Below are positions 1-64,000 of a stretch of 64,000 nt of DNA, piece after piece. The notes beneath the pieces were generated by a model. It searched no databases and had not been told where the DNA came from. It saw only the letters and a list, made by a program, of their open reading frames with translations. Position numbers and translations under genes: made by a program. This DNA comes from an uncultured Gammaproteobacteria bacterium (lineage in GTDB: Bacteria > Patescibacteriota > Microgenomatia > Daviesbacterales > UBA10151), in NCBI GenBank assembly GCA_964524895.1, contig CAZGFG010000001.1, positions 54,936 to 118,935 on the forward strand, written 5' to 3'. How positions within the stretch are numbered: the first letter of the stretch is position 1; every line of letters begins with the position of its first letter.

Positions 1-3000
1 GCTATATTCTCTGGGTTAAGATCTCTTTGTAAAAAAATTGGATCATTTAGAACACGTTTAACTTCTATGTTCCTGATAGTCAGCGAAGATTTTGCTCCTG
101 TAAGCTCATTCCTTGCAGGCAGTATAATCCTCAATTTGGCATTTTTTGTAACCGGATTAAGTGAAAGTGTTAAAAGATTCGGTATCCATTGATTAAATGC
201 GGTTGACTGAATATGAATACAACTATGCAAACTACAAAAGTCATCAGATGACTCATTCAATTCAGTATCTGAAGTAATTGCTACTGTAAATCCATTTACC
301 GAGTCGGATAGTACTTCAAACGAAATCTGATACGTACCACCTCCTCCAGCATGATCAATTGGCCAATCTATGTATGCTTCATTTCCTGAATCGATTAACT
401 TGATGACTCCGCGGTCTAGTATTTGGACATTTTTATTATCGGTAAAGCTTGCGACAGATAGTAAATTAGCTGATAGCAATTTGTTGTAACTTATTTCGTA
501 CTCACCTTTTTCTAACTCAAAATTATTTAATATCAGGACTTTGTCCTGAATTAAGATAGAGGAGGGAGAAACAGTTTTATTATTTAAACTCAAGTTCAAT
601 CCTTTTATCCAGTCCGGATAAATATTTTGGAAGCCCTGGTCAGCTATTAATACTTTATATTCCCCATCCAGTTTATTGGAAAAGACAGCAATATTTTTAC
701 TTAAAAGGGGGTCCTGTTCGGCTGGATAAAAGGCCGGTAGCAAATTGGCCTCTACCAGTTTAATCTTTAATTTTTCCGCAATTTTTATAGCCATTTCTTT
801 CTCTTTAATACTACCAGTTAAAGATTGATTATTAAGAAGTAACAAATGTATTTGAAACATCGTAATAAATTGATTTTTAAATTGCTCTATTGCATATAAA
901 TTTTTTACATCTTTTTTAAATAGATAACCTAAAAGACTTTCGTACTCTTTCAGTAAAACCAATCTTTGATTTTGTGTTTTAGGAGCAGGTTTATATATCT
1001 CTAATAATTTATCTGTTGTCTGTAAAAGCAAGGTAGTCGCTTGTTCGCTTTCAAAAATTCCAGTTTGGTACAAATAATTTTTTATATTGAGTAACTTGCC
1101 ATATATAGAGTCTGGAGGAAATTGATTTCTTAAGATATACCCTACTTGCGTTTCTAATTCGCTAGTAGAAATTTGTTTAAAATCCAATAATGCTCTTGGA
1201 AAAACTGTTATTTTTCTTATCTTCGAATGATCGATTTTGTCGATATCCTTTTCTAGCGGACTTAGGATGATGTCTTTATTACCAGTCAGATTCAACAAAT
1301 CTATACTGCTGGCAGCTCCGGGATAAATTATTTGGCCACTGTTTACCACCTCAATTTTCTGTCCCTGGTTTTCCGATAAACTATAGATCACCAATCTTCC
1401 AAAAGTAGCTTCTTTCTTTAAGAAGTCTAAATTATTCAATGTGTCTTCGATTAGTTGAGGGTTAACCAAGTTGGCATCAATCCCATAAGTGTCTTTATCT
1501 GTCCAAACTTCATCTTTATGCAAAACAATAAACCTTACATTTAAAATTTTTAGTAAATTCAATATCTGCTCACTTTCCAAGAAAGATGGATAAAAAATAT
1601 AAGCTAGATTCTTAAGAAATTTGTCTGCATCTTTTGATCCCAGATTTCTAGACAAAGAAGGTTGGTGTGTAAATAAGACATGATTCACATCAACACCATG
1701 GTAACCCCAATCCCATTGGTAAGTTACTACATCCCCACCGGAATAGGGTAAATGCAAAAGAGTGTCATCCTTACTTCCATGTTGTCCCAACCATTCATCA
1801 GCTTCTTTATAGTATTTAGGCACGGCCACTTGAAAGTTGTTTTCTTGGGTTCCAAACACCCTGCCAGTAAACATTGGCGAGTTATAGATAATAATAGCGA
1901 GTGACAACGCTCCCACCACCAACACCCAAGCTACGGCGGAACTTATATACCTGGAAGTTACTCTCACCAATGTTTGTAAACCAACCACAAACAAAATACT
2001 CCCAAAAAACGGCAAGATAATCCCTAATTTTTCGTAAGGATTTCTCACCACTCCCAGCAGGAAAAGGCTGGAGATACCCCAAATATAGGGAGCTGTGAAA
2101 GGACTGGCTGCCCCTTTGGCCAAAAGAACCGCTACCAGGTAATTAACGGCGCTGGGTAGCAGATTTTTACTCTTGAGAGAAATAATTAGTCCTGTAAGCA
2201 CCAGTGTCGACACAATGAGGGGAATCATCTGATAAGAAAAAGTCCGGTAAAGTTGTCCTAATTCTGCAGTAAATAAAAGATAATATGGGTTCACCCATTG
2301 AAGAGAATAAGGCAAGATAGTTTTACGACTGATATTTATTAAAGTTGTTAAATTTTCCTCGCTGCTATGTTGAGACGATAACAAAGCAGGGGCGGTGGTA
2401 AAAAGTGAATTAATCCACCAATAGTTTAATAATACCCAGAAGATTAATCCTATTACAAATCTCATTCCTACTTTAAATAAATAATTCTTACTCTGCCAAG
2501 GAAAAATAGCTTCGGAAACAGTAATCATCCCCAGCAGTAGCCACACGGTAATAATGGAGGCCAGGCTACCATACATATATAAGGCTGTAAAATTAAGCAG
2601 TAAAAACAAAATCAAAAGTTCGAGCTTTCCCAAAGAGATCCACTTCTTCCAAGATAAAGCCAAAAGCGGTAGAAAAGCCGCCAAAAAGATTCCGGTATAT
2701 AGAAATCGGTGCCAAACTTCCACCATCATATATGGATTAAACATATAGAAAAGGCCAGCTACTGTAGCAAGCCCCTTTTTATCCTTAAAAATTGTTAAAG
2801 AAAACATGTACATGCCAAACCCCATTAAAAAAAGCAGTAGAATAGAAATTAGGGCTTGGAGCAACATTGGAGATAAACCAAGGGTAGTTAGAAATGACAG
2901 AACTGCATATAAAGGATATGCAATAATAAAATGTGGCACGGGCATACCCGGTGCTACCGCATTCCACCAGATAAATTGTGAGATCTCTGCTAGTCGGTTC

Positions 3001-3146
3001 GTATTATATGTTATGAAGCCTACTTCTGCACCACCATATAGATTGCCAGTTCTGAACCAATTCATTACTAAATAAATGGATACAGCCAAAAATAAAAACA
3101 GTGGTATAAGGAAAGAAGATTTATAAAGAAATTGTAATCTAACCAT
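1..3146 (-). CDS. Large polytopic membrane protein, YfhO/GT-C-like putative glycosyltransferase; partial, 3' end runs off the window edge. Paralogue of 8039..11536 and 45281..47503.
   Basis: Hand translation of the reverse strand from the ATG at 3144..3146 gives MVRLQFLYKSSFLIPLFLFLAVSIYLVMNWFRTGNLYGGAEVGFITYN... and I checked about 400 nt without finding a stop. The ORF track reports no complete minus-strand ORF here, which fits an open frame that leaves the window. The N-terminus and an internal block (VPKYYKEADEWLGQHGSKDDTLLHLPYSGGDVVTYQWDWGYHGVDV) parallel the 1165 aa and 740 aa paralogues (VKVPNDYQQASRWL...GVTYNWEKGYAGVEL). Confidence 0.6.
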   Translation of the reverse strand, partial: MVRLQFLYKSSFLIPLFLFLAVSIYLVMNWFRTGNLYGGAEVGFITYNTNRLAEISQFIWWNAVAPGMPVPHFIIAYPLYAVLSFLTTLGLSPMLLQALISILLLFLMGFGMYMFSLTIFKDKKGLATVAGLFYMFNPYMMVEVWHRFLYTGIFLAAFLPLLALSWKKWISLGKLELLILFLLLNFTALYMYGSLASIITVWLLLGMITVSEAIFPWQSKNYLFKVGMRFVIGLIFWVLLNYWWINSLFTTAPALLSSQHSSEENLTTLINISRKTILPYSLQWVNPYYLLFTAELGQLYRTFSYQMIPLIVSTLVLTGLIISLKSKNLLPSAVNYLVAVLLAKGAASPFTAPYIWGISSLFLLGVVRNPYEKLGIILPFFGSILFVVGLQTLVRVTSRYISSAVAWVLVVGALSLAIIIYNSPMFTGRVFGTQENNFQVAVPKYYKEADEWLGQHGSKDDTLLHLPYSGGDVVTYQWDWGYHGVDVNHVLFTHQPSLSRNLGSKDADKFLKNLAYIFYPSFLESEQILNLLKILNVRFIVLHKDEVWTDKDTYGIDANLVNPQLIEDTLNNLDFLKKEATFGRLVIYSLSENQGQKIEVVNSGQIIYPGAASSIDLLNLTGNKDIILSPLEKDIDKIDHSKIRKITVFPRALLDFKQISTSELETQVGYILRNQFPPDSIYGKLLNIKNYLYQTGIFESEQATTLLLQTTDKLLEIYKPAPKTQNQRLVLLKEYESLLGYLFKKDVKNLYAIEQFKNQFITMFQIHLLLLNNQSLTGSIKEKEMAIKIAEKLKIKLVEANLLPAFYPAEQDPLLSKNIAVFSNKLDGEYKVLIADQGFQNIYPDWIKGLNLSLNNKTVSPSSILIQDKVLILNNFELEKGEYEISYNKLLSANLLSVASFTDNKNVQILDRGVIKLIDSGNEAYIDWPIDHAGGGGTYQISFEVLSDSVNGFTVAITSDTELNESSDDFCSLHSCIHIQSTAFNQWIPNLLTLSLNPVTKNAKLRIILPARNELTGAKSSLTIRNIEVKRVLNDPIFLQRDLNPENI

Positions 3147-3156
3147 TAAATTTATT

Positions 3157-5940
3157 TTACTTATGCCTTATTTTCAACCTGGGAAGAAATAATAAAATAA
3201 CAATTATGAGTAGACTGATTCCTGAAATGACTAACCCCCATTTAATCCATTTTTGAGGTGCAAATACCACTTCATATACACCATCTTTATCAATGTAAAA
3301 ACCGTTTAGCAAGCTGTATGTAGGTATCGAACTAATGCCGTTAATTTGCCAAAAGGGATGGTAAGCTTGAGAAAAAATTAGCATCACCGGGCTTGTAATC
3401 CCACGAACACTGGCCACATATTTAGTGGGATTTTCTTGGTAATAAGATACTGTCCCACCAGCATTTGCTACATTTCCCTCCTCATAGTTAATAATTCTAT
3501 TCGTTTCATACAGATGAGTTGCTTTGTTTAAATATGATCTCCAGGTATTTTTATCAATTGCTGCCACTGCGTTTATCACATTAATTTCTCCCTCGGTCTC
3601 TATAACTAAAGGCTGCAAAAAATCCATATTCCCAACCTCAAACCACTGGATGTTTGCTTTTTGATAATGGAATATCTGATCCGGTATTTGATTATTCCCT
3701 GTTAATTTAATATAGATAGTTTCAGGGTCAGCAATCTTGGTACTTATTTCCCCTATTTTTTGCCCATATTGGTAAAATTTTATACTACCACCTCTACTAC
3801 TTTGCATAGCTCGAACAAGTAAAACCCCCTTAGAGCCCTTTTGAATGTTAACAGTCAGTTTTTTGTTTCCTTCAGCTATTGCCCAACCTCCCCCAAGGTC
3901 AAAATCCTGGTTATCAATGCCGTATTTTGTTTGCAGAAAATCTCTCCACCACACTAAATCCGTAGTCTCTCTTTTCCACCAACCTGTTTCATTTGGGCTA
4001 TCTTGAAGAATTTTTGCCGGAAAGAAAATATCATTTTCATTAATAAAGCTTGCCGCAAGATCTTTCAAACTTTTGTTTCGAAGCAATATCTTAGCATTTG
4101 GAAATTCATCCAATTTCTTGCCTAAACCTATCTTTTCCTCCACGAAGACTAAAGCATTATCTGCTAGATTAAGTTCAATACTTCTAGTAAATTCATTGTA
4201 AACATCATCCGATCCTATTACCCACCATAAATTTGGAGCTATAAAAAATCTGTCTTGGTGTTTATTAACTTTAAACAGAGGAATTTGGGAATCATCAACT
4301 TTTGACAACCAGGGAAGTTGACTTAACTGACCCTGAAAATTGGCATAATACTCAATATTCTCCGACTTGAGGCTATCTCTTTTAATATCTAGAGGGGGAT
4401 AGCTGACATAGCCAATCCCTAAAACGTTAAATATCTCTCCCATAAATTTTGCTTCCCTAATAAAGTTTAATCTTTCATAAGTACCTACAGTACCCACAGC
4501 AAAAGGCCTTTTCTGCATTAGCCTTGTTCCCTCTAAAGCCGGATGTGTTGTATCCCAATAACCCAATGGGTTTTTAGTAGGAATCCAAAATACCCGCGAG
4601 AAGTTTTTATCCTGCGCCAATCTATTCTGAAGCCCATTATAAGCTTCACTACCTCTGGGGGTAGAGAAAGTTCCAGTCATAACCCCTAACCAAATCGGAC
4701 GAGCTAAAATAATAAAGTAGCTTGCAGTTAAAACTAATATATAGATTCTGAACCTGGATTTTTTTAGAGCGGATATAATCACCTCAACACTTACACCAAT
4801 TAATAAACTATAAGAAAGTACTGTGAGGAAATAAAATTTGGTGGAGTCCCGAAACAATGAAAAACCGGGAATGTTGTCAAATAGCCATGGATAAATCTTA
4901 GAAAAAGGATCCAGTGAGCCCTTGACCAAAAATAAAGAGAAGATTGCTACAATTAGCCAAAATCCCACCCACTTATTTTTCGACTTAAGTATAGGCGCCA
5001 AGAAGACCAGTATAGGTATACCTATAAACTCCCATTGCAAACCTGTAACACTCCCAAAAATATTCTTATACCAATGCGGAGACAGCAGCAATAATGCATG
5101 ACCAAGATTAGCAAAATTTTGTGACGAGTTTTTAGTCAAATATGAAAAAAGTTCATTCTCGACCGGAGCTTTCAACAATACAATTAGCCAATAAGAATTA
5201 AGCAGTAAAAAGAATGATGATATAACACTTCCTGCTTTTAACCACCTGAATAAGCTATTTTCCCTTAAAAAGACTACAGAATAGATAAAATAAGTTATTG
5301 TCAATAAAAACAATATATAAACAAATCTAATATCAAATACTCCCAAAACTGTTACACAGACTGCTGCAATTAACTGATCCACAAAACCTCTATTGATAGA
5401 CTTGACTATTAACAAAAAGCTAATTGGAAATATGGCAAATGCTAAGGCAATGGACAATTGTCCACCATCTATCAGTAGGAGTAGGTATGTATTGGTTAAG
5501 TAAAAAAGACTTGATATAAAGATTGCGGCATTAGAAAGCTTCAATTCATGACTTAATTTCCAAATGCCTGCCGTACTTAGGAAGAATACAGGTATTATCC
5601 ATAACACCCTCTCCAAAATTATAAATGGGAAACCTAAATTTGTCAGTAATCCCAAAATTAAATTAAAAGGCCAGGACCAAAGTGTAAAAACAGTATATTC
5701 ACCCATTCCCTCCACATCCCTTTCCATCCAAGTCTGCGGAATATTAAGTAAGGACTTTAGGAATGACTGCGGAACAAAAGGAAAGTCGCTAGCTACTTTG
5801 ATCTCGGGAATCCACCACTGCCAATAAACTAAAAGCCACAGTATTAATAAAATTAAAAAATACCTATTGCGCAGCATCAAGCTCCAGCTATAGTGCAGTA
5901 ACAACTTAAGTCTATCTTTCATGTCGATAGTATATTCCAA
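3157..5940 (-). CDS. 927 aa polytopic membrane protein with a large extracytoplasmic domain and a C-terminal TM anchor; YfhO-like GT-C putative glycosyltransferase.
   Basis: Long ORF with about 12 N-terminal hydrophobic segments, a block WSWPFNLILGLL resembling the YfhO 'PFNWLLVL' region, a ~450 aa hydrophilic domain, and a terminal hydrophobic helix (WGLVISGISLLIIVILLFL). The stop is 10 nt upstream of the next gene's start. Confidence 0.6.
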   Translation of the reverse strand: MEYTIDMKDRLKLLLHYSWSLMLRNRYFLILLILWLLVYWQWWIPEIKVASDFPFVPQSFLKSLLNIPQTWMERDVEGMGEYTVFTLWSWPFNLILGLLTNLGFPFIILERVLWIIPVFFLSTAGIWKLSHELKLSNAAIFISSLFYLTNTYLLLLIDGGQLSIALAFAIFPISFLLIVKSINRGFVDQLIAAVCVTVLGVFDIRFVYILFLLTITYFIYSVVFLRENSLFRWLKAGSVISSFFLLLNSYWLIVLLKAPVENELFSYLTKNSSQNFANLGHALLLLSPHWYKNIFGSVTGLQWEFIGIPILVFLAPILKSKNKWVGFWLIVAIFSLFLVKGSLDPFSKIYPWLFDNIPGFSLFRDSTKFYFLTVLSYSLLIGVSVEVIISALKKSRFRIYILVLTASYFIILARPIWLGVMTGTFSTPRGSEAYNGLQNRLAQDKNFSRVFWIPTKNPLGYWDTTHPALEGTRLMQKRPFAVGTVGTYERLNFIREAKFMGEIFNVLGIGYVSYPPLDIKRDSLKSENIEYYANFQGQLSQLPWLSKVDDSQIPLFKVNKHQDRFFIAPNLWWVIGSDDVYNEFTRSIELNLADNALVFVEEKIGLGKKLDEFPNAKILLRNKSLKDLAASFINENDIFFPAKILQDSPNETGWWKRETTDLVWWRDFLQTKYGIDNQDFDLGGGWAIAEGNKKLTVNIQKGSKGVLLVRAMQSSRGGSIKFYQYGQKIGEISTKIADPETIYIKLTGNNQIPDQIFHYQKANIQWFEVGNMDFLQPLVIETEGEINVINAVAAIDKNTWRSYLNKATHLYETNRIINYEEGNVANAGGTVSYYQENPTKYVASVRGITSPVMLIFSQAYHPFWQINGISSIPTYSLLNGFYIDKDGVYEVVFAPQKWIKWGLVISGISLLIIVILLFLPRLKIRHK

Positions 5941-6100
5941 TTAGATAAAATAATGTTCCTAGAACTGCTATCCCATAAGCTATTTTTAAAAAAAATAGGG
6001 CATAGCTTGGATGATTTAAAAAGAGACTTAGCCCGGACAAAGCTAGAATCAAAATGCTCAAAAAAAACAGTTTGTTGCAAGTAGAGATTAATCTTTTCAT
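5912..6100 (-). CDS. Small hydrophobic protein (62 aa, 2 predicted TM); uncertain.
   Basis: ORF with two hydrophobic helices. It overlaps the start of 3157..5940 by 29 nt. No homology recognised. Confidence 0.25.
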   Translation of the reverse strand: MKRLISTCNKLFFLSILILALSGLSLFLNHPSYALFFLKIAYGIAVLGTLFYLIGIYYRHER

Positions 6101-6119
6101 AGCATTACTTGAAATATTA

Positions 6120-6125
6120 TATAAT
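6120..6125 (+). promoter_or_regulatory. Candidate -10 hexamer TATAAT for the 6151 gene.
   Basis: Perfect TATAAT 25 nt upstream of the ATG, with a weak TTCATA 18 nt further upstream. The region is AT-rich, so a chance match is plausible. Confidence 0.2.
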
Positions 6126-6150
6126 TGAAACCATATAGTAAATCTTCAAA

Positions 6151-7656
6151 ATGAAGCATGTATCCCTTCTTTTCCTTTATGCTTATATTACGGTGTTGCT
6201 GTTTTATCAACCGGTGCTTTTTACATATTTTTCACAGGATGACTTTTTTCATTTCAAGGTTAGCCAAACAGATGGAAGCTTAACAGGCTTTCTAAACCTT
6301 TTCGGCGCTCATTCCTTTCAAGAAAGAGGTATCGCTTTTTACCGTCCCATTTCCAGAGAGTTCTTATACCACACTTTTTACAACCTCTTTGGTCTTAACC
6401 CTATTCCATTCCGCCTACTGCAACTTACACTCCTCGCTGTCAATATGACTCTAGTATATCTGTTAATGCAAAAAATCTTTAGTGCAAAAACTTTATCTAT
6501 ACTAACTGCTTTTTTCTTTGGTATTACAGCTAGCAATGTTGCTCCACTATTTTATCTAGCAGGAGGCGCACAGACTCTCATCGCCACTTCATTTATTCTG
6601 CTTTGTCTTATCTTGTACTTAGAATTTCTGAAATCTAAGATAAAAATATATTATTTTGCTTCATTTATCACATACATATTTGCCCTTGCTTCTCATGAAC
6701 TATCAGCAAGCCTACCAATTATTCTATTACTACTTAGTTTTTCCTTAGTTTCTAAGAAACAATATTTGCATGAAGCAGTCCGGTTATTACCCTTTTTCAT
6801 CATACTTTCCTTATATCTTTATATAGATATACACATCATCGGATTCTCAGATCAAGAAAAACAATACCAATTAAGCGTAGGGGTAAAGACATTTATGAAC
6901 TCACTTTCTTGGTACTTTGTCTGGGGACTTGGCATTCCAGAAATGTTAATAGATTTTGTTTTTCCGGGATTCAAATTAAACCCAGATTTAATGAAATACT
7001 GGGGGAACTATTTTAGGATTATCTTTTCTGCTTTTTTTATAGTACTAGCAACGATCGCTTTCTCACTTACTTATCTATTATGGACAAAGAAGGCATTACT
7101 GTTTGATAAAAAATTTCTATTTCTACTATTCTGGTTTCCAATCGCCATTTTTCCGGTAACCTTTCTACCATTGCACAAATCAAGCTACTATTTGGTTCCC
7201 GCTCTCCCCGCTCTGTGGGGAGGAGTTTGGTATCTAATTTTCAATACGTACCGATCAATTAAACTAAAACATCAAAGAGCGGCAAATCTCTTTTTTGTAA
7301 TCTCCTTTCTTAGTTTTCTAATATTGTCCTTTACATCTATTAAGCTAGGTGAAACAACTTATTGGGCAGCCACTAGAGGAAAACTAGCTGAAAAGTTAGT
7401 AAAGGAGGTTAAATTCGCTTATCCTATCCTTCCTAAAGGAGCTCTAATTTATTTTGTAAACGATCCCAGTTACCCTTATGTTGCCCAAGATTGGGGAGGG
7501 ACTTCAAAACAAGCAGCATTTGCTTTGAATGGTGAAGACGCATTAAAGCTCTTGTATAAAGATCCCACTTTAAAAGTTTACTATCAAGATTTAAATAACT
7601 TGCCTGATAATTCTCCGAAGGAAAAAGTATATACTTTAATAATCAGAATCTATTGA
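6151..7656 (+). CDS. GT-C superfamily membrane glycosyltransferase (ArnT/PMT-like, 501 aa).
   Basis: Polytopic N-terminal region with an acidic motif FSQDDFFHF right after the first TM, then a C-terminal soluble domain. This is the typical ArnT/PMT-type GT-C architecture. Confidence 0.6.
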   Translation: MKHVSLLFLYAYITVLLFYQPVLFTYFSQDDFFHFKVSQTDGSLTGFLNLFGAHSFQERGIAFYRPISREFLYHTFYNLFGLNPIPFRLLQLTLLAVNMTLVYLLMQKIFSAKTLSILTAFFFGITASNVAPLFYLAGGAQTLIATSFILLCLILYLEFLKSKIKIYYFASFITYIFALASHELSASLPIILLLLSFSLVSKKQYLHEAVRLLPFFIILSLYLYIDIHIIGFSDQEKQYQLSVGVKTFMNSLSWYFVWGLGIPEMLIDFVFPGFKLNPDLMKYWGNYFRIIFSAFFIVLATIAFSLTYLLWTKKALLFDKKFLFLLFWFPIAIFPVTFLPLHKSSYYLVPALPALWGGVWYLIFNTYRSIKLKHQRAANLFFVISFLSFLILSFTSIKLGETTYWAATRGKLAEKLVKEVKFAYPILPKGALIYFVNDPSYPYVAQDWGGTSKQAAFALNGEDALKLLYKDPTLKVYYQDLNNLPDNSPKEKVYTLIIRIY

Positions 7657-7734
7657 GCATTAAGATAAATAAAAACTGGTAGACTCGTGAGAAGCATGCA
7701 GAAAATTTATTATTAAACTTCGCCAATTATTACA

Positions 7735-8055
7735 TCAACTCGATAAATTTCTTTTAACTTGCTTGTATTCTATTAATACTTGCGCGTATCCAATGATTAA
7801 AAATAAAATTCCTACTCTCATGATAATTTCTGCAATAATATCAAAACTAAATACGGTCATAAAATATGCCAAAATAAAAGAGATAAAGGTTAAGAAAAAG
7901 GATGCTTTGCTTTGTAACTTAAGTTTCCAAACATAGAAACCCCAGCCTAATAAAATCCAACTGTATATGTATATATTGAGCATAGGAAGAAGAAAAAGCA
8001 GGGTGAGTATCAAAAGCCAAATAATGAGGGGTACAAATCTAGTTATCCTTAACAT
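7735..8055 (-). CDS. Small integral membrane protein (106 aa, 3–4 TM), immediately downstream of and overlapping the 1165 aa GT-C gene. A possible GtrA-like accessory.
   Basis: Hydrophobic ORF overlapping the stop of 8039..11536 by 17 nt, which suggests translational coupling. There is no motif-level identification. Confidence 0.4.
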   Translation of the reverse strand: MLRITRFVPLIIWLLILTLLFLLPMLNIYIYSWILLGWGFYVWKLKLQSKASFFLTFISFILAYFMTVFSFDIIAEIIMRVGILFLIIGYAQVLIEYKQVKRNLSS

Positions 8056-11000
8056 ATCTCCTCTTTAATCTCCAAATCACTATTAGTAAACCAGATGAAA
8101 ACGCAACTTGCGATATTATCTCAGTTGAAAATAGTAAATCTTGAGGGGCATATTTAATAATTATTTGATAATCGCCTAATTTATCAATTTTCCAGCCGTT
8201 AGCATATACATTTACTATAAAATGGTCTGCCTGTAGTTCATTCCCAGATGTTGTTAATATTTTCCACCCGGGATCAAAAAGCTCAGATAATACAAGTATA
8301 TAAGGTTCTTTAGCATCAGTTATGTTGATTATATATTGCATGTCGCCTATTTTCTTAAAATCCACTTTAGGGGTACTACTTATTTTTTCTAAATTAGATT
8401 TAACTAAAATGGGCTCATCTATTAGATCCCTAGTAACAGAAAGGTTTCTTATTATTACTTCAGTCGTTCTATCATAGGGCTCCCTAAAACTTTTATCTTT
8501 GCATCGATTTTTGTTCCTAGTATAAAATATTGTCTCACAATCATTCCAAGGATTGACTTTTAATATCAATCTTGCTGTATCCGCCGTATTATTTAACTTG
8601 AAAGAACTGATAAAGTGTTTCTCTCCATAATAGTAATTGTCCGATCCTAAATTAGCAGCAAATCCGTATTCTATTTTACCTAACTTTATTTTAGCGTTAT
8701 TCTCCTCCGCAAGTACTTCAACCCCCAACCCTTTTTTTATCCAGTAATCAAATGCAACCGTATATTCTGCATAAGGATCGTAATTATTTATCGGAAAAGC
8801 CCTACTCGCTTCCCCGTGTTGCACCGTAAGAGTAAACTCATCTTCTGCATTTACTAAATTTACTTCATCAGGCGTATTGAGGGAAATCTCGTGCATCCCA
8901 GAGTCAAAATACATTTTTCCTAATGTCTGACGGCCTAACCGCCCCGGCATCCTTTTAGCAGGAACAATCTTGCTGTCTACCTGTAAAATAATCCTGCCAT
9001 CATTATTCTTTTTATAGTATTTATCTAGATACTCATCACCCCAAAAAAGTTCATATTCTCCGGGGGTGATTATCTTAAACCTATAAGCTATCCTTTTTCT
9101 TACAGTAAATCCATCTTCTTCCCTAAATCCAAAGATAGGTTGAATATTCTCGGTACTTAGCTTAGAATCGAGTAATCGCTGTATATCTTTTAACTGTTCG
9201 ACAATAATCTCATTTTCCGGGAAATGGTTTATCAATTCACTCAATACAACTTCATGTTTTGCAAAGATACCATATAGTTTCTCCTGCTTTATTACTTGCT
9301 TATTATAGATCGTGTGCGAAAGCCTATATCCAGCAAAGATTGGAGTAATTCCATCTAACAAGCTTTTGTATCCTTGAATGGCTATCAGGACGCCTGACGC
9401 ATTATTCTGTCCAGACTCTAATTTTGCCTCAACTAACCTTTTACCTAACAACATGATGATAAAATCCAGTTTTTTTGATATATTAGTATTAGATTCCAAA
9501 TCCATCTTTTCTTTCAGGAGTATCAATCTGTAAAAGCTGCTTGATGGAGGAAATTTAACATGAGGGAAAATATCTTGCCCTCCCTCCGTACTCTGTGTCA
9601 GACTTTCTCCTAGAGAAAGCCTAGCTATAGGATGAATTACTTCTTGATTCACCTTTATATCATTTAGGGAAAGGTCTCCCCCAATCAACACGTCATTACC
9701 ACTTAGAAAAAACTGCGTGTCCGATATTTTAGGCTGAGGAGATACTGCAATGACATGATCGGACAAAGATATTCTCCTATCAACCCACTTTGTATTCTCC
9801 CAAAAAGCAAGTTCTCCAAATACTTCAATCATCTTAAATTGCCCACCTTTGTCTTTTAATCTGTTAAATATACTTTGCGGGTCACGTATCTCCCTGATAC
9901 GCCAATTAATATCATTCCTAAGCATTATATATTTAGCATTTAATATGTTCATTACTTCTGAAAAACTTTCCTTTTTTAAAAAATGTTCCTCTAAACCTCC
10001 TGAAATATCTTTATAAAAAGGGATGTTGGTCTGAAAAGAGACTGAGGTGATTGGGAGTAATTGATTCGAAAGCTCCACACCGGCATAACCTTTTTCCCAA
10101 TTATAAGTAACCCCTTCATCTCCTAAGGGAAATGCTAAAAGACGGAAATTACCTGTTTCGGAATTAAGCCACCTAGAAGCTTGTTGATAATCATTAGGCA
10201 CTTTGACTTGGTAACCTATACTGGGAATATTTGCAGGGTATTCCTCGGCCGTAAAGACTAAACCGGTCCAATAAGGTAACCCGAGTATGCCCAACCAAGC
10301 TATGATTACAAAATAAGCATACTTCCGCCATTTCTCAAAAATTTTCCCGTTTAAGATATACACCCCGTACGCAAACAACGGTGCCGCGGCGAGGGGAAGC
10401 AAAAAACCAAATTTCTCAAATGAATTTCGAAAAACCTGCAAAAATCCGAATTTTTCAAATGCCAAGTTGAATAGTTGTCCAAATGGGGGGTTATTCCCCA
10501 TTGAAAGCAAAGTTCCAAGGATAAACAAACCACTTAATAGCAAAACCGAGTTTTTCTTATTTCTAAAAAATAAAGGGATAAAAATTATTAGTGAAAACGC
10601 AAAAGATAAAAAAGCAACCGGCGGAAAAGTATACAACTTTACCCACTGCATACTATCAGGGCCAAAGAAAGAAGCATGCTGCAACTTCACAATATTTATC
10701 AAACTACCTAGTTTCTGACTAAGAATAGAAAATATTAGTTGGTTATTTTCAGGCGAAAAAGACGTTTGCCTCACCGTGGAAAAACTACTTGAATAAATAT
10801 AACTAAAGGTTTGACTAATCCACCAAAGATTTGTTAAAAACCAGAAAAATAACGACAACAATAGAAATTTAATAACAAACAGTCTAGACTTGAAGTCATT
10901 ATAAGCAAATATATAAAATACTGCCGTGTAAACTAAGACTAACCAAAGTAAAATAATAAAAGCTGCAGAAGAAAGTGCATAAGCAAAAACGGTTGACGAT

Positions 11001-11536
11001 AGGCCAATCATTAAAGCGTATAATAAACGTCTCGTTTGTAACCCTTTGATAAAAAACAGTAGGGAAAGCGGTAACAGCAGATAGAAAACAAAAAAATTAT
11101 TTAAAAACCTGTTCCAAACATTTACCATACTAAATGGGTTAAACCAGTAAAATAAAACTGCTAGGAAGATAAATTTATTACTTAATGAGGGAAAAAGATT
11201 TTTAGTTAAATAATAGATACTTAACCCAGAAACAACTAAAACAACCCAAAAAAAAGACGCCTGGAGAAGGAAACCAGGTATACCAAGGTTTTGTAACTGT
11301 GCCAAAAGCCAATACATAGGTTTAGCGGAAACACTTATGTTGGTGGGATACCCTAGAGCATAATGAGCCCATGCATTTTTATTAGATTCATAGGCAATTT
11401 GGAAATTATAAAAAGGGATTCCGGATTCTCCTATGGCAAGAATATTCCCATCTTTAAACCATACCAAGACCAAAAGTAGCGGAATTAGTAATATAAGTAC
11501 TAAAGGAATGTTGACCCTTTTCAAGAATGAATTCAT
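8039..11536 (-). CDS. 1165 aa polytopic membrane protein, YfhO/AftD-like GT-C putative glycosyltransferase with a large extracytoplasmic domain and C-terminal TM.
   Basis: N-terminal ~650 aa is multi-TM. It carries the conserved internal block PSIGYQVKVPNDYQQASRWL...GVTYNWEKGYAGVEL shared with 45281..47503 and 1..3146, then a long hydrophilic domain and a terminal TM (VAFSSGLLIVIW). Confidence 0.6.
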   Translation of the reverse strand: MNSFLKRVNIPLVLILLIPLLLVLVWFKDGNILAIGESGIPFYNFQIAYESNKNAWAHYALGYPTNISVSAKPMYWLLAQLQNLGIPGFLLQASFFWVVLVVSGLSIYYLTKNLFPSLSNKFIFLAVLFYWFNPFSMVNVWNRFLNNFFVFYLLLPLSLLFFIKGLQTRRLLYALMIGLSSTVFAYALSSAAFIILLWLVLVYTAVFYIFAYNDFKSRLFVIKFLLLSLFFWFLTNLWWISQTFSYIYSSSFSTVRQTSFSPENNQLIFSILSQKLGSLINIVKLQHASFFGPDSMQWVKLYTFPPVAFLSFAFSLIIFIPLFFRNKKNSVLLLSGLFILGTLLSMGNNPPFGQLFNLAFEKFGFLQVFRNSFEKFGFLLPLAAAPLFAYGVYILNGKIFEKWRKYAYFVIIAWLGILGLPYWTGLVFTAEEYPANIPSIGYQVKVPNDYQQASRWLNSETGNFRLLAFPLGDEGVTYNWEKGYAGVELSNQLLPITSVSFQTNIPFYKDISGGLEEHFLKKESFSEVMNILNAKYIMLRNDINWRIREIRDPQSIFNRLKDKGGQFKMIEVFGELAFWENTKWVDRRISLSDHVIAVSPQPKISDTQFFLSGNDVLIGGDLSLNDIKVNQEVIHPIARLSLGESLTQSTEGGQDIFPHVKFPPSSSFYRLILLKEKMDLESNTNISKKLDFIIMLLGKRLVEAKLESGQNNASGVLIAIQGYKSLLDGITPIFAGYRLSHTIYNKQVIKQEKLYGIFAKHEVVLSELINHFPENEIIVEQLKDIQRLLDSKLSTENIQPIFGFREEDGFTVRKRIAYRFKIITPGEYELFWGDEYLDKYYKKNNDGRIILQVDSKIVPAKRMPGRLGRQTLGKMYFDSGMHEISLNTPDEVNLVNAEDEFTLTVQHGEASRAFPINNYDPYAEYTVAFDYWIKKGLGVEVLAEENNAKIKLGKIEYGFAANLGSDNYYYGEKHFISSFKLNNTADTARLILKVNPWNDCETIFYTRNKNRCKDKSFREPYDRTTEVIIRNLSVTRDLIDEPILVKSNLEKISSTPKVDFKKIGDMQYIINITDAKEPYILVLSELFDPGWKILTTSGNELQADHFIVNVYANGWKIDKLGDYQIIIKYAPQDLLFSTEIISQVAFSSGLLIVIWRLKRRYVKDN

Positions 11537-11543
11537 ATATAAA

Positions 11544-12176
11544 TTAAATCTTTTTTACAGCAACTAGACAGGAACTCATGTTTGGTAAAAAATAAGTAAT
11601 AGGAGACATTAAATATGAAATAACTACAAAAAAATATTTTAAATTCCTGAACCTATATAATAATCCTCCGCTCCGATAGATGTACTTGCTACCCTGACCG
11701 TAAACCTCATAGCCTAACTCCTTCATTTCATTTATTTCCCACCCTGACTGATGTCTCTGAAGTTTATTGTCATCTCTTATCTCGAAAGGGTCATATTTTA
11801 CATAACCATTTGGAGTAGTGATAATTACTCTGGATCTTGCAATATTTTCCAGTTTCTTAATTAGTTTCAGAGCGTCTCTTTTACTTAAATGCTCGACCAC
11901 CTGCGAAGCTAAAACTACATCGAATGACTTATTATTGACCTTAAGATTCCTGAGATCAGAACCTAGCAACTTCTTATAAACACCTCTTTTAGCAGCTTTC
12001 TTTAGATAGGGCTGATATAAATCAATCCCTGTAACATTATATTTTTTATCTAAATTCATTTTTGCCATTAATGCCCCGTCACCACATCCAACATCTAGAA
12101 CAGTTTTTGCATTATGGAAATGCTGGCGAATAATCCAGGGTGATGTATATGGAATAAAGGCCAGGATATTTTTCAT
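11544..12176 (-). CDS. Class I SAM-dependent methyltransferase (210 aa, type 11/12-like).
   Basis: Motif I VLDVGCGDGALMA and motif post-II VVLASQVVEHL. It is a paralogue of 41845..42474 and 44652..45275, and its stop is 8 nt upstream of the giant GT-C gene. Confidence 0.8.
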   Translation of the reverse strand: MKNILAFIPYTSPWIIRQHFHNAKTVLDVGCGDGALMAKMNLDKKYNVTGIDLYQPYLKKAAKRGVYKKLLGSDLRNLKVNNKSFDVVLASQVVEHLSKRDALKLIKKLENIARSRVIITTPNGYVKYDPFEIRDDNKLQRHQSGWEINEMKELGYEVYGQGSKYIYRSGGLLYRFRNLKYFFVVISYLMSPITYFLPNMSSCLVAVKKI

Positions 12177-12186
12177 AAGATTAATT

Positions 12187-13890
12187 TTATCTACAGACTA
12201 CGACAAAATCACTTGACTCTTCTTCTTTATTTTTGAGTACCTGAAAATCTTCCGTGCTAAATAATAGCTTAGATTCTCCAGTAATTATTCTTTTTGGATA
12301 TTCCGGTAAGAAGTTCATTATTTTCCTGATAAATCTCTTTTTTGTAAGGAAGTTTGCCGTTTTCCATCTTAAACTTTTATGCACCAAAATTTCTTTTTGA
12401 GCTTTTTGCTTGTTCTTTAAAACTACACCATATAAATTTACCGTTTCGAAATATTTATCAAGTAGTTGCTCCAGTTCGTTCGGATAATACTCATACACAT
12501 GGTATGGATTAGATGGTCTACTCCCGTCAAAAGAACTATATGTCTTATTAGGAGTAGACAAAATCAGGAAGCCGCCTTTTTTAAGACTCTTTTTTGCAAT
12601 CGTAATTAGCTTTTCCGGTTGTTGCAAGTGCTCGATAACTTCAAAAGCCACAACAACATCATACTTTTCAGCCAACTCTAATTTTTCTACATCCGCTTCA
12701 AGAAAGTTGATATTACTGTGTGGATTATGTCTTCTCGCAAAGCTTATCGCAGAAGGATCAACATCACAGGCAGTAATAATTTTGACACCATTTTCCGCTA
12801 AGTAATTACTGCCATATCCAGTCCCACACCCGATCTCCAGTAATTTTTTCCCTCTACAAAAATCAAGGGCGAATTTATACTTTACCAAGTGTAAACCATC
12901 AATATCACTTAAGGATGGACGCTCTCCAGAAAAAATGGTCTTTTTTGAGAATAGGCATATTACTATTCCTGCAAAAACTCCTTGAACGAGCTTTAACCAA
13001 TCAGATAACCTACCATACCTTAAAGCGAGTCTTAGGTAATAGATAATAAATATCGGTAAGAACAAAAGAAAAATAAAAAAGTTTTTACTAAAATCTTTCA
13101 TAAACAGGATCCTATTTCTCCCTATCCAATAACCTCTTGATAAAAGTCTTAATGATTCTTTTTTTGGCTCATGTGGTATCTTATGGTAGGCAAAAGCTGT
13201 GGGAGTATAAAAAACCTTAAAACCCTCTGCCCTTGCACGAAAACAAAAATCAGTATCTTCATATGTTGCAAAGTATCTATCGTCAAACGCTTTAAGTCTA
13301 TTAATAACTGACCTTTTTACCAAGAGAACAGCGGGTGCTACCTGCACTTCTTCCGGAGTTTCATATTGTCCTACATCAGTACCCCCCCTAAATAAAACTT
13401 GCCCACTCCATAGGTTAATACCTGTACCAGCTGACCAAATTCTTCTCTTATCGCCAAAATAAAGAATCTTTGGAGTGATAATTCCTATCGATGGGTCTAT
13501 TTTTATCAATCTCACTAATTCTTTGAGCATATTTTTATCCGCAATCATATCATGATCAAAAAAAAGTAAACAGTCTGAGGTAGCTTTTGCTTGCCTTATT
13601 CCTTCATTCCTGCCGCCGGTTACACCAGTATTTGTTTCCATAGTAATCACTTTAGCTCGGGGGAAGAACTTTTTAACCCTATCTGTAGTTCCATCTGTTG
13701 AATGATTATCTATAATAATAATTTCACGAGGCTTTAAGGTCTGTTTCTGAATAGAATTAATGCAAATTCTTAAGGTCTGCCAACTATTATACGTCGGTAT
13801 GATTACTGAAACAGCTGTTGTATTAAATTTTTCCATTAGAGATTCTAAAACAATAAAAAGTATATTACTATCCAACTTCTTTATCTTCAA
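12187..13890 (-). CDS. Bifunctional GT2 glycosyltransferase (N-terminal) fused to a class I SAM methyltransferase (C-terminal), with a central TM segment.
   Basis: N-terminus has VSVIIPTYNSWQTL...IIIIDNHSTDGT and a DxD-like DHDM motif (GT-A fold). The middle has hydrophobic helices (FFIFLLFLPIFIIYYL). The C-terminus has LLEIGCGTGYGS and VVVAFEVIEHL. Confidence 0.8.
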   Translation of the reverse strand: MKIKKLDSNILFIVLESLMEKFNTTAVSVIIPTYNSWQTLRICINSIQKQTLKPREIIIIDNHSTDGTTDRVKKFFPRAKVITMETNTGVTGGRNEGIRQAKATSDCLLFFDHDMIADKNMLKELVRLIKIDPSIGIITPKILYFGDKRRIWSAGTGINLWSGQVLFRGGTDVGQYETPEEVQVAPAVLLVKRSVINRLKAFDDRYFATYEDTDFCFRARAEGFKVFYTPTAFAYHKIPHEPKKESLRLLSRGYWIGRNRILFMKDFSKNFFIFLLFLPIFIIYYLRLALRYGRLSDWLKLVQGVFAGIVICLFSKKTIFSGERPSLSDIDGLHLVKYKFALDFCRGKKLLEIGCGTGYGSNYLAENGVKIITACDVDPSAISFARRHNPHSNINFLEADVEKLELAEKYDVVVAFEVIEHLQQPEKLITIAKKSLKKGGFLILSTPNKTYSSFDGSRPSNPYHVYEYYPNELEQLLDKYFETVNLYGVVLKNKQKAQKEILVHKSLRWKTANFLTKKRFIRKIMNFLPEYPKRIITGESKLLFSTEDFQVLKNKEEESSDFVVVCR

Positions 13891-14834
13891 GAGCCAGGAG
13901 GTGAAAGTTTCTTAATCTTAATATTACTTTCATAGGAGTTTACTACTTCCTGCCAAGTTGCAAAAGAAATGCCCAACCTTTTTTGAGTAATATCTGTTCT
14001 AAGACCCCCAAATTGGGGATACCGTCTGGGATATTTATTAAGATAGGATTTAATACTTGTTGATGGAATGGCATGATGCACTCCGGAAAACCGTTCAATA
14101 AGATGTTCTGCCATCTTGTGAGGTGTGCAAATATCTGTTGTAGAGACATGATAAATACCGGGTAATTTGATTGTTAATAACTTAATTATAATCTTTACCA
14201 AAGTTGGTATATAACTTAATGTTAAATATTGATCATTAAACAAAGGATAGATTTTTTTGTCTAAATATAGTTGTAATATTTTTCCAATATAATCCAGTTT
14301 AGGTTCATTTCCTGGTCGGGTAATATTACAAATTCTTATTATGGATGTTTGTTTTATATTCTCTAAAACCGCTCTTTCAGCTTCTCTTTTAGTGAGACCA
14401 TACCAAGATAATAATCTATCACTATCCTTAAATTTAGCATTTTCCCCGTATGGACCTGGATTTTTTTTATGCCCGGAAAAAATGTAATCTGTAGAGATAT
14501 GAATTAAAAAGGATTTGTATTGCTTGCAGATTTTAGCCATATATTTTGTACCTTCAACATTAACCTTCCATACATTTCCGTTTTTGTTACATCTTTCTTT
14601 CTCCGCCAAAGATGCATCTCTAAAAGCTGCAAAGTGCACAACAACTTCCGGTCTATACTTCTCAAAACATCTTTTAATAGTGTCTACTCTAATGATATCC
14701 ATCTCACTTCGACAAGGATAAATAATGTCCTTATCTTTAAATCTTTCAGAATAGCACTTGAGAAAATAAGAGCCTATTAATCCGCTACCCCCGGTTATTA
14801 GAACCTTTTTTCTTGCTGTTGTCTTAAAGCTCAT
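13887..14834 (-). CDS. NAD(P)-dependent sugar epimerase/reductase, extended SDR, RmlD-like.
   Basis: N-terminal VLITGGSGLIGSYF Rossmann motif and a YGLTK (YxxxK) catalytic motif. 315 aa. ATGA overlap with the upstream gene. Confidence 0.7.
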   Translation of the reverse strand: MSFKTTARKKVLITGGSGLIGSYFLKCYSERFKDKDIIYPCRSEMDIIRVDTIKRCFEKYRPEVVVHFAAFRDASLAEKERCNKNGNVWKVNVEGTKYMAKICKQYKSFLIHISTDYIFSGHKKNPGPYGENAKFKDSDRLLSWYGLTKREAERAVLENIKQTSIIRICNITRPGNEPKLDYIGKILQLYLDKKIYPLFNDQYLTLSYIPTLVKIIIKLLTIKLPGIYHVSTTDICTPHKMAEHLIERFSGVHHAIPSTSIKSYLNKYPRRYPQFGGLRTDITQKRLGISFATWQEVVNSYESNIKIKKLSPPGS

Positions 14835-15574
14835 TATTTTTTAGGGGCGAATAACTCGCTTTTTATAAAACTTAGTTGATGTAGTTCATAAATCAAAAGC
14901 ATCTTAACAGTTTCCAATACAAATTTAATCCCTTTTTGTAAACTCATCGAGGAAGATTTTTCATTATATCTTGTAGAAATTGGTATCTCCCCTACCCTAA
15001 ATTTAAAGCTGACTGCTGATAAGGTCATTTGCTCATCAAATAAGAAATCATTGGAAAATTTTTCAAATGGTACTGTTTTCAACAATCTAGCCGAATATGC
15101 TCTAAATCCCGAGAAATGCTCCGTAAAGTTTACACCTAAGAGAATATTTTGTAGTAAACAAAAGAAGCGGTTAGTATAATATTTTAATTTAGGCATCCCC
15201 CCTTTCAAAGCCTCCTCTCTGGTCGAAATTCTGCTGCCAAACATAAAATCATACCTTTTTTCGATGATTGGCTTGATTAAATTTCCTAAATAATAAGCGC
15301 TGTACTGATAGTCAGGATGTAGCATAGCCACAACGTCCGGCTTTAACTTTAAAGCCTCTCTGTAACATGTTTTCTGGTTACCCCCATAACCTATATTTCT
15401 ACTATGCTTAACTACCTTAATATCCAGCTTAGAGGCGATTGCTAATGTTTTGTCAATACTCTTATCATCAACTAAGATAATATACTTCCTAAATCTTTTT
15501 GGAATGTCAGTATAAGTCTCCAACAATGTTTTCTCAGCGTTATATGCTGGCATTACAATAACAACTTTACTCAT
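14834..15574 (-). CDS. GT2 glycosyltransferase, DPM1/Ppm1-like polyprenol-phosphate sugar synthase (soluble, 246 aa).
   Basis: VVIVMPAYNAEKTL...ILVDDKSIDKT. Small GT-A protein without C-terminal TMs. It overlaps the downstream GT-C gene by 8 nt, the classic Ppm1–Pmt arrangement. Confidence 0.7.
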   Translation of the reverse strand: MSKVVIVMPAYNAEKTLLETYTDIPKRFRKYIILVDDKSIDKTLAIASKLDIKVVKHSRNIGYGGNQKTCYREALKLKPDVVAMLHPDYQYSAYYLGNLIKPIIEKRYDFMFGSRISTREEALKGGMPKLKYYTNRFFCLLQNILLGVNFTEHFSGFRAYSARLLKTVPFEKFSNDFLFDEQMTLSAVSFKFRVGEIPISTRYNEKSSSMSLQKGIKFVLETVKMLLIYELHQLSFIKSELFAPKK

Positions 15575-17498
15575 CTAGATTAAGCTGTTTAAGTACTTCT
15601 TTTCTTATATCTATAAGGTCTCTATCTACAAACCTCATTACATAAAAGTTACTTAGTTTATAAAAGTGTGGCTTCTTCTGACCACCAATAATATTTTGAT
15701 AAATTATACCCTTAACACCATCTTTTTCAGTTAACCCGTTCTTCAGAATTTGTAAGCAGCTTTGATGGGTATGTTCTGGACACTGTATGTTTGTTCTTAT
15801 CATATTTAAGTACGGCCGATTTATATTAATCTCGTTGTTTTTATTGAATTTAGTCCAAAACTCAAAACCCGCCAATATGGTGCTTTCGTCGAAATAACCA
15901 TGCTCTTTATCTGCTGATTCATCGAAATAAAATAGCGATTCTTCTGTATCGCTTAAATTTGGAACTATACTCCAGAATTTATTTCTCATTCTGGTTTGAT
16001 CTTCTGAACCTAATCCAGCATAACTTAATTCGTAATCAAAAAAGTCATAGGCAACCTTCCTATCGATAATAAAAAGAGGGAGTAAGAGAAGAAAAACTAA
16101 CCAAGCCACGTTTTTTGTAATATTAATTTTCTTTAAAAAGGCTGTTAGTAGAATTAGGAATCCTGCCATAAACATACTCATTCCTATTGAGGGAATGCTT
16201 AAATATCGATGCGGACCTACAAAAACTAACTGTAGATCAGAAGCCATCCAGGTAAAAAAGATAAACAGAGCAGAAAAAACTGGACCTATTATTAAAGGCA
16301 GAAGTAGATTATTTTTAGTCTTGAGCCATATTAAAAACAGATTCACACTTAAAGAAATCACATAAAAACCTATCATTGTTGGAACCACCATTAATATTGG
16401 ATCGAAATGGACTCGAATAGCAGTATCTATAAACTGCCAATTCTTTGTAACCAGAAATGTTATTAAACCAAATATAAAAACAGGAATAGTAGTGGTTAAT
16501 ATTAATTTAAACGGTTTACTGGGTATCAAGAATGCTAACAAGGTTGTTAAAAGTGTAAAAATAAAAATAGGGCCCATTAGCAGGAAAGAGAGGTAATTAC
16601 TAAAACTTTCAGTATTAATTTTTCCAAAATATTCCAAATTATCACCATATAGAAAAATACTCCCTAAAGATGTAAAGGGATATAATAATAGCTGCCAATT
16701 CCCTGATAAAATACTATCTATCCTTTTTGATAACTCCAGGAAAAACTGGGGTACAAAGTATCCAGAGTTAACATCCTCTTTAAACCAAACAGAATAAACC
16801 AGGATAAAAAATATCAATGGAAAGAACAAGGCAAAAACCCTGTTAACGGATATTTTGATAGACTCCTTCTTAAACTTGTAAACAAATACGTAGAGGATCT
16901 CTGTTACTGTTATAAGGGGAAGCAAGGGGTACATTCTCTCAGTACTTAAAAACAGAGTTACCAGCATGAGAACGCTGCCAGTAACTAACAGTTTCATACT
17001 ATTTTTTGTTGTTAAGAGTATGTAGTAGATAATTAAGAATAGGTTCATAAAAATAGTTGCCAGAAAATATCCACCAGTTGCCAGCATAAACATCGGACCT
17101 ATATGAGTATAGGAGGCTGTGTATATTACACTTGTTAGGATAGCCAGTAATCTATTTTTGAAAACATTTGCAATAAGTAAATAAAGGCTTACAGCAGCCA
17201 GCAACTTAAAAAAATGGGTTGCTATATGAAGTTTTGTAAAGTCTAGGCCAAAAATAGACGATAAAAATCCTACATAATATAGCTGATAAGTGTAAGCACC
17301 CATCAATTGAAAGGACTCAATGAAGTGATCGAGAGATAGTTCTCCAAGAGATTTAAATCTATATAGCATCATCCAATCTATATCTCGAAAACCATATCTT
17401 ATTTGTTCTCCAAAAATAATCCTGTCGACGATAAAAAGCACTGGAAACAAAAATAAGATAATTATTGAATCTGTCCTTGTAAAGGAAAGCTTGTTCAT
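15567..17498 (-). CDS. GT-C-like polytopic membrane glycosyltransferase, 643 aa. Member of a five-gene paralogous family in this window.
   Basis: Multi-TM protein sharing KNRLLAIL, NIPSIG and a C-terminal FY..R.. amphipathic tail with 31671..33590, 33617..35494, 35561..37438 and 40236..41876. Confidence 0.6.
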   Translation of the reverse strand: MNKLSFTRTDSIIILFLFPVLFIVDRIIFGEQIRYGFRDIDWMMLYRFKSLGELSLDHFIESFQLMGAYTYQLYYVGFLSSIFGLDFTKLHIATHFFKLLAAVSLYLLIANVFKNRLLAILTSVIYTASYTHIGPMFMLATGGYFLATIFMNLFLIIYYILLTTKNSMKLLVTGSVLMLVTLFLSTERMYPLLPLITVTEILYVFVYKFKKESIKISVNRVFALFFPLIFFILVYSVWFKEDVNSGYFVPQFFLELSKRIDSILSGNWQLLLYPFTSLGSIFLYGDNLEYFGKINTESFSNYLSFLLMGPIFIFTLLTTLLAFLIPSKPFKLILTTTIPVFIFGLITFLVTKNWQFIDTAIRVHFDPILMVVPTMIGFYVISLSVNLFLIWLKTKNNLLLPLIIGPVFSALFIFFTWMASDLQLVFVGPHRYLSIPSIGMSMFMAGFLILLTAFLKKINITKNVAWLVFLLLLPLFIIDRKVAYDFFDYELSYAGLGSEDQTRMRNKFWSIVPNLSDTEESLFYFDESADKEHGYFDESTILAGFEFWTKFNKNNEININRPYLNMIRTNIQCPEHTHQSCLQILKNGLTEKDGVKGIIYQNIIGGQKKPHFYKLSNFYVMRFVDRDLIDIRKEVLKQLNLDE

Positions 17499-17594
17499 AG
17501 CTTGTGTTCCATCTTATTAAACTAATATACCATAGCCTATCTTTTTAGTACTTATTCCGCACCCAAAGACTATATTGATTTCAAGTAGTAATTT

Positions 17595-18773
17595 TTATCT
17601 GATTGCATTTAGTAATGAATCAACCCGCTTGTCCCAGCTCCAATTTGAAAAGATCATTTCCTGTGCCTCTTTTCCTATTTTTCCTCTTCTATTATTATCT
17701 GATAACAGCTCCACGACTGTTTGAGCAAATTTTGATAAGTCACCTATTTTTACCTTCACCATTCCTCTCGGGTAGTACGATTTGAAAGATACCAGCTCAA
17801 ATCCTACAGCAGGAATACCAAAAGCCATTGCTTCAGCCGATGCCATACCGCCCGAATCATAGAAGGAGGGATGGACTACTAATTTACTTTGTCCAAAGAT
17901 TCTATATTTTTCTGTCCCATCAAATACATACCCGAACAAACGAATATTTCTCTCTAATCCTTGCTCCTTAATTTTTTTCCTAACTTCATCCATAAGAGGA
18001 CCATCCCCTATCATCGCAAGTTTTGCATTGGGCATTTGTTTTGTAACCATTTGCCAAATTCTAATTAGCTCAACTACACCTTTTTGTGGATGAAACCTTC
18101 CTTGAAACACCGCATCGTATATTTTAGGTAGTTTATTCATTTTCTTTATGTATCTGTTAACCTCGTCTAAGTTAACTGCCCCCAGGAGTACAAATATCCT
18201 ATTTTTTTTGTCTAAATGGAGAAATCGTTTTTTCTCTTCTTCGTTATTTATTAACACTAAATCAGCATATCTGGAAATCAAAGGCTTTATCGGAAGTTGC
18301 ATTAACCAATAATATAAAGCGGATAATCTATAAGTTTTTTCTCTCGAACCTTCGGCAAAACCAATGAAAGGATTCGGAGCTGTTTGAAACCAAGCTGCAA
18401 TCCATTTAATTTTAGGATATCGTATTTTTAAAACAATGGCTGGAAGCGAATCCATCCAAAACTCTGATGCAGAGTAAATAATAGAGTCTTTATCTAATTT
18501 AACAAAAAGTGAATACCATACAGCTTTGATAATCCTTGCAAGATAACAAATAAAGAAACCTAGCTTACACCATGACGCTACATTAAGAATTTTGAACTCA
18601 ACTCCCTCAGTTAGACTCTGACTTTTACATATCTCATAACCTTCTTTCCATACATAAATAGTTACTGGATTAGTTTGCCTTAATCTTTTGGCAAGTTCAA
18701 TAAATATTCGGTCTCCACCAGATAACCCTTTTCCTAATGCTGCATTTGCAAATATGTGGTAATTTGGTTTCAT
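17595..18773 (-). CDS. GT4 family glycosyltransferase (GT-B fold, retaining).
   Basis: C-terminal signature LVVHPSFYDSGGMASAEAMAFGIPAV (E-x7-E region). Confidence 0.8.
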   Translation of the reverse strand: MKPNYHIFANAALGKGLSGGDRIFIELAKRLRQTNPVTIYVWKEGYEICKSQSLTEGVEFKILNVASWCKLGFFICYLARIIKAVWYSLFVKLDKDSIIYSASEFWMDSLPAIVLKIRYPKIKWIAAWFQTAPNPFIGFAEGSREKTYRLSALYYWLMQLPIKPLISRYADLVLINNEEEKKRFLHLDKKNRIFVLLGAVNLDEVNRYIKKMNKLPKIYDAVFQGRFHPQKGVVELIRIWQMVTKQMPNAKLAMIGDGPLMDEVRKKIKEQGLERNIRLFGYVFDGTEKYRIFGQSKLVVHPSFYDSGGMASAEAMAFGIPAVGFELVSFKSYYPRGMVKVKIGDLSKFAQTVVELLSDNNRRGKIGKEAQEMIFSNWSWDKRVDSLLNAIR

Positions 18774-19664
18774 TTAAGTATTCCTTTTTCCTAATTTCTC
18801 TAAATGGCTTAAAAAGCATCGGAGTTCTGAAACTAGGCCTAATTCTTGAATTCTTCTCTTATTCATAAAAAATTGTTTGTCTCCTCTTTCTTCATTTTGT
18901 CTTTGAAGAATAGGATACTCAAAAGGGACCTCAATACTTAATACCTTGTATCCTTTTCTCAAGGCCTGAACAATAGGAAAGAAGTTGGCATTCGAAGAGT
19001 CTTCCGCATCAAACAGTTGATGGTGTTTTGATTTATCATTAAGAGTAAAATGATAACGTTTTACAAACAAAGAAAATATTTCCTCATTATTAACAAATAC
19101 ACTTGGTCCAAAAAACATGTCTAGAGAGTTATCATCCAGGGCGATTAATTTGTGCGCGATTAGCTCTTCATTATAGGTTCTGTTACCTTCAGTCTCGGAT
19201 GCATATTGAAAAGATGGGTATGTCTTTTTAAATAACTCCTCGTTTCGCTTGGGGATAACAATATCTGCCCTACCCTCAAGAATAGGCTCAATAATAAAAG
19301 ACATGCAGTTTTCAATAATCGAAGTTTTTTCTGGTTCGGTTAAAGCTATAACTTTAATGCCAGAAATCATGCGTACTCTTTTGAGAACTTGCCTTTTCCC
19401 AGGTGAAGCTTTTGAGAAACGTCTTTTTATTAAGATAGTACCGGGGATTTTTCTTACTTCTATGTGAAATGATTGCGGCGTTTGCCAATCCCCCACAACC
19501 ACTGTATATCCTTTTTCTCTTGCCTTTGAAATTGATTTAAGGGCTAAATCTCCTCTAATCTTATCAGTATCTTTAATGCTTCTTAATTTTCCTTCATACC
19601 AATTTGGGTAAGATGTAATCAGAACAATTGCTATTTCGGATAAGCCAAAATCAAGCTTTATCAT
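18774..19664 (-). CDS. Hypothetical protein (296 aa), first gene of the long minus-strand operon.
   Basis: Clean ORF. Its stop abuts the GT4 start. No motif recognised; no TM. Confidence 0.5.
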   Translation of the reverse strand: MIKLDFGLSEIAIVLITSYPNWYEGKLRSIKDTDKIRGDLALKSISKAREKGYTVVVGDWQTPQSFHIEVRKIPGTILIKRRFSKASPGKRQVLKRVRMISGIKVIALTEPEKTSIIENCMSFIIEPILEGRADIVIPKRNEELFKKTYPSFQYASETEGNRTYNEELIAHKLIALDDNSLDMFFGPSVFVNNEEIFSLFVKRYHFTLNDKSKHHQLFDAEDSSNANFFPIVQALRKGYKVLSIEVPFEYPILQRQNEERGDKQFFMNKRRIQELGLVSELRCFLSHLEKLGKRNT

Positions 19665-19799
19665 TTGTTGTAATTTTAACAGAAATGCTACTAGTCTTTC
19701 TTAATATTCTCTAAAATATAGCAGTGTTGGACTTTCTGGATTAACAGACTGGTGTAATAGTAGAGAATAATTGGGAATTTTTAACAACTCCATAAACTC

Positions 19800-19828
19800 T
19801 TGACTATTCTTAAATCTCAGTTTAGTAT
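19800..19828 (+). promoter_or_regulatory. Candidate sigma70-type promoter for rfbF (TTGACT-17 nt-TAGTAT).
   Basis: TTGACT at 19800..19805, a 17 nt spacer and TAGTAT at 19823..19828, 16 nt upstream of the ATG at 19845. It lies in the 180 bp divergent intergenic region. Confidence 0.3.
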
Positions 19829-19844
19829 CGAGAATTAATAAGAT

Positions 19845-20624
19845 ATGAAAACCATTATTCTTTGTGGTGGAATCGGATATAGACTTAAAGAAGAAACTGA
19901 ATTTAAACCTAAGCCAATGGTCCTAATAGGAAATAAGCCCATCCTTTGGCATATAATGAAAATCTATTCTCACTACGGTTACAACGAATTCATCATAGCT
20001 TTAGGTTATAAGGGTGAATATATAAAAGATTATTTTTTAAATCAAAAATATTTCTTGGATAATTTCACGCTTTACACTAAGAGTGGATATACAAAACTGC
20101 ATAAGAATAAGCGGGATAATACCAGAGATGATTTTAAGATTACTTTTGTAGATACAGGACAAGATACCTTACCTGGAGAAAGAATATTGAGAGTGAGGAA
20201 CTTTATACCCGAAAATGATGAGAACTTCATGGTTACTTATGGGGATGGAGTATCTGACATTAATATAAATGAATTGGTTAAATATCACAAAAAACACGGT
20301 AACATCGGAACTATAGCTGGAGTTCATCCTAGAAGCAAATATGGACTTTTAAAAATTGATAGGGCATGTATTGTACAAAAGTTTGTTGAAAAACCAGTAT
20401 TAACCGAGTGGACAAGCGGAGGATTTATGGTCTTTAAAAGAGAGTTTTTTTCTTATCTCCGCAAAGGTGAATTTGAACATTTAGCCTTAAAAAGATTGAT
20501 CAGGAAAAAACAACTTTCTGTATATGTTCATAACGGTTTTTGGCACTCAATGGATACATATCCCGATGTTGACAACTTAAATAGGCTCTGGTTGGAGAAT
20601 CCTAGGTGGAAAGTTTGGAAATAA
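19845..20624 (+). CDS. rfbF: Glucose-1-phosphate cytidylyltransferase (CDP-glucose pyrophosphorylase).
   Basis: MKTIILCGGIGYRLKEETEFKPKPMV.IGNKPILWHIMKIYSHYGYNEFIIALGYKG closely matches the RfbF/DdhA N-terminal consensus (GGxGTRL...KPKPMV.IGG.PILWHIMK.Y). 259 aa. Confidence 0.85.
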   Translation: MKTIILCGGIGYRLKEETEFKPKPMVLIGNKPILWHIMKIYSHYGYNEFIIALGYKGEYIKDYFLNQKYFLDNFTLYTKSGYTKLHKNKRDNTRDDFKITFVDTGQDTLPGERILRVRNFIPENDENFMVTYGDGVSDININELVKYHKKHGNIGTIAGVHPRSKYGLLKIDRACIVQKFVEKPVLTEWTSGGFMVFKREFFSYLRKGEFEHLALKRLIRKKQLSVYVHNGFWHSMDTYPDVDNLNRLWLENPRWKVWK

Positions 20625-21587
20625 ATGAACTTAAACGGGGTTAATGTACTTGTAACTGGTGGTTGTGGTTTCATCGGCGGTCACCTTGTAGAAGAGTTAA
20701 TTGAAAAAGGCGCCAAGGTAACGGTCGTTGATATTAACTTAAATCCACAGTCTACTTTTGCCCTAAACAAGTTAGAAAATAAATCTGAATTAAAGTTTCT
20801 TGATATCCGTGATAGGATTAATGTCTTGCGTCTTTTCAAGCAAGTTCAACCTTCTTATGTCTTCCATTTAGCAGCACAACCTTTAGTAGAGGAAGCTTAT
20901 CTTAGCCCTTTTGTAAATTTTGAAACCAATATTATGGGAACCGTTAATGTTTTGGATGGAGTAAGTTTTGCCAGGAGTGTTAAGGGAATAATTGTTGCTT
21001 CATCAGATAAAGCATACGGTAAGAGTAAAAAAGCATACCAAGAAGATTTTCCTTTAAAGGGAGATCATCCCTATGATGTATCCAAATCTTCACAAGATTT
21101 GATTGCTCAAAGCTATTTTAGAACCTACGATTTACCAGTAGTAATTACCAGGTTTGGAAATGTTTATGGACAAGGAGATTTTCATTTCAGCCGAATAATT
21201 CCCGGAATCTGTGAAGCAATTATTAAGAATAAGCCCCTTTTGGTAAGAAGTAATGGGAGATATATCAGAGATTACATTTATGTTAAAGATGTTGTTAACG
21301 GATATATATTCTTACTGAAGAATATTGATAGATTAAAGGGCAACGCTTTTAATTTTTCTTCTAAAGACGGCTTGTCAGTTATTAATCTTATCAAGCTAGT
21401 TGAAAAGATATTAAGAGTAAAAATACCTTATAAGATCCTAAATACTGCTCAAAACGAGATTCCTTATCAACATTTAGACGATAGAAAAATAAGAAGAATT
21501 CGTTGGAAACCAAATTATACAATCGAAAACACATTCCCTAAAGTACTTGCTTGGTATAACGAAAACGGTATTTTCCGATTAACCTAA
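20625..21587 (+). CDS. NAD-dependent sugar-nucleotide 4,6-dehydratase, probably CDP-glucose 4,6-dehydratase (RfbG/DdhB-like).
   Basis: VLVTGGCGFIGGHL Rossmann motif and catalytic SSDKAYGKS (S/T-D-K-x-Y). It is directly downstream of rfbF with a 0 nt gap. Confidence 0.6.
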   Translation: MNLNGVNVLVTGGCGFIGGHLVEELIEKGAKVTVVDINLNPQSTFALNKLENKSELKFLDIRDRINVLRLFKQVQPSYVFHLAAQPLVEEAYLSPFVNFETNIMGTVNVLDGVSFARSVKGIIVASSDKAYGKSKKAYQEDFPLKGDHPYDVSKSSQDLIAQSYFRTYDLPVVITRFGNVYGQGDFHFSRIIPGICEAIIKNKPLLVRSNGRYIRDYIYVKDVVNGYIFLLKNIDRLKGNAFNFSSKDGLSVINLIKLVEKILRVKIPYKILNTAQNEIPYQHLDDRKIRRIRWKPNYTIENTFPKVLAWYNENGIFRLT

Positions 21588-21589
21588 TA

Positions 21590-22819
21590 TTAATTTATAG
21601 AGAGTACGGGCATTTTATCTTTTACCTTCTTGTGGAGTTTCCTTTTTAGTCTTTTACTAATACTTTTATTTATTTCATTCCCTACCAATGCATCACTCAC
21701 TGATTCCGTAGAATTTACAGAAGGAATATCTTCTGTAGCAGCTAATCCTCTCTCATAGATATGCTTCTTTAAATTTTCATCGTAAGCATAAGGATTTTCT
21801 ATCATATCAATTAAAATTGGCTGATCTTTTTTGCAAGGTTTTATTAAAATTTCCCCCTCCATAAATTCTCGGCAGGATACATGTCCTTTTTGTAAAGGAA
21901 TCGCTAAATAGATATCATCAACGGTCAAATGGTGTCCTTTTTGTAGATTTCTTTTTGCATATACCCCACGCACTAAAGAATCCAAATATTGAGCTTCTCT
22001 AACTGTGATTACTCTCTTTGTATCTCCACCGCCCCCGCACATCTCTTTTGCCTTGTGAAAAGCCTTTAGCCAAGTATCTATCTGGCTAGGTAACGAGCAG
22101 TATTTAGATACAGGAACTCCGTCTTTATCAATATCAATGTGTCTCTCAAATGTTCTTGCCCCTTTTGCATAGGCAATTAACATAGAATACTCCCAGTTAT
22201 TATATTCATGGGTTGAAAAACCAATAGTATGACCTGGGTATCTATTTTTAAGAAAATCTATTTGATTAAGCTCCAGTTCACGGTCTTCAGAAGGATATAG
22301 AGATACACAATGATTAAGTGCTAAAGGGATATTCCTTTGCTCAAAAAATGTTACTAAATCATCAATATCTTTTAAAGAAGATCCTCCCGTTGAAGCAATG
22401 ATAGGTTTTCTGGCTTTTGCAATTGCTTCAATGAGAGGCCAATCGTTTACGTCCGAACTGGCAATCTTAATAATTGGTAGATTTAATTGGGCGCACAACT
22501 TTACCGATTCTTCGTCAAATGGTGTAGCCATTGGAATGCATGAACTTTTCCTGATTGCATCTACAAGAACCGCAAAGTCATTTTCTGACATTCTTGTGGC
22601 CAGTGTTTTTCCTATATATCTTATATCTGTTCTATGTCGGAAATCTTTGTGTATAAACCTATCCACATCTCTGAATTGGAGTTTTATGGCAGCTCGTACG
22701 TTATTAAATCGAACTATTTTGGCGTAATCACTGACTATCTGAAGACCTCTTTTTATATTCCCCCAGTGATTGTTTGCGAGTTCTAAAACAACCAGTTCTT
22801 CAAAAATATCTCTGTTCAT
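21590..22819 (-). CDS. NeuB-family synthase (sialic/pseudaminic/legionaminic acid synthase-like) with a lysine-rich C-terminal extension.
   Basis: Aligns block-wise with NeuB: [11 protein letters not shown] (ICEIGINHEG), AIKLQ (VVKHQ), MATPFD (ISTPFS), [40 protein letters not shown] and GFSTHE. 409 aa with a tail [14 protein letters not shown]. Confidence 0.7.
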
Positions 22820-22893
22820 ACTCCTAGAAATAAATCTTACATAATTCTAATCCCTACTCCTTAGCCTGTCAATATTATATACTATCGCAGCTT

Positions 22894-23979
22894 ATGAGTA
22901 TCAACAAAATTAATATTAATTCCAGTAGAAAAATCTACCGTGTCGAATTTAAAAATGACATCTATAGTACTCTTAATAGACTGACAAAAAAGTATGTTAC
23001 CCATTTTTTAATAGACAAAAACGTATATAATACACATCGGTCAATCCTGGATCATTCTACAACATCTGCCCATTCTACTTACATTTTTGAACCCTTGGAG
23101 AAGAAAAAAAACCTCAATGAAGTTTATAAATTTATTGATTTTCTACTTACAAACAAAATTCAAAAAGATCATAAGATAATTGTTGTAGGTGGCGCATTAG
23201 TCCAAGATATTGGCTCCTTTACATCGCACATTATACTTAGAGGCATAGATTGGATTTTTATTCCAACAACTCTATTAGCAATGGCTGATAGCTGTATAGG
23301 TTCAAAATCAGGAATTAATGTAAAGAGGCTTAAAAATCAAGTTGGATCTTTTCATCACCCCATTGATATATACATCTGCTTACCTTTTCTCAAAACTTTA
23401 CCTCAAAGTGAATTAGCTAATGGAATTGGGGAAATAATAAAGCATTTTTTTATCAAAGGAGAACCATTTTTTTCTGATATAGGAGATGAGCTGGATAAAA
23501 TGGGTAAAGATATACAAGTCACCCGAGAAATTATTTACAAAAGTCTACTGATAAAAAAAGATATTATAGAAAAAGACGAATATGAAGAAAAAGGAATTAG
23601 AAAGCTATTGAATTACGGACATACCTTTGGGCATGCCCTTGAAGGATATTCGAAAAATAGAATCTCTCACGGAGTAGCTGTCTTGAATGGAATGGATATG
23701 GCAAATTTTATCTCTTTCAAAAGAGGTCTCTTGCCGAGAAATGAATTTTTAAGATTTCATAAATTCGTAAAAAAATATATTCCTTACAAACAAATTCCGA
23801 TTAAAGATGTTAATCTGTATCTTGAATTTTTATCAAAAGATAAAAAAGCAGTTGGATCTAGTATATATGCGATATTGTGTAAAGGACTTGGAAATATCAT
23901 GATTGCTAAAATAGATCTGGATAAAAAGATTGTCAGAGATATAACAGAATACCGCGAATTCTACAGTCAAGGGAAATAA
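22894..23979 (+). CDS. 3-dehydroquinate synthase-like sugar-phosphate cyclase (DHQS superfamily).
   Basis: GGALVQDIGSF...IPTTLLAMADSCIGSKSGIN...GSFHHP, LKTLPQSELANGIGEIIKH, LLNYGHTFGHALE and HGVAVLNGM match the DHQS metal- and NAD-site blocks. 361 aa. Confidence 0.75.
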   Translation: MSINKININSSRKIYRVEFKNDIYSTLNRLTKKYVTHFLIDKNVYNTHRSILDHSTTSAHSTYIFEPLEKKKNLNEVYKFIDFLLTNKIQKDHKIIVVGGALVQDIGSFTSHIILRGIDWIFIPTTLLAMADSCIGSKSGINVKRLKNQVGSFHHPIDIYICLPFLKTLPQSELANGIGEIIKHFFIKGEPFFSDIGDELDKMGKDIQVTREIIYKSLLIKKDIIEKDEYEEKGIRKLLNYGHTFGHALEGYSKNRISHGVAVLNGMDMANFISFKRGLLPRNEFLRFHKFVKKYIPYKQIPIKDVNLYLEFLSKDKKAVGSSIYAILCKGLGNIMIAKIDLDKKIVRDITEYREFYSQGK

Positions 23980-23988
23980 GCAAAATAA

Positions 23989-25419
23989 ATGAGTTGTTTT
24001 ATCGGGATAGATTTAGGGGCAAGTTTTATCAAAGGCGCCCTCTTTGATATTGATAAATTAGAGATTTCCAATATTATTAAATTCTCTTCTCCTCAACCAA
24101 AGATTTACTCAAAAGAACCACCATTTTTAAGATTTGAAACTAACCCAAGTTCTTACGAAAAAATAGTTAAGCTTCTGATTAATAGATATTTGAAACAGGC
24201 TGATGATATTAGGGGGATTGTTTTCTCAACCCAAATGCACGGAATGGTGCTTATAGATTCAAAGTTAGCCCCAATAACTACATTCATTGGATGGCAAGAT
24301 GAAAGATTGCTGGAAAAATCTCCTATTAAGTCTAAAACCTGGGCCGACTTATTAAATTCTCGGATCAAAGGTATTGATTCTTCATCAACTGGAATAAAAT
24401 TAAAATCAGGACTTATGGGAAGTACGCTCTTTTGGCTAAAAGAAAACCAGGCATTAAAAAAATACAAGAATGTCAAAGCTTTGTTTTTAGGCGATTATAT
24501 AGCTGCGAGATTATCAAAAGGGGAAGCTTTTGTTGATGCCACTAATGCATGTGGCTCTGGCATCTTCGATGTTGAAAACGGCAAATGGCATATGGGTCTT
24601 CTTAAAAAAATAGGTATTGATACCTCGTATTTACCCACCATTGTCCCTACTGGTAGCATAATAGGGTACATGAAAATACTCAACAGAAAGATTCCAGTTT
24701 ATGCGTCAGTTGGTGATTTACAATCAGCTGTTTTAGGGAGCTTTGCGGGAATTACTAACAAAGAAGATATTTGCATTAATATTGGAACTGGGTCTCAGGT
24801 TTCATATGTATCTAAAAAATTTGATAATGGAAACTATGATATCAGATCCTATTTTGATAATACATACCTTTATACAATCACCAACATCCCAGCCGGCAGA
24901 GCACTTAATGTACTCGTAAAATTTATAGAAGAAATTGGGCATGAAATATTTGGTACCAAAAAACAGGTAGATCTTTGGGCGAAAATAGGTCAATTATTAG
25001 AAAATAAAAATAGACATAGCCAGTTAAAAGCTGATCTTGCATTTTTCAAGAATAACTTCACTGGACTAACAACTGGTAGTTTTACAAATATAACAGAAGA
25101 TAATTGGACTCTGGTAAATATGTTTGTATCAGCTTTTGAGTGTATGGCTGCAAACTATAAAATTGCCTATGATCGACTGCGAAAAAATAATCTTAAGGGC
25201 AGAATAATTTTTTCTGGCGGTCTTGCGAGGAAGTTCCCACTGTTAAGAATTATAACAAAAGAAAAGCTCAAAAAAGGATCGCGTCTGGCACCTTATGATG
25301 AAGAAGCACTTACGGGTCTTTTTATTATTTCTCTTTTTATCGCCAAAAAAACTAGGAACATCAAGGAAGCTACTTTACATTGTAAAAATCACAATATCAC
25401 ATATAAGAAGCCTGCATGA
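23989..25419 (+). CDS. FGGY-family carbohydrate kinase (ASKHA fold).
   Basis: N-terminal IGIDLGASFIKGALFD phosphate-1 motif and IGWQDER (W.D.R FGGY signature). 476 aa. Confidence 0.7.
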   Translation: MSCFIGIDLGASFIKGALFDIDKLEISNIIKFSSPQPKIYSKEPPFLRFETNPSSYEKIVKLLINRYLKQADDIRGIVFSTQMHGMVLIDSKLAPITTFIGWQDERLLEKSPIKSKTWADLLNSRIKGIDSSSTGIKLKSGLMGSTLFWLKENQALKKYKNVKALFLGDYIAARLSKGEAFVDATNACGSGIFDVENGKWHMGLLKKIGIDTSYLPTIVPTGSIIGYMKILNRKIPVYASVGDLQSAVLGSFAGITNKEDICINIGTGSQVSYVSKKFDNGNYDIRSYFDNTYLYTITNIPAGRALNVLVKFIEEIGHEIFGTKKQVDLWAKIGQLLENKNRHSQLKADLAFFKNNFTGLTTGSFTNITEDNWTLVNMFVSAFECMAANYKIAYDRLRKNNLKGRIIFSGGLARKFPLLRIITKEKLKKGSRLAPYDEEALTGLFIISLFIAKKTRNIKEATLHCKNHNITYKKPA

Positions 25420-26075
25420 ACCGAAGAAAAAACCTAAACAATATTAATACTGTACTTTTTGATGTCGATGGAACCCTCTTAAATACAACTGAATTTATCT
25501 TTCAGTCATATGAAAATACCTTCAGGAAGTTCAATCTGCCTCGCATAAGCAGAGGAGAAATAGCCAATCTGATGGGGAAACCCCTTGAAGAGTGCTACAA
25601 ATACCTGGCACCATCTTTCCCGCTAAAGATCCTTTGCAAAACACACCTGACTTTTCAACTGGAAAATCTACAGTTAATAGCACCTTATGTGAATACTAAA
25701 TCTACTCTGCAAAATCTCAAAAAAAACCATATTAGAATCGGAGCTGTTACTACAAGATCAAACCTAACTTCAATAAAATCATTACAAATTACTGGAATTC
25801 ATAGTTTTTTTGATGTTGTAATCTCCGGAGATGATGTTAAGTACCATAAACCTCATTCTGAACCACTTCTCAAGGCTTTAGGAATCCTCAAGGCGGAAAA
25901 GGGAAAAGCTGTAATGGTAGGAGATACGGAGAGTGATATTTTGGCAGGGAAAAACGCAGGAGTACTCACAATAGGGGTAACATATGGCTTCCATAAAGAG
26001 AAAATAGTTGACGCAAATCCAGATTTTACCCTAAATGATGTTTCAGAGATTTTACAGTTGCTTAGCAGAACCTAG
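25416..26075 (+). CDS. HAD-superfamily phosphatase.
   Basis: Motif I LFDVDGTLL, motif III K..., motif IV MVGDTESD. 219 aa. ATGA overlap with the kinase. Confidence 0.8.
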   Translation: MNRRKNLNNINTVLFDVDGTLLNTTEFIFQSYENTFRKFNLPRISRGEIANLMGKPLEECYKYLAPSFPLKILCKTHLTFQLENLQLIAPYVNTKSTLQNLKKNHIRIGAVTTRSNLTSIKSLQITGIHSFFDVVISGDDVKYHKPHSEPLLKALGILKAEKGKAVMVGDTESDILAGKNAGVLTIGVTYGFHKEKIVDANPDFTLNDVSEILQLLSRT

Positions 26076-26130
26076 GGATCTAAACAATTAGTTGACATCG
26101 TAATAAACTTGTCTATTATATGCTGGTAGT

Positions 26131-27960
26131 ATGGCGAATATGGTAAAAATTGGCGATTACTTAATGGATTTTCTATACCATCAAGGTTTAAGCGACCTTT
26201 TTGTTATCTCTGGAGGAGGTAACATTCATTTAATTGATTCCCTTGGAAGAAGTAAATTAAACTATATCTGTAATCACCACGAACAAGCTTGTGCTACAGC
26301 AGCTGAAGGATATTCTAGGGTTACGGGAAATTTTGGTGCTTGTCTCGTGACAACTGGCCCTGGCGGAACTAATGCCGTCACAGGAGTCTTGGGAGCTTGG
26401 CTTGACTCCATCCCTATGCTTGTTATTTCAGGACAAGTCAGGCGAAACCTCATCGAAACTGGAGCAAAATCTGGCGTCAGACAGATGGGAGTCCAGGAAA
26501 TAAATATCATAGATATCGTAAAAAATATAACAAAATACGCCGTTACTGTTATGGATCCACTAACAATTAGATATCACCTAGAAAAAGCTTTATATCTAGC
26601 AAAGCTGGGAAGACCAGGCCCTGTATGGTTAGATATTCCCTTGGATGTCCAGGGATCTTTGATTAAGGTAGGGAAACTTAGATCATTTAAGCCGTCAGAA
26701 ATCGTTCCACCTTTCGAAACAGAGGAAACGAAACTCAGAAAGCTAGTTTCTCAAGCTATCAACAAAATAGAACAATCAAGGCGTCCGGTACTCTATGTAG
26801 GTAACGGAATAAGACTTGCTCATGCAGAACAAGAATTATCAGAACTGGCAGATATTTTAAAAATCCCAATCTTCACCAGCTATGTAGGTTACGACCTTAT
26901 ACCGTCTTCTCATCCTTATTTTTTTGGCAGATCTCATTACTTAGGTCAAAGAGCGGCAAATTTTATTGTACAAAATAGTGATCTTTTTCTCTCGATTGGT
27001 GCACGACTTGATCTTCTTACGACTGGGTACACATATAAGGCTTTTGCCAGGCAGGCTTATAAAATAATGGTTGATATAGATAAAAACGAGATAGAAAAAC
27101 CAATTTTGGGTATTGATCTTCCTATAAACTACGATGCAAAAACATTTATTGAAGAGATGAAAAAACAGCTGAAGCAGGGTTTTAAAAGACCGGATATTTA
27201 TGAATGGTTAAGCTACGGGAAAAAGCTTATTAAGAAATACCCAAATATCTCTCCGAAATTTTGGCAAGAGAAAAAATATGTAAATCCATATTGTTTTATT
27301 GAAACGATAGGAAAGATGCTCCGACCAAATGAGATAATAGTTGTATCCGACGGAATGGGACCATTAAATTGCATGTATCAGGCATTTTATGTAAAAAAAG
27401 GGCAACGAATTATTTTAAATCTGGGCAGTGCACAAATGGGGTATGGATTACCTGCTGCAGTTGGGGCGTCTTTTGCCACGAGGAAGAAAAAAAGGATAAT
27501 CTGTTTTGAAGGTGATGGGAGCATCCAACTTAATATTCAAGAACTCCAAACAATAAAGCATCACAATTTACCAATTAAAATCTTTGTTTATAGTAACGAC
27601 GGCTATCAGTCAATTAGAAATACCCAGGATGGTCTTTTTGAAGGCAGATACTTTGCTTCCAATGCTGCAAGCGGAGTGAGTTGCCCCGATTTTCTAAAAG
27701 TAGGAAAAGCATATGGTATTAAAACCGTTAGAATTAACAATCATCAAGAAATGGAAGAAAAGATAAAATATGTACTTTCCTATGAAGGTCCCATGTTGTG
27801 TGACATAAATACTGTACGCAACCTACATTTAACCCCAAGGGTTCAAACGAAAAAAAGACCAGACGGAAGTTTATATTCCCCACCATTAGAAGAAATGTGG
27901 CCGCCTCTTTCTGATGAAGAACAAAAGGAAAATATGCTCATTCCTGATTGGGAGGAATAA
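26131..27960 (+). CDS. Thiamine-diphosphate enzyme of the acetolactate-synthase-like family, possibly a YerE-like sugar C-branching enzyme.
   Basis: N-terminal Pyr domain VTTGPGGTNAVTGVLGAWLDSIPMLVISGQV, a middle FAD-like domain, and C-terminal ThDP motif GDGS...SNDGY. 609 aa. Confidence 0.8.
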   Translation: MANMVKIGDYLMDFLYHQGLSDLFVISGGGNIHLIDSLGRSKLNYICNHHEQACATAAEGYSRVTGNFGACLVTTGPGGTNAVTGVLGAWLDSIPMLVISGQVRRNLIETGAKSGVRQMGVQEINIIDIVKNITKYAVTVMDPLTIRYHLEKALYLAKLGRPGPVWLDIPLDVQGSLIKVGKLRSFKPSEIVPPFETEETKLRKLVSQAINKIEQSRRPVLYVGNGIRLAHAEQELSELADILKIPIFTSYVGYDLIPSSHPYFFGRSHYLGQRAANFIVQNSDLFLSIGARLDLLTTGYTYKAFARQAYKIMVDIDKNEIEKPILGIDLPINYDAKTFIEEMKKQLKQGFKRPDIYEWLSYGKKLIKKYPNISPKFWQEKKYVNPYCFIETIGKMLRPNEIIVVSDGMGPLNCMYQAFYVKKGQRIILNLGSAQMGYGLPAAVGASFATRKKKRIICFEGDGSIQLNIQELQTIKHHNLPIKIFVYSNDGYQSIRNTQDGLFEGRYFASNAASGVSCPDFLKVGKAYGIKTVRINNHQEMEEKIKYVLSYEGPMLCDINTVRNLHLTPRVQTKKRPDGSLYSPPLEEMWPPLSDEEQKENMLIPDWEE

Positions 27961-28826
27961 TGAAGATACTTTTAACAGGATCCACCGGATATATAGGCAG
28001 AAACCTTACCGAAAATTTAAGCAATAAATACACCATCTTTTCACTTTCTCATAAACAGCTTGATTTGTTAAATTCTGAAGAAGTTGATAAATTTTTTAGA
28101 AAACAATGGTTCGATGTCGTAATTCATTGTGCAGTTACTGGAGGCAGTAGAATCGAAGAAGGTTTTGAAAATTCACTTTACCAAAATCTAAAAATTTTCT
28201 TTAATATCCTTAGAAATATCAACCATTTTGGGAGGATGATCAATTGTGGTTCGGGAGCAGAATACGATAAGAGTCGTTCTTTAAAAAAAGTTAAAGAAAA
28301 ACATTTTGACAAGAGGATACCGGAGGACGAGTATGGTTTTTTTAAGTATATATGCTCAAAATATATTGAGCGATCAAATAATATTACCAACCTGCGTGTC
28401 TTTGGTCTTTTTGGAAAATATGAGGATTACAGATACCGATTTATTTCTAATGCTATTTGTAGAAATATTTTTAATCTTCCGATTATCCTAAATAAAAATG
28501 TATATTTTGACTATCTATACATTGACGATTTTATTAATATAGTAGATTATTTTATTAACCATAAAGGCAAGTACACATCTTATAACGTGGGTCGTGGTAA
28601 ATCAATTAGTATTTTAAGTATTGCAAGGCAAATAAACCAAATAGCAAAAAGGAAATCTAAAATTATTATAAGAAATAAAGGACTAAATCATGAATATACG
28701 TGCAATAATTTAAGACTAATAAAAGAGTTGAGAAGATTTGAATTTACTAATTTTGACATAGCACTTCACAAGCTTTACACTTGGTACCAAGAAAATAAGG
28801 AGTTAATAAATATAAAATATCTATGA
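27948..28826 (+). CDS. NAD-dependent epimerase/reductase (short extended SDR, 292 aa), RfbS/RfbJ-size.
   Basis: ILLTGSTGYIGRNL Rossmann motif and a size typical of CDP-paratose/abequose synthases. It overlaps the upstream gene. Confidence 0.65.
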   Translation: MGGIMKILLTGSTGYIGRNLTENLSNKYTIFSLSHKQLDLLNSEEVDKFFRKQWFDVVIHCAVTGGSRIEEGFENSLYQNLKIFFNILRNINHFGRMINCGSGAEYDKSRSLKKVKEKHFDKRIPEDEYGFFKYICSKYIERSNNITNLRVFGLFGKYEDYRYRFISNAICRNIFNLPIILNKNVYFDYLYIDDFINIVDYFINHKGKYTSYNVGRGKSISILSIARQINQIAKRKSKIIIRNKGLNHEYTCNNLRLIKELRRFEFTNFDIALHKLYTWYQENKELINIKYL

Positions 28827-29485
28827 AAAAAACAGTTCTCCTTACCGGAGCTTCTCGAGGAATAGGCCAAGCTATAGCAGACCAATTAAAAAATAGATTT
28901 AAGCTTCTCTCTCCTGCCAGGGAAGAGCTTGATTTAAGTAATGATGCTTCAATAGAAAACTTTATAGAAAAAAATAAGGATTTAAAAGTAGATGTTATTA
29001 TAAATAATGCAGGGGTAAACTTTCCTCAATGGGTAGAAGAAATAACGGACAAAAATATCCGCGAAACATTCCAAGTAAATTTAATTGCACCTATAAAGCT
29101 CATCCAAGGTTTTGTTCATAATATGAAGCGAAATAAATGGGGAAGAATTGTCAATATTAGCTCTGCTTTTGGGGTAGTTGCAAGAGGTAAACAAGTGTTA
29201 TATGTTTCGACAAAACATGGAATTAACGGTGCGACAAAAGCTTTAGCTTTGGAGCTTGCTCCTTATAATATCCTTGTAAATTCTGTATGCCCTGGATTTA
29301 CCAGAACGGATTTAGTATTAAGAAACCCTTCAGAAAAAATTAAAGTTATTGAGCAAGATATTCCACTTGGCAGACTCGCTTATCCAAGCGAAATAGCCAA
29401 TCTTGTAGAATTTTTGATTTCCGATAAAAATACTTATATTACCGGTTCCTACATTGTTATAGATGGAGGGTTTACTTGTAAGTAA
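28823..29485 (+). CDS. Classical short-chain dehydrogenase/reductase (SDR).
   Basis: TGASRGIG cofactor motif, NNAG, and catalytic S...YVSTK (YxxxK). Confidence 0.8.
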   Translation: MKKTVLLTGASRGIGQAIADQLKNRFKLLSPAREELDLSNDASIENFIEKNKDLKVDVIINNAGVNFPQWVEEITDKNIRETFQVNLIAPIKLIQGFVHNMKRNKWGRIVNISSAFGVVARGKQVLYVSTKHGINGATKALALELAPYNILVNSVCPGFTRTDLVLRNPSEKIKVIEQDIPLGRLAYPSEIANLVEFLISDKNTYITGSYIVIDGGFTCK

Positions 29486-30452
29486 ACCTGCCGAATTAGG
29501 AATGATCATGAAAAGAAAAAAAGTATCAATCGGTGTTATTTGTTTTAACGAAGAGGATAATGTTATTCCTGCTCATAACGAGCTTGCGAGAGTTACCAAT
29601 AAAAATCAAAGATATACCTATGAATTTATTTTTGTTGATAATGGTAGTACAGATAATACTAGAAAACAGATTAAAAAAATCTCTGAAAAAGATCATAGAG
29701 TTGTCGGTGTTTTTTTATCACGTAACTTCGGTCCTGAATCTTCGGGACAAGCAGCCATAGATTTTGCCTCCGGAGATGCATTTGTTATGTACGAAGGAGA
29801 TTTGCAGGACCCTCCAGACGTTATCTTGGATTTCATCAAGCAGTGGGAGAAAGGCTTTGAAGCGGTAGTTGGTATTCGAGAAAAAATAGATGATATTCTT
29901 CCAATGACAATAACCAGAAAGCTATACTATAAGGTATTTAAGACAATTTCTAATATCGATATCCCTGTAAATGCCGGAAGTTTTTGTTTATTAGACAAAA
30001 AGGTAGTAGAGGCAATGAAAGAACTACCCGAGAAATACAGATTCTTCAGGGGTTTAAGAGCTTGGGTAGGATTTAAAACTTCCTATATCACTTACGAACG
30101 TAGAAGAAGACAAAAGGGAAAAAGCTCTTATAATTTTTTTAGATATTTACATCTTGCTGAACGAAGTTTCTTTGGCTTCTCTTATTTACCATTAGATATT
30201 ATTGTCTATTTTAGTCTTCTTTTAGTGTCTCTCTCAATCATCTGGTTAGCATTATTATTGTCCTCATTCCTTCTATTCGGGCAAACTATAAAGGAATCTA
30301 CGTTGATTTTGTTTTCAGTTATCCTCTTTGGTGGAATTCAACTGCTTGCTTCAAGCATAATCGGAAAATATATACAAGTTATAACGGAGGAAACAAAAGC
30401 ACGTCCTGTATACATAGTAGAAAGGGTCTTAAGGAATGAAAAAAATAGATGA
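29463..30452 (+). CDS. ArnC/GtrB-like GT2 polyprenyl-phosphate sugar transferase with two C-terminal TM helices. The true start is probably the internal ATG at 29502 or 29508 (MIMKRKK).
   Basis: VSIGVICFNEED...FVDNGSTDNT, YEGDLQDPPDVI (ArnC: DADLQNPPEEI), and the C-terminus GKYIQVITEETKARPVYIVERV (ArnC: [22 protein letters not shown]). Confidence 0.75.
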   Translation: MEGLLVSKPAELGMIMKRKKVSIGVICFNEEDNVIPAHNELARVTNKNQRYTYEFIFVDNGSTDNTRKQIKKISEKDHRVVGVFLSRNFGPESSGQAAIDFASGDAFVMYEGDLQDPPDVILDFIKQWEKGFEAVVGIREKIDDILPMTITRKLYYKVFKTISNIDIPVNAGSFCLLDKKVVEAMKELPEKYRFFRGLRAWVGFKTSYITYERRRRQKGKSSYNFFRYLHLAERSFFGFSYLPLDIIVYFSLLLVSLSIIWLALLLSSFLLFGQTIKESTLILFSVILFGGIQLLASSIIGKYIQVITEETKARPVYIVERVLRNEKNR

Positions 30453-31656
30453 TCTCCGGGTAACATACGCTCAAGCTGTTCACGATGAAGTAGAGGAAAA
30501 AAGAGTTTTAAGGGTTTTACGTGAACATAGAACAATCATGGGGAAAGAGGTTTCTGAATTTGAAAGAAGAGTAGCAAAGAAATTCGGCAAAAAATATGGG
30601 GTTATGGTAAATTCCGGTTCTTCTGCCCTTACTATTGCCATCGAGTTAATGAACTTACCAGCAGGTAGTGAAGTAATTACACCTCTTCTTACTTTCTCTA
30701 CTACAGTGGCTTCCCTTCTCAGAGACGGACTAGTCCCTGTTTTCACCGATGTTGATCTTAGAAAATACACAATCGATATTTCTCAAGTTGAAAACCTTAT
30801 TACTAAAGAAACCAAGGCTTTGATGATTCCACTTCTTTTAGGAAATGTTCCTGATATAGTAAAACTTTCTCTGATTGCAAAAAAATATAATTTATTCCTT
30901 ATAGAAGATTCTTGCGATACCCTGGGAGCAACTATAAATAGAAAACCAACCGGTCGATTTTCTGATATTAGTGTAACAAGTTTTTACGGATCACATATTA
31001 TTACTGCAGGAGGCGGAGGAGGAATGTTGATGACAGATAGAGCTGCCTTCTATGATAAAGCAAGGGTGCTTCGGGGTTGGGGAAGAAGCTCGTCCCGCCT
31101 GAATGAATCCGAAGATTTTAATAAGCGTTTTAGCCAAAAACTTGATGGTATCCTCTATGATGCCAAATTTATATTTGACACAATTGGCTATAATTTTATG
31201 CCTTTGGAAATAGGGGCAGCATTTGGAAATGCCCAACTTGATAAATTAAATATATTTAAGAAAATTAGAACACGCAATTTTGAACATCTATATAATTTTT
31301 TCAAAAATTACGAAAATTTTTTCATACTTCCTCTGCAAGAAACAAACATTAAAACTCAATGGCTAGCTTTTCCCTTGGTTATTAAAACCCAGGCTCCTTT
31401 TTCCAGATTTCACCTGGTTAAATATTTAGAGGAGAGAAATATTCAGACTCGTCCTATTTTTACAGGTAATATTCTAAAACACCCTGGTTTTCATTCTATA
31501 CCTCACAAGAGATCAAAAGAAGGCTACCATGTTACGGACGAAATCATGAAGCAAGGATTTGTCATAGGTTGCCATCACGGCCTAACTCTAAAGCACTTAC
31601 AAAAAATTAAAGATGTCTTCAATAACTTCTTAAACAAGTATAATAGCTGGCGGTAA
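30436..31656 (+). CDS. DegT/DnrJ/EryC1-family PLP/PMP enzyme with the catalytic lysine replaced by histidine; predicted sugar-nucleotide 3-dehydrase (E1/ColD type) rather than an aminotransferase.
   Basis: Family blocks are present (VMVNSGSSAL, IEDSCDTLGA). At the Schiff-base position the sequence is TSFYGSHIITAGGGGG, i.e. H where aminotransferases have K (SFH..K....GEGG). This matches the SFY..HHIT.GEGG pattern I recall for E1/ColD. Confidence 0.7.
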   Translation: MKKIDDLRVTYAQAVHDEVEEKRVLRVLREHRTIMGKEVSEFERRVAKKFGKKYGVMVNSGSSALTIAIELMNLPAGSEVITPLLTFSTTVASLLRDGLVPVFTDVDLRKYTIDISQVENLITKETKALMIPLLLGNVPDIVKLSLIAKKYNLFLIEDSCDTLGATINRKPTGRFSDISVTSFYGSHIITAGGGGGMLMTDRAAFYDKARVLRGWGRSSSRLNESEDFNKRFSQKLDGILYDAKFIFDTIGYNFMPLEIGAAFGNAQLDKLNIFKKIRTRNFEHLYNFFKNYENFFILPLQETNIKTQWLAFPLVIKTQAPFSRFHLVKYLEERNIQTRPIFTGNILKHPGFHSIPHKRSKEGYHVTDEIMKQGFVIGCHHGLTLKHLQKIKDVFNNFLNKYNSWR

Positions 31657-31670
31657 ACTATCTCTATGGA

Positions 31671-33590
31671 TTAGTTACTAAATACTAATCTTTTTTTGAC
31701 TTCATCTGTGATATTTATTACTTTAGGTCCTTCAACTGCAAATGCATATAAATTCTCTAAACTAATAAATTTTCCATCTAAAGAATAGCCTTCACCATTA
31801 CGGATGCACCTCATTTCTTTATTCCCCTCATTCCTATATAGAAACTCCTTTGATCCATTCTGGACAGTAGCCATCTTTTGTAGTTCTAAAAAATCCCATG
31901 TTAAGGCAATACATGCATTAGTAGTATTGTTTGTTATATAACTCATTTCTATAGGCAACCAATATGTTAAGTTTCTCCAATCAAAAATATCCTCCCACTG
32001 ATTGGGAGCTTCTACTTCTTCTGTTTTAAACTTTATATAAATCAATAAATTACCATTCATTTTATCTTTTGAAATATAACTTAATGTTTGAGCCTTCATG
32101 GATTCTTGAATTTGTAACTCCCTACCGGAACTCTTTTTTCCATAAAAAAGCTGAGCGATTTCCGCTTGACTGATACTAAAAATCTGAAATATAACCACTA
32201 GTATTAGAAGTAATGCTAACAGTCTATTTATTCGCTTATTTCTTTGGTAAAGTAAAGTCAATATACTTGCTATAAAAAGATAGGAACCTATGGTTGAAAT
32301 AACAAAATACCTGTGTATACCTTCTTGATACATATAGTAATCCCTTGTAAAAAACCACTGCCCCAGGATAAACAGTAACGCGAAAAAGGGAGACAGAAGT
32401 GCAAAAAGTAGGAGAGTATTTTTCTTACCAGTTAAATACCATTCAATTCCGCAACTTATTGAAATAGAGATAATAAAGGCTGCTAAAATCCCAGAGTATA
32501 ATCCAGCATTAAAGGATGGCCCTGCATACCCAATGACAAGATGTTCAGGTATTCCAAAATGATGAGTATATAAAACAAAAATAATAACATCAAATATTAA
32601 ATTTATTAACATTGATATAGAAAAAAATCTGAATGGTTTATTAGATATAATAAAAGATAAAATAAGAGAAACTGCCCCAAAGATAATAAATGGTTTATAA
32701 ATTAAAGAGGAGATATAAGCAGACAGATTGGATATATTGATTGGTACAAGGATATTAAGAGATGCAGCCGGTAAAAATGTATAGCCTAGTCCCCATAATG
32801 GATTTAAAAGGAAGTACCAATTTCCGTTGGTAATTTTTTTAATAAAATCAGGCCAGCCTGCAGGACTATATGCATCTCCTCCAACATTTCCTAAACTATT
32901 CAAAGTAATAGTAATAATTGGCAAAAAGATCGCACTTAATCTTAAAACTGAAACAATAAAATTACACTTCTTATCTTTGATCAGAATAAATAACTCAACA
33001 AATAAAATAATTATAAATATAGGAAAGATGCGAATAGGAGATGCTAAATACCCAAACGTAACAATTAAAGATAGAAGCGATACGGTAATGATGGTTGGTT
33101 TTTTTACACAATAGTAATATACAATTAGAAACAGGAGCATTAATGCTACTCCCAAATATTCATTACCTACTACATAAAGGTATAGCGCTCCAGTAGATGG
33201 ATAGCTGAGGCCATATAGAAAAGTTCCCAAAAAGGAAAATAGCCTATTCTTAGTTAGAAGCAGAATGAGAGGATAGAGCAGCAAAGTGGCAACTATTTTA
33301 AAGAAAATGTTTGTATAAAGATACATTGTATAGTTTTTCCCATACAAACTATCTAAAAAACCTAAATAGAAGTCGTGTGTTGCGTTATGAATACCTACCT
33401 TTTTCCATGTACCTATGGGATCTGAGAACATTTGGTCTTTGCTAAATCTGATCTGATAAAAACCACCATAATCCTCATTGGTTAATCCTTGACCTACAAT
33501 TGGTTTCAATAAAATAAATTGGAAAAAAATAATTATTAGAACTAAAGCAGGAAATATAATAGGTCCTGAAAATATCTTAGTTAGCTGCAT
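31671..33590 (-). CDS. GT-C-like polytopic membrane glycosyltransferase paralogue (639 aa).
   Basis: Multi-TM protein with the family-conserved C-terminal tail (LYAFAVEGPKVINITDEVKKRL). It is first of three tandem paralogues. Confidence 0.6.
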   Translation of the reverse strand: MQLTKIFSGPIIFPALVLIIIFFQFILLKPIVGQGLTNEDYGGFYQIRFSKDQMFSDPIGTWKKVGIHNATHDFYLGFLDSLYGKNYTMYLYTNIFFKIVATLLLYPLILLLTKNRLFSFLGTFLYGLSYPSTGALYLYVVGNEYLGVALMLLFLIVYYYCVKKPTIITVSLLSLIVTFGYLASPIRIFPIFIIILFVELFILIKDKKCNFIVSVLRLSAIFLPIITITLNSLGNVGGDAYSPAGWPDFIKKITNGNWYFLLNPLWGLGYTFLPAASLNILVPINISNLSAYISSLIYKPFIIFGAVSLILSFIISNKPFRFFSISMLINLIFDVIIFVLYTHHFGIPEHLVIGYAGPSFNAGLYSGILAAFIISISISCGIEWYLTGKKNTLLLFALLSPFFALLFILGQWFFTRDYYMYQEGIHRYFVISTIGSYLFIASILTLLYQRNKRINRLLALLLILVVIFQIFSISQAEIAQLFYGKKSSGRELQIQESMKAQTLSYISKDKMNGNLLIYIKFKTEEVEAPNQWEDIFDWRNLTYWLPIEMSYITNNTTNACIALTWDFLELQKMATVQNGSKEFLYRNEGNKEMRCIRNGEGYSLDGKFISLENLYAFAVEGPKVINITDEVKKRLVFSN

Positions 33591-33616
33591 AGTTTTGTAA
33601 TAGTATATCCTATTTT

Positions 33617-35494
33617 TTACTGATTCAAAAGGTTAGCTTGATTAGAATATAGTTCTTGTAATATCTCTTTGGTATTTGGGACTAAGTTTCGACCCTTAAA
33701 TCTAAAGGCGTGAAAGTTTTCTTTCTTAAAAACATTTTCTCCACATTTAGTACTGACTATGGTTTCTCCATCTCCTAAGATAGCAACAAACCTTTCTAAT
33801 TCTTCTTTGCCTAAAATTTCAATATTACACAGCTGAAATCGTTTTTCTTTGGGGATATTCTCCTTTAAGTCAAACCAACTGGCTAACCTCCATATAATTA
33901 CTTGCTCATAATAAGCACCATTTTCGTTCTCCTCTGCCTGCCCAAAATAGATAAGTGGTAGGTTCTCTTTATTGTAATTTCTTGAAGTATTTATCTCTCT
34001 CCAGAATTGATTCCATACTCTTTGTTGATCTGTAGCTCTTAATCCGTGAAACAGCCAGTATGAAAAATATTCATCGATAGTACTGGAACTGATTTTAAAA
34101 TAAAATCCTATGAAAATAGCTACTAAAAGAAGGGGGATGGTTAAATTTACATCTATGTCTAATTTGATTCTTTCGAAAATAAGCACCAAAAGTATAGCGA
34201 TAACTATACTGGTTCCTATTGAGGGGATATTTAAATATGCATGCACACCCATAAAAATAGAGTTGAAGTCTGCAAAAACCCAGGTTAAAAAAATAAATAT
34301 AAACGATGAAGTTATGGCGATAAACGCTAGCGGCAAAAGATTGTTCTTTACGTTAGATTCTTTCCATTCCCAAAGGAATACTAGATTTAGAGAAACCATC
34401 ATAAGTCCAATTAATGCAGGGGTCATAAAAACTCCCGGGTCTACAGGAGCTCTGGTCATTTTGTCTAGATAAAGCCAGTTGTGAGCCAATAAATACGCAG
34501 CAAGACCTAGAATTATATTTAGTCCAAAACAGCGTATAAAAAACTTGAATGGTTTTTTGGAGATTAGTGCAGCTAAAAAACCATCGAATAAACTATATAA
34601 AAATAGTGGTCCTAAGAGAAAGTAAGAAAAAAAGGAGTAGAAGTCTTCGTAATTTGGTACTCCAAAAATTATCCAGAACTCCCTTGGTATATAGGTGCTT
34701 CCTAAGGACGCAAAAGGAGATAAGAAAAGTTGATAGTTTCCCTTACTCAGTATATCAAGTAAGGCAATTGGATATAGTAAAGACACAATTATCGATCTAG
34801 GTGAAAAAAGAAATAACAACAATAAAGGAGAATACAATATTAGTAACCTGGTGGTCGAAATTTTAAATTGATTTTTAAATTCGTTTCGAAACAAATTAAC
34901 CAGTTCAATTAAGGGAAGAATAATCATTAACGGAAAAAGCCGGGTAGGATCTATAACAATCGTTACCAACATCCATATCGAAAGGATAAGTATGGTTGTT
35001 AATCTGGATATATTCTTTTTAACTACATATATATATGTAGTTAAAAACAAATTCATTGATGCAATAGCTATAAAGTCTTCTCCTCTGGAAGCGTTATCTA
35101 GACTTCCAAAGGGAGAATAGTGGATAGAGAAAAACAATGTTGATAGAAATGCCAATAATCTACTCTTGGAAATGGTAAGGACTAAGGGATATAGGCTAAT
35201 AGATGCAATAATTTTTAAAAATTGATTAGTTACGGAATATAAAGAATAATTTAAGCCGAAAAAGTTATATAAGACCCCTATATAATAGGAATGAGGAAAC
35301 CAATGCGGCCCTAATTCTTTCCATGCAGAAAAAAAATCAAGAATAGGATTTTGAATATATGCTCGATATGCTGAGAGAAATAACCAATCATCAGTAAAAA
35401 AACCAAACTCTAAATGCTTTAATCCGAGGAGAAATTGTGTTATTGATGCAATAAAAGCAAGAATGCAAATAACCCTGAAGTCTTTTTTATTCAT
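33617..35494 (-). CDS. GT-C-like polytopic membrane glycosyltransferase paralogue (625 aa).
   Basis: FFTDDWLF motif after TM1, KSRLLAFL, NIPSIG and a C-terminal FHAFRFKGRNL tail. Confidence 0.6.
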   Translation of the reverse strand: MNKKDFRVICILAFIASITQFLLGLKHLEFGFFTDDWLFLSAYRAYIQNPILDFFSAWKELGPHWFPHSYYIGVLYNFFGLNYSLYSVTNQFLKIIASISLYPLVLTISKSRLLAFLSTLFFSIHYSPFGSLDNASRGEDFIAIASMNLFLTTYIYVVKKNISRLTTILILSIWMLVTIVIDPTRLFPLMIILPLIELVNLFRNEFKNQFKISTTRLLILYSPLLLLFLFSPRSIIVSLLYPIALLDILSKGNYQLFLSPFASLGSTYIPREFWIIFGVPNYEDFYSFFSYFLLGPLFLYSLFDGFLAALISKKPFKFFIRCFGLNIILGLAAYLLAHNWLYLDKMTRAPVDPGVFMTPALIGLMMVSLNLVFLWEWKESNVKNNLLPLAFIAITSSFIFIFLTWVFADFNSIFMGVHAYLNIPSIGTSIVIAILLVLIFERIKLDIDVNLTIPLLLVAIFIGFYFKISSSTIDEYFSYWLFHGLRATDQQRVWNQFWREINTSRNYNKENLPLIYFGQAEENENGAYYEQVIIWRLASWFDLKENIPKEKRFQLCNIEILGKEELERFVAILGDGETIVSTKCGENVFKKENFHAFRFKGRNLVPNTKEILQELYSNQANLLNQ

Positions 35495-35560
35495 TTCTCT
35501 TAATACTGGTTTTTAAGGAAAGGTAAAAACCAAGATTTGTAAGGTTTTATCATATAAGTA

Positions 35561-37438
35561 TTACTCATCTGCTTCAAGCTCTCTCAAAATTCGATCTTTA
35601 ATGTCTATTGGCTCTTTGTTTTTTAATCTAAAAGCATAAAAATCCTTTAAAGAATAGAAATGTGGCTTATAACAATAATCATAGAGGTAAAATCCTTTCT
35701 CCCCCTTTTTTGTCATGAATATCTCTTTTAACTGTTCCGGACGATTAATTATAAAAACAGGAAGACTACAGCTTCCTGGCTTATAGCTACCTTTAAAAAA
35801 CATCCAGTCAGAAAATCTGCCAAGGGTACTCATTTCATAGAACCTTCCGTTGAGATAGTCATCACTTGTATCAAAATAAAATAAGGTGGGGGTTGAGTTA
35901 TCAAAGCCTCCTAGTTTACTCCACACTCTGTCTCTCATCATCTCATGCTCCTTAGCGTCCATGCTATAACTGGTGATATCCCAGTTAGATTGAATTATTC
36001 TCTTATCCATATTGTAAATAGGTATCAGTAAAAGAAAGGTTAACAAAGCAATATTCTTACCTAAAACCCCAAAAACACTGATCTTTTTATACAGCAGTAC
36101 TAGAGTTCCTGCTATAAAGATGCTGCTTCCAATTGAGGGGATATTTAGATACGTATGAACTCCTTTAAACAAGACAGACCAATCCTTGAACATCCATGTA
36201 AAAAATATGAAATTACTAGAAAATAAACATCCTACCCATAAGGCTTGGTATAAATGATTATTTTTTCCAGAATCGTTCCATTCTCGCCAGATAAAGAAAG
36301 ATAACGACAGAATATAAATTGCTATGAAAACCGGGTAAAGTTCTATGTAGTCATAATGAACTTGAAGAGTTGATTGAAGTGTTTCTTGATGTTTAACTAA
36401 AACAAAAGCTATTAATTGGAAAAATATATTCGTTGACAAAATTCCGAAAAAGAAATTATATAGTCTTTTTTTAGGAACTGATAGAATAAAAACATAGAAA
36501 AGGGTTACTATTCCAAATATTGGTAAAGTATTGGTAAGCAGGTAACCGATATAATCAAAAATATTTTTAAGTTGAGGTGTGCCAAAAAATTTCCCATAGT
36601 CAGTTAAGAGAAAGATACTGCCCAATGACCCTAAAGGATAAAGTAATAATTGCCAGTTTCCTCTTAATATTTTATCGATGATCGCTGGAGCATTCAAGGT
36701 AAAACTAATTACTGATGAGGGAGAGACAAGAGTCAACACTAGATAAGGGAAAAAAAGAATCGTTAGTTTTTTAGATGTTTCCCAGGACACCTCTTTTGAT
36801 CTCCTTATAATAACTAAGTAGATCTCAATAAATAAAATGAAGGCTAGGAGGGGATATATTCTAATAGGGGAGAAGAGCATACTCATTAACAAAAGGATCA
36901 TTTGAAAAAAAAGCCACTTTCCCCCCCTTATTACTCCAATATGAAACAAGTAATAGGTAATTAAAAAGATACACATAAAAATTACAGCAATAAAATCACT
37001 CCCCCTTACAACCAACTCCAATGTCCCCACAGGAGAATAAGCCATTGCATATAAAACAACGGTAATAAAGGCTAGCAGCCGATTTTTAAAAACAATTAGC
37101 ACTAAAGGATAAACCATTAAAGCAGCCAGTCCCTTGAGGATCTGATTTATAACTTGGTACATTTGAAAATTAAAACCTAAGAACTGATGCAAAAAACTTA
37201 TGTATAGCGTCTGATAGGTGGTATATATACCCTGCTCCTTCCAAACTAATAAAAGCCCCATAAGTTTAAAGTGAGCAAGCGGCCACCAATCATCAGGAGT
37301 AAAACCATAGTTAAGTTGGGGTCTTAAAAGAACATATTGTAAGCCTGTTACTATAATTGTTAATAGGAAAAAAACCAATAAGTTCTTCTTATTCTTGATA
37401 AGAAAGTTTTTCAATGACTTAGTGGGAATATTGGTCAT
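35561..37438 (-). CDS. GT-C-like polytopic membrane glycosyltransferase paralogue (625 aa).
   Basis: FTPDDWWPL motif, KNRLLAFI, NIPSIG and a C-terminal FYAFRLKNKEPIDIKDRILRELE tail. Confidence 0.6.
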   Translation of the reverse strand: MTNIPTKSLKNFLIKNKKNLLVFFLLTIIVTGLQYVLLRPQLNYGFTPDDWWPLAHFKLMGLLLVWKEQGIYTTYQTLYISFLHQFLGFNFQMYQVINQILKGLAALMVYPLVLIVFKNRLLAFITVVLYAMAYSPVGTLELVVRGSDFIAVIFMCIFLITYYLFHIGVIRGGKWLFFQMILLLMSMLFSPIRIYPLLAFILFIEIYLVIIRRSKEVSWETSKKLTILFFPYLVLTLVSPSSVISFTLNAPAIIDKILRGNWQLLLYPLGSLGSIFLLTDYGKFFGTPQLKNIFDYIGYLLTNTLPIFGIVTLFYVFILSVPKKRLYNFFFGILSTNIFFQLIAFVLVKHQETLQSTLQVHYDYIELYPVFIAIYILSLSFFIWREWNDSGKNNHLYQALWVGCLFSSNFIFFTWMFKDWSVLFKGVHTYLNIPSIGSSIFIAGTLVLLYKKISVFGVLGKNIALLTFLLLIPIYNMDKRIIQSNWDITSYSMDAKEHEMMRDRVWSKLGGFDNSTPTLFYFDTSDDYLNGRFYEMSTLGRFSDWMFFKGSYKPGSCSLPVFIINRPEQLKEIFMTKKGEKGFYLYDYCYKPHFYSLKDFYAFRLKNKEPIDIKDRILRELEADE

Positions 37439-37444
37439 AACAAT

Positions 37445-38836
37445 CTAACAGCTATTGATATTATTAAAACGGCTATCTCTATCATAGTTACATTTAACAC
37501 GAGTAAACTCCCATACCCTATTATCAATTGCTTCCCGAATTACAAGATCTGGCTTGTATTGCTCAACTAATGATTGATCCAACTTAAACGATAGGTCATT
37601 ACGAATTATATTATCAAAACTAAGTCTGAAGAAATAATCCAGACCAATAGGTTCTGGATGTATACTTTGAATCATAAGATAGCTAATAATCCTGTCTTGA
37701 GTAACTTTATTGGGAATTTTTTCCCTGATAATTGATACTATATCTTCAAAATAATATTTAGGCAGCCAATATCCAGGATTTGGATCGATAAGTTTATCTG
37801 ATCCAGGCTCTGCAAACAATTGATAGGCCAAAGGGGCCATTTCAGGAAATGTATTAATAAGACATTTTACGCACACTCTTCTATCTATGTTTAAATATGA
37901 GTCTCCATATTCTAATATAGCCCCTAATTTAGGATGTTTATTAACAGAGTTATCTCTTATCTTAAATTTGACTCCGATTTCAGGCCGGCCAGGATTTTCG
38001 GGATAATTTAACCCGCCATCTCCCAACCACATCTCGTATTTTTCCAATGAGATATTAAAATCTTCTTCCGTGTATGTTTTTATTTTTTTAACCTTTGCTA
38101 ATCTAGTCATAATTTCTTTATAGGCCAGAAATGCACCATAGTTGGTCCAATGAGAGTCGGTTTTAAAGAATAAGGGGTATGATTTTTCGCTTTGGAGGAA
38201 GGCATCTGTTACATCAATAATCTCTAAAGATGTTTTTTCCTTCATATAATTAACAAACTGGTTGTGTCTTGCTATTGAAATCCGATCATCGAATTTTAGA
38301 GTATGGTTATAAACCACTCTCCTATCGGGAACGATCACAAGAAAATAAGGGATATTTTGTCTATCAAGGGATGCTTTTTCTCTCTCAAAAATTTCTTTAA
38401 AGCTATTTAGTTCATCTTGAGTATAAAAAATTCTTTGATAGATCCTTTTATAATCTTGTCCAGGCGCAAGTGCACCAAATATCATCCCTTGGTCATTAAA
38501 ATGAGTTTTAAAAACCTTGTTGGTCTTTAATAAATCTAGCTTTAAAACAAGATACTTCTTCAGAAAGATGTTTCTCAATCCAAAATTATCCAAGAAATAA
38601 GCATTTAACTCATTAATTACTGTATGCTCATAAAGATTAATCAAATGCGCGTTAAGACTGGTTTTAACCTCAGAAAGATTTTTAGGGTAATTAGAATTAA
38701 TCACGGGCAATTTTGCAGTTTCTCTCCTTTCTACCAGATCGTCAGCTGAAGTAACCCCTAGAAATTGACCAACGTAAATTGTTGTTATAACTAAAAAATA
38801 GCTAATCAAAAGAAAATAATTAAAAATGCTTTTCAT
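37445..38836 (-). CDS. AlgJ/AlgX/DltD-like periplasmic O-acyltransferase partner protein (DHHW/SGNH-like), N-terminally anchored.
   Basis: N-terminal TM or signal, then FFKTDSHWTNYGAF (the D-x-H-W motif of the AlgJ/AlgX family). It sits 3 nt downstream of the MBOAT gene. Confidence 0.6.
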   Translation of the reverse strand: MKSIFNYFLLISYFLVITTIYVGQFLGVTSADDLVERRETAKLPVINSNYPKNLSEVKTSLNAHLINLYEHTVINELNAYFLDNFGLRNIFLKKYLVLKLDLLKTNKVFKTHFNDQGMIFGALAPGQDYKRIYQRIFYTQDELNSFKEIFEREKASLDRQNIPYFLVIVPDRRVVYNHTLKFDDRISIARHNQFVNYMKEKTSLEIIDVTDAFLQSEKSYPLFFKTDSHWTNYGAFLAYKEIMTRLAKVKKIKTYTEEDFNISLEKYEMWLGDGGLNYPENPGRPEIGVKFKIRDNSVNKHPKLGAILEYGDSYLNIDRRVCVKCLINTFPEMAPLAYQLFAEPGSDKLIDPNPGYWLPKYYFEDIVSIIREKIPNKVTQDRIISYLMIQSIHPEPIGLDYFFRLSFDNIIRNDLSFKLDQSLVEQYKPDLVIREAIDNRVWEFTRVKCNYDRDSRFNNINSC

Positions 38837-38839
38837 GCT

Positions 38840-40249
38840 TTAGAAACGGAAATAGATGAATGATTGATATGTTTCTGCTGATATAAAGATAAGCGAAAGC
38901 AGAAATAAGAAAGTAAAGGCCAACAAGCGAAATACTTCACTTGGTATCACTGATATTTTTGTTCTCTTGATATATGTTAAAAACATGGAGAAAATTGGAG
39001 TTGCAAAGAAGAGTCCTAAAATTAGAGCTAAAATTATATCATTTCTGACAAAATAATCGGTCGAATAGTAAATCAAATCTTGGTTAAGATTATTAAACAT
39101 CAATTTAATAAAACCCGCTGACTCTGTTAGACTCTCACTTCTAAAAAATACCCAGCTTATTAATAACACCAAAAGGGTATAAACATGCTTGACTAATTTA
39201 GGCATCCAGTTAATGAAAAATCCTCCTTTTAGTCTTTCTAAAACAAGAAATATTCCATGGAATAAACCCCAAGCTATAAAGGTCCAGTTTGCACCATGCC
39301 ATAGTCCTGTTAAAGCAAATACTAAGATAATATTTCTAAAGGTTACAATCTCGCCTTTTCTATTACCCCCCAATGGTATATAGACATAATCTTTAAACCA
39401 ATTATACAATGTCATATGCCATCTTCTCCAAAAGTCTATAATACTTGTTGCTGTATATGGATAGTTGAAGTTTTCCGGGAACTTAAAGCCGAAGATCATC
39501 CCTAGGCCAATTGCCATGTCAGTATAACCCGAGAAGTCATAATATATTTGTAGTGCAAAACAAATTACTGCAATCCAAATTTGCTCTATGGATACATGTG
39601 CAGGACCGATACTGAAAACTTCATCTGCTACCGGGGCTAGAGTGTTTGCAATAATTACCTTTTTAGATAATCCGATCATAAATCTATATAATCCTTGTGA
39701 GACCATCTGCCAGTCAATTGCTCTTTTTATAAGCTTTTTTGCCACTTGGTGGTATCTGATAATAGGACCAGCAATTAGATGTGGAAAGAGAGTAAAATAA
39801 AGGACCAATCTTGCCAAATTTTTTTCCGGCTTATTAACCCCTTTAAATACGTCTATATTGTATGAAATTGCATGGAAAGTAAAAAAAGATATTGCTAAAG
39901 GTAAATAGATATTAAAAGTTTTGTTATCTATCCCTACAATATTTAAATTGCCAAATATAAAATTGGTATATTTAAAGTAAGCTAAAACTCCTAAATTTAA
40001 GATTATTGCTAAGATCAAAGATGCCCGTTTCGAATCTTTCTTCTCCTGCATCGAAATTGCAAGAGAAGTAAAAAAATTTAGTATAATCCAAAGATATATT
40101 AACAGAACATATAACCCCTCGCCCCAAAAATAAAACAAACCACTAGCTATAATTAATAAAATATTCCTCTTATCTTCCCGTAGAAAAAAATACAGAACAA
40201 GTACCAGTGGGAAAAAGTATAACAAAAAAACCGGACTAGTAAAATTCAT
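38840..40249 (-). CDS. MBOAT-family membrane-bound O-acyltransferase (AlgI/DltB-like).
   Basis: Polytopic protein with IDFWRRWHMTLYNWFKDYVYIPLGGNRKG (the MBOAT WRRWH / catalytic His region) and a downstream conserved H (GLWHGANW). Confidence 0.85.
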   Translation of the reverse strand: MNFTSPVFLLYFFPLVLVLYFFLREDKRNILLIIASGLFYFWGEGLYVLLIYLWIILNFFTSLAISMQEKKDSKRASLILAIILNLGVLAYFKYTNFIFGNLNIVGIDNKTFNIYLPLAISFFTFHAISYNIDVFKGVNKPEKNLARLVLYFTLFPHLIAGPIIRYHQVAKKLIKRAIDWQMVSQGLYRFMIGLSKKVIIANTLAPVADEVFSIGPAHVSIEQIWIAVICFALQIYYDFSGYTDMAIGLGMIFGFKFPENFNYPYTATSIIDFWRRWHMTLYNWFKDYVYIPLGGNRKGEIVTFRNIILVFALTGLWHGANWTFIAWGLFHGIFLVLERLKGGFFINWMPKLVKHVYTLLVLLISWVFFRSESLTESAGFIKLMFNNLNQDLIYYSTDYFVRNDIILALILGLFFATPIFSMFLTYIKRTKISVIPSEVFRLLAFTFLFLLSLIFISAETYQSFIYFRF

Positions 40250-41876
40250 TTTTAACTCTATTTATCTTAATCTTGGCCAGCTCCTCTCGTACCATCTCTG
40301 TTATTTCAACCAGCCGATTTTTTCCTTCTAGCTTGAAGGCATACACATTTTCAATTGGAATTGGTGCTTGAGGGAAATCAAATGGCGCCAATGAACTGCC
40401 ATCTGTTACGGCCGATACGACTTGTTCCCAACCATCCAGAGGAACTGGCATCTTAGAAAAATCATCTAAATTATAAGCTAACGCCATATGTACAGGAAAA
40501 CCGAATGTCAGTGCTCCATAAAGAATTTGTCTATTCTCCCCTGTGAAATAAAAGACCTGCGCTTCTCCACTCTTCCCAATTTCCGAGATTAAAGGAAGTT
40601 GTTCCCAAACTTTTTCTGTAATTTCAACACCATGCAAATTGTCTACTTGATACTGTAAGTAGTTTCTTGAAGAATAAATGTTTAATATAAGAAACAGCGA
40701 AACGAAAAGAACACCTAATATCGTAAATTTTCTTTTTATTCTACTTATAAGAATCGCTATAAAAATGGTTAGTCCGGATGCTGAGACTATTAGATAACGA
40801 TGAAAAAAGGGTAGTAAAGTTAATGGATCTTTAAGCCAAGCGAAAATAAATGCACATATTAACCAGCAAAAAGCTAAAAAGAATCCAGTCGAAATTAGAT
40901 AGTTGCTACGATTTTTATAGATCAGCCTTAAGGCAAAAAGGATAAAGAATATCCCTACCCAAAGCATTATTCTTTGATCAACCATCTGATAGTCAAGAGG
41001 TATTAACATATTACCGATAATAATAAGCGGGTACAGAATAAAATCTGTACTTCCTTTATTCAGCAAGGCTCCAGACGAAGCTAATCCCCCTTTCCATACT
41101 CCGGTTAGCTGATCTATCGGACCAAAAAGGGAATATCCCGAACGCCCACCAAATTCGGAGACTATCTGACCAAATATGACTAGAATAATAAATAAACTTA
41201 TAAAACCACTCAACCGGATTATTAACAACTTTAGATTTTTTAACTGAAAAAATCTAAAGAAAAAGAATAATTCCATTAATAGGACAAGGGGTACTGCACC
41301 AGTCATTCTGACTGAGGCAGTAAACATCGCCAGAACCAAAAACAATAGGCTAATCACATAAAAACGCGGGTTGTAGTCTTTTTCATGAGCCTTCACAAAA
41401 TAAAGGAGGAAAAAATTGAATAAAGCTATGGCAATATAAACTGGCATATTAAAAACCCAATTAGTAGCATCAAGACCTACGGCAGTTACAGAAAAAAATA
41501 AAACAGCCAATACAGCAGAAACTTTATTCTTAGTTAAATAATAAACAAGCGGATAAAAAGATAGAGCTGCAATCAACCTTAGAATATAAGCTGTAATATA
41601 GTAGTAAAGAGATTTAAAACCCACTATCTCTGCTATCAAACCCATTATTAACTCAAACGAGCCGTACCTGGTTAAAAAATACGTTAAGTAGTTTAAAGCT
41701 CCATGGGAAACAGGACCAATGGTATAGAAATATCTCCATAACGCTAGCCAATCATCTCCATAAAGTCCTAATTGAAAGCTTGGATAAAGTGCAAATAAAC
41801 TGAAGGGCACCAGAATTAGAAAAATGAAAATTAGATTCTTTCCTTTAGTCATTATTTTTAAAATCTTTAACAGCAA
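40236..41876 (-). CDS. GT-C-like polytopic membrane glycosyltransferase paralogue (546 aa).
   Basis: LYGDDWLALW motif after TM1, the family NIP... region and a C-terminal VYAFKLEGKNRLVEITEMVREEL tail. It overlaps the upstream methyltransferase by 32 nt. Confidence 0.6.
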   Translation of the reverse strand: MLLKILKIMTKGKNLIFIFLILVPFSLFALYPSFQLGLYGDDWLALWRYFYTIGPVSHGALNYLTYFLTRYGSFELIMGLIAEIVGFKSLYYYITAYILRLIAALSFYPLVYYLTKNKVSAVLAVLFFSVTAVGLDATNWVFNMPVYIAIALFNFFLLYFVKAHEKDYNPRFYVISLLFLVLAMFTASVRMTGAVPLVLLMELFFFFRFFQLKNLKLLIIRLSGFISLFIILVIFGQIVSEFGGRSGYSLFGPIDQLTGVWKGGLASSGALLNKGSTDFILYPLIIIGNMLIPLDYQMVDQRIMLWVGIFFILFALRLIYKNRSNYLISTGFFLAFCWLICAFIFAWLKDPLTLLPFFHRYLIVSASGLTIFIAILISRIKRKFTILGVLFVSLFLILNIYSSRNYLQYQVDNLHGVEITEKVWEQLPLISEIGKSGEAQVFYFTGENRQILYGALTFGFPVHMALAYNLDDFSKMPVPLDGWEQVVSAVTDGSSLAPFDFPQAPIPIENVYAFKLEGKNRLVEITEMVREELAKIKINRVKNEFY

Positions 41877-42474
41877 TCAATCCACCGCTTATTTCAGGGA
41901 AAAAATAACTAAAAGGGGTAAAAAGGTAATAAAGCGCCTGTTTTAATTTAATAAAACGGTCCCCCCAAAGCAATGGGATTTTTACTCCGATTCCATAAAC
42001 CCTATACCCACGTGACCTGAAATCTTTAATAGTCCAGAGTGACTTATGTTCATCCTCTTCTTCACCTTCTATGGTTTTGAAAAACATATTCGGGGTGGAG
42101 ATAATAGCCCTTCCGCGGCAAACTCTATCTATCCCTTTTAACAACTTCAATCCATCACTTCTGTTTAGATGTTCAATAACCTCTATACATAAAATAAGAT
42201 CGACGCTTTTATTTTTTAAGGGAATAGTCGGTAATCTGTGTTTAATAATACGGTCATAGGTATTATGCTCCATACAAGATTTTATATATTTTTCGTTTAT
42301 CTCTATTCCTAATAATTTAGTGTCCTTTAAGTCTCTACTTCCATGTAGAAGACAACCGTTTAATCCTCTACCACAACCAACATCTAAAACTGTTTTATTA
42401 GCTATAATAGGGGTAAAATATGATATAAACGGGTGATAAAAAAATGGGTGTGTCCCAGACGGTATGTTATTCAT
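41845..42474 (-). CDS. Class I SAM-dependent methyltransferase (209 aa), paralogue of 11544..12176.
   Basis: VLDVGCGRGLNG, VDLILCIEVIEHLNRSDGLKLL, ISTPN. Confidence 0.8.
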   Translation of the reverse strand: MNNIPSGTHPFFYHPFISYFTPIIANKTVLDVGCGRGLNGCLLHGSRDLKDTKLLGIEINEKYIKSCMEHNTYDRIIKHRLPTIPLKNKSVDLILCIEVIEHLNRSDGLKLLKGIDRVCRGRAIISTPNMFFKTIEGEEEDEHKSLWTIKDFRSRGYRVYGIGVKIPLLWGDRFIKLKQALYYLFTPFSYFFPEISGGLIAVKDFKNND

Positions 42475-42492
42475 AAGTTATAGTTTTAGAAA

Positions 42493-43500
42493 TTAATTTA
42501 GTTTTTTTCTCCAATTCTCTGGTAAAAGTTGGCTATCAATTTCAATTTCAGTATAAATAGGATTTTGTACCCCTTGTGATTTTACATATTCCCATGTTTT
42601 TTTTAAACCCTCATTAATAGAGGTTCTATCTTTATATCCTAAATATTTTTTTGCTAAACTATGGCTTGAAATAGCAATCTTTACCTCTTGGGGTCTATTT
42701 TTAATGTATTTTGGCTTTATTTTGAGACCAGAAATATTTTGTACTATGTCAGAAAGTTCATTAATAGAATGATCTTTATCTGATCCGATATTAAATATCA
42801 TGCCATTGGCGTTTAAAAATCCACATTTTATAATTGCATCGACTACATCACTAATGTAGGAAAAGCATCTTCGCTGTCTCCCATCCCCATAAATAAAATA
42901 AGGTTCGCCCTTAAGAAGAGCACTCATAAAAATAGTAACTACATTTCGATAGGGGTCTGACATATTTTGACCAGGTCCATACACATTATGAGGTCTAGTA
43001 ATTACATATTCAAAATTATGGACACTGCTTAATATCTTAAGCGATTGCTCTACAGCAAGTTTCCCCACTCCATATATATCTTCTGGTTCAGGTCTATCTG
43101 ACTCTTTAAAAGGTGCCCGAATAGATCCATAAACAGCAATGCTAGATGTAAATACGAATCTCTTCATACCATTATTTAAAGCAGGAACAAGAGTATTTAT
43201 GAAGGTATTATATGTTCTAGTAGAAATATCTATTGGTGAGAATTGGGCCTTATTCTCAGCAGCATTTGCTGCTAAATGGTAAATAATCTCCGGCTTTATA
43301 ACCTTGATTATTTCTTCTGCTTTTTTTCTATCTCTCAAATCACAAAGATAAAATTTAGAGTTAGGGTTTAGATTTTTTTTACTACCACCTGATAAATCGT
43401 CTATATTAAAGACATTATGACCTTCACTTATTAATTTATTTATTAAATGACTTCCAATGAATCCCGCTCCCCCAGTCACTAGAATGTTTCTTTTTTTCAT
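42493..43500 (-). CDS. NAD-dependent epimerase/dehydratase (UDP-sugar 4-epimerase/decarboxylase-like extended SDR).
   Basis: ILVTGGAGFIGSHL and YGVGKLAVE (YxxxK). 335 aa. First gene of the ~12 kb minus operon. Confidence 0.8.
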   Translation of the reverse strand: MKKRNILVTGGAGFIGSHLINKLISEGHNVFNIDDLSGGSKKNLNPNSKFYLCDLRDRKKAEEIIKVIKPEIIYHLAANAAENKAQFSPIDISTRTYNTFINTLVPALNNGMKRFVFTSSIAVYGSIRAPFKESDRPEPEDIYGVGKLAVEQSLKILSSVHNFEYVITRPHNVYGPGQNMSDPYRNVVTIFMSALLKGEPYFIYGDGRQRRCFSYISDVVDAIIKCGFLNANGMIFNIGSDKDHSINELSDIVQNISGLKIKPKYIKNRPQEVKIAISSHSLAKKYLGYKDRTSINEGLKKTWEYVKSQGVQNPIYTEIEIDSQLLPENWRKKLN

Positions 43501-43628
43501 ATTTATGTATTAATTAACCACAGCTATCTTATTCAGAAACTAACCTTTTTTCAATATTTAAAATCTCCACTATATTTTCATCTATATATGATATTACTAT
43601 TATATATGTTAAACTTTTTTAAACTTTT

Positions 43629-44651
43629 ATGAGGTGGCCTTTAGTCTCAGTGGTAATGTCGAATTACAACGGAGTAACGTTGAATCTATTAAATGATTCT
43701 CTCCCTCCAATTCTAAAAAACTCTTATCCAAACTTAGAGGTAATTTTAGTAGATAATGCCTCAACTGACAACAGCGTAGATTATATAAAAAATAAATTTG
43801 GTAAGAATCCCCGTCTAAAGATTATTCAAAATCATATTAATATGTACAGTATAGGACTGAATTTAGGAGTAAAGAACTCCTCCGGCAAATATGTAGCTTT
43901 TTTCAACAATGATGTTGTCGTAGAGGATGATTATTTTCAAAAAATAATTACTTTTTTAGAAAAAAATTCTGATATTGCATTAGCTCAAGGGAAATTAGTG
44001 TCATATTATAATAAAAAAATAATTGATAGCGCAGGGGAAACAATGGATTACTTCGGGAATCCTATAACTATAGGGTCAGGTCAGAATGCAAAGGAGAGTT
44101 ACAACCAAATTATGGAAATATTATCTGTTAGTGGCTCGTGCTCAATTTTACGAAAGTCTGTAATTTCCAAGGTTGGATATTTTGACGATGACTATGGTAT
44201 TGGATATGAAGATATGGATCTGTCCTTAAGAGCATGGCTTAGGGGGTATCGGGTAGTTTATTCCCCTGATGCTATAGCTTTTCATAAAAGGGCTGCTACA
44301 GACCTCTCCCCAATGGTTAGAGCAATCGTTAGGTGGCATTTCAACAAAAATAGGCTAGCTACAATGATTAAAAATTATCCCCTTACCGATCTTATTACCT
44401 GTCTACCTGTTACAATAATTATTTATATTTTTGCAGGATTATGGGAAATATTATTGAAAAAGAATTATCAAGTAGGAATAACTCGATTCTCTGCAATTAT
44501 ATGGGCCATTGATCACCTACCTAATATAATTAGAAAAAGGGGCTTAGCCAGAAACGGAATTAACAATAGCAATTTTGAAATAATTCGTAAACTTTTGTTT
44601 AAAAAGATATTATTCCAAAGCTTTTTGTCTTTTCTTAAAATCAAAAATTAA
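43629..44651 (+). CDS. GT2 glycosyltransferase with a C-terminal membrane segment.
   Basis: VSVVMSNYNG...EVILVDNASTDNS and YEDMDL. Hydrophobic C-terminal region (LPVTIIIYIFAGLW). Confidence 0.75.
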   Translation: MRWPLVSVVMSNYNGVTLNLLNDSLPPILKNSYPNLEVILVDNASTDNSVDYIKNKFGKNPRLKIIQNHINMYSIGLNLGVKNSSGKYVAFFNNDVVVEDDYFQKIITFLEKNSDIALAQGKLVSYYNKKIIDSAGETMDYFGNPITIGSGQNAKESYNQIMEILSVSGSCSILRKSVISKVGYFDDDYGIGYEDMDLSLRAWLRGYRVVYSPDAIAFHKRAATDLSPMVRAIVRWHFNKNRLATMIKNYPLTDLITCLPVTIIIYIFAGLWEILLKKNYQVGITRFSAIIWAIDHLPNIIRKRGLARNGINNSNFEIIRKLLFKKILFQSFLSFLKIKN

Positions 44652-45275
44652 ATGAATTTCCTACCATTTTCCTATAATTGGGTGGTGCAAAGAAACCTTA
44701 ATAAAGCAAACGTTAAAACTGTCTTAGACCTTGGCTGCGGAACAGGCACAACTGGTATTAGATTTAATCAAAATAACCAGTACCTTTTGACGGGTGTAGA
44801 CATATTTGCACCATATCTTGAAGAATGCTTAAGGACTGGAAAATACGCTAAAGTGAAAAGTGGAGATTTTAAAAAAAAATTAAAGTTTAAAAGTAAAGGG
44901 TTTGATGCAGTGGTATGCTTGGAAACGATTGAGCATTTATCTAAAAAAGATGGACTAAAGCTAATCGGAGAGGCTGAAAGGACTGCAAAAAAGGTGGTGA
45001 TCTTTACCTGCCCAATGGGGAAAGCTATCCAAGAAAGTTATGATGAAAACAAGTATCAGAAACACTTATCATCCTGGTTTCCTGGAGAATTTACAAAAAG
45101 AGGATATAAGGTCAATGGGATCGGTTTAAAATCCGTTTACGGAAAACACACCCACGTTAACCATACTATAAAACCTTACACAGCTCCATTATATTTTCTG
45201 TCTTTTTTAGCTAATCCTATAACAAACATTTTCCCAAATATATCTTGTCAGATGGTAGCCATTAAGTTACTCTAA
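44652..45275 (+). CDS. Class I SAM-dependent methyltransferase (207 aa), paralogue of 11544..12176.
   Basis: VLDLGCGTGTTG, FDAVVCLETIEHLSKKDGLKLI. It starts 1 nt after the GT2 stop and ends 5 nt before the giant GT-C gene. Confidence 0.8.
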   Translation: MNFLPFSYNWVVQRNLNKANVKTVLDLGCGTGTTGIRFNQNNQYLLTGVDIFAPYLEECLRTGKYAKVKSGDFKKKLKFKSKGFDAVVCLETIEHLSKKDGLKLIGEAERTAKKVVIFTCPMGKAIQESYDENKYQKHLSSWFPGEFTKRGYKVNGIGLKSVYGKHTHVNHTIKPYTAPLYFLSFLANPITNIFPNISCQMVAIKLL

Positions 45276-45280
45276 ACTTA

Positions 45281-47503
45281 ATGAGAACCCTTCTTGTCAC
45301 CTCTATCCTTGCTTTAATTCTAGTTTGTAGCTGGTTTAAGGATGGTGATTTGATGGGATACGCAGAAGGGGCTCTTCCCTTCTATAAAATTTCCCGTTAT
45401 TTAGATCAAACTTCATATGCATGGACTGCGCATCCGGGCCTGGGAAATATAAGCTTAATTACTACTGCCTCTAAGCCCACATATCAATTACTGACCCTAA
45501 TTCAGGATTCAGGTATAGCTGGGTACCAGATTCAAGCAGCGGTTTTTTGGTTTCTTTTAGTAAGTGCTGGGGTAGGAATTTATCTATTTACTAAAGAATT
45601 TTTTCCTGAATTACCTGAAAAATATTTATTTCTGGCAATATTATTTTATTGGTTTAATCCGATCTCTTTGGTCAATATTTGGAATAGATTCTTGCTTAAC
45701 TATATTTTCTTTTTTGGAGCACTCCCCTTGCTATGCTTTCTATTTATCAAGGGTTTACGAGCAAAAAGTTATTTTTGGGGCTTACTGCTGATAACTACTA
45801 TTGGAATTTATTCTTATATCTTTTCTTATCTGGCTTTTAGCTTGCTTATCTGGATTGCTTTTGGAATTTTTACTCTTTTCTTCATTCTGCTTGAGAAGGA
45901 ATCAAGGGTATGGCTTTTTTATCTAAAATATGTAATTTTGGTATTTGTTCTTTTTGTTTTATCTAATTCTTGGTGGATTAGCCAGCTATTAACATTCCAA
46001 TCCTCATTTGGATTTGATAAATCCTTTCAGGAACTATTTAACACTGCAAGTAATTTAGGGGTCTTGGATGCTATAAGTCAAAAGTTGGGGAATTTAACTC
46101 ATATATTTAGAATGTCTCATGCCTACTTTTTTACCCAACCCTCTATGGAGTGGGTCAAACTCTTCAATTATCCACTTTTGGTTGCTGTAGAATATTTTAT
46201 CTTTGGGATTATTTTTTATTCTTTTATTAAAAATTACCAGGAAAAATCTTTTTTCTTATTAGGAAGCATCTTGTTCTTGGTTATTTTTCTAGTAAAAGGA
46301 AGTAATCCTCCTTTTGGAGAAGTTTATAGTTTATTATTCCAGAATCTTTCCTTTTTACAGGTCTTTCGAAATCCTTTTGAGAAATTTGGGTATCTCCAAT
46401 CCATGTTAGAAGCATCATTATTTGCAATAAGTCTTTATTATTTGCAGAAAAAAAAGTTTCCCCTAAGAAGACAGTATTTGTATTTATTCTTCTTTTTTTT
46501 TATAACATTTATCTGGGGATTCCCCTTTTTTACAAACCTGGTATTTACCAATACAGAGGCTCCCTCGAACATTTACTCTATCGGTTATAAAGTCAAAGTC
46601 CCTCCGTATTATTCAGAAGCAAGTGATTGGTTGCAACATCAGGGTAGTAATTTTCGCTTAATTGGCTTCCCTATTACTGAGGAAGGGGTTACATATAATT
46701 GGGAGAAGGGCTACTCTGGAGTAGAATTATCCAGTACTCTTTTCTCAACCCCAGGAGTCTTTTTTAACACTGCTGTACCTATGCATCATGATCTAGTCCC
46801 TAAATTACAACCTCTTTTATTTGAAGAAGAGAGTTTCTATAGAATAGCAAATATTATTAATGCCCGATATTACTTAGTGAGAGACGACGTAAATTATCAA
46901 ATACGGGCTCTTAAAAACCCTGAAGGAATAAAAAGAAGGTTTGCATATTTAGAAGAACAAGGAGAAGTAAAGAAGGTAGCAAGCTTTGGAAAGTTAACTA
47001 TCTGGGAAAACTTAAACTGGTTTGATACTACTTTTTATCCTGTTTTAGAGGTGGTGGCAGTCTCATCAAAATTTGATAAGAATATTCTGTCTAAAGTCGA
47101 TCCTTCAAAAGGGAGGGTCTTATTGAACAAAGAGATGAATCTGTCAAAAGAAAATACCTCTAATATCAAACTACAATACAAAAAAATTAATCCTGCTAAA
47201 TACGCTCTCCATATCTCAACTGATAAACCGTTTATTTTAATCTTCTCTGAGCTTTTTAATGGAAACTGGCAAGCAATTTATCCTGATAAAAAAATAGTCG
47301 ATAATCATCTGATTGCTAACTATTTTGCCAATGCATGGATGATTGATAGGGTAGGAGAATACGATATCGAAATTCTCTTCAAACCTCAGGTTCTTTTTGA
47401 AACTGGTCAAAAATTATCACTTATAACACATAGTATAGTTATTTTATTATTAGGGTATCTCTACTTAAGAACGAGAGGTTATGTAAAAAACCAAAATGAT
47501 TAA
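45281..47503 (+). CDS. 740 aa polytopic membrane protein, YfhO/AftD-like GT-C putative glycosyltransferase; paralogue of 8039..11536.
   Basis: Its N-terminus (CSWFKDGDLMGYAEGALPFY) parallels VWFKDGNILAIGESGIPFY, and the YSIGYKVKVPPYYSEASDWL...GVTYNWEKGYSGVEL block is shared. It has a C-terminal TM (ITHSIVILLLGYLYL). Confidence 0.6.
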   Translation: MRTLLVTSILALILVCSWFKDGDLMGYAEGALPFYKISRYLDQTSYAWTAHPGLGNISLITTASKPTYQLLTLIQDSGIAGYQIQAAVFWFLLVSAGVGIYLFTKEFFPELPEKYLFLAILFYWFNPISLVNIWNRFLLNYIFFFGALPLLCFLFIKGLRAKSYFWGLLLITTIGIYSYIFSYLAFSLLIWIAFGIFTLFFILLEKESRVWLFYLKYVILVFVLFVLSNSWWISQLLTFQSSFGFDKSFQELFNTASNLGVLDAISQKLGNLTHIFRMSHAYFFTQPSMEWVKLFNYPLLVAVEYFIFGIIFYSFIKNYQEKSFFLLGSILFLVIFLVKGSNPPFGEVYSLLFQNLSFLQVFRNPFEKFGYLQSMLEASLFAISLYYLQKKKFPLRRQYLYLFFFFFITFIWGFPFFTNLVFTNTEAPSNIYSIGYKVKVPPYYSEASDWLQHQGSNFRLIGFPITEEGVTYNWEKGYSGVELSSTLFSTPGVFFNTAVPMHHDLVPKLQPLLFEEESFYRIANIINARYYLVRDDVNYQIRALKNPEGIKRRFAYLEEQGEVKKVASFGKLTIWENLNWFDTTFYPVLEVVAVSSKFDKNILSKVDPSKGRVLLNKEMNLSKENTSNIKLQYKKINPAKYALHISTDKPFILIFSELFNGNWQAIYPDKKIVDNHLIANYFANAWMIDRVGEYDIEILFKPQVLFETGQKLSLITHSIVILLLGYLYLRTRGYVKNQND

Positions 47504-47732
47504 TTATTGGCTTATTTTTATAATTTGGGTATTATTCTTGATATTCAAAAAAAGAGAGTTTGCCTATTATTTAAATATTTCTTTTTATCTATTTTGTATT
47601 GGCGCCGTTTTAAAAGTGTTAACAATTGACACTCCTTCAGAAATATTCATGAGATTGAGCTTACTCTCGATACTGACAAGTTTAGGATTTATCATTTGGA
47701 AAAATATCAAATTGAGCTTTCTTAGAAACTAA
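47496..47732 (+). CDS. Small integral membrane protein (78 aa, 2 TM); uncertain.
   Basis: Hydrophobic ORF overlapping the upstream giant GT-C stop by 8 nt, in the same relative position as 7735..8055. However, its 3' end overlaps the convergent carbamoyltransferase gene by 51 nt. Confidence 0.3.
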   Translation: MINYWLIFIIWVLFLIFKKREFAYYLNISFYLFCIGAVLKVLTIDTPSEIFMRLSLLSILTSLGFIIWKNIKLSFLRN

Positions 47733-49487
47733 ATAAGGTCCCAGTGCAAGATATTTAAGCCCAGAGTTTTTAAAAACAAAGAGGGCGTCATCAGGAGTAT
47801 ACACAATTGGGAAACCGTGTAAATTAAATGAAGTATTTAGAACAGCTCCTATCCCAGTAAGAGATTTAAACTCCTTTATAATTTTATAGTAACTAGGATT
47901 CCAATCCTGGTAAACAATTTGCGGTCGAAGCGTATGATCATATTGATGGGTTGCAGCTTTTAATTTATCTTTTCCTAGTTCTGTTGCATCAAAAGTAACA
48001 ATCATATATGGCGCCTCTATCTTTTTTTCGTTTACAACATACTTATCTTTATCTTCTTCCAAAATGGAAGGAGCGAAGGGCATCCAAAAATCGCGACTTT
48101 TTATCTGTTCATTAATCTGGGAAATAACTTCTAGTTGAGAAGGATGAGCAAGTATCGATCTATTCCCTAGTGCCCTTGCTCCAAACTCCATCCGGCCATT
48201 AAACCGTGCCACAACCTGACCTTCGGCCAAAAGTTGGACTATATTTTTTTCTATATCTTTTGGTTTTGAACATATATAGGAATTATATTCCGATTTTTTT
48301 AAAGCCTTTTCAATTTCTTTATTGGTAAACTCTCCGCCTAAATATAAATCTTTTATATTATCCACTGTGTTTTTATTTGATTTAGTCAAATATCCCCAGT
48401 AAGCTGCGCCAATAGCACTGGATTCATCAGACGCAGAAGGAGTTACGTAAAATTCCTTAACCTCCGGAAGTTCTAGAATTTTCTGATTTGCTTTCACATT
48501 CATAAAAACACCACCGGCGCAAACGACATTGGTAATACCCGTTTTTTTAATCCCCATTTTTATCCACCTACATAAAACATCTTCTGTAAGAAATTGAAGG
48601 GCACCGGCAATGTTATCAAATCTTTCATAGGCGTATACTGTAGGCAGAAGTCGATAGAACATATGAGAATGAATAATCGTTCCAAAAGAGAGGTCATCAT
48701 TAATCCAGATGGTATCTTTTATTTTTTTGAATACAGACCGATAGTTCTTAGGGCTTGCATAAGGTGCAAGCCCCATTACTTTATATTCATGTTCACCTAG
48801 TTTCATCCCTAAATAGGCAGTTGTTTGGGTATAAAGATCACCAATTGAAGTACCGGATGGTGATTGGGAAATTCTTTTAATTTTTCCGTTTTTTGCAACA
48901 CTTACTGTTGCACATACATTATCTCCCATTGAATCTAGTGTAAAAATAAGAGTGGGTAAGGACTTGTTAATATTTGCTCCGTAAAAAGCCGAATAAATGT
49001 GTGCATCATGATGCTCAGCCTTTAAAATTTTCTCCTTAGGAAATCCTAAATTCTTTTTTATATCTTCCTGTAGATTTTTCTCCAAAATAGGATCAACAGT
49101 AAACTTATAAAACATACTCAGTAATTGGTCTAACAAATATTTTGAATAAGGAAATAAAGTAAGGATCTGTTCTTTTATAAACCACAAAACAGAAATCGCT
49201 TTTTGTTTTATATCAAGGTCTTGATTCTTAACAATTTTCCCCTTCTCTCCTTGAAAAGTAGTGTATCCGGTGTGAATCTTGGGATCTTGATAATTTAACA
49301 CTAAATAATCAACATCTCCCAATTTCAAATTCGATATTCGTAGGCATTCTTTTATAGCAAGATAAGGAATTCCCGCTTGGTTCTTAACCCTTGTTAAGCG
49401 CTCTTCAGAAATACAAGCAAGAACCTTTCCATCTTTCAAAAGACATGCTGTAGCAGTATGGGAAGTATTTACTCCTATGACAATCAT
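47682..49487 (-). CDS. NodU/CmcH-family carbamoyltransferase (O-carbamoyltransferase).
   Basis: N-terminal Kae1/YgjD-like start MIVIGVNTSHTATACLLKDGKVLACISEERLTRVKNQAGIP (family consensus ...DSAAALV.DG......EERFTR.KH..GFP). 601 aa. Paralogue of 53312..55051. Confidence 0.8.
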   Translation of the reverse strand: MIVIGVNTSHTATACLLKDGKVLACISEERLTRVKNQAGIPYLAIKECLRISNLKLGDVDYLVLNYQDPKIHTGYTTFQGEKGKIVKNQDLDIKQKAISVLWFIKEQILTLFPYSKYLLDQLLSMFYKFTVDPILEKNLQEDIKKNLGFPKEKILKAEHHDAHIYSAFYGANINKSLPTLIFTLDSMGDNVCATVSVAKNGKIKRISQSPSGTSIGDLYTQTTAYLGMKLGEHEYKVMGLAPYASPKNYRSVFKKIKDTIWINDDLSFGTIIHSHMFYRLLPTVYAYERFDNIAGALQFLTEDVLCRWIKMGIKKTGITNVVCAGGVFMNVKANQKILELPEVKEFYVTPSASDESSAIGAAYWGYLTKSNKNTVDNIKDLYLGGEFTNKEIEKALKKSEYNSYICSKPKDIEKNIVQLLAEGQVVARFNGRMEFGARALGNRSILAHPSQLEVISQINEQIKSRDFWMPFAPSILEEDKDKYVVNEKKIEAPYMIVTFDATELGKDKLKAATHQYDHTLRPQIVYQDWNPSYYKIIKEFKSLTGIGAVLNTSFNLHGFPIVYTPDDALFVFKNSGLKYLALGPYLVSKKAQFDIFPNDKS

Positions 49488-49589
49488 GTTTGCAAAAAGG
49501 CAGATATACTTTAGATGAAGGTTAATAATAAATCAAGTTTTGTATAAAAAAACATTTATCTTCTTAAGATAAGTGTTAAAATACCCTTC

Positions 49590-50216
49590 ATGTCAAGTCT
49601 ATTCAACACACTCAAGCGCTCTCCCATTTATGATCTACTTCTACCTATATTTCAGATATTAGAGGTCAAGAAATGGCAAGACAGAAAGATGAACCCTCCA
49701 ACACCACAACTTATAAAACATTCCGTAGTAAGAGAGTATCTATGTAAGTATAGGGTACAGACACTGATTGAGACAGGGACGTATTTGGGAGTTATGATTG
49801 ATGCTCTTAAAAGAAATTGTAATGAGATCTATACTATAGAATTAGATAAGAGGTTATATGAACGAGCCAAAAAAAAGTTTAAGAAATATTCCCATATCAC
49901 AGTACTTCAAGGAGATAGCACCAAAGTTCTACCTCGGATATTAAAAAAGATTAACAACCGCACTCTTTTTTGGTTAGATGCCCATTTTTCTAAAGGAATT
50001 ACGGCGAGAGGGGAAAAGGAAACACCTGTTATGGAGGAACTTAAAGCTGTTCTCAATCACCGAATTAAAAATCATGTCATTTTAATTGATGATGCAGATG
50101 TATTTAATGGTAAAAATGATTATCCAACTATTAATACCGTCAGAAGACTTATTAATGCAAAAAATACTAAGTTAAAGTTAAGAATTAAAAACAACATTAT
50201 CAGAATTACGCCTTGA
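49590..50216 (+). CDS. Putative class I methyltransferase-fold protein (TylF/CmcI-like O-methyltransferase fold), 208 aa.
   Basis: LIETGTYLGVMIDAL (glycine-rich SAM loop-like) and FWLDAHF. The assignment is tentative. Confidence 0.4.
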   Translation: MSSLFNTLKRSPIYDLLLPIFQILEVKKWQDRKMNPPTPQLIKHSVVREYLCKYRVQTLIETGTYLGVMIDALKRNCNEIYTIELDKRLYERAKKKFKKYSHITVLQGDSTKVLPRILKKINNRTLFWLDAHFSKGITARGEKETPVMEELKAVLNHRIKNHVILIDDADVFNGKNDYPTINTVRRLINAKNTKLKLRIKNNIIRITP

Positions 50217-51606
50217 TATAATTAGAAGTTCTATGATTTTTTAATTTAACATTAACCTTTTTGTTTATATTTTCAGCGCCATTTGTCTCTCTTATATGTA
50301 TCCCCAAAGGAAGATATTTAATATTTACAGGTAAATCATCAGCTTTAAATATTCGCCAAGGATCGATAACAGTTATTTTCTCATTCTCCGAAAATTTCAC
50401 GTTTTTAAATTCTGGCCAATTCATCGCAAAAAGTAATAAATTGGAGTTTTTGATGCACTGATTAATGTCTTTCGCATAGATAATTTTATCTCCAAAAACT
50501 TGTTTGATATTTTTTAGTGAAATTGGATCATATACTATAATTTTTATCTGTTCTTTAATTAATTTTTCCAGAACCTTTATACCCGGCGATTCCTCTATTA
50601 CATCAGTATTGGGCTTATAAGATAAACCTAGTACACCTACAGTCTCTCCTTTTGATATATTCTGAAACACAAATTGAGCTAATCTCTGGTTTTGTTTTAC
50701 ATTTATCTTGTGAGTTGTTAGTGCTAGTTTCGCAACCACCTTGTTCTTATTAGCAATATAAGTTAAGGCATTATTATCTCTGGGAAAACAGGGACCCCCA
50801 TAACTCGGACCCCCCTTTAGATATCTCTCCCCTACTCTTGAATCTAAACCTATTGCTGATGTTACAACATCTACATTTCCTCCAGGTAATTTCTCACATA
50901 TCTCTGCTAACATATTGGCATAGGAAATTTTGGTTGTTATAAAGGTATTTAATGAGATTTTAGTAAGTTCGGCATTAACAAAGTTCATTCTGATAACTGG
51001 AGCTTGATTATCTAAATATTTTTTATAAAACTCCTCTAATATATCTCCTGATCTTGCGTCAGATTCTCCTATTAGAACAAAGTTAGGGTTAAGAAGATCC
51101 TTAATCACGCTTCCCAGAGCAATGAACTCAGGATTATAGCATAACCCAAACTCATGCCCACAATTAAATTCATTCCCACATACCTTTTTAGATAATTTCT
51201 CAATTAATTGCTTAAGTTTGTCTGTTGAACCTGGTAAAACAGTACTTACTATTACTATTAAATGGTAAGCGTTTTTATATTTTAACCCTTCGCAGATTCT
51301 TTTTAAAGCTAACTTAATATATTTCAGTGAGAAATTGCCATTCTTTAGACTCGGAGTAGCAGTGACAATAAAAGTAATATCTGTTTTTAATACCGCCTCA
51401 TAAACATCTGTCGTTGCAGATATTCTCTCTTTATTTTTTTTCAAAAACTCCTCCAGATCAGGCTCATAAATATATACCTCACCTTTATTTACCTTTTCCA
51501 CATTCCGACTGTTGATATCGACGCCTATAACCTCAAATCCCTTAGAAGCGATACTTACCGCAAGAGGGAGACCTAGTTTTCCTAAACCGACAACTGAAAC
51601 CTTCAT
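50206..51606 (-). CDS. Nucleotide-sugar 6-dehydrogenase (UDP-glucose / UDP-N-acetyl-hexosamine dehydrogenase family).
   Basis: N-terminal VSVVGLGKLGLPLA NAD-binding motif and catalytic Cys region GGPCFPRDN. 466 aa. Confidence 0.8.
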   Translation of the reverse strand: MKVSVVGLGKLGLPLAVSIASKGFEVIGVDINSRNVEKVNKGEVYIYEPDLEEFLKKNKERISATTDVYEAVLKTDITFIVTATPSLKNGNFSLKYIKLALKRICEGLKYKNAYHLIVIVSTVLPGSTDKLKQLIEKLSKKVCGNEFNCGHEFGLCYNPEFIALGSVIKDLLNPNFVLIGESDARSGDILEEFYKKYLDNQAPVIRMNFVNAELTKISLNTFITTKISYANMLAEICEKLPGGNVDVVTSAIGLDSRVGERYLKGGPSYGGPCFPRDNNALTYIANKNKVVAKLALTTHKINVKQNQRLAQFVFQNISKGETVGVLGLSYKPNTDVIEESPGIKVLEKLIKEQIKIIVYDPISLKNIKQVFGDKIIYAKDINQCIKNSNLLLFAMNWPEFKNVKFSENEKITVIDPWRIFKADDLPVNIKYLPLGIHIRETNGAENINKKVNVKLKNHRTSNYIKA

Positions 51607-51648
51607 ATCTTTGCTATATTAAAAGTACGAAATTATTTTCAATATTAG

Positions 51649-53304
51649 TTAAGCGCTAAATTTATGGGCAATGGGAATTCTTCTGCCTATTCCGAATGCT
51701 TTCTTAGTAACTTTAACACCAGGAGCTGCTTGTCTTCTTTTGTATTCATTCCGATTAATCAAATCTAGGATACGCCTAACCACTCCTTCAGGGTATTTAT
51801 TTATCAACTCTCTTTTTGTTTTCATCTCTTCCACAATTTCATCAACCAAAGGTGATATTATACTGTAAGATGCTCCCAATGATTGCTCGTCGGATTGATT
51901 ATCCCTTAACTCTGCGCTAGGAATTTTTTTAATTATATTTTCAGGAATTATTTTTTTCCCAAGACTATTAATAAATTCTGCAAGTCTGTATACTCTCAAT
52001 TTAGAAATATCAGATAGAGGGGCAATTGCTCCACACATATCACCATAAAGAGTTGAGTATCCTAACGCAGTCTCTGTTTTATTGGCGGTACTTATTACTA
52101 AACCATTAAATTTATTTGCATGGGCCATGAGTATCATTCCTCTTATTCTAGCCTGGATATTCTCTTCAGTACTGTTAAATGGTAGATCACTGAACTGTTT
52201 CTTGAGAGAGTTTAAGAAAGTATCATAAATGTCATTAATTGGAATTATTTCTAGTTTAATTCCTAGATTTTTTGTCAATGCTTTTGAATCTTCTAGGCTA
52301 CTTGAGCTCGAAAAAGAAGATGGCATAAATATGCCTGTAACGTTTTTCACCCCTAACGCTTTGACAACGATAGTTGCAACGACAGCTGAATCTATGCCCC
52401 CTGAGATACCAATAAATGCTTTTACGAACCCTGCTTTTTCAAAATAGCTTTTTATAGAAAAAATTAAAGCCTTATAGATTCCAACTATCTTATTATCAGA
52501 TGTTAATTTTATTTCTGCGTTATCTTTATGAAACAGTTTATTGGAATTTACATAAATTAAATCCTCTTCAAATTGTTTACCTAAAGCTATTAATTTTCCA
52601 AAGTTATCAAAAACCATACTTTGACCATCAAATACTAACTGCCCATCGTATCCATCTTGGACACCAACGGTATTAGCGTAGATAAAAGGAACTTTGTGAT
52701 TTAAACTAGTTCTTCTTACTAACTTTTCTCTATCAAATATCTTGTCGACATAGAAAGGTGAACCGGATATATTAATTAATATTTTGGCTCCACGATCAAT
52801 CAAATCCTCAGAAACTTTTAAGGGGTAATTATCATCCCAAAGATCTTCACAAATTTGCACCCCTAATCTAATTCCTTGAAAATCGATCACCTTTCTACCC
52901 CTTCCCTGGGAGAAATATCTGTTCTCAAAAAATACATCATAGTCTGGTAATAATGTCTTATCTTGAATTGCCAATAACTTTTGATTATATATAATAGCTG
53001 CAGAGTTATATCTTATTGGAGTGTTGTCTGGCCCTATCTTATTTTTGTCACAATCAATGAACCCAACTATAACAAATATGTTTTTTGTAAATTTGATAAT
53101 CTCTCGTAAGGCTTTTAAATTATCGTCAATATATTTGGAATGTATCATTAAATCGAGCGACATATAACCCGGAATGGAAAGCTCTGGGAAAACGACTATT
53201 GTTGTTTTATTCTTTTTAGCAATATTTATGTATTTGATAATTTTTTTCGTATTTCCCTCTATGTCTCCAGGTTCAGTAGCAATTTGAGCTATAGCTAATT
53301 TCAT
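51649..53304 (-). CDS. nadE: Glutamine-dependent NAD+ synthetase family protein (N-terminal CN-hydrolase/glutaminase domain plus C-terminal PP-loop ATP pyrophosphatase).
   Basis: FPELSIPGY (Glu), QICEDLW (Cys) and a conserved Lys region form the nitrilase triad. The C-terminal GISGGIDSAVVATI is the PP-loop SGGxDS. 551 aa. Confidence 0.7.
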   Translation of the reverse strand: MKLAIAQIATEPGDIEGNTKKIIKYINIAKKNKTTIVVFPELSIPGYMSLDLMIHSKYIDDNLKALREIIKFTKNIFVIVGFIDCDKNKIGPDNTPIRYNSAAIIYNQKLLAIQDKTLLPDYDVFFENRYFSQGRGRKVIDFQGIRLGVQICEDLWDDNYPLKVSEDLIDRGAKILINISGSPFYVDKIFDREKLVRRTSLNHKVPFIYANTVGVQDGYDGQLVFDGQSMVFDNFGKLIALGKQFEEDLIYVNSNKLFHKDNAEIKLTSDNKIVGIYKALIFSIKSYFEKAGFVKAFIGISGGIDSAVVATIVVKALGVKNVTGIFMPSSFSSSSSLEDSKALTKNLGIKLEIIPINDIYDTFLNSLKKQFSDLPFNSTEENIQARIRGMILMAHANKFNGLVISTANKTETALGYSTLYGDMCGAIAPLSDISKLRVYRLAEFINSLGKKIIPENIIKKIPSAELRDNQSDEQSLGASYSIISPLVDEIVEEMKTKRELINKYPEGVVRRILDLINRNEYKRRQAAPGVKVTKKAFGIGRRIPIAHKFSA

Positions 53305-53311
53305 ATTTAGT

Positions 53312-55051
53312 TTATACCATTAAGTCTAAACTTGAATCTTCTGGGTTACCTATCAAGTAGTTACCAATTGCTAAATAATCCAAATTTCCTACCAAAAAAG
53401 CTCTTAACGCGTCGTCGGGCGTACACACAATCGGCTCTTCATGAATGTTAAAACTCGTGTTTATAAGGGTAGGTAATTTAGTAATTTTATAATATTCTTT
53501 TAAGATTTTATAATAGCTGGAATTATCCTCTTTTGCCACCAATTGAGGCCTTGCTGTGTTATCCACATGAACAACTGCAGGTGATTTTAATTTCATCTCC
53601 TTAGAGCAGTTGAAGGTGATGGTCATAAATTTGGCAGCATATTTAGCACCTTTTAAATTTAAAAAATATCTATGAGAAAATTCATATAAAGTTACTGGTG
53701 CAAAAGGCATAAATTCAGTTCGTTTTAATTTAGCATTTAAAGTTTGATTAATTTTTGGGTCAGTTGCCTGACTAAGAATGCTCCTGTTTCCCAAAGCCCT
53801 AGGACCATACTCCATTCTTCCGTTAAACCTTGCTACAATTTTTCCCTCTGTGAGTAGTTTTGCAATCGCTTTTTCGATAGCCTTATAAAATTTATACTTT
53901 ACCCCGTATTTTTTAAGCGTTGTTAGTATTTGCTTATTTGAATATGAGGGGCCAAAATAAATATTCTCTAATCTTTTAAACTTCATTTTGTTCTGAACTC
54001 CTATATGCAAACCACCCCCTATTGCTAATCCATCGTCCCCCATCGCTGGATGAATGAAAATTTGTTTAATTTGCGGTAGCTCATAGATTTTTTGGTTCAA
54101 TTTAACATTGGCCATTACCCCTCCAGCTAAGGCAATTCTCTCTATTTTGTGTTCTGCCAACACTTGTTTAATTATCTTCAGAACACAATCTTCTAATCTT
54201 TGCTGAAAAGCAGCTGCGATATCTTCCTGTTTATATTTTTCATATTCCTTAGGTCTCTTTTTGTAATATAAGCAATAAGATGTTATTTTAATTATTTTTT
54301 CATAATCCACCCGGAGCTCTAATCCATCGACCCAAAGAAGTGATTCAACTAGCTTATATACTTTTTGGGGATCACCATAAGCAGACAATCCCGTGATTTT
54401 ACCTTCGTGACGTAAGGGTTTAAACCCGAGTATGTAAGTCGATATGGAATAAAATATCCCAGCGGAATTAGGTAAGCTACATTCAGTTATTTTTTGCCAG
54501 TTGTTATCTCTAACTACATAAAGAGACATTGCTTTTAATCTTCCTCCACCTTCAAAACATCCTACTAAACAGCTATCCCATCCAGAGGTGTAGTATGCAG
54601 AATAAAGATGTGCATTATGATGAGAAACAAAAACATATTCTCCTCTAAACCCTTTAAGAAATAACTTGAGTCTTACCAGCGGAAGAATATCCTTATACAA
54701 GTAGGCTGGAATAAAGAAAAGCGATATAAATATTGATTTTAAAACAAAAAGAGGATTTTTTAAGACAAATAAATTTCTCCCTTTAGTAAGAAAAAACTCC
54801 ATAGTAAAAAGCTTAATGATCTCAACAAAGGAGTCGGGGAATGGTTTCTCTCCGATAACCACTACTTTGTCGATTTTTTTAGGAGAAATTTTTGTAAACT
54901 CTAGGCAATTTTCTAATGCTTTATCTGGAAAACCTTTATCCATTTTTTTTCGAGAAAAACGCTCGTTTGATGAAGCGTATAGAATTTTCCCATCTTGTAT
55001 TAATGCAACTGAGGCGTCATGACTATGAAATTGAATTGATAGTATCGTCAT
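53312..55051 (-). CDS. NodU/CmcH-family carbamoyltransferase, second copy.
   Basis: MTILSIQFHSHDASVALIQDGKILYASSNERFSRKKMDKGFP. 579 aa. Shares blocks with 47682..49487 (ARFNGRMEFGARALGNRSIL / ARFNGRMEYGPRALGNRSIL). Confidence 0.8.
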   Translation of the reverse strand: MTILSIQFHSHDASVALIQDGKILYASSNERFSRKKMDKGFPDKALENCLEFTKISPKKIDKVVVIGEKPFPDSFVEIIKLFTMEFFLTKGRNLFVLKNPLFVLKSIFISLFFIPAYLYKDILPLVRLKLFLKGFRGEYVFVSHHNAHLYSAYYTSGWDSCLVGCFEGGGRLKAMSLYVVRDNNWQKITECSLPNSAGIFYSISTYILGFKPLRHEGKITGLSAYGDPQKVYKLVESLLWVDGLELRVDYEKIIKITSYCLYYKKRPKEYEKYKQEDIAAAFQQRLEDCVLKIIKQVLAEHKIERIALAGGVMANVKLNQKIYELPQIKQIFIHPAMGDDGLAIGGGLHIGVQNKMKFKRLENIYFGPSYSNKQILTTLKKYGVKYKFYKAIEKAIAKLLTEGKIVARFNGRMEYGPRALGNRSILSQATDPKINQTLNAKLKRTEFMPFAPVTLYEFSHRYFLNLKGAKYAAKFMTITFNCSKEMKLKSPAVVHVDNTARPQLVAKEDNSSYYKILKEYYKITKLPTLINTSFNIHEEPIVCTPDDALRAFLVGNLDYLAIGNYLIGNPEDSSLDLMV

Positions 55052-55172
55052 ATTTTTAAGTGATTTTGGTTTTTATTCAATTGAATGATAATCAGTACTT
55101 ATATAAATATCAACTGATATTTCGCTTTTCTCTTTATAATTACATTGCATCGCACTAATTAACTTAATACGC

Positions 55173-55178
55173 TATAAT
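55173..55178 (+). promoter_or_regulatory. Candidate -10 hexamer TATAAT upstream of 55193.
   Basis: Perfect TATAAT 14 nt upstream of the ATG in a 141 bp divergent intergenic region. No convincing -35. Confidence 0.2.
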
Positions 55179-55192
55179 CTTACAAATAAATT

Positions 55193-56365
55193 ATGAAGCT
55201 TTATAAGGATAAAACAAAAATATTAATGTTAACTCATTATGCATTTCGAGCGGAAGATGGTGAGGATACTGATCAACGTATCCTTCGATACCTAAAAGAG
55301 CGGGTTAGAAAAGTAGTTTTAATTACCCACCCATTTCCAGATTTTAATTATCGAACTTCCTATTGTACTATTTACGAAAATGGGAATCAGGTAAAGCAAA
55401 TAAAGGTGGCCATTGTGAAAGGACTTTCTGCTCTACAATACCTTCACCACGTCTTACTAATTTACTATTACCTCGTAAGGGTAGGTCTCTCGTATGACCT
55501 TTGTATCGCCCTAGAAAATATGTCATTTATGGTAATTTTACCTTTTCGTCTATTGGGTACTGTCAAAAGATTGGTTTACTACTCAATTGATTTTATGCCT
55601 CAAAGGTTTCCTAACCCTTTTATAAACTGGCTATATCACTTTATAGATAAACTGGCATGTAGACTTTCAGATATTAATTGGGTAATGGTTAAGGAGCAAA
55701 TAAACGAACGCAGAAAATATGGGGCGATCACAATTAAAAGTTCTGCATTTACAATTGTTCCAATCGGATATGAGACAAAAAATATTGATATAAAACCTTT
55801 AAATAAGATTGACTTTCATAATATTGTATACGCAGGTGGTTTCAGGGAATCAATGGGCCCACAACTAGTTATCAAAGCTATGCCTCACTTGATAACAAAA
55901 ATCCCAGATATTCGGTTAACTATTATCGGGTTAGGAAAAGATTTAAAAAAATTAAAATCATTAATAAAAGAATTAAAAGTTAGTCAACAGGTTGATTTTA
56001 AAGGGTTTATACCTGGTTTCAGGGATTTAACTCATGAGATATCTTTAAAAAGCATAGCTCTTGCTCCTTATGCACCTATACCGGGAAGTTATAGTTATTA
56101 TTCTGATCCAAGCAAGATAAAACTTTATATCTGCTGCGGGGTTCCAGTCATTACAACGAAAGTAACTACTATTTCAAATTTAATCTCAAAAACTCACTCT
56201 GGTATTATAATTGATTATTCAGAAAAGGCTCTGTATAAAGCAGTATTATTTTTACTTGCTTCTAAAAAAAGATTCCTTAATTATAAAAATGCCGCTATAG
56301 ATCTTTCCCACAAATTTGATATTAACCACATTATGGACAATGCTATTCAAAAAATCCCATTTTAA
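55193..56365 (+). CDS. Putative GT-B-fold glycosyltransferase (GT4-like), 390 aa.
   Basis: C-terminal pattern KIKLYICCGVPVITTKVTTISNLISKTHSGIIID resembles the GT4 donor-binding region. The N-terminal half is less diagnostic. Confidence 0.5.
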   Translation: MKLYKDKTKILMLTHYAFRAEDGEDTDQRILRYLKERVRKVVLITHPFPDFNYRTSYCTIYENGNQVKQIKVAIVKGLSALQYLHHVLLIYYYLVRVGLSYDLCIALENMSFMVILPFRLLGTVKRLVYYSIDFMPQRFPNPFINWLYHFIDKLACRLSDINWVMVKEQINERRKYGAITIKSSAFTIVPIGYETKNIDIKPLNKIDFHNIVYAGGFRESMGPQLVIKAMPHLITKIPDIRLTIIGLGKDLKKLKSLIKELKVSQQVDFKGFIPGFRDLTHEISLKSIALAPYAPIPGSYSYYSDPSKIKLYICCGVPVITTKVTTISNLISKTHSGIIIDYSEKALYKAVLFLLASKKRFLNYKNAAIDLSHKFDINHIMDNAIQKIPF

Positions 56366-56460
56366 GCCGACATCTTATAGCTCTTGACTACTATTACTAC
56401 TGCATCTAGAATCGAATAACTAAAACCAAGCTTATAGGTGTATTAAAAAGAATCTTAAAA

Positions 56461-57417
56461 ATGAGTAGAGGGAAAATGGAAGATAAATATTTAGTAACAG
56501 GGGCAACAGGTTTTGTGGGTTCATATATAGTCAGAAAGCTCGTAATGCAAGGGAAAAATGTTCATATATTAACAAAAGAAAAAAAACTAAACTGGCGATT
56601 ATCCGACCTTTCCTCAAAAATCCATGTACATGAAGCAGATCTTCTGGATAAAAAATTACTAGTTTTAGTAAAAAAAATTAAGCCTATTTATATATTTCAT
56701 TTTGCTGCCTCTGGATCTTTACCCAATGAAGAAGATATGGGTAACCTTATAGATGTAAACTTAAAGGGGACAATTAATCTCATAAGCGCTGTTAAACAAA
56801 ATAAATTTAAGCTGTTTATAAATACAGGAAGCTCCTCAGAATATGGAGTTAAAAAGGGATCGATGAAAGAAACAGATCTTCCTTTTCCGATTAACGACTA
56901 TGGTATAACGAAAACTGCTTCTACTCTTTATACTCATAAGGAGGCTATACGGAATAATTTACCCCTTATTACTTTTAGACTCTTCTCTGTTTATGGGCCT
57001 TATGAGCAGAAGACTCGCTTGATTCCAACTGTGATTCTATCAGCTCTAGCAAATAATCCTATTAATGTTTCTAGTCCTACTCATGTTAGAGACTTTGTAT
57101 ATATTGACGATGTTGCTGATGCTTACTTGTCAGCATGCAATGCAAGAATTATTCCGGGTGAAATTTTCAATATTGGGACAGGAAAACAACATAGTGTAGG
57201 AGAAGTTGTAAAAAGCATTCTTCAATTTTCCCAAAGTAAGTCAAGGGTAGCATGGGGTACGGTGAGAAAACAAAGCAGACAGATAGAGTCTGCAGACTGG
57301 CGGGCCGATACAAGAAAATCAGAAAAAATACTTGAATGGCAAGCTAAATATTCATTACATCAAGGTTTAAAGGAATCTTTGGTCTGGTTTAAAGAAAACG
57401 GTTTTCTATATGAATAA
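56461..57417 (+). CDS. NAD-dependent epimerase/dehydratase (extended SDR).
   Basis: YLVTGATGFVGSYI Rossmann motif and YGITKTASTL (YxxxK). 318 aa. Confidence 0.8.
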   Translation: MSRGKMEDKYLVTGATGFVGSYIVRKLVMQGKNVHILTKEKKLNWRLSDLSSKIHVHEADLLDKKLLVLVKKIKPIYIFHFAASGSLPNEEDMGNLIDVNLKGTINLISAVKQNKFKLFINTGSSSEYGVKKGSMKETDLPFPINDYGITKTASTLYTHKEAIRNNLPLITFRLFSVYGPYEQKTRLIPTVILSALANNPINVSSPTHVRDFVYIDDVADAYLSACNARIIPGEIFNIGTGKQHSVGEVVKSILQFSQSKSRVAWGTVRKQSRQIESADWRADTRKSEKILEWQAKYSLHQGLKESLVWFKENGFLYE

Positions 57418-58219
57418 AAACCTTTTACAACAACACGCTAAAAATATAAGACGGAATATAATAAAAATGGCATACAATGCACAGAGTGCTCATACTGGAG
57501 GATCCTTATCTTGCGTTGATCTTTTAACAGTTTTATATTTTTCTATTCTGAGGGTTACACCGCGTGCACCTCTAAATCCAAAGCAGGATAGATTTATATT
57601 CAGCAAAGCACACGATTGCAAGGCCTTATATGCAGTACTTGCTGAGAGAGGTTACTTTGATAAAAAGAAGCTTTTAACCTGTGAGTTAGACAGAGGTCTG
57701 CCTGGTCATTCAACAAGAAATGTAGTGCCTGGAGTAGAAAGCTCTGCCGGTTCGCTTGGACATGGCTTATCCCTTGCAGTTGGTATAGCCTATGCGAAAA
57801 AAATCGACCAAAATCCATATCGGGTATTTGCAATGCTTTCAGACGGAGAATGTGATGAAGGATCGACTTGGGAAGCGATACTCTTTGCTGGACACCACAA
57901 ATTGGATAATTTAATTGCTATCGTAGACTACAATAAATTACAAGCTTTTGGAAGAATTAGTGAAATTCTTACACTAGAACCTTTTATTGATAAATGGAAA
58001 GCATTTGGTTGGGAAGTAAAAGAGGTCAATGGACACAACCTTCAGAAGATCGAACAGGTCTTCAGAAAAATTCCCTTTAAAACAAATAGACCCTCTGTTC
58101 TAGTTGCACATACAATTAAAGGATACTTCGGGATAAAAAAGCATATCGATCAGGTTTCGTCTCAATATAAGCCACCAACGGAAGAAGAGTACAAACAAGC
58201 ACTGAACGATCTATCATGA
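57410..58219 (+). CDS. Transketolase, N-terminal (ThDP-binding) subunit of a split transketolase.
   Basis: GGSLSCVDLLTVLY, SKAHDCKALYAVLAERG, GSLGHGLSLAVGIAYA and GDGECDEGSTWEA are the transketolase N-terminal domain blocks. 269 aa. It overlaps the epimerase by 8 nt. Confidence 0.85.
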   Translation: MNKNLLQQHAKNIRRNIIKMAYNAQSAHTGGSLSCVDLLTVLYFSILRVTPRAPLNPKQDRFIFSKAHDCKALYAVLAERGYFDKKKLLTCELDRGLPGHSTRNVVPGVESSAGSLGHGLSLAVGIAYAKKIDQNPYRVFAMLSDGECDEGSTWEAILFAGHHKLDNLIAIVDYNKLQAFGRISEILTLEPFIDKWKAFGWEVKEVNGHNLQKIEQVFRKIPFKTNRPSVLVAHTIKGYFGIKKHIDQVSSQYKPPTEEEYKQALNDLS

Positions 58220-59130
58220 GAATTGCTTTCGTAAACACTCTATATAAGATAGCCAGTAAAAATCAGAAAATAATACTGATAACCGGAGATTTGGGTTTTT
58301 CTGTTTTTGAAGATTATACTTATAAACTTCCAAAACAGTATCTAAACGCAGGGGTTGCAGAACAGAATATGACTGGAATCGCCGCCGGGATGGCTATGGA
58401 AGGGAAAACTCCCTTTATATACTCTATCGTTCCTTTTGTAACAATGAGGAATTTTGAACAGATAAGAAATGATGTTTGTTTCCAAGGGTTAAATGTAAAA
58501 ATCGTAGGGGTAGGAAGTGGTTATTCATATGGGATCAATAGCTATACACACTACGGATTGGAGGATGTGGGCATCCTAAGAACCTTACCGGGGATTACAA
58601 TACTTTCTCCAGGTGATCCTATTGAAACCGAGCTCGCTACAATTGCTGCCAGTAAGATGAAGGGACCTGTATATTTGCGTTTAGGAAAAGCTGGTGAACC
58701 AAAAGTTCATAAAAAATATCCCAAGTTTGAGATCGGTAAAGGAATCGTTTTAAGAGACGGAAAAAATATAGCTCTGATTACTTCAGGTACCATGCTTCCT
58801 ATAGCTGCTCAAGTTGCGGATATGTTAAAAGACAAATTATCAGTTAAGCTTATAAGCATGCATACTATTAAACCTTTAGACATAGCCTTGATTAAGAAAA
58901 TATCAAATCAAGTAAAAGCAATCTTTACTCTTGAGGAACACACGATTGTTGGAGGGTTAGGATCTGCCATAGCTGAAGTTCTCTCAGAACAAGGCAAAGG
59001 GATAATTTTCAAGAGATTTGCCTCTCCTGACCGCTTTAATAAAATTGTTGGCAACCAGCAGTTTATGCGTGCACAAACCGGCCTCTCAACAGACCATATT
59101 GTAAAAGAGATTAAAGAAATAATGAAGTAA
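58216..59130 (+). CDS. Transketolase, C-terminal (pyrimidine-binding plus C-terminal domain) subunit.
   Basis: GDLGFSVFEDY...GVAEQNMTGIAAGMAMEGKTPF..., 304 aa, ATGA-overlapped with the N-terminal subunit. Confidence 0.85.
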   Translation: MRIAFVNTLYKIASKNQKIILITGDLGFSVFEDYTYKLPKQYLNAGVAEQNMTGIAAGMAMEGKTPFIYSIVPFVTMRNFEQIRNDVCFQGLNVKIVGVGSGYSYGINSYTHYGLEDVGILRTLPGITILSPGDPIETELATIAASKMKGPVYLRLGKAGEPKVHKKYPKFEIGKGIVLRDGKNIALITSGTMLPIAAQVADMLKDKLSVKLISMHTIKPLDIALIKKISNQVKAIFTLEEHTIVGGLGSAIAEVLSEQGKGIIFKRFASPDRFNKIVGNQQFMRAQTGLSTDHIVKEIKEIMK

Positions 59131-59131
59131 C

Positions 59132-59938
59132 TTACCTCTTATTTCTTAACTTAGAAAGTTTTTTTCTTCCTATAAACATAACAGCTGGACTAAAAAAGTA
59201 TGTTTCAAATCCTCTCTCCCCAAATAAAATTCTCAGTGTTGGATTGATTATATACTCCAAATAACAAACTATCTTTAATACAAAATACCTTATATTTTTT
59301 TTCTCCATGGGAAATCTAAACTTAAACGTTCCGTAATTTTTACAAAAAAGCGTTTGAATTTTGGATACATTACATACTTTTTCTAAAGCATCTTCATTCA
59401 TCAAATCCAGATTATGAAGTGGTATGAGATCAGGTCTTAAAATTTTTGCTTTTAATAAATTAAACCCTCTAAAGCGCGGAATTTGAATAATCATATAACC
59501 ACCAGGTTTTAATATGTCATAATGAATCTTAACAGCCTTCTCAGGAGGAATTATATGCTCAGCAAATCCATAGGAAAATACGACATCAAAGCAGTCTTTA
59601 TATTTTTTAAGAAACTGTTTATCGAAGGCGTCTTTGATTATCGTTTTAACCCCATTTTTGGAAGCTTCTTTTGCTGCCTCTTTGGAATACTCTACTCCGT
59701 AAGGTCGACAACCTAACATCTTGGCAAATTTTTTAAGTAGTTTTCCGTCACCGCTACCAATTTCACAGATTCTTGCTTTTTTATTTGAAAACCTGGGTAT
59801 GTATTTTTGTATTAAAACGTCACATAAAAAGATATCGTAAGAGCTAAAAATACCGACTTTTGGCCTTATATGAATTTTACGTTCTCCTGAATAATAGTCC
59901 TCCCAGACAGATTGTTTATATTTATTAGAAACCTTCAT
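59132..59938 (-). CDS. Class I SAM-dependent methyltransferase (268 aa).
   Basis: Motif I ICEIGSGDGKLL, motif II DVVFSYGFAEHI, and LKPGGYMII. Confidence 0.75.
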   Translation of the reverse strand: MKVSNKYKQSVWEDYYSGERKIHIRPKVGIFSSYDIFLCDVLIQKYIPRFSNKKARICEIGSGDGKLLKKFAKMLGCRPYGVEYSKEAAKEASKNGVKTIIKDAFDKQFLKKYKDCFDVVFSYGFAEHIIPPEKAVKIHYDILKPGGYMIIQIPRFRGFNLLKAKILRPDLIPLHNLDLMNEDALEKVCNVSKIQTLFCKNYGTFKFRFPMEKKNIRYFVLKIVCYLEYIINPTLRILFGERGFETYFFSPAVMFIGRKKLSKLRNKR

Positions 59939-59950
59939 ATTAGAATTTAG

Positions 59951-60985
59951 CTAAACTCCTAATTTATCAAGCTCTTGGAAATAATTGTATTTTTTAACAG
60001 TCATTAATGTTTTCTCTCTTGTGCGAGAGATAATTATATCTCTCGCCTTTTTTATTACAAATCTAGGAAGGAATCCAGATAAACCAAAGATCAAAAAAAA
60101 TGGGTTACTAAGTAGAGAGGTATCTATCTTGACCATCCTTTTTAAAACTTCAGCATAATTTTTGTTATTTGAGAAAAATTTTATATTCGGTAAGAGAATT
60201 ATTATCCTTCGAACTAACTCCTTCTTGTATATATCATATTCCCGATCCGTAAAGATATTTCTAACTATGTCTATTTGTTCTTCCAAAAAAAAGGTACCAT
60301 AGTTTTTGATACTAAAGTAGGTCGGTATGTCACGAAGGCTCAAGTGTGCAACTATAAATAGATTAGGTATATAAACTATACCATGTTTTTTGATAACATC
60401 AAAGACGAGGGGAATATAGGAATGTCCCATGTGATTCACGATCCTACTTGTATCTATAAGGGAATTTTTAAGAACAAGACCTGTAGGAAATCCTAATCCA
60501 AAATTAAAGATCTTAAGCAATATGTCCTTTACTTTTTCTGGTTTTAAAATTACTTGTCTGTTACTTAAAGACGTTATTCGATAAGGAAATCTAGGTGAGG
60601 TATCATAAGCTATAGATCCGATTCTCCCAATCCCTACTTTTTTCTCCTTCATTACCTTTAATATTTCTAAAAGTGTGCGATCTCCTAAAATAAAGTCGTC
60701 ATCAGCTAAAATAAAAATATACTTCCCTGATGAATACTCTAAACATTTTTTAAGATTTAGTGCATAACCTAAATTCTGCTTATTCTTATAATATTTTATT
60801 CTCTTATCTTTGAAACATTTAACAACCTCTTCCGTATCATCTGTTGAACCATTATCGCTTATAATCACCTCTAATAAAATATTTTTCTGTCTTAAGGCAG
60901 AGTGCAGGGACAGTTTGAGGTAATTACTTCTATTAAAGGTTGGGATAACAATCGAAAAATCTATTTTTTTGGAAGATAGGATCAT
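59951..60985 (-). CDS. GT2 glycosyltransferase (GT-A fold).
   Basis: FSIVIPTFNRSNYL...EVIISDNGSTDDT and DDD. Confidence 0.8.
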   Translation of the reverse strand: MILSSKKIDFSIVIPTFNRSNYLKLSLHSALRQKNILLEVIISDNGSTDDTEEVVKCFKDKRIKYYKNKQNLGYALNLKKCLEYSSGKYIFILADDDFILGDRTLLEILKVMKEKKVGIGRIGSIAYDTSPRFPYRITSLSNRQVILKPEKVKDILLKIFNFGLGFPTGLVLKNSLIDTSRIVNHMGHSYIPLVFDVIKKHGIVYIPNLFIVAHLSLRDIPTYFSIKNYGTFFLEEQIDIVRNIFTDREYDIYKKELVRRIIILLPNIKFFSNNKNYAEVLKRMVKIDTSLLSNPFFLIFGLSGFLPRFVIKKARDIIISRTREKTLMTVKKYNYFQELDKLGV

Positions 60986-61063
60986 ATGGGATAATTAATT
61001 CGGAATTATATCATATAGTAATAACCTTCTATGATAGAATGTACAAATTAATTTAATACAACT

Positions 61064-62164
61064 ATGCAAAAGAAAATATATTTCTTTATTGGTACTACAG
61101 CCGAGCTTATAAAAGTTGCTCCCGTTATAAAAGAACTTAAGGAAAGAAGGGTCGATTTTAAGGTAATCTCCTCTAATCAAAATGTTTTGTATTTTGAAGA
61201 ACTCAAACCCTTATTGGGAAAACAAACAGCTTACTACAAGAGCGTTCTCAAACCATTCAGTTTGCCTTCTAATAACGAATATTTCAGGTTTATATTCTGG
61301 GCCATTAAGACTTTAGGAAACTTTATTTTATATTTCAAAAAAGAACTTAAAGAAATCAGTAAAAATAATGTTTACTTAATAGTTCACGGAGATACGGTCT
61401 CTTCTTTAATTGGAGCTATTATCGCCAGATTACAGGGGATTAAACTTGTTCACATTGAAGCTGGATTAAGATCTTTTAATTTTTTTGAACCTTTCCCAGA
61501 AGAAATAAATAGATTTATAATCTCTCATCTGGCAGATGTTCATTTTTGCCCAAATACCTGGTCTGTGAAAAATTTAAACAAGGTCAAAGGTGTAAAGATC
61601 GATACTAAAAACAATACTTCAATAGAATCACTACAAGAAAGCTTGAGATACTCAAAGAAAATAAGATATGTCAACAAAAAATACTTCCTGCTAATACTAC
61701 ATCGACAGGAGCATGTTATGTACAAAAAACAAGAAGCGATCAAATATCTGAATTTCCTACTTGAGTGTGCTAGAGATGATTTAGTTTGTATTTTGGTTCT
61801 TCATAAACTAACCGAAAAGTTACTAAAAGTAGGGCATCTTAAAAATAGAGTAAGTAGAAATAAGAATGTTATTATAGTTCCAAGATTACCTTATATTAAA
61901 TTTACAAATCTGATGAGAGAAGCAGAATTTGTAGCTACAGATGGTGGTAGCAACCAAGAAGAATGCCATTATCTAGGAAAACCATGCTTAATACTCAGGA
62001 ATACATCTGAAAGAATAGAGGGAATAGGTGAAAATGCTGTGTTGTGTAAAGGAAATGAGAATATTTTAAAGGATTTTGTAGAAAACTATAGAAAGTATAA
62101 TAGAAAACCGGTAAGATTTGTGACAAGACCTTCTAAAATAATTGTTGATCACTTAATTAAATAG
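61064..62164 (+). CDS. UDP-N-acetylglucosamine 2-epimerase (WecB/NeuC family).
   Basis: IVHGDTVSSL, HIEAGLRSFN (H.EAGLR[ST]) and PEEINR motifs. 366 aa. Confidence 0.8.
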   Translation: MQKKIYFFIGTTAELIKVAPVIKELKERRVDFKVISSNQNVLYFEELKPLLGKQTAYYKSVLKPFSLPSNNEYFRFIFWAIKTLGNFILYFKKELKEISKNNVYLIVHGDTVSSLIGAIIARLQGIKLVHIEAGLRSFNFFEPFPEEINRFIISHLADVHFCPNTWSVKNLNKVKGVKIDTKNNTSIESLQESLRYSKKIRYVNKKYFLLILHRQEHVMYKKQEAIKYLNFLLECARDDLVCILVLHKLTEKLLKVGHLKNRVSRNKNVIIVPRLPYIKFTNLMREAEFVATDGGSNQEECHYLGKPCLILRNTSERIEGIGENAVLCKGNENILKDFVENYRKYNRKPVRFVTRPSKIIVDHLIK

Positions 62165-62165
62165 C

Positions 62166-62993
62166 GTGAGATATTTATGCTTCAGATTTGATGTAGACAC
62201 TCATAAGTGCCTTAGGGATGGCGTACCAAATCTATTGAAACTATCAAACCGTCACCAAGTTAAATTCACTTTCTTTATCAATGTAGGTAAGACAGTAGAT
62301 AGACTACATTTCTTTCAGATTGAAGGTCGGCCACTAAAAGATAACATTAAGTTACTGTCCCCTCTTAAAAAATTAGGAGTTAAGGATTATATGTTAATAT
62401 CCTTTTTAAATCCTCTCATTGGTAAGAGTTATCCAGAAAAGATACGAATGATATATAGATATGGACATGAGATAGGATTACACGGAGGGAGGAATCATCA
62501 GGCCTGGTCTAATGAGGCAAAAACTTGGTCCTCTAAAAAGATAAGAGGAGAGTTAATATGGGGGATGAAAGTTTTAAAGGGAATTGATGATATTGATATA
62601 AAGGGATTTGCATCACCGGGTTGGAGTGGATCGGCAAAGATAAATCGTATTCTGCAAAAACTTGGTTTTTTATATGTTTCAGACAGTCATACGGATAAAG
62701 CATTAGAAAAAATCATACAAAAGGGTGGGCTCAGAGATATCCCTACCAACATTGCAGGTGAGCCAGGTGGAGTAGGTTATATTGAATACTGTAGGGCCTC
62801 CAATATGAATGACTCAAAAATTCTTGCTGATCTTAAGGAAAAAATAAATCAGCGAAAAAAATTATCAGTCGTTTACGATCATCCTTTTTATGCTGGGACC
62901 AAGGAGTTGGATTTAATAAATAAGATGATTAAACTTGCAAAAAGTATGAATGTGAGAATTTTGATGCTTAAGGATGTTTTAAATAAAATATGA
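62166..62993 (+). CDS. ArnD-like polysaccharide deacetylase-fold enzyme (CE4-like; 4-deoxy-4-formamido-sugar-phosphopolyprenol deformylase homologue).
   Basis: [35 protein letters not shown] parallels E. coli ArnD [49 protein letters not shown] parallels HEVGLHAWDHHAW, and GFASPGW parallels AAAGW. Confidence 0.7.
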   Translation: [275 protein letters not shown]

Positions 62994-63733
62994 GAACTTT
63001 ATGCATCTTCCGAAATTCATATGAGGCAAGGTATATTTCAAATATGTTAGACAAGACAAGTTTAGTTAATACTATCGTTATAGAAAAAGGGGTTAAAGCA
63101 AAAGGGGAAAAGCTAAAAAGGTTCTTTGAAAAGACCAATATTTTCCGTATTCCTCTTTTATTAATAGATATATTAGCCATCTATATTTATTCAAAGGTAA
63201 CAACGCTAGAGATGAGAAAAAAGTTGGGAGAATATGAATATCCTCTAGATAAAATAAAACTTACTGTTGATGATGCTAATGACAAAGTTTGTTTTGATTT
63301 CATTAAGAGACAGAAGCCACAAATAATCTTCATTTATGGTACCTCTATTCTAAAAAAAGAGTTCCTGGATAGGATTAAAGCGCCTATCCTAAATATCCAT
63401 AGCGGGATTCTCCCAAAATATCGGAATGTTCATTCCGATTTCTGGGCATTCCTAAATAAAGACTTTGATAACATCGGAGTTTCTATAATTTATCTAGATT
63501 CGGGTATTGATAGCGGTGATTTAGCTGTACAAAGAAGAATAAAATATTCAAAAAGTGATGGGTTAATTGATATAAAGATTAAAATCTTAACCTTGATACC
63601 AACTCTAGTTAAATTTACGCTAGGAAAAATAAGCGAGGGAAAACTACCTAGAAAAAAGCAAAATGAATTAAAAAAGGGAGTCTTTTATACCCCTCAATTA
63701 ACTGACCTTATTAAACTATATGTTCATGATTAA
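62990..63733 (+). CDS. Formyltransferase-family protein (sugar N-formyltransferase, ArnA-N/Fmt-like).
   Basis: LNIHSGILPKYRNVHSDFWAFLN parallels the ArnA formyltransferase region [23 protein letters not shown] and the Fmt 'HxSLLPxxRG' motif. It is ATGA-overlapped with the ArnD-like gene. Confidence 0.65.
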   Translation: MRTLCIFRNSYEARYISNMLDKTSLVNTIVIEKGVKAKGEKLKRFFEKTNIFRIPLLLIDILAIYIYSKVTTLEMRKKLGEYEYPLDKIKLTVDDANDKVCFDFIKRQKPQIIFIYGTSILKKEFLDRIKAPILNIHSGILPKYRNVHSDFWAFLNKDFDNIGVSIIYLDSGIDSGDLAVQRRIKYSKSDGLIDIKIKILTLIPTLVKFTLGKISEGKLPRKKQNELKKGVFYTPQLTDLIKLYVHD

Positions 63734-63783
63734 GTCTTTTATTTTTGTTGTTGGTAACCTTCGAATAGGATATACTTTAGCCT

Positions 63784-64000
63784 ATGGGTTCCTACAATTT
63801 TAAAATTACTAAAAAGAACGACTTTTATGAAATAGCAGACGCCGGCAGGAACATTTTAATTCTTGCTAAAAATTATTTATTTGGAGAAAACATAGAATGG
63901 GAGAAAGAAATAAAAATTTGCAACTATAATTCTGAGCCGATTAATAATTTAATTATTGGAGATAATGTTTTTATGGGACACAATACAACTATTATGGTCC
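63784..64000 (+). CDS. Partial (5' end only) putative hexapeptide-repeat acetyltransferase.
   Basis: ORF open to the window edge. The C-terminal visible residues IIGDNVFMGHNTTIMV look like the start of a left-handed beta-helix (IGxNVxIG). Confidence 0.35.
   Translation, partial: MGSYNFKITKKNDFYEIADAGRNILILAKNYLFGENIEWEKEIKICNYNSEPINNLIIGDNVFMGHNTTIMV

Follow-up and report, generated by a model that had tools for sequence, protein, structure and literature searches.

GT-C enzymes are classed into families by sequence, and the structural class closest to the proteins described here is GT-C_A, with ArnT (GT83), PMT (GT39), PglB-STT3 (GT66), ALG9-ALG12 (GT22), AftD and DPY19. This class is defined by a conserved module of seven transmembrane (TM) helices and a luminal loop 1, the first helix of which bears the catalytic base (PMC13503287). 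Families recognisable just by fold prediction keep appearing, for example GT136 in 2024 (PMC11127046). In three-component systems (GtrA/GtrB/GtrC of Shigella and Salmonella phages; CsbB/GtcA/YfhO; the GT136 pentofuranose system, PMC11127046), a GT2 enzyme makes a polyprenyl-phosphate monosaccharide and a GT-C enzyme modifies a finished glycan outside the cell; with a different GT-C enzyme, a different structure results. Mycobacteria encode several diverged GT-C paralogues per genome, partly in tandem (embCAB); each Emb or Aft enzyme uses a polyprenyl-phosphate sugar for a distinct wall-polymer linkage, and these enzymes carry extracytoplasmic C-terminal domains.

Candidate-phyla-radiation bacteria have small genomes, and to our knowledge their envelope glycobiology is essentially unexplored. 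Glycosylation processes are likewise called "unexplored" in a paper on Saccharibacteria (PMC11623550), and our full-text literature searches found no paper pairing Patescibacteria with GT-C. Here we describe a locus with an array of paralogues which, with a probability of about 0.78, are GT-C_A glycosyltransferases using polyprenyl-phosphate sugars outside the cell. The family would offer a first handle on surface glycan synthesis in the candidate phyla radiation.

Paralogues and their relatives

The 64-kb stretch that we analysed (the window) is a glycan-biosynthesis island according to Pfam scans, which showed no phage genes; no tRNA or Rfam family was found in it. The sequence-only reading had proposed five membrane-protein paralogues, and all five minus-strand ORFs were confirmed at precisely the proposed coordinates (Table 1). 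By sequence comparison they are true paralogues, their similarity being far above chance both in BLASTP and against profiles that exclude window sequences. BLASTP links the four long copies to one another (A-D 4.5e-95, C-D 4.7e-80, A-C 7.4e-74, B-D 8.5e-56, A-B 5.5e-31); A scores 3.1e-192 against the profile without window sequences, and B, the most divergent of the four, has a profile score of 1.8e-173. Paralogue E matches the other four by BLASTP at just 1e-5 to 2.5e-8, but scores 3.4e-27 against the profile without E; with a profile built from 155 relatives outside the window its score is 5.5e-101. It represents a short subfamily whose variable module is some 70 residues, or two TM helices, shorter, which leaves 11 TM helices. 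An alternative start for E is the ATG eight codons downstream of the TTG.

Table 1. Positions of the features discussed in the text
Feature	Position	Strand	Length	Description
Distant sixth member	6151..7656	+	501 aa	FSQDDFFHFK after TM1; shorter C-terminus
Soluble GT2	14834..15574	-	246 aa	No TM helix; Pfam Glycos_transf_2; candidate polyprenyl-phosphate-sugar synthase
Paralogue A	15567..17498	-	643 aa	Membrane protein of predicted GT-C fold; post-TM1 motif RDIDW
Membrane GT2	29463..30452	+	329 aa	ArnC/GtrB/PgfS architecture; second candidate polyprenyl-phosphate-sugar synthase
Paralogue B	31671..33590	-	639 aa	Ends the tandem triplet; motif TNEDY
Paralogue C	33617..35494	-	625 aa	Middle of the triplet; motif FTDDWLF
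Paralogue D	35561..37438	-	625 aa	First of the triplet; copy used for the structure model
Codons D49-D50-W51 of paralogue D	37286..37294	-		Acidic-aromatic motif; D50 is the proposed catalytic base
AlgX/DHHW-like SGNH protein	37445..38836	-	463 aa	Membrane-anchored; Pfam ALGX 6.2e-16, DHHW 2.6e-6
MBOAT-family membrane O-acyltransferase	38840..40249	-	469 aa	Between E and D; Pfam MBOAT 3e-27
Paralogue E	40236..41876	-	546 aa	TTG start
Class I methyltransferase	41845..42474	-		Second gene of the string; Pfam Methyltransf_11 2.3e-11
NAD-dependent epimerase/dehydratase	42493..43500	-		Starts the minus-strand string; Pfam Epimerase 1e-47

The count of five stands for the close paralogues but overlooked a distant sixth member on the plus strand. 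This protein aligns with the family in hhalign (E 9.4e-5, probability 59%, 203 columns from EL1 to TM7), matches paralogue A in BLASTP at 2.3e-5 and reaches 2e-11, with high compositional bias, against a profile of non-window members; it has no match in Pfam or NCBIfam. The span 31671..41876 also holds two genes outside the family, encoding the SGNH protein and the MBOAT.

How old is the array? Copy number varies across related genomes, as the sequence-only reading had proposed to check, with 2 to 7 tandem family copies in related Patescibacteria MAGs. In the tree, paralogues C, D, A and E fall together with copies found in other genomes. Among seven other loci (L001-L007), orthologues of A occur in L001, L005, L006 and L007 (46-50% identity), C forms a clade with the L005 and L006 copies (35-36% identity), E falls in a separate clade with L002, L003 and L005 copies (identity up to 40%), and B has its own long branch beside the L003/L004 copies. 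Because each window paralogue has its own orthologue clade, the tree marks the expansion as ancient. Recent local duplication was rejected as the origin of the triplet, since B, C and D are just 27-31% identical to one another and C, D, A and E cluster with copies from elsewhere. The proposal that tandem expansion diversified specificity thus holds in part: it fits ancient subfamilies and a divergent C-terminal domain, but not a recent local amplification. Acceptor or donor specificity may have diversified among the paralogues; identity is lowest in the C-terminal domain (22% versus 30-33% elsewhere beyond TM1).

Sequence searches link the five paralogues to no characterised enzyme. Pfam and NCBIfam returned no family at E<=1, PDB profile searches with 5-sequence and 83-sequence alignments gave no match, and hhalign of E. 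coli ArnT against the family gave 1.2% probability. Pfam scans of 77 relatives produced sporadic weak matches just to PMT_2 (3/77 members, best 6.3e-5), Glucos_trans_II (GtrII; a single member, E 0.0093) and DUF7657, the first two of which are faint sequence echoes of the GT-C clan. A second protein search, run with a profile of 77 sequences, brought hardly anything beyond membrane-plus-TPR proteins with matches to about 20% of the query. At E<=1e-30 the family counts 266 representative clusters in a library of 1.84 billion representative proteins, and at E<=1e-10 it counts 480; the genome scan for relatives was run with a 13-sequence alignment.

Several known families were tried and set aside. 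The GtrC-like membership that had been proposed was not borne out, the five window proteins having no Glucos_trans_II match at E<=1, and the paralogues resemble Gtr systems in their logic rather than by family. None of the five matches the ArnT/PMT families (PMT, PMT_2; GT83/GT39) at the gathering threshold. YfhO, PgfM and MmpA were likewise not returned for them by NCBIfam or Pfam at E<=1. Membership of STT3/PglB/AglB (GT66) was rejected on the lack of an STT3 Pfam match, of a WWD motif in the C-terminal 130 residues and of an OST-like C-domain fold. WaaL, Wzy and SEDS-type polymerases or ligases are absent from the structural matches, which have GT-C_A enzymes at the top. The paralogues thus probably form an uncatalogued sequence family within a known enzyme class, the GT-C_A-fold membrane glycosyltransferases, in Patescibacteria, with catalysis proposed from the predicted fold. 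One characterised member would probably found a new CAZy family; even if the proteins prove ordinary, several hundred "hypothetical protein" clusters gain a clean annotation.

Predicted fold, topology and conserved residues

The fold was assigned from a predicted, not solved, structure of paralogue D. The model has 13 TM helices with the N-terminus inside: between TM1 (17-43) and TM2-TM7 lie the loop helices 48-60, 62-69 and 71-87, and an extracytoplasmic alpha/beta domain occupies approximately residues 494-625. This modelled layout matches the published GT-C_A definition, with a helical first extracytoplasmic loop carrying a conserved acidic residue in its first helix and an N-terminal 7-TM module that superposes on solved GT-C structures. 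The top-ranking structural matches are GT-C_A enzymes, and the best of them are active enzymes with 334-383 residues aligned; a placement in a non-glycosyltransferase membrane family, which would have spoken against the sequence-only reading, did not emerge from the model. The C-terminal domain (about 130 residues) found no fold relative in the structure comparison.

On which side of the membrane does the active-site loop lie? Among 160 members, K+R make up 25.6% of predicted cytoplasmic loops versus 6.4% of extracytoplasmic loops, and the N-terminus is basic. Two cysteines of the C-terminal domain (Cys557/Cys589) covary, both being present in 104 and both absent in 55 of the 160 sequences, with one sequence having a single cysteine. 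Because of the K+R bias and the covarying pair, loop 1 and the C-terminal domain are predicted to lie outside the cell, and the motif after TM1 on the outer rather than the cytoplasmic face. The predicted architecture comprises 13 TM helices (11 in E), an N-terminus in the cytoplasm and, outside the cell, an alpha/beta domain with a disulfide bond. The [FY]AF segment near the C-terminus, earlier taken for an amphipathic tail, is modelled as a beta-strand (E600-606) of this folded domain.

An alignment of the five paralogues gives the post-TM1 motif as FTDDWLF (C), TPDDWWPL (D), YGDDWLAL (E), RDIDWMM (A) and TNEDYGG (B). The DDW described as common to all five is therefore found in C, D and E but not in A or B, and the second Asp is the sole motif residue invariant in all five. 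In the numbering of paralogue D, D50 is conserved in 151/160 relatives (94%), W51 in 128 (80%) and D49 in 108 (68%). The acidic site in outer loop 1 stands; its hallmark is a single conserved Asp plus an aromatic residue, not a DD pair. In the model the motif stands at the N-terminus of helix 48-60, and we propose D50 as the catalytic base. Other residues conserved across the 160 relatives are R193 (99%), E205 (94%), Y430 (99%), W415 (89%) and P268 (96%), and the topology model places all of these, with D50, on the outer half. Two further blocks described as shared, KNRLLAFL and NIPSIG.S, are present in A, C and D, but both are degenerate in B and E (for the latter block VISTIGSY in B and IVSASGLT in E); the truly conserved residue near NIPSIG.S is the preceding Tyr, Y430.

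The gene neighbourhood beside known systems

Two GT2 enzymes are candidate suppliers of a lipid-linked sugar donor. NCBIfam scores of the soluble GT2 are AglJ 2.1e-16, PpgS 1.8e-13, dolichyl-phosphate hexose transferase 2.8e-11 and PgfS 3.2e-8, the strongest four of five and all below curated equivalog cut-offs. The 3' end of paralogue A overlaps this downstream gene by 8 nt, and its homologues adjoin a family member, or lie about 1 kb from one, in five of the seven loci: L001 (80% identity), L003, L004, L006 and L007. The membrane GT2 has two C-terminal TM helices (246-264 and 282-300), matches PgfS (6.4e-65) and ArnC (1.6e-33) in NCBIfam, both below cut-off, and has homologues in L005 and L007 at 66-68% identity. 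Its gene is convergent with the triplet. From this GT2 neighbourhood we infer that the family uses a polyisoprenyl-phosphate-linked sugar donor.

The epimerase and methyltransferase genes are joined to the minus-strand string by gene overlaps and short gaps. The MBOAT gene (NCBIfam DltB 9.6e-44, below cut-off) belongs to the same tightly packed string, overlapping paralogue E by 14 nt and lying 3 nt from the next gene. That gene encodes the SGNH protein, which has a single N-terminal TM helix and is likely the extracytoplasmic partner of the MBOAT; paralogue D follows after a gap of 6 nt. In L001-L007 the MBOAT/SGNH pair is not a conserved neighbour of the family. No excess over shuffled sequence was seen when 31400..43800 was scanned for promoters and terminators (56 versus 54.9 and 10 versus 7.0), and the scan was uninformative on operon boundaries.

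The window follows the logic of the three-component systems, and GT136 likewise has a GT-C enzyme recognisable by predicted fold alone. Unlike the Gtr-type systems, however, the family belongs to neither GtrC nor YfhO, is not phage-borne, and has many GT-C copies per synthase in the window instead of one. GtrB-like GT2 genes are present, but a search of the window for flippase genes of the GtrA, SMR and MATE types found none; the gaps between its genes are too small to hide a GtrA-like gene, save for a 106-aa membrane ORF (7735..8055) with no Pfam match and no similarity to ArnF.

Remote homologues of proteins of the lipid A aminoarabinose pathway Arn (PmrHFIJKLM; E. coli, Salmonella) also occur in the window: ArnB (30436..31656, 3.8e-19), ArnC (the membrane GT2; 26% identity and E 5e-32 in full-length BLASTP against the E. 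coli protein), the C-terminal dehydrogenase domain of ArnA (the epimerase, an SDR protein, 1.5e-16), its formyltransferase domain (62990..63733, 5.8e-10), ArnD (62166..62993, 3e-17) and Ugd (50206..51606). By analogy, the GT-C paralogues would fill the ArnT step. The differences from Arn are identities of just about 25%, genes spread over 35 kb instead of a single operon, no ArnE/F found in the window, and a family profile that fails to align with ArnT. The window ORFs that were scanned include no lipid A biosynthesis gene, so a lipid A acceptor is without support here.

Proposed mechanism and rival explanations

What would the paralogues do? The cytoplasmic enzymes of the island would produce nucleotide sugars, the two GT2 synthases would load single sugars onto a polyprenyl phosphate carrier, and the lipid-linked sugar would be flipped across the membrane. 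Each paralogue may then move the sugar to an outer-face acceptor, with D50 as catalytic base and R193, Y430 and E205 holding the phosphate leaving group on the outer side. Acceptor choice would lie with the variable TM module and the divergent C-terminal domain, so that different paralogues would attach different sugars or linkages to a glycopolymer or glycoprotein of the cell surface; the MBOAT and SGNH pair could O-acylate the product.

The same fold and chemistry could instead serve builders rather than decorators, each copy making one linkage in the stepwise assembly, outside the cell and from polyprenyl-phosphate monosaccharides, of a cell-wall glycan backbone and its branches, like mycobacterial EmbA/B/C and AftA-D. 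The diverged, partly tandem paralogues and extracytoplasmic C-terminal domains are shared with those enzymes; Emb and AftD proteins, in contrast, are much larger, carry carbohydrate-binding modules and have no sequence relation to the family, and the window lacks their donor pathway genes (DPPR synthase, DprE1/2). We regard such a role as possible but somewhat unlikely. Protein O-glycosylation of the PMT/TMTC type, in which each paralogue would move single polyprenyl-phosphate-linked sugars to Ser/Thr of its own class of proteins, secreted or at the surface (S-layer, pilins, large adhesins), appears doubtful.

Transfer of a whole polyprenyl-diphosphate-linked oligosaccharide to protein or another acceptor, as by PglB and STT3, is most improbable: the sole WW of the modelled paralogue lies inside loop 1 (DDWWPL) and the C-terminal domain is devoid of a WWDXG-type motif; this domain has about 130 residues versus more than 250 in oligosaccharyltransferases, and no fold relative; the adjacent GT2 enzymes are of the monosaccharide-phosphate-lipid type; and five to seven oligosaccharyltransferase paralogues in a single array would be unprecedented. 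It is also very unlikely that these are non-catalytic GT-C-fold proteins for lipid or glycolipid handling, scaffolding or transport (compare PIG-U/GAB1 and MmpA-type delivery proteins). The 94-99% conservation of the acidic residue at the catalytic-base position and of the outer-face Arg, Tyr and Glu argues against this, as do the consistent adjacency to polyprenyl-phosphate-sugar synthase-like GT2 genes and the long alignments with active enzymes.

With GT-C_A glycosyltransferases as the preferred reading, a broader and rather speculative picture, which we hold to be unlikely as it stands, is that Daviesbacteria/Microgenomates-type Patescibacteria build or diversify their surface glycan largely outside the cell with a combinatorial, lineage-specific GT-C toolkit. 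This family in its 2-7-copy arrays, together with a second, AftD-like family, would draw on a small number of polyprenyl-phosphate-sugar synthases, one of which would provide an Arn-like amino sugar, and surface identity for host attachment and phage evasion would be set as paralogues are gained, lost and shuffled between strains. Cultivated relatives of these reduced-genome bacteria are episymbionts (PMC11623550). Counting the second family, ten GT-C-like genes lie within the 64-kb island, which makes up more than 40% of the 150,770-bp contig.

Paralogy and predicted fold of the membrane proteins

The five genes that a sequence-only reading had proposed as paralogues (A–E) all lie exactly where it placed them, on the minus strand. 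Their products can be aligned across their full length, and A–D are related to one another by BLASTP E-values of 5.5e-31 to 4.5e-95. E matches A–D far more weakly (1e-5 to 2.5e-8), and it scored 3.4e-27 against a profile built without it and 5.5e-101 against a profile of 155 relatives from outside the window only. Thus, the paralogy is real and includes E. A sixth, distant member had been missed, and the span 31671-41876, described as holding the expanded family, also holds two non-family genes encoding an AlgX/DHHW-like SGNH protein and an MBOAT protein.

Features of the window, with coordinates
Feature	Coordinates	Strand	Remarks
A	15567..17498	-	643 aa
B	31671..33590	-	639 aa
C	33617..35494	-	625 aa
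D	35561..37438	-	625 aa; modelled copy
E	40236..41876	-	546 aa; TTG start, in-frame ATG 8 codons downstream
Sixth family member	6151..7656	+	distant
ArnC-like GT2	29463..30452	+	329 aa; E 5e-32 vs E. coli ArnC
Soluble GT2	14834..15574		246 aa
ArnB-like aminotransferase	30436..31656	+	3.8e-19
SDR like ArnA C-domain	42493..43500	-	1.5e-16
UDP-glucose dehydrogenase	50206..51606	-	Arn-type pathway homologue
ArnD-like deformylase/deacetylase	62166..62993	+	E 3e-17 vs E. coli ArnD
Formyltransferase	62990..63733	+	ArnA N-domain 5.8e-10
NodU/CmcH-type carbamoyltransferase	47682..49487	-	Carbam_trans_N + Carbam_trans_C
NodU/CmcH-type carbamoyltransferase	53312..55051	-	Carbam_trans_N + Carbam_trans_C
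Unusual sugar-pathway block	21590..27960		
Charged soluble protein	18774..19664	-	296 aa; 47 K+R, 38 D+E
Second family	3..3167	-	runs off window
Second family	3157..5940	-	
Second family	8039..11536	-	
Second family	45281..47503	+	
Small membrane ORF	7735..8055	-	106 aa; 3-4 hydrophobic helices

What class of protein do these genes encode? None of A–E matched Pfam or NCBIfam, PDB sequence-profile searches with 5-sequence and 83-sequence alignments returned no match, and comparison of the family profile with E. coli ArnT (hhalign) was null. Among 77 diverse relatives, only three matched PMT_2 weakly and one matched Glucos_trans_II weakly (Pfam). By sequence, the family lies outside the GT-C families tested, namely PMT/PMT_2, STT3, Glucos_trans_II and those modelled in NCBIfam.

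We modelled D with AlphaFold2 from a 36-sequence alignment, without templates, and obtained a mean pLDDT of 91.1 and a pTM of 0.90. The structural matches to this model were ALG12 (score 14.2), STT3B (13.8), Pmt2 and PglB (13.3), Pmt4 and ALG9 (12.4), ArnT (11.2), AglB (11.1), Pmt1, AftA and AftB (10.3), AftD (9.6) and DPY19 (8.7). Most of these GT-C matches aligned over 334-383 residues at 3.9-5.3 Å with 8-14% identity; the first unrelated match, a HEAT-repeat protein, aligned over 139 residues at 20 Å. Foldseek concurred, with PglB, STT3, ArnT, DPY19 and Pmt4 at probabilities of 0.95-1.0. GT-C_A enzymes combine a conserved seven-helix N-terminal module with a variable C-terminal module and carry helices in the first luminal loop, the first of which bears the catalytic base (PMC13503287). 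The layout of the model matches this definition: TM1 (residues 17-43) is followed by loop helices (48-60, 62-69 and 71-87), TM2-TM7 make up the rest of the conserved module, and then come a long helical extracytoplasmic loop (239-292), six further TM helices and a C-terminal alpha/beta domain (494-625). The C-terminal [FY]AF segment, which had been read as an amphipathic tail, is a beta-strand of this folded domain.

The motifs ascribed to the family are present but less regular than claimed: after TM1, A carries DIDW and B carries NEDY as the acidic-aromatic motif, and only the other three proteins have DDW. In the model, D49-D50-W51 stands at the N-terminus of helix 48-60. Across a 160-sequence alignment, D50, the second Asp of the motif, is conserved at 94%, its Trp at 80% and its first Asp at 68%; with D50, the top conserved positions are R193 and Y430 (99% each), P268 (96%) and E205 (94%). 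To assign topology, we took loops from the model of D and counted charges over 160 family members: the K+R content is 25.6% in predicted cytoplasmic loops versus 6.4% in predicted extracytoplasmic ones. TM2 is followed by a short cytoplasmic turn made of the KNR in the 'KNRLLAFL' block, and the N-terminus is basic. Cys557 and Cys589 of the C-terminal domain occur together in 104 sequences and are jointly missing from 55, with only 1 sequence having one without the other, as expected of a disulfide and hence of an extracytoplasmic domain. The charge bias and the cysteine pattern thus predict the acidic motif on the outer side of the membrane and not on its cytoplasmic face. Neither outcome that the sequence-only reading had named as refuting it, a cytoplasmic motif or a non-glycosyltransferase family, was seen.

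The GT-C interpretation is therefore backed by fold, topology and context, and A–E are probably GT-C_A enzymes by predicted fold and mechanism. As predicted members of a well-known enzyme class, they make up a sequence family that had not been catalogued before, is not categorically new and has expanded within a poorly studied bacterial lineage. GT136, a GT-C recognisable by fold only, founded a new CAZy family (PMC11127046).

Glycan genes of the window and putative sugar donors

The entire window is a glycan-biosynthesis island. It encodes five GT2 and two GT4 transferases, a nucleotidyl transferase, several SDR epimerases/dehydratases, an RmlD-like reductase, a DegT aminotransferase, a NeuB-like synthase, a UDP-glucose dehydrogenase, a UDP-GlcNAc 2-epimerase, methyltransferases, two carbamoyltransferases, a deacetylase and a formyltransferase. 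A tightly packed minus-strand string (overlaps or gaps <=66 nt) runs from 43500 to 31671 in the order SDR, methyltransferase, E, MBOAT, SGNH protein, D, C, B. In 31400..43800, consensus promoters (56 versus 54.9) and terminators (10 versus 7.0) were not enriched relative to shuffled sequence.

Two of the GT2 enzymes resemble synthases of lipid-linked monosaccharide donors. The ArnC-like enzyme ends in two TM helices, shares 26% identity with E. coli ArnC over its full length and is most similar in NCBIfam to PgfS and ArnC. The soluble one, whose gene overlaps the end of the A gene by 8 nt, has AglJ, PpgS, dolichyl-phosphate hexose transferase and PgfS as its four strongest similarities, all below equivalog cut-offs; its homologues adjoin a family member, or lie about 1 kb away, in five of seven related genomic loci. 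Remote homologues of the Arn-type aminoarabinose pathway are scattered in the window, suggesting that one lipid-linked donor may be an amino sugar that is formylated and then deformylated.

The carbamoyltransferase pair brackets the UDP-glucose dehydrogenase and a glutamine-dependent NAD synthase, and hints that glycan sugars are O-carbamoylated. The unusual sugar-pathway block encodes the NeuB-like synthase, a 3-dehydroquinate-synthase-like cyclase, an FGGY kinase, a HAD phosphatase and a three-domain thiamine-diphosphate enzyme. The highly charged soluble protein, without a match in Pfam or NCBIfam, is encoded between a GT4 gene and divergent sugar-nucleotide genes.

A second paralogous family, unrelated to A–E, comprises large GT-C-looking membrane proteins of 740 to 1165 aa with 11-13 N-terminal TM helices, a loop of ~60 residues after TM1 and a large soluble region at the C-terminus. 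The protein starting at 45281 shares 40% identity with that at 8039 (E 4e-146), which the truncated one at 3 also matches (4e-50); the latter weakly matches Pfam GT-C_AftD (E 0.011) and the protein at 3157 weakly matches NCBIfam MmpA. With its four members and six of the A–E family, the 64 kb hold ten GT-C-like genes.

Proposed mechanism and alternatives

How might A–E act? In the scheme we infer, nucleotide sugars would be produced in the cytoplasm, moved onto polyprenyl phosphate by the ArnC/PgfS-like and PpgS/AglJ-like GT2 enzymes and then flipped across the membrane as lipid-linked sugars. At the outer face, each GT-C paralogue would add its sugar at one specific site on a surface glycopolymer or glycoprotein, with D50 acting as base and R193, Y430 and E205 lying around the phosphate. 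AlgI/AlgX, PatA/PatB and DltB/DltD are acylation pairs, and by analogy the MBOAT and SGNH proteins of the string would O-acylate the same product. The logic resembles that of three-component extracytoplasmic glycosylation systems (reviewed in PMC11127046). Unlike these, the A–E loci have no recognisable flippase gene nearby and contain many diverged GT-C copies, and the family has a distinctive C-terminal domain. No flippase was identified; the window's only candidate for a small flippase-type membrane protein is the small membrane ORF, which shares 17 nt with the end of the 1165-aa GT-C-like gene and shows no Pfam match and no ArnF similarity.

The alternatives differ chiefly in acceptor or mode of action. 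A–E could conceivably assemble a polymer stepwise in the manner of Emb/Aft enzymes, a reading we hold to be doubtful, and it is less probable still that they O-glycosylate proteins as PMTs do. Transfer of oligosaccharides en bloc is unlikely because the WWDXG motif is absent and the C-domain is small, and the conserved acidic and basic residues likewise make a non-catalytic role of the GT-C-like fold unlikely.

Distribution and divergence of the family

Searching 1.84 billion representative proteins with a family profile gave 480 clusters at E<=1e-10, 266 of them at E<=1e-30, with a typical length of 580-650 aa. Where sources are named, the family comes from Candidatus Daviesbacteria and unclassified Patescibacteria MAGs, and it also occurs in three TPA MAG assemblies labelled 'uncultured Gammaproteobacteria' (loci L001, CAZFYQ010000005.1; L003, CAZYPW010000009.1; L006, CAYLXC010000002.1). 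These loci have gene content in common with the window and with the Daviesbacteria/Patescibacteria MAGs, and L001 is syntenic with the window, one neighbouring gene reaching 80% protein identity. The Gammaproteobacteria label of these assemblies is probably wrong.

Copy number, which the sequence-only reading had proposed to compare, varies from 2 to 7, and all seven related loci hold multiple copies: seven within 14.6 kb in L003, five each in L006 and L007, four in L005, three in L004 (at a contig end) and two each in L001 and L002. In a neighbour-joining tree, A, C, D and E fall in separate clades, each with copies from other genomes; B stands alone on a long branch next to L003 and L004 copies, and E belongs to a distinct short subfamily. 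Thus, the B-C-D triplet is a cluster of old subfamilies, and a recent amplification is rejected. Gene order varies between genomes, the D orthologue of L001 lying between the A orthologue and the GT2.

Beyond TM1, A–D differ most from one another in the C-terminal domain (22% mean identity versus 30-33% elsewhere). In ALG3, ALG9 and ALG12 the acceptor is held mainly by the variable module (PMC13503287), and the divergence fits, but does not prove, differing acceptor choice. Seven distant profile relatives (P0203, P0204, P0206, P0209-P0211 and P0213; E 1.5e-15 to 9e-5) match the N-terminal membrane part only and have TPR repeats at the C-terminus, replacing the alpha/beta domain, an architecture that recalls TMTC-type GT-C plus TPR proteins and suggests C-terminal domain swapping.

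Follow-up and report, generated by a model that had tools for sequence, protein, structure and literature searches.

An AlgI/AlgJ-type MBOAT-SGNH gene pair, probably O-acetylating a glycan outside the cytoplasmic membrane, in a glycan-biosynthesis island

The present analysis indicates that the products of two adjacent genes in a 64-kb stretch of DNA (the window, by which we mean the whole stretch analysed) very probably form an O-acetyltransferase made up of an MBOAT and an SGNH protein, of the AlgI/AlgJ (PatA/PatB1, WssH/WssI) type, working by the mechanism proposed here. The polytopic MBOAT would take an acetyl group from cytoplasmic acetyl-CoA, and its His318 would catalyse auto-acetylation of Tyr466, within the motif FIYFRF, at the outer face of the membrane. 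The acetyl group would then pass to Ser313 of a membrane-anchored AlgX-family partner with the triad Asp227-His229-Ser313, and the partner would hand it on to an extracytoplasmic glycan, at one of its hydroxyls. Most probably, this acceptor is a surface glycopolymer or glycoconjugate that four co-oriented GT-C-fold enzymes would assemble from polyprenyl-phosphate sugars (Table 1). The original prediction was of a two-component extracytoplasmic O-acylation system, either AlgI/AlgJ- or DltB/DltD-like. Our results support such a system, for which we infer the acyl group and the acceptor, and they retain only the first of the two likenesses.

Table 1. Features of the MBOAT/partner locus and its neighbourhood (positions within the window)
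Feature	Position	Strand	Evidence or remark
GtrB/ArnC-type polyprenyl-phosphate glycosyltransferase, GT2, 329 aa	29463..30452	+	GtrB 5ekp, 1.3e-62, full length
GT-C-fold paralogue, 639 aa, last gene of the run	31671..33590	-	BLASTP against 35561-37438 product: 27%/642 aa, E 4e-39
GT-C-fold paralogue, 625 aa	33617..35494	-	BLASTP against 35561-37438 product: 31%/635 aa, E 3e-73
GT-C-fold membrane protein, 625 aa, directly downstream of partner	35561..37438	-	
AlgX/AlgJ/DHHW-family SGNH-like predicted O-acetyltransferase partner, 463 aa	37445..38836	-	PF16822, PF14286, fold
GDSY, partner residues 311-314, predicted nucleophile Ser313	37895..37906	-	Alignment
TDSHW, partner residues 226-230, predicted catalytic Asp227 and His229	38147..38161	-	Aligns with PatB1 TDHHW
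Single N-terminal hydrophobic anchor of partner, residues 3-23	38768..38830	-	Hydropathy scan
MBOAT acyltransferase, AlgI/PatA type, 469 aa	38840..40249	-	PF03062, DltB structure match
FIYFRF (FxYxxF acyl-shuttle motif), MBOAT residues 464-469, Tyr466	38843..38860	-	Last six residues
LWHG motif, MBOAT residues 316-319, predicted catalytic His318	39293..39304	-	Aligns with FWHG of DltB
WRRWH motif, MBOAT residues 274-278	39416..39430	-	Aligns with WNRWH of DltB
GT-C-fold membrane protein, 546 aa (538 from ATG at 41852), directly upstream of MBOAT	40236..41876	-	hhalign
SAM-dependent methyltransferase, 209 aa	41845..42474	-	PF08241 2e-11, PF13649 2e-10
NAD-dependent sugar-nucleotide epimerase/dehydratase, 335 aa, first gene of same-strand run	42493..43500	-	PF01370 1e-47

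The first protein of the pair matched PF03062 (96.2 bits, cut-off 27; E 3e-27) and also PF13813. The DltB structures 8jem/6bug aligned over residues 109 to 338 (E 3.5e-25), and both histidine motifs, among them the WRRWH/His region that had been predicted, aligned with their DltB counterparts. H278 of the WRRWH motif is invariant among five related MBOATs. The LWHG histidine corresponds to the universally conserved MBOAT catalytic His, whose role is described in PMC12148441; it is invariant in related MBOATs, and WHG or WHA was present in all 120 homologues examined. The C-terminal motif, of the FxYxxF type known to function as an acyl shuttle (PMC12148441), is likewise invariant in the five relatives, and in 120/120 top homologues the protein ends in F[ILV]Y[FY][RK]F. 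Hydropathy, the sole basis of these assignments, places hydrophobic segments at 351-370, 399-427 and 432-461, past the end of the DltB alignment at residue 338. These would be added C-terminal transmembrane helices that DltB does not have, as in non-Dlt MBOATs, where the motif is fused via two extra TM helices (PMC12148441). Use of acetyl-CoA by the MBOAT and auto-acetylation of Tyr466 are predicted from these motifs and by analogy with characterised systems. Homologues of the protein are abundant (at least 7999 at E<=1e-30), with about 45% identity to proteins annotated as AlgI.

The partner scored above the gathering thresholds of both ALGX (PF16822; 59.3 bits versus 26.5, E 6e-16) and DHHW (PF14286; 27.4 bits versus 25, E 2.6e-6), just as the MBOAT did for its own model, which is the outcome that the original prediction had named as its check. 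No further Pfam family, DltD included, matched it at E<=0.01. The D-x-H-W sequence claimed for it is present, since the motif reads T-D-S-H-W, and an alignment of 15 sequences, in which identity falls to 21%, shows no variation at D227, H229, W230, D312 and S313. Among the conserved residues of the pair are also four juxtamembrane ones, E36, D83, G86 and R88. The hydrophobic anchor, together with a helix at residues 2-25 of the AF2 model (core pLDDT > 90, the N-terminal ~135 residues being of low confidence), suggests an extracytoplasmic protein held by an N-terminal signal anchor. Thus, its predicted placement outside the cytoplasm stands, whereas the word "periplasmic", which presupposes an envelope type, does not.

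Searched against PDB sequences, the partner matched PatB1 best (5v8e, E 1.5e-4), with only ~100 residues covered. In a Foldseek search of the model, AlgJ (4o8v) was the best match (E 9e-10), followed by DHHW (4nzk), PatB1 (5v8d) and AlgX (4knc). All of the top ten matches were AlgJ, DHHW, PatB1 or AlgX structures (E 9e-10 to 2e-6; target-normalised TM 0.35-0.57), with the eleventh at E 0.19, and these ten included neither DltD structures nor a Gram-negative PatB. The original prediction had staked itself on an SGNH/DHHW fold for the partner, and this is the fold that the model resembles. Furthermore, the sequence of the partner has diverged strongly. A word-index search found just 18 homologues, and in a profile search of genome contigs with the partner alignment the best match was 27% identical, among the matches listed. 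In its clade, an insertion of ~70 residues follows the GDS motif and is missing from AlgJ-like sequences. The subclade with this insertion occurs together with the GT-C family in three contigs. A partner of such divergence beside a highly conserved MBOAT illustrates that acceptor specificity sits in the SGNH component. Its transferase activity on a glycan acceptor is predicted from the motifs and the model.

The two ORFs lie on the minus strand, exactly at the positions in Table 1, and 3 nt apart. A gap of 6 nt separates the partner from the next GT-C gene, and the upstream GT-C gene overlaps the MBOAT gene by 14 nt. The 3-14 nt spacing that had been described for the whole run therefore holds for the inner junctions but not for the two distal GT-C genes, which are preceded by gaps of 66 nt and 26 nt. 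The methyltransferase, also anticipated as a member of the run and matched by two Pfam families, overlaps its GT-C neighbour by 32 nt with a TTG start, or by 8 nt with the ATG start of the public gene call. This spacing suggests co-transcription of the run; a promoter/terminator scan of the window gave results at chance level, which say nothing on operon structure. At the head of the run, the epimerase/dehydratase has GalE as its nearest NCBIfam model, with a score under the cut-off.

The GtrB/ArnC-type GT2 gene is located 1.2 kb past the last gene of the run. In addition to GtrB, its product matched ArnC (9hwj, 2.4e-27), DPMS (5mlz, 7e-12) and, under the cut-off, the NCBIfam model PgfS (219 bits). 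It likely supplies lipid-linked sugar donors to the GT-C enzymes. The entire 64 kb is a glycan-biosynthesis island, in which the largest intergenic gap is at most 210 nt. The window has a low GC content, and tRNA and Rfam scans of it gave no matches.

The four flanking membrane proteins had been called GT-C transferases without sequence evidence, and a GT-C fold is now supported for them. They had no Pfam or NCBIfam match at E<=0.01, and the 28 members of their family had none even at E<=1. A PDB sequence search with the family profile returned nothing at E<=10, and the proteins matched none of the curated GT-C families (PMT_2, ArnT, AftD, STT3 and others). The 546-aa protein, which has eleven hydrophobic segments, aligned with the family profile in hhalign (probability 99.3, E 2.8e-20) over 497 columns that include the DDW motif. 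D50 of this motif, right after TM1, is invariant in the 28 sequences and also aligns in the 546-aa protein; it is the conserved acidic residue of the first extracytoplasmic loop. With clustering at 50% identity, the family comprises ~1,000 of 1.84 billion cluster representatives, and its sole named relative, at 33% identity, comes from Candidatus Daviesbacteria. A 740-aa membrane protein was rejected as a further member (hhalign E 0.11) and belongs to a second family.

The tight junctions, the GT-C fold, the nearby GtrB/ArnC-type synthase and the surrounding glycan island argue for the product of the GT-C enzymes as the acceptor. The pair could instead O-acetylate peptidoglycan at the MurNAc C6-OH, as PatA/PatB does, beside an incidental GT-C neighbourhood, which we consider unlikely. 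PatA/PatB does combine an MBOAT with an SGNH protein and has this shuttle motif too, and the PDB sequence that our partner matches best carries the name PatB1. However, by family our partner is an AlgX/AlgJ/DHHW protein, with Gram-negative PatB missing from its ten significant fold matches. PatB1 of B. cereus, moreover, is said to acetylate secondary cell-wall polysaccharide and not peptidoglycan (a finding attributed to Sychantha et al. 2018). In PMC12148441, such polysaccharides form a separate target class. The genomic setting speaks on both sides. In most genomes the module moves independently of the GT-C genes: it is found outside GT-C contexts in most phyla, and in one locus (L086) a relative adjoins housekeeping genes, so GT-C adjacency is not a conserved family rule. 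In the window itself, the genes are packed at 3-14 nt in a glycan-assembly run, and no peptidoglycan-synthesis gene was found among the window ORFs.

That the group transferred is acetyl is supported by the lack of AMP-binding, PP-binding and DltD domains in the window ORFs, and by a related locus (L085) in which two MBOAT/AlgX pairs flank an acetate-CoA-ligase-like gene (663 bits). The same architecture and shuttle might carry another short acyl group (propionyl, succinyl or glyceryl-derived), as the acyl group is not fixed by sequence alone and an FkbH/ACP/MaoC/SDR set lies 5-9 kb from the pair of a second related locus (L083). This is a slim prospect, since the characterised MBOATs with an AlgX-family partner that PMC12148441 and PMC10302187 describe all transfer acetyl (to alginate, cellulose or secondary cell-wall polysaccharide). 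Furthermore, no acyl-activating gene was found in the 64-kb window, and L085 ties the module to an acetate-CoA-ligase-like gene.

Dlt-like D-alanylation, or another carrier-protein-dependent acylation, would have the MBOAT load from a phosphopantetheinyl carrier and the partner esterify a teichoic-acid-like polymer. The DltB model TIGR04091 is the sole NCBIfam match of the MBOAT, its best solved structures are DltB, and both L083 and L085 carry genes for an acyl carrier protein and a phosphopantetheinyl transferase (ACPS) close to the pair, so a non-CoA donor may be possible in this clade. Nevertheless, such a reading can hardly be maintained. The TIGR04091 score is 150.1 against a cut-off of 375. 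DltB is without the FxYxxF motif and takes it from the microprotein DltX (PMC12148441), whereas here the motif is fused in the MBOAT and the 3-6 nt junctions are too small for a microprotein. The partner matches AlgX/DHHW, with no DltD among its family or significant fold matches. In addition, no AMP-binding or PP-binding ORF exists in the 64 kb, and the AMP-binding gene of L085 resembles an acetate-CoA ligase and not DltA. We therefore read the pair as AlgI/AlgJ-like and not DltB/DltD-like, on account of the fused shuttle motif, the non-DltD partner and the absence of DltA, DltC and DltX from the 64 kb. The original prediction had made the presence of DltA/DltC in the genome a point of decision; our negative result for these two covers the window and not the whole genome.

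The MBOAT adjoins the partner in 5/5 related contigs showing the upstream gene. Across 79 loci, it lies directly upstream of an AlgX-like gene on the same strand in 51, from diverse phyla, and elsewhere in the locus in a further 14. This order, kept across phyla, and the fused donor motif of the MBOAT, which needs an SGNH acceptor, make it extremely improbable that the partner is an SGNH esterase removing acyl groups beside an MBOAT of unrelated role, even though the SGNH-like fold is common to esterases and AlgX-family enzymes are esterase-active in vitro. Among particular acceptors, alginate was rejected, as Pfam scans of the window gave no AlgF, CBM-bearing AlgX, alg8, alg44, algK or algE. 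Cellulose was rejected as well, with no BcsA-type synthase and no WssF/WssG equivalents in the window.

A two-protein acetyl-transfer module is in itself an ordinary, very widespread, textbook system. Here, its importance is that of an annotation anchor. It indicates that the last steps on the product of this large and poorly annotated glycan island, probably including O-acetylation, take place beyond the cytoplasmic membrane, and it ties a Pfam-less family of GT-C-fold membrane proteins to extracytoplasmic glycan assembly. An assignment to the CPR is based on the one named homologue, at 33% identity, and on the low GC content. If the source is a Patescibacteria-type organism, the locus would provide a concrete entry point into the almost unknown cell-surface chemistry of this group; among the papers listed by our literature search, none contained both terms, MBOAT and Patescibacteria. 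More tentatively, a lineage-specific pathway for a wall glycopolymer, probably one of Patescibacteria/CPR, might have the pair as its decorating arm, with the polymer built extracytoplasmically by the previously unannotated GT-C family. The partner insertion (~316-395) and its Cys-containing C-terminal tail could then be a new acceptor-recognition module that tunes a generic AlgI-type shuttle. We regard this extended scheme as a possibility of rather low likelihood.

Among the known systems, DltB/DltD (with DltA, DltC and DltX, for D-alanylation of teichoic acids) has a homologous MBOAT core and the common logic of MBOAT to Tyr shuttle to SGNH protein. In contrast to our pair, its shuttle motif resides on DltX; the pair described here has a non-DltD partner, has no DltA/DltC in the window and remains far under the DltB equivalog cut-off. 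In PatA/PatB of Neisseria and Campylobacter, which acts on peptidoglycan, transfer from acetyl-CoA to the FxYxxF Tyr and on to the SGNH Ser has been demonstrated (PMC12148441), and the same motif and catalytic His are present in the window MBOAT. However, the fold search with the partner gave no significant match to a PatB of that system, and the context here favours a non-peptidoglycan glycan. WssH/WssI (PMC10302187) likewise combines an MBOAT with an AlgJ/AlgX-like transferase for O-acetylation of a polysaccharide, cellulose, outside the membrane; it differs in the cellulose genes named above, which the window does not contain.

The AlgI/AlgJ system of Pseudomonas alginate (with AlgF and AlgX) is alike in its parts and their order: an MBOAT with a fused FxYxxF C-terminus comes first, and after it an AlgX-family SGNH-like protein, type-II-anchored, in which Asp, His and Ser form the triad. 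By fold, our partner matches AlgJ best, and homologues of our MBOAT are routinely annotated as AlgI. In contrast to that system, the window is without AlgF, a second CBM-bearing AlgX-type protein and alginate polymerase/export genes, the partner is only ~12% identical to AlgJ in the structural alignment, and the insertion after GDS and the GT-C neighbours are particular to the present case. PatA1/PatB1 of Bacillus cereus resembles our pair as a minimal two-gene combination of an MBOAT with an AlgX/DHHW-family protein, and among PDB sequences the partner matches PatB1 best (TDSHW versus TDHHW), with a strong match by fold as well. By analogy with it, the target here may be a glycopolymer associated with the wall and not an exopolysaccharide that is secreted. 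The difference lies in the genomic context, which here is a GT-C array with a methyltransferase.

We tested directly the family membership, residues, fold, motif and synteny of two genes, separated by 3 nt and lying where the original prediction had placed them, which encode an MBOAT and its SGNH-like partner of the AlgX/AlgJ/DHHW family. The MBOAT scored 96 bits against the Pfam MBOAT model (cut-off 27), MBOAT_2 was also matched, and residues 109-338 match solved DltB structures (E 3.5e-25). The two histidine motifs of DltB align with WRRWH (274-278) and LWHG (316-319), bearing out the predicted WRRWH/His region. At least 7,999 proteins are homologous at E<=1e-30. Full-length identity is about 45% to proteins of Bacteroidia, Deltaproteobacteria and Gemmataceae, and many of these proteins carry the annotation AlgI. 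The MBOAT itself is unremarkable. Its final six residues are FIYFRF; each of the 120 best homologues ends in F[ILV]Y[FY][RK]F, and the MBOATs encoded on four related contigs show no variation in this C-terminal shuttle motif. According to Anderson et al. (PMC12148441), bacterial MBOATs except DltB have additional transmembrane helices that bear a C-terminal FxYxxF "acyl shuttle". In PatA, the motif tyrosine is auto-acetylated from acetyl-CoA, which requires a conserved histidine, and the acetyl-tyrosine peptide passes the group on to the SGNH partner; DltB, without the motif, relies on the microprotein DltX and the carrier protein DltC instead. Given its FIYFRF terminus and the FxYxxF fusion in non-DltB MBOATs, the window MBOAT has the AlgI/PatA configuration.

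The partner scores above the Pfam cut-offs for ALGX (59 bits against 26.5) and DHHW (27 bits against 25), and has a single N-terminal hydrophobic segment (residues 3-23). It matches Bacillus cereus PatB1 in sequence (E 1.5e-4), with TDHHW of PatB1 aligned to TDSHW. The predicted D-x-H-W motif is therefore present, and D227, H229 and W230, together with D312 and S313, do not vary across 15 aligned sequences whose identity goes down to 21%; in its juxtamembrane segment E36 and D83 are invariant and G86 and R88 nearly so. The AlphaFold2 model (mean pLDDT 78, mostly >90 over residues 140-460) has the fold whose loss would have spoken against the prediction: all ten significant PDB matches are AlgJ (4o8v, E 9e-10), DHHW protein (4nzk), PatB1 (5v8d) or AlgX (4knc/7ula), the eleventh falling to E 0.19. 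The partner has diverged much further than the MBOAT, with only 18 homologues in an index of 5.8 billion proteins. It shares with its ten closest homologues an insertion of about 70 residues following the GDS motif (residues ~316-395), mostly modelled at high confidence, which AlgJ-like sequences do not have. Six of these eleven proteins have a C-terminal tail with two conserved cysteines, and an extra insertion of about 19 residues (53-71) occurs in the window partner alone.

An MBOAT gene adjoins the partner gene in all related contigs with a visible upstream gene (L001, L082, L083, L085 and L086). Among the matches listed in a search with the partner alignment, 79 loci from many phyla were examined: in 51 the gene immediately upstream, on the same strand, encodes an MBOAT, in 14 more an MBOAT lies elsewhere in the locus, 12 contain no MBOAT, and two were not evaluable. 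This marks the module as ancient, mobile and common.

In the window (GC ~33%), the pair lies within a same-strand run from 43500 down to 31671, given as nine genes with eight products listed. Junctions of 3-14 nt had been claimed; this holds for the inner junctions (a 14-nt overlap between the 546-aa protein gene and the MBOAT gene, the 3 nt within the pair, and 6 nt after the partner), whereas the two distal membrane-protein genes follow gaps of 66 and 26 nt. A consensus promoter and terminator scan of the window returned counts at chance level. Co-transcription can reasonably be inferred from the gene spacing.

Genes of the run and other glycan-related features in the window
Feature	Place in run	Position	Strand
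SDR sugar-nucleotide epimerase/dehydratase	first		-
SAM methyltransferase, 209 aa	second		-
Polytopic membrane protein, 546 aa	third	40236-41876	-
MBOAT, 469 aa		38840-40249	-
Partner, 463 aa		37445-38836	-
Polytopic membrane proteins, 625, 625, 639 aa	end, after partner	31671-37438	-
Arn-like UDP-glucose dehydrogenase		50206-51606	-
Arn-like SDR (the first gene of the run)		42493-43500	-
Arn-like DegT aminotransferase		30436-31656	+
Arn-like formyltransferase		62990-63733	+
ArnD-like deformylase		62166-62993	+
ArnC/GtrB-like GT2		29463-30452	+
Pfam-less polytopic membrane proteins		3-3146, 3157-5940, 8039-11536, 15567-17498, 31671-37438, 40236-41876	-
Pfam-less polytopic membrane proteins		6151-7656, 45281-47503	+
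Methyltransferase/GT-C-fold pair		11544-12176/8039-11536	-
Methyltransferase/GT-C-fold pair		44652-45275/45281-47503	+
Methyltransferase/GT-C-fold pair		41845-42474/40236-41876	-
NodU/CmcH-type carbamoyltransferases		47682-49487, 53312-55051	-
NeuB-like synthase region		21590-27960	
Split transketolase		57410-59130	+

The four flanking membrane proteins had been called GT-C transferases, a label that stands at the level of fold and not by any curated sequence family: sequence searches of Pfam, NCBIfam and PDB gave no match to any of them, not even when a 28-member family profile was used. They are paralogues: the first 625-aa protein after the partner matches the second (E 3e-73) and the 639-aa protein (E 4e-39), and the 546-aa protein joins them by hhalign (probability 99.3, E 2.8e-20). 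At E<=1e-3, 1,058 of 1.84 billion cluster representatives belong to the family, and its sole named member, from Candidatus Daviesbacteria, gives the only hint, a weak one, of the source lineage. GT-C enzymes require polyprenyl-phosphate sugar donors, and the GT2 protein, a full-length match to GtrB (5ekp, E 1.3e-62) and also to ArnC (E 2.4e-27), is their likely supplier. In the 64 kb, ten or more large polytopic membrane proteins match nothing in Pfam. One family comprises proteins of 546, 625, 625, 639 and 643 aa, with a 501-aa protein distantly related; another comprises 1165, 740 and 927 aa (the first two 40% identical), and the L082 homologue of the 740-aa protein carries PF11847 (GT-C_AftD). 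Together these proteins make up an unusually dense array of probable GT-C enzymes. Three times a gene for a ~210-aa SAM methyltransferase is followed directly by one for a GT-C-fold protein, which looks like a repeated cassette; in L083 (3871-6983) the two types adjoin in opposite order.

Several genes scattered over the window together resemble the Arn (aminoarabinose) pathway. All of them fall under equivalog cut-offs; the best model of the DegT aminotransferase is RfbH, the deformylase scores 90 bits, under its cut-off, and L082 carries a similar set. The glycan may also be O-carbamoylated, from the two carbamoyltransferases (PF02543, PF16861). The NeuB-like synthase adjoins an AroB-related putative sugar-phosphate cyclase (TIGR04425, 352 bits versus cut-off 400), an FGGY kinase, a HAD phosphatase and a three-domain TPP enzyme, a group that may make an unusual sugar of the nonulosonic or cyclitol type. 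The transketolase inside this glycan island has its N- and C-terminal halves as separate, overlapping genes.

The acyl group and acceptor, like the operon structure, we infer. Acetyl from cytoplasmic acetyl-CoA would pass, under catalysis by His318, to Tyr466 of the MBOAT, then to Ser313 of the membrane-anchored partner, and finally to a hydroxyl of an extracytoplasmic glycan, most likely a polymer or glycoconjugate made by the neighbouring GT-C enzymes. Acetyl would most likely be the group transferred because, to our knowledge, it is so in all characterised AlgX-family systems, and because in L085 two MBOAT/AlgX pairs have between them a gene that scores 663 bits on an acetate-CoA ligase model. 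Part of the partner clade may use a different donor, as an ACP and a phosphopantetheinyl transferase lie near the pair in L083 and L085, the former also having an FkbH-domain gene. In L085 (1-7773; partner relative, 29% identity), the two pairs flank a 78-aa acyl carrier protein, a holo-ACP synthase, a serine-hydrolase-like gene and the ligase-like gene, an arrangement that might supply acetyl-CoA locally or represent a variant MBOAT-SGNH system dependent on a carrier protein. In L083 (280-3790; 28% identity), the FkbH-domain protein (315 bits), ACP, ACPS, MaoC dehydratase and SDR, 5-9 kb upstream of the pair, hint at a glyceryl- or hydroxyacyl-ACP pathway within the same glycan cluster.

As to the target of acetylation, peptidoglycan is disfavoured: the pair is wedged inside a glycan-assembly run, no Gram-negative PatB structure is among the partner's significant fold matches, and the substrate of the matched PatB1 is reportedly a secondary cell-wall polysaccharide. 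Alginate and cellulose systems were rejected, their synthase, export and accessory genes being absent from the window.

The original prediction had left AlgI/AlgJ- and DltB/DltD-like systems side by side. D-alanylation falls away: the MBOAT carries the shuttle motif in its own chain and scores 150 bits on the DltB equivalog model, far short of the cut-off of 375, and the partner is outside the DltD family. Within the 64-kb window, no AMP-binding or PP-binding protein is found among ORFs of at least 100 aa, and no intergenic gap exceeds 210 nt and could hide a carrier-protein gene. The AlgI/PatA configuration stands. The module belongs to a well-known kind, and the interest lies instead in the partner's clade-specific insertion and in the context, a dense unannotated GT-C-fold array in what is probably a Patescibacteria glycan island.

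Follow-up and report, generated by a model that had tools for sequence, protein, structure and literature searches.

We think it likely that a gene for a housekeeping NAD+ synthetase, nadE, moved from an NAD-salvage operon into a surface-glycan locus in one lineage of candidate-phyla-radiation (CPR) bacteria. The stretch of DNA that we analyzed (the window) is a single surface-glycan locus of 64 kb, and its source is probably a Daviesbacteria-like CPR bacterium. The new result is the gene context of nadE. Throughout one clade of NadE proteins the gene is in a glycan locus, in all but one case next to a gene for a nucleotide-sugar 6-dehydrogenase (ugd or UGDH), in contrast to the NAD-salvage neighborhoods of its relatives. 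A previous sequence-only reading of the window had proposed that NadE could amidate a uronic acid to a uronamide, with a housekeeping nadE as the fallback. The fallback proved to be the better reading, based on the equivalog score of NadE, the retention of its NaAD contacts, and the unlengthened stem of the clade.

The five genes described previously have exactly the coordinates that had been given. They encode a 601-aa class III O-carbamoyltransferase (CT1; 47682..49487, minus strand), a 208-aa methyltransferase-like protein (49590..50216, plus strand), the 466-aa dehydrogenase with three UDPG_MGDP_dh domains (50206..51606, minus strand), the 551-aa NadE with CN_hydrolase and NAD_synthase domains (51649..53304, minus strand), and a 579-aa class III O-carbamoyltransferase (CT2; 53312..55051, minus strand). 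Domains were assigned with Pfam and NCBIfam profiles, using the NCBIfam equivalog and subfamily cutoffs. None of the five-gene arrangement, the domains, or the similarity of the two carbamoyltransferases could have arisen by chance. CT2, nadE, and ugd are head to tail, separated by 7 and 42 nt, and CT2 is probably the first gene of this transcription unit. The pairing of the dehydrogenase gene and nadE on the same strand with a 42-nt gap was described correctly. As this is the minus strand, nadE is transcribed ahead of the dehydrogenase gene.

NadE looks like a genuine glutamine-dependent NAD+ synthetase and not a new sugar-amidating enzyme. Its score against the NF010588 'NAD+ synthase' profile was 585.5 bits (equivalog cutoff of 479), and its CN_hydrolase domain scored 106 bits (Pfam). 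NadE aligned end to end with the solved two-domain enzymes from A. baumannii (5KHA, E = 1e-104) and B. thailandensis (4F4H, E = 1e-99). It has the same length and the same two domains as these NF010588/PRK13981-type enzymes, is ~40% identical to them, and has in common with them the Glu-Lys-Cys triad and the motifs SGGxDS, EENxQARxRG, TxNK(S/T)E, GYxTLYGD, PSAEL, and EYKRRQ. Among the 58 members of the clade, the glutaminase triad (E41/K116/C152) is 100% conserved. The PP-loop (SGGIDS, residues 301-306), N382/Q384/R386/R388, T406/N408/K409/E411, and E520-Y521-K522 are 98-100% conserved, as are the mappable NaAD contacts Y416, D422, and Y521 (mapped by motif and sequence alignment). Y416 corresponds to the nicotinate-stacking human Tyr525, D422 is the catalytic Asp (human Asp530), and Y521 is at the adenine-contact position (human His648, M. 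tuberculosis Phe634) (PMC6946656). The comparison with authentic NadE that had been suggested as a check therein found every checkable NaAD contact apparently kept, and some of the mapped contacts are stricter in the clade than in ordinary NadEs.

The clade and its relatives are identical at 105 alignment columns that are at least 95% conserved. Only five changes, all conservative, distinguish the clade: A181G, one insertion, G407A, G426A, and L427I. The clade is monophyletic, its stem (0.054) does not reach the 90th percentile of internal branches, and its tip depths resemble those of the sister group. There was no accelerated branch in the clade phylogeny. G426A and L427I are four and five residues past the catalytic D422, a placement that runs against a plain housekeeping reading.

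The location of nadE beside the dehydrogenase gene is a trait conserved across the clade and thus not an accident of one genome. We examined eight clade loci (the window, L003, L004, L006, L010, L011, L032, and L033), and nadE was in a glycan locus in every one. The UGDH gene was just downstream of nadE in seven of the eight, with neighbors that were otherwise reshuffled; in L032 there was no UGDH gene within 10 kb. The short gaps between nadE and the UGDH gene suggest co-transcription, and nadE is probably co-transcribed with this hypervariable glycan locus. In contrast, the nearest relatives are in operons with NrtR, PncA, PncB, and NadM. NrtR and PncB were neighbors of the gene for the sister protein (P0060) and of the genes for four CPR/DPANN relatives that are further removed (P0062, P0075, P0061, and the nadE of L030); four of these five also had PncA and NadM or NadD nearby. 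Because sister and outgroup nadEs are in salvage neighborhoods, NAD salvage is the ancestral role of nadE. A UGDH gene is also paired with nadE on an unrelated Woesearchaeota contig (L014), a hint of some functional connection for which pure neutrality does not account.

Salvage genes were not found near the clade nadEs. There were no salvage-gene homologues in the window and the seven other clade loci (~177 kb in total), although such neighbors are a supporting and not a defining feature of a glutamine-dependent NAD+ synthetase; in L004, nadE is followed by a marginal match to the isochorismatase family, to which PncA belongs (26.1 bits, cutoff of 27). The contigs of the 58 clade NadEs (2.0 Mb in total) also had no homologues of PncB or NadM-Nudix, which often share contigs with non-clade NadEs. 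If every genome had the operon, ~1.7-2 such co-occurrences would be expected, and finding zero is weakly odd (P ~0.15). A locus from a Daviesbacteria genome (L034), which could not be tied to the clade, has NrtR, PncB, PncA, and NadM-Nudix together with nadE missing, so the Preiss-Handler route there needs a nadE elsewhere in the genome.

Based on these results, we suggest that nadE left an NrtR-controlled PncA-PncB-NadE-NadM salvage operon in the ancestor of the clade, landed beside ugd, and would have been retained in the glycan locus ever since. Most likely, it serves as the working nadE of the cell. The CN-hydrolase domain would hydrolyze glutamine and channel the ammonia to the PP-loop domain, where NaAD would be adenylated and amidated to NAD+. 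There is a parallel in the Enterobacteriaceae, including E. coli, in which the housekeeping gene gnd is beside the O-antigen cluster and ugd. Like gnd, the clade nadE would be a core-metabolism gene in stable linkage with ugd and a hypervariable glycan locus but without a part in making the glycan. Unlike gnd, which flanks its cluster, nadE appears to be co-transcribed within the locus, and the link came about by relocation from a dedicated cofactor operon. If relocation is correct, then the enzymology is ordinary and only its place is unusual, with a gene of core cofactor metabolism inside a hypervariable glycan locus of ultra-small bacteria, and this is a reason for caution when inferring function from neighbors in streamlined genomes.

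It is improbable that the clade NadE became, or also acts as, an amidotransferase for nucleotide-sugar or glycan uronates. In such a reaction, the C6 carboxylate of a UDP-uronic acid or a lipid-linked uronate would be adenylated and amidated with glutamine-derived ammonia, and the co-transcription of nadE and the UGDH gene would reflect consecutive steps from UDP-Glc to UDP-GlcA to UDP-glucuronamide. The chemistry would be the same, in that a carboxylate on a ring linked to a nucleotide diphosphate is amidated at the expense of ATP, and the gene context fits: the glycan locus in eight of eight cases, nadE directly upstream of the UGDH gene with short gaps in seven, a context that changes cleanly from NAD salvage to glycan where the clade begins, and clade contigs without observed salvage genes. 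Also, Pfam scans of window ORFs of at least 100-120 aa found no AsnB/WbpS-type (asparagine-synthetase) domain. However, the features of the protein described above did not support uronamide formation: NadE is above the cutoff for the NAD+ synthase equivalog, Tyr416, Asp422, and Tyr521 are kept at 98-100%, and the five clade-specific changes are conservative and came with neither branch acceleration nor a lengthened stem. L032, with nadE and no UGDH gene within 10 kb, also argues against this reading. The known uronamide-forming enzymes, AsnB-like WbpS and periplasmic WbmE, are from other families (PMC2615507, PMC6025236). WbpS/WbtH (AsnB-like) and WbmE amidate hexuronate carboxylates in surface polysaccharides, the very reaction that had been proposed (PMC6025236, PMC2615507), whereas NadE is of a different protein family and nothing in its sequence points to a uronate substrate. 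If uronamide formation were nonetheless correct, then NadE chemistry would extend to sugars, no earlier member of the NadE family would have been a builder of uronamides, and uronamide formation would gain a new enzyme family.

Two other explanations keep NadE as a source of NAD+ or of ammonia. The clade nadE could be a second copy dedicated to the operon, with another nadE (two-domain or single-domain NH3-dependent) doing the housekeeping; we regard this as unlikely, albeit less so than uronamide formation. Such a copy would boost the supply of NAD+ when an NAD+-dependent dehydrogenase and many SDR sugar enzymes are expressed, consistent with the intact NAD synthetase active site and with conserved co-transcription with an enzyme that consumes two NAD+ per turnover. 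There is precedent for two copies in T. maritima, which has a single-domain NADS as well as a two-domain one (PMC3376133). However, extra synthesis does not regenerate NAD+ from NADH, and therefore the physiological logic is weak. CPR genomes are ~1 Mb and redundant genes are rarely kept, among the 120 NadEs listed no clade member was on the same contig as a second NadE, and the salvage operon of L034 that lacks nadE is easier to reconcile with a single relocated copy than with two copies. Least probable is that the NadE glutaminase feeds ammonia to another step of the locus, for example to carbamoyl phosphate or carbamate for CT2. CT2 and nadE are neighboring genes in the window (7 nt apart) and in L003, and to our knowledge, carbamoyl-phosphate synthetase is often missing from CPR genomes. 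However, five of the eight clade loci (L004, L006, L010, L011, and L032) keep nadE and have no carbamoyltransferase genes, and a fully conserved synthetase domain is unnecessary for a mere ammonia donor. In addition, ammonia from NadE-family glutaminases goes through an internal tunnel to the enzyme's own synthetase site (PMC6946656).

The claim that the locus encodes two full-length carbamoyltransferases was borne out. Both have Carbam_trans_N and Carbam_trans_C domains (Pfam, E of 1e-39 to 1e-60) that pass the gathering thresholds (133.9 and 203.4 bits for CT1; 170.9 and 198.9 bits for CT2). The solved structures nearest to CT2 are GdmN, NovN, and TobZ. In GdmN, H27 is the catalytic base and H133, H137, D156, and D333 form the iron site (PMC9633730). 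CT1 retains all of the catalytic and iron-site residues (H10, H159, H163, D185, and D354), and CT2 retains H11, H144, H148, and D339, with the iron ligand Asp156 of GdmN replaced by E167. Both proteins have the HHxAH iron ligands and the YrdC-like carbamoyl-AMP motifs (GRMEFGARALGNRS, PFAP, and NTSFN in CT1; GRMEYGPRALGNRS, PFAP, and NTSFN in CT2). Like TobZ, GdmN, NovN, NodU/NolO, and CmcH, they have an N-terminal Kae1-like and a C-terminal YrdC-like domain, and they have in common with these class III enzymes the catalytic His, the His-His-Asp(Glu)-Asp iron site, and the motifs for forming carbamoyl-AMP. They differ from GdmN and NovN in missing the C-terminal dimerization domain (579-601 aa versus 680-700), and from the known class III enzymes in being encoded in a glycan locus rather than in Nod-factor or antibiotic clusters. 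CT1 and CT2 are not NodU orthologues (NF041651 scores of 102.4 and 135.6 bits, cutoff of 1000). Orthologues of CT1 are present in L003 (96% identity) and L033 (68%).

With full-length class III enzymes that retain these residues and motifs, it is fair to infer that the glycan or a glycan precursor is O-carbamoylated. From family membership, each enzyme would convert carbamoyl phosphate and ATP to carbamoyl-AMP in the YrdC-like domain, and the Kae1-like domain would then O-carbamoylate a hydroxyl. Full-length identity between CT1 and CT2 is 34%, and at this level they probably have different acceptors. Methyltransferases and an MBOAT/AlgX-like pair would supply more decorations. Given the two carbamoyltransferases, the acyltransferase pair, and the many methyltransferases, the surface glycan of this CPR bacterium is predicted to be heavily decorated; we are aware of no chemical data for glycans of this kind.

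The dehydrogenase is most like UDP-glucose 6-dehydrogenases. As in Ugd, TuaD, and AglM, all three family domains and the catalytic Cys (GGPCFPRD) are present, and its TIGR03026 score (341.8 bits) is above the cutoff (189.8). It differs from these enzymes in having Arg at the usual Lys position of GGPCFPRD. The Rossmann motif is GLGKLG. Scores were below every equivalog cutoff (AglM, 295 versus 670; TuaD, 273 versus 700; WecC-type, 162 versus 750 bits); the best matches are to UDP-Glc enzymes, and UDP-Glc is a putative substrate. As a member of this family, the enzyme would consume two NAD+ per turnover in oxidizing a UDP-hexose (most likely UDP-glucose) to its uronic acid. This sugar or a derived product would then be incorporated into the glycan by glycosyltransferases, among them many GT-C-like membrane enzymes whose substrates are polyprenyl-phosphate-linked sugars. 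The C-terminal tail extends ~30 aa beyond those of the 433-436-aa orthologues in L004, L006, and L033.

Other genes of the locus are also conserved. The gene previously called methyltransferase-like is present as an ORF at the same position in L003 (91% identity) and L033 (52%), but its profile matches are sub-threshold (RrnaAD, 23.9 bits; Methyltransf_24, 24.2 bits). It is convergent with the dehydrogenase gene, with an 11-nt overlap. A GT4-family (Glycos_transf_1) glycosyltransferase gene (55193..56365, plus strand; 63.2 bits) is divergent from the CT2-nadE-ugd unit, and its homologues (55-59% identity) are immediately upstream of and divergent from nadE in L004, L010, and L011. A module conserved with L003 and L033 includes a gene for a 740-aa membrane protein with ~11 hydrophobic segments (45281..47503, plus strand). 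The rest of the module (40236..45275) encodes, based on Pfam assignments, a 546-aa membrane protein, a methyltransferase, and an SDR epimerase/dehydratase (minus strand) and a GT2 and a methyltransferase (plus strand); gene order is kept in L033, with 64-76% identity. The 740-aa protein is probably a GT-C-type glycosyltransferase. It has a weak GT-C_AftD match (17 bits) and is 40% identical to the product of a 1165-aa ORF at 8039-11536, and its homologues are encoded near nadE in L003, L004, L006, L010, L011, and L033.

Every protein considered here is a member of a known family; the new element is the clade-wide relocation of nadE to a position beside ugd, the gene for a nucleotide-sugar 6-dehydrogenase (UGDH), in a CPR glycan locus. 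This is a modest comparative-genomics observation with a testable prediction. The five open reading frames (ORFs) of the region agree exactly in position with the ORF list: the carbamoyltransferase CT1 (47682..49487, minus strand, 601 aa), a methyltransferase-like ORF (49590..50216, plus strand, 208 aa), the dehydrogenase (50206..51606, minus strand, 466 aa), NadE (51649..53304, minus strand, 551 aa), and the carbamoyltransferase CT2 (53312..55051, minus strand, 579 aa). Pfam and NCBIfam models back the family assignments of four of them, with Carbam_trans_N and Carbam_trans_C domains (Pfam) in CT1 and CT2, three UDPG_MGDP_dh domains and 342 bits to TIGR03026 in the dehydrogenase, and CN_hydrolase and NAD_synthase domains in NadE, which scored 585.5 bits against the NAD+ synthase equivalog NF010588 (cutoff of 479 bits). 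The methyltransferase-like ORF is present, but its family matches are all sub-threshold and its strand is opposite to that of CT2, nadE, and the dehydrogenase gene. Because these three genes are all on the minus strand, the order of transcription is CT2, a 7-nt gap, nadE, a 42-nt gap, and the dehydrogenase. The sequence-only reading had the strand and the 42-nt gap of the dehydrogenase-nadE pair right and its order reversed, as nadE is transcribed before the dehydrogenase. A scan for promoters and terminators (47.4-55.4 kb) gave counts no higher than chance, and a promoter-like site upstream of CT2 (55113-55085, 10/12 match) carries no evidential weight.

There were no signs of a new NadE substrate in the alignment to solved structures, the conservation of residues, or the neighbor-joining tree. 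NadE aligned end to end with solved two-domain NadEs (5KHA, E = 1e-104; 4F4H, E = 1e-99). We compared it to 118 aligned homologues of comparable length (from 120 listed), the first 58 of which form a tight cluster, hereafter the clade, with at least 63% identity to the NadE of the window. At 105 alignment columns, conservation is at least 95% and the residue is identical inside and outside the clade, and the clade differs from other NadEs only in A181G, one insertion, G407A, G426A, and L427I. Conservation within the clade was 98-100% for the glutaminase triad (E41/K116/C152), for the PP-loop SGGIDS, EENIQARIRG, and T406/N408/K409/E411, and for the NaAD contacts Y416, D422, and Y521-K522, in which Y416 is the nicotinate-stacking tyrosine, D422 a strictly conserved aspartate, and Y521 the adenine-contact position (PMC6946656). 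In the tree, the clade is monophyletic. Its stem (0.054) falls short of the 90th percentile for internal branch length, and its tip depths match its sister's.

In the clade, nadE is consistently found in glycan loci and is usually followed by ugd. We examined eight clade loci (the window, L003, L004, L006, L010, L011, L032, and L033), and nadE was inside a glycan locus in all eight. A UGDH homologue (53-85% identity) was downstream of nadE and on the same strand in seven, directly after nadE in six of these (gaps of 12-83 nt) and separated from it by two small genes in L004; in L032 there was no UGDH within 10 kb of nadE. The eight loci are not independent events, since one ancestral relocation is common to the clade. 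Frequent neighbors of nadE were homologues of a GT4 glycosyltransferase and of u740, the 740-aa membrane protein. The full module, in the order nadE, UGDH, the 208-aa ORF, CT1, the 740-aa protein, methyltransferase, GT2, SDR, and methyltransferase, is preserved in both L003 and L033, the latter a divergent locus (NadE 62% and CT1 68% identical to those of the window). Carbamoyltransferases were absent from the other five loci, which marks them as accessory to the nadE-ugd pair. In L004, the 257-aa gene after nadE (9687-10460) had a marginal isochorismatase-family match (26.1 bits, cutoff of 27); PncA is a member of that family, but BLAST found no similarity between the 257-aa protein and the PncAs of L007-L009.

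In five relatives outside the clade, nadE is found with NAD-salvage genes. The neighborhood of the sister protein P0060 (L031) contains PncB, NrtR, and NadE, those of P0062 (L007), P0075 (L008), and the nadE of L030 contain NrtR, PncA, PncB, NadE, and NadM-Nudix, and that of P0061 (L009) contains PncA, NadE, NadA, a NadD-like adenylyltransferase, NAD kinase, and NrtR. Among 16 further non-clade NadE loci (L012-L027) from a scan of species-representative genomes, UGDH was beside nadE in L014 alone. On this 4.3-kb Woesearchaeota contig (2-2741), NadE (50% identity) is convergent with UGDH (44%) and an SDR, possibly a nadE-ugd pairing of independent origin.

A Daviesbacteria locus (L034, GCA_043803605.1) has a salvage operon (6312-12489) with PncB, PncA, a radical-SAM gene, an aminotransferase-like gene, NadM-Nudix, and a divergent NrtR, and nadE is absent from this operon. 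The radical-SAM and aminotransferase-like genes, between PncA and NadM-Nudix, are in roughly the place of nadE in related operons. The Preiss-Handler route encoded there stops at NaAD and needs an NAD synthetase, so nadE must lie elsewhere in that genome. A salvage operon lacking nadE is what relocation predicts, provided that L034 belongs to the clade. PncB and NadM-Nudix homologues share contigs with many non-clade NadEs, and among the matches listed none was on the 58 NadE contigs of the clade (2.0 Mb in total). This zero is only weakly informative, since about two co-occurrences are expected if every genome has the operon, and the count is further weakened because the PncB matches listed are mostly from Bacteroidota (~45% identity) and do not include the PncB of L034. 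We found nothing relevant in the literature on NAD genes in CPR bacteria.

We think it likely that the locus directs synthesis of a glycan containing a uronic acid or a derivative of one, with O-carbamoyl, O-methyl, and O-acyl decorations, and that nadE encodes the ordinary glutamine-dependent NAD+ synthetase of the cell. The gene would have left the salvage operon and would now share a transcript with ugd. It is unlikely that nadE is a second copy dedicated to making NAD+. The sequence-only reading had raised the possibility that NadE, next to a uronate-forming dehydrogenase, makes a uronamide, with a housekeeping nadE as the fallback. The NaAD contacts, which it proposed to compare with those of authentic NadE, are kept, nothing in the NadE sequence favors a uronate amidotransferase, and we regard this role as improbable. 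Known uronamide-forming enzymes are WbpS (AsnB-like) and WbmE (periplasmic) (PMC6025236, PMC2615507), and Pfam scans of the window found neither type, leaving the source of uronamides unexplained if the glycan carries them. That NadE, encoded next to CT2, serves as its ammonia donor is the most improbable of these possibilities, and we give it very little credence.

CT1 and CT2 are 34% identical, and their closest solved relatives are GdmN, NovN, and TobZ; neither is a NodU orthologue. GdmN uses H27 as its catalytic base and binds iron through H133, H137, D156, and D333 (PMC9633730). The equivalents are H10 and H159, H163, D185, and D354 in CT1, and H11 and H144, H148, E167, and D339 in CT2, which thus has a glutamate where GdmN and CT1 have an aspartate. 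Both proteins keep the motifs of the YrdC-like domain (GRxE(F/Y)GxRALGNRS, PFAP, and NTSFN), the loss of which the sequence-only reading had said would count against it. It is reasonable to infer from these sequences that the two enzymes O-carbamoylate different acceptors.

The entire 64-kb window (GC ~33%) is one glycan-biosynthesis locus, with no match in tRNA or Rfam scans. CPR genomes are typically about 1 Mb, and in a genome of that size the locus would account for at least 5% of the total. It contains GT2 and GT4 glycosyltransferases, many methyltransferases, and SDR sugar enzymes. No significant Pfam match was obtained for about ten proteins that are predicted to span the membrane 8-13 times (at 3157-5940, 6151-7656, 8039-11536, 15567-17498, 31671-37438, 40236-41876, and 45281-47503). 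Eight belong to two paralogue families (u643/u639/u625a/u625b/u546 and u1165/u740/u927), and u740 alone had a weak, sub-threshold match (GT-C_AftD). We consider these membrane proteins to be probable GT-C-type glycosyltransferases or polymerases. An MBOAT protein (DltB-like, 150 bits) and the adjoining AlgX-like SGNH protein (37445-40249) form an alginate/Dlt-type pair for O-acylation of glycans. A CDP-hexose branch (19845-31656) includes Glc-1-P cytidylyltransferase (264 bits), a CDP-Glc 4,6-dehydratase-like gene, an RfbH-like DegT (318 bits), and an acetolactate-synthase-like TPP enzyme, interleaved with a NeuB-like gene, an FGGY kinase, a HAD phosphatase, and an AroB-related sugar-phosphate cyclase (TIGR04425, 352 bits, cutoff of 400). 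This gene set points to uncommon sugars of the deoxy, branched, or higher-carbon kinds. The N-terminal and C-terminal halves of a transketolase are separate, overlapping ORFs (57410-59130), an arrangement conserved in L001 and L002. A stop-free minus-strand frame of ~1055 codons (1-3165) runs off the start of the window and is therefore missing from the ORF list.

Arn-like genes at 62166-63733 and 29463-30452 encode an ArnD-like deformylase (89.9 bits to PRK15394), an ArnA-N-like formyltransferase, and an ArnC/PgfS-like polyprenyl-phosphate GT2. In combination with UGDH and an SDR, these genes give a hint of a lipid-carried, formylated amino-sugar, but we saw no ArnB-type transaminase beside them. 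We did not adopt an Arn-like route from UDP-GlcA to a 4-amino-pentose because the only DegT of the window is RfbH-like; in addition, the ORF after the formyltransferase looks like a hexapeptide transferase.

The source of the window, judged from its nearest homologues, is probably a Daviesbacteria-like CPR bacterium. The nearest named NadE relatives are from 'Candidatus Daviesbacteria' (64-66% identity), and the exact protein is encoded on an NCBI contig of 150,770 bp as well as in the Logan assemblies for SRR12113430 and SRR12113424. L010 and L011, species-representative MAGs with clade NadE-UGDH loci, are titled 'uncultured Gammaproteobacteria', whereas the NCBI relatives are labeled Daviesbacteria; the conflicting title is probably a mislabel.
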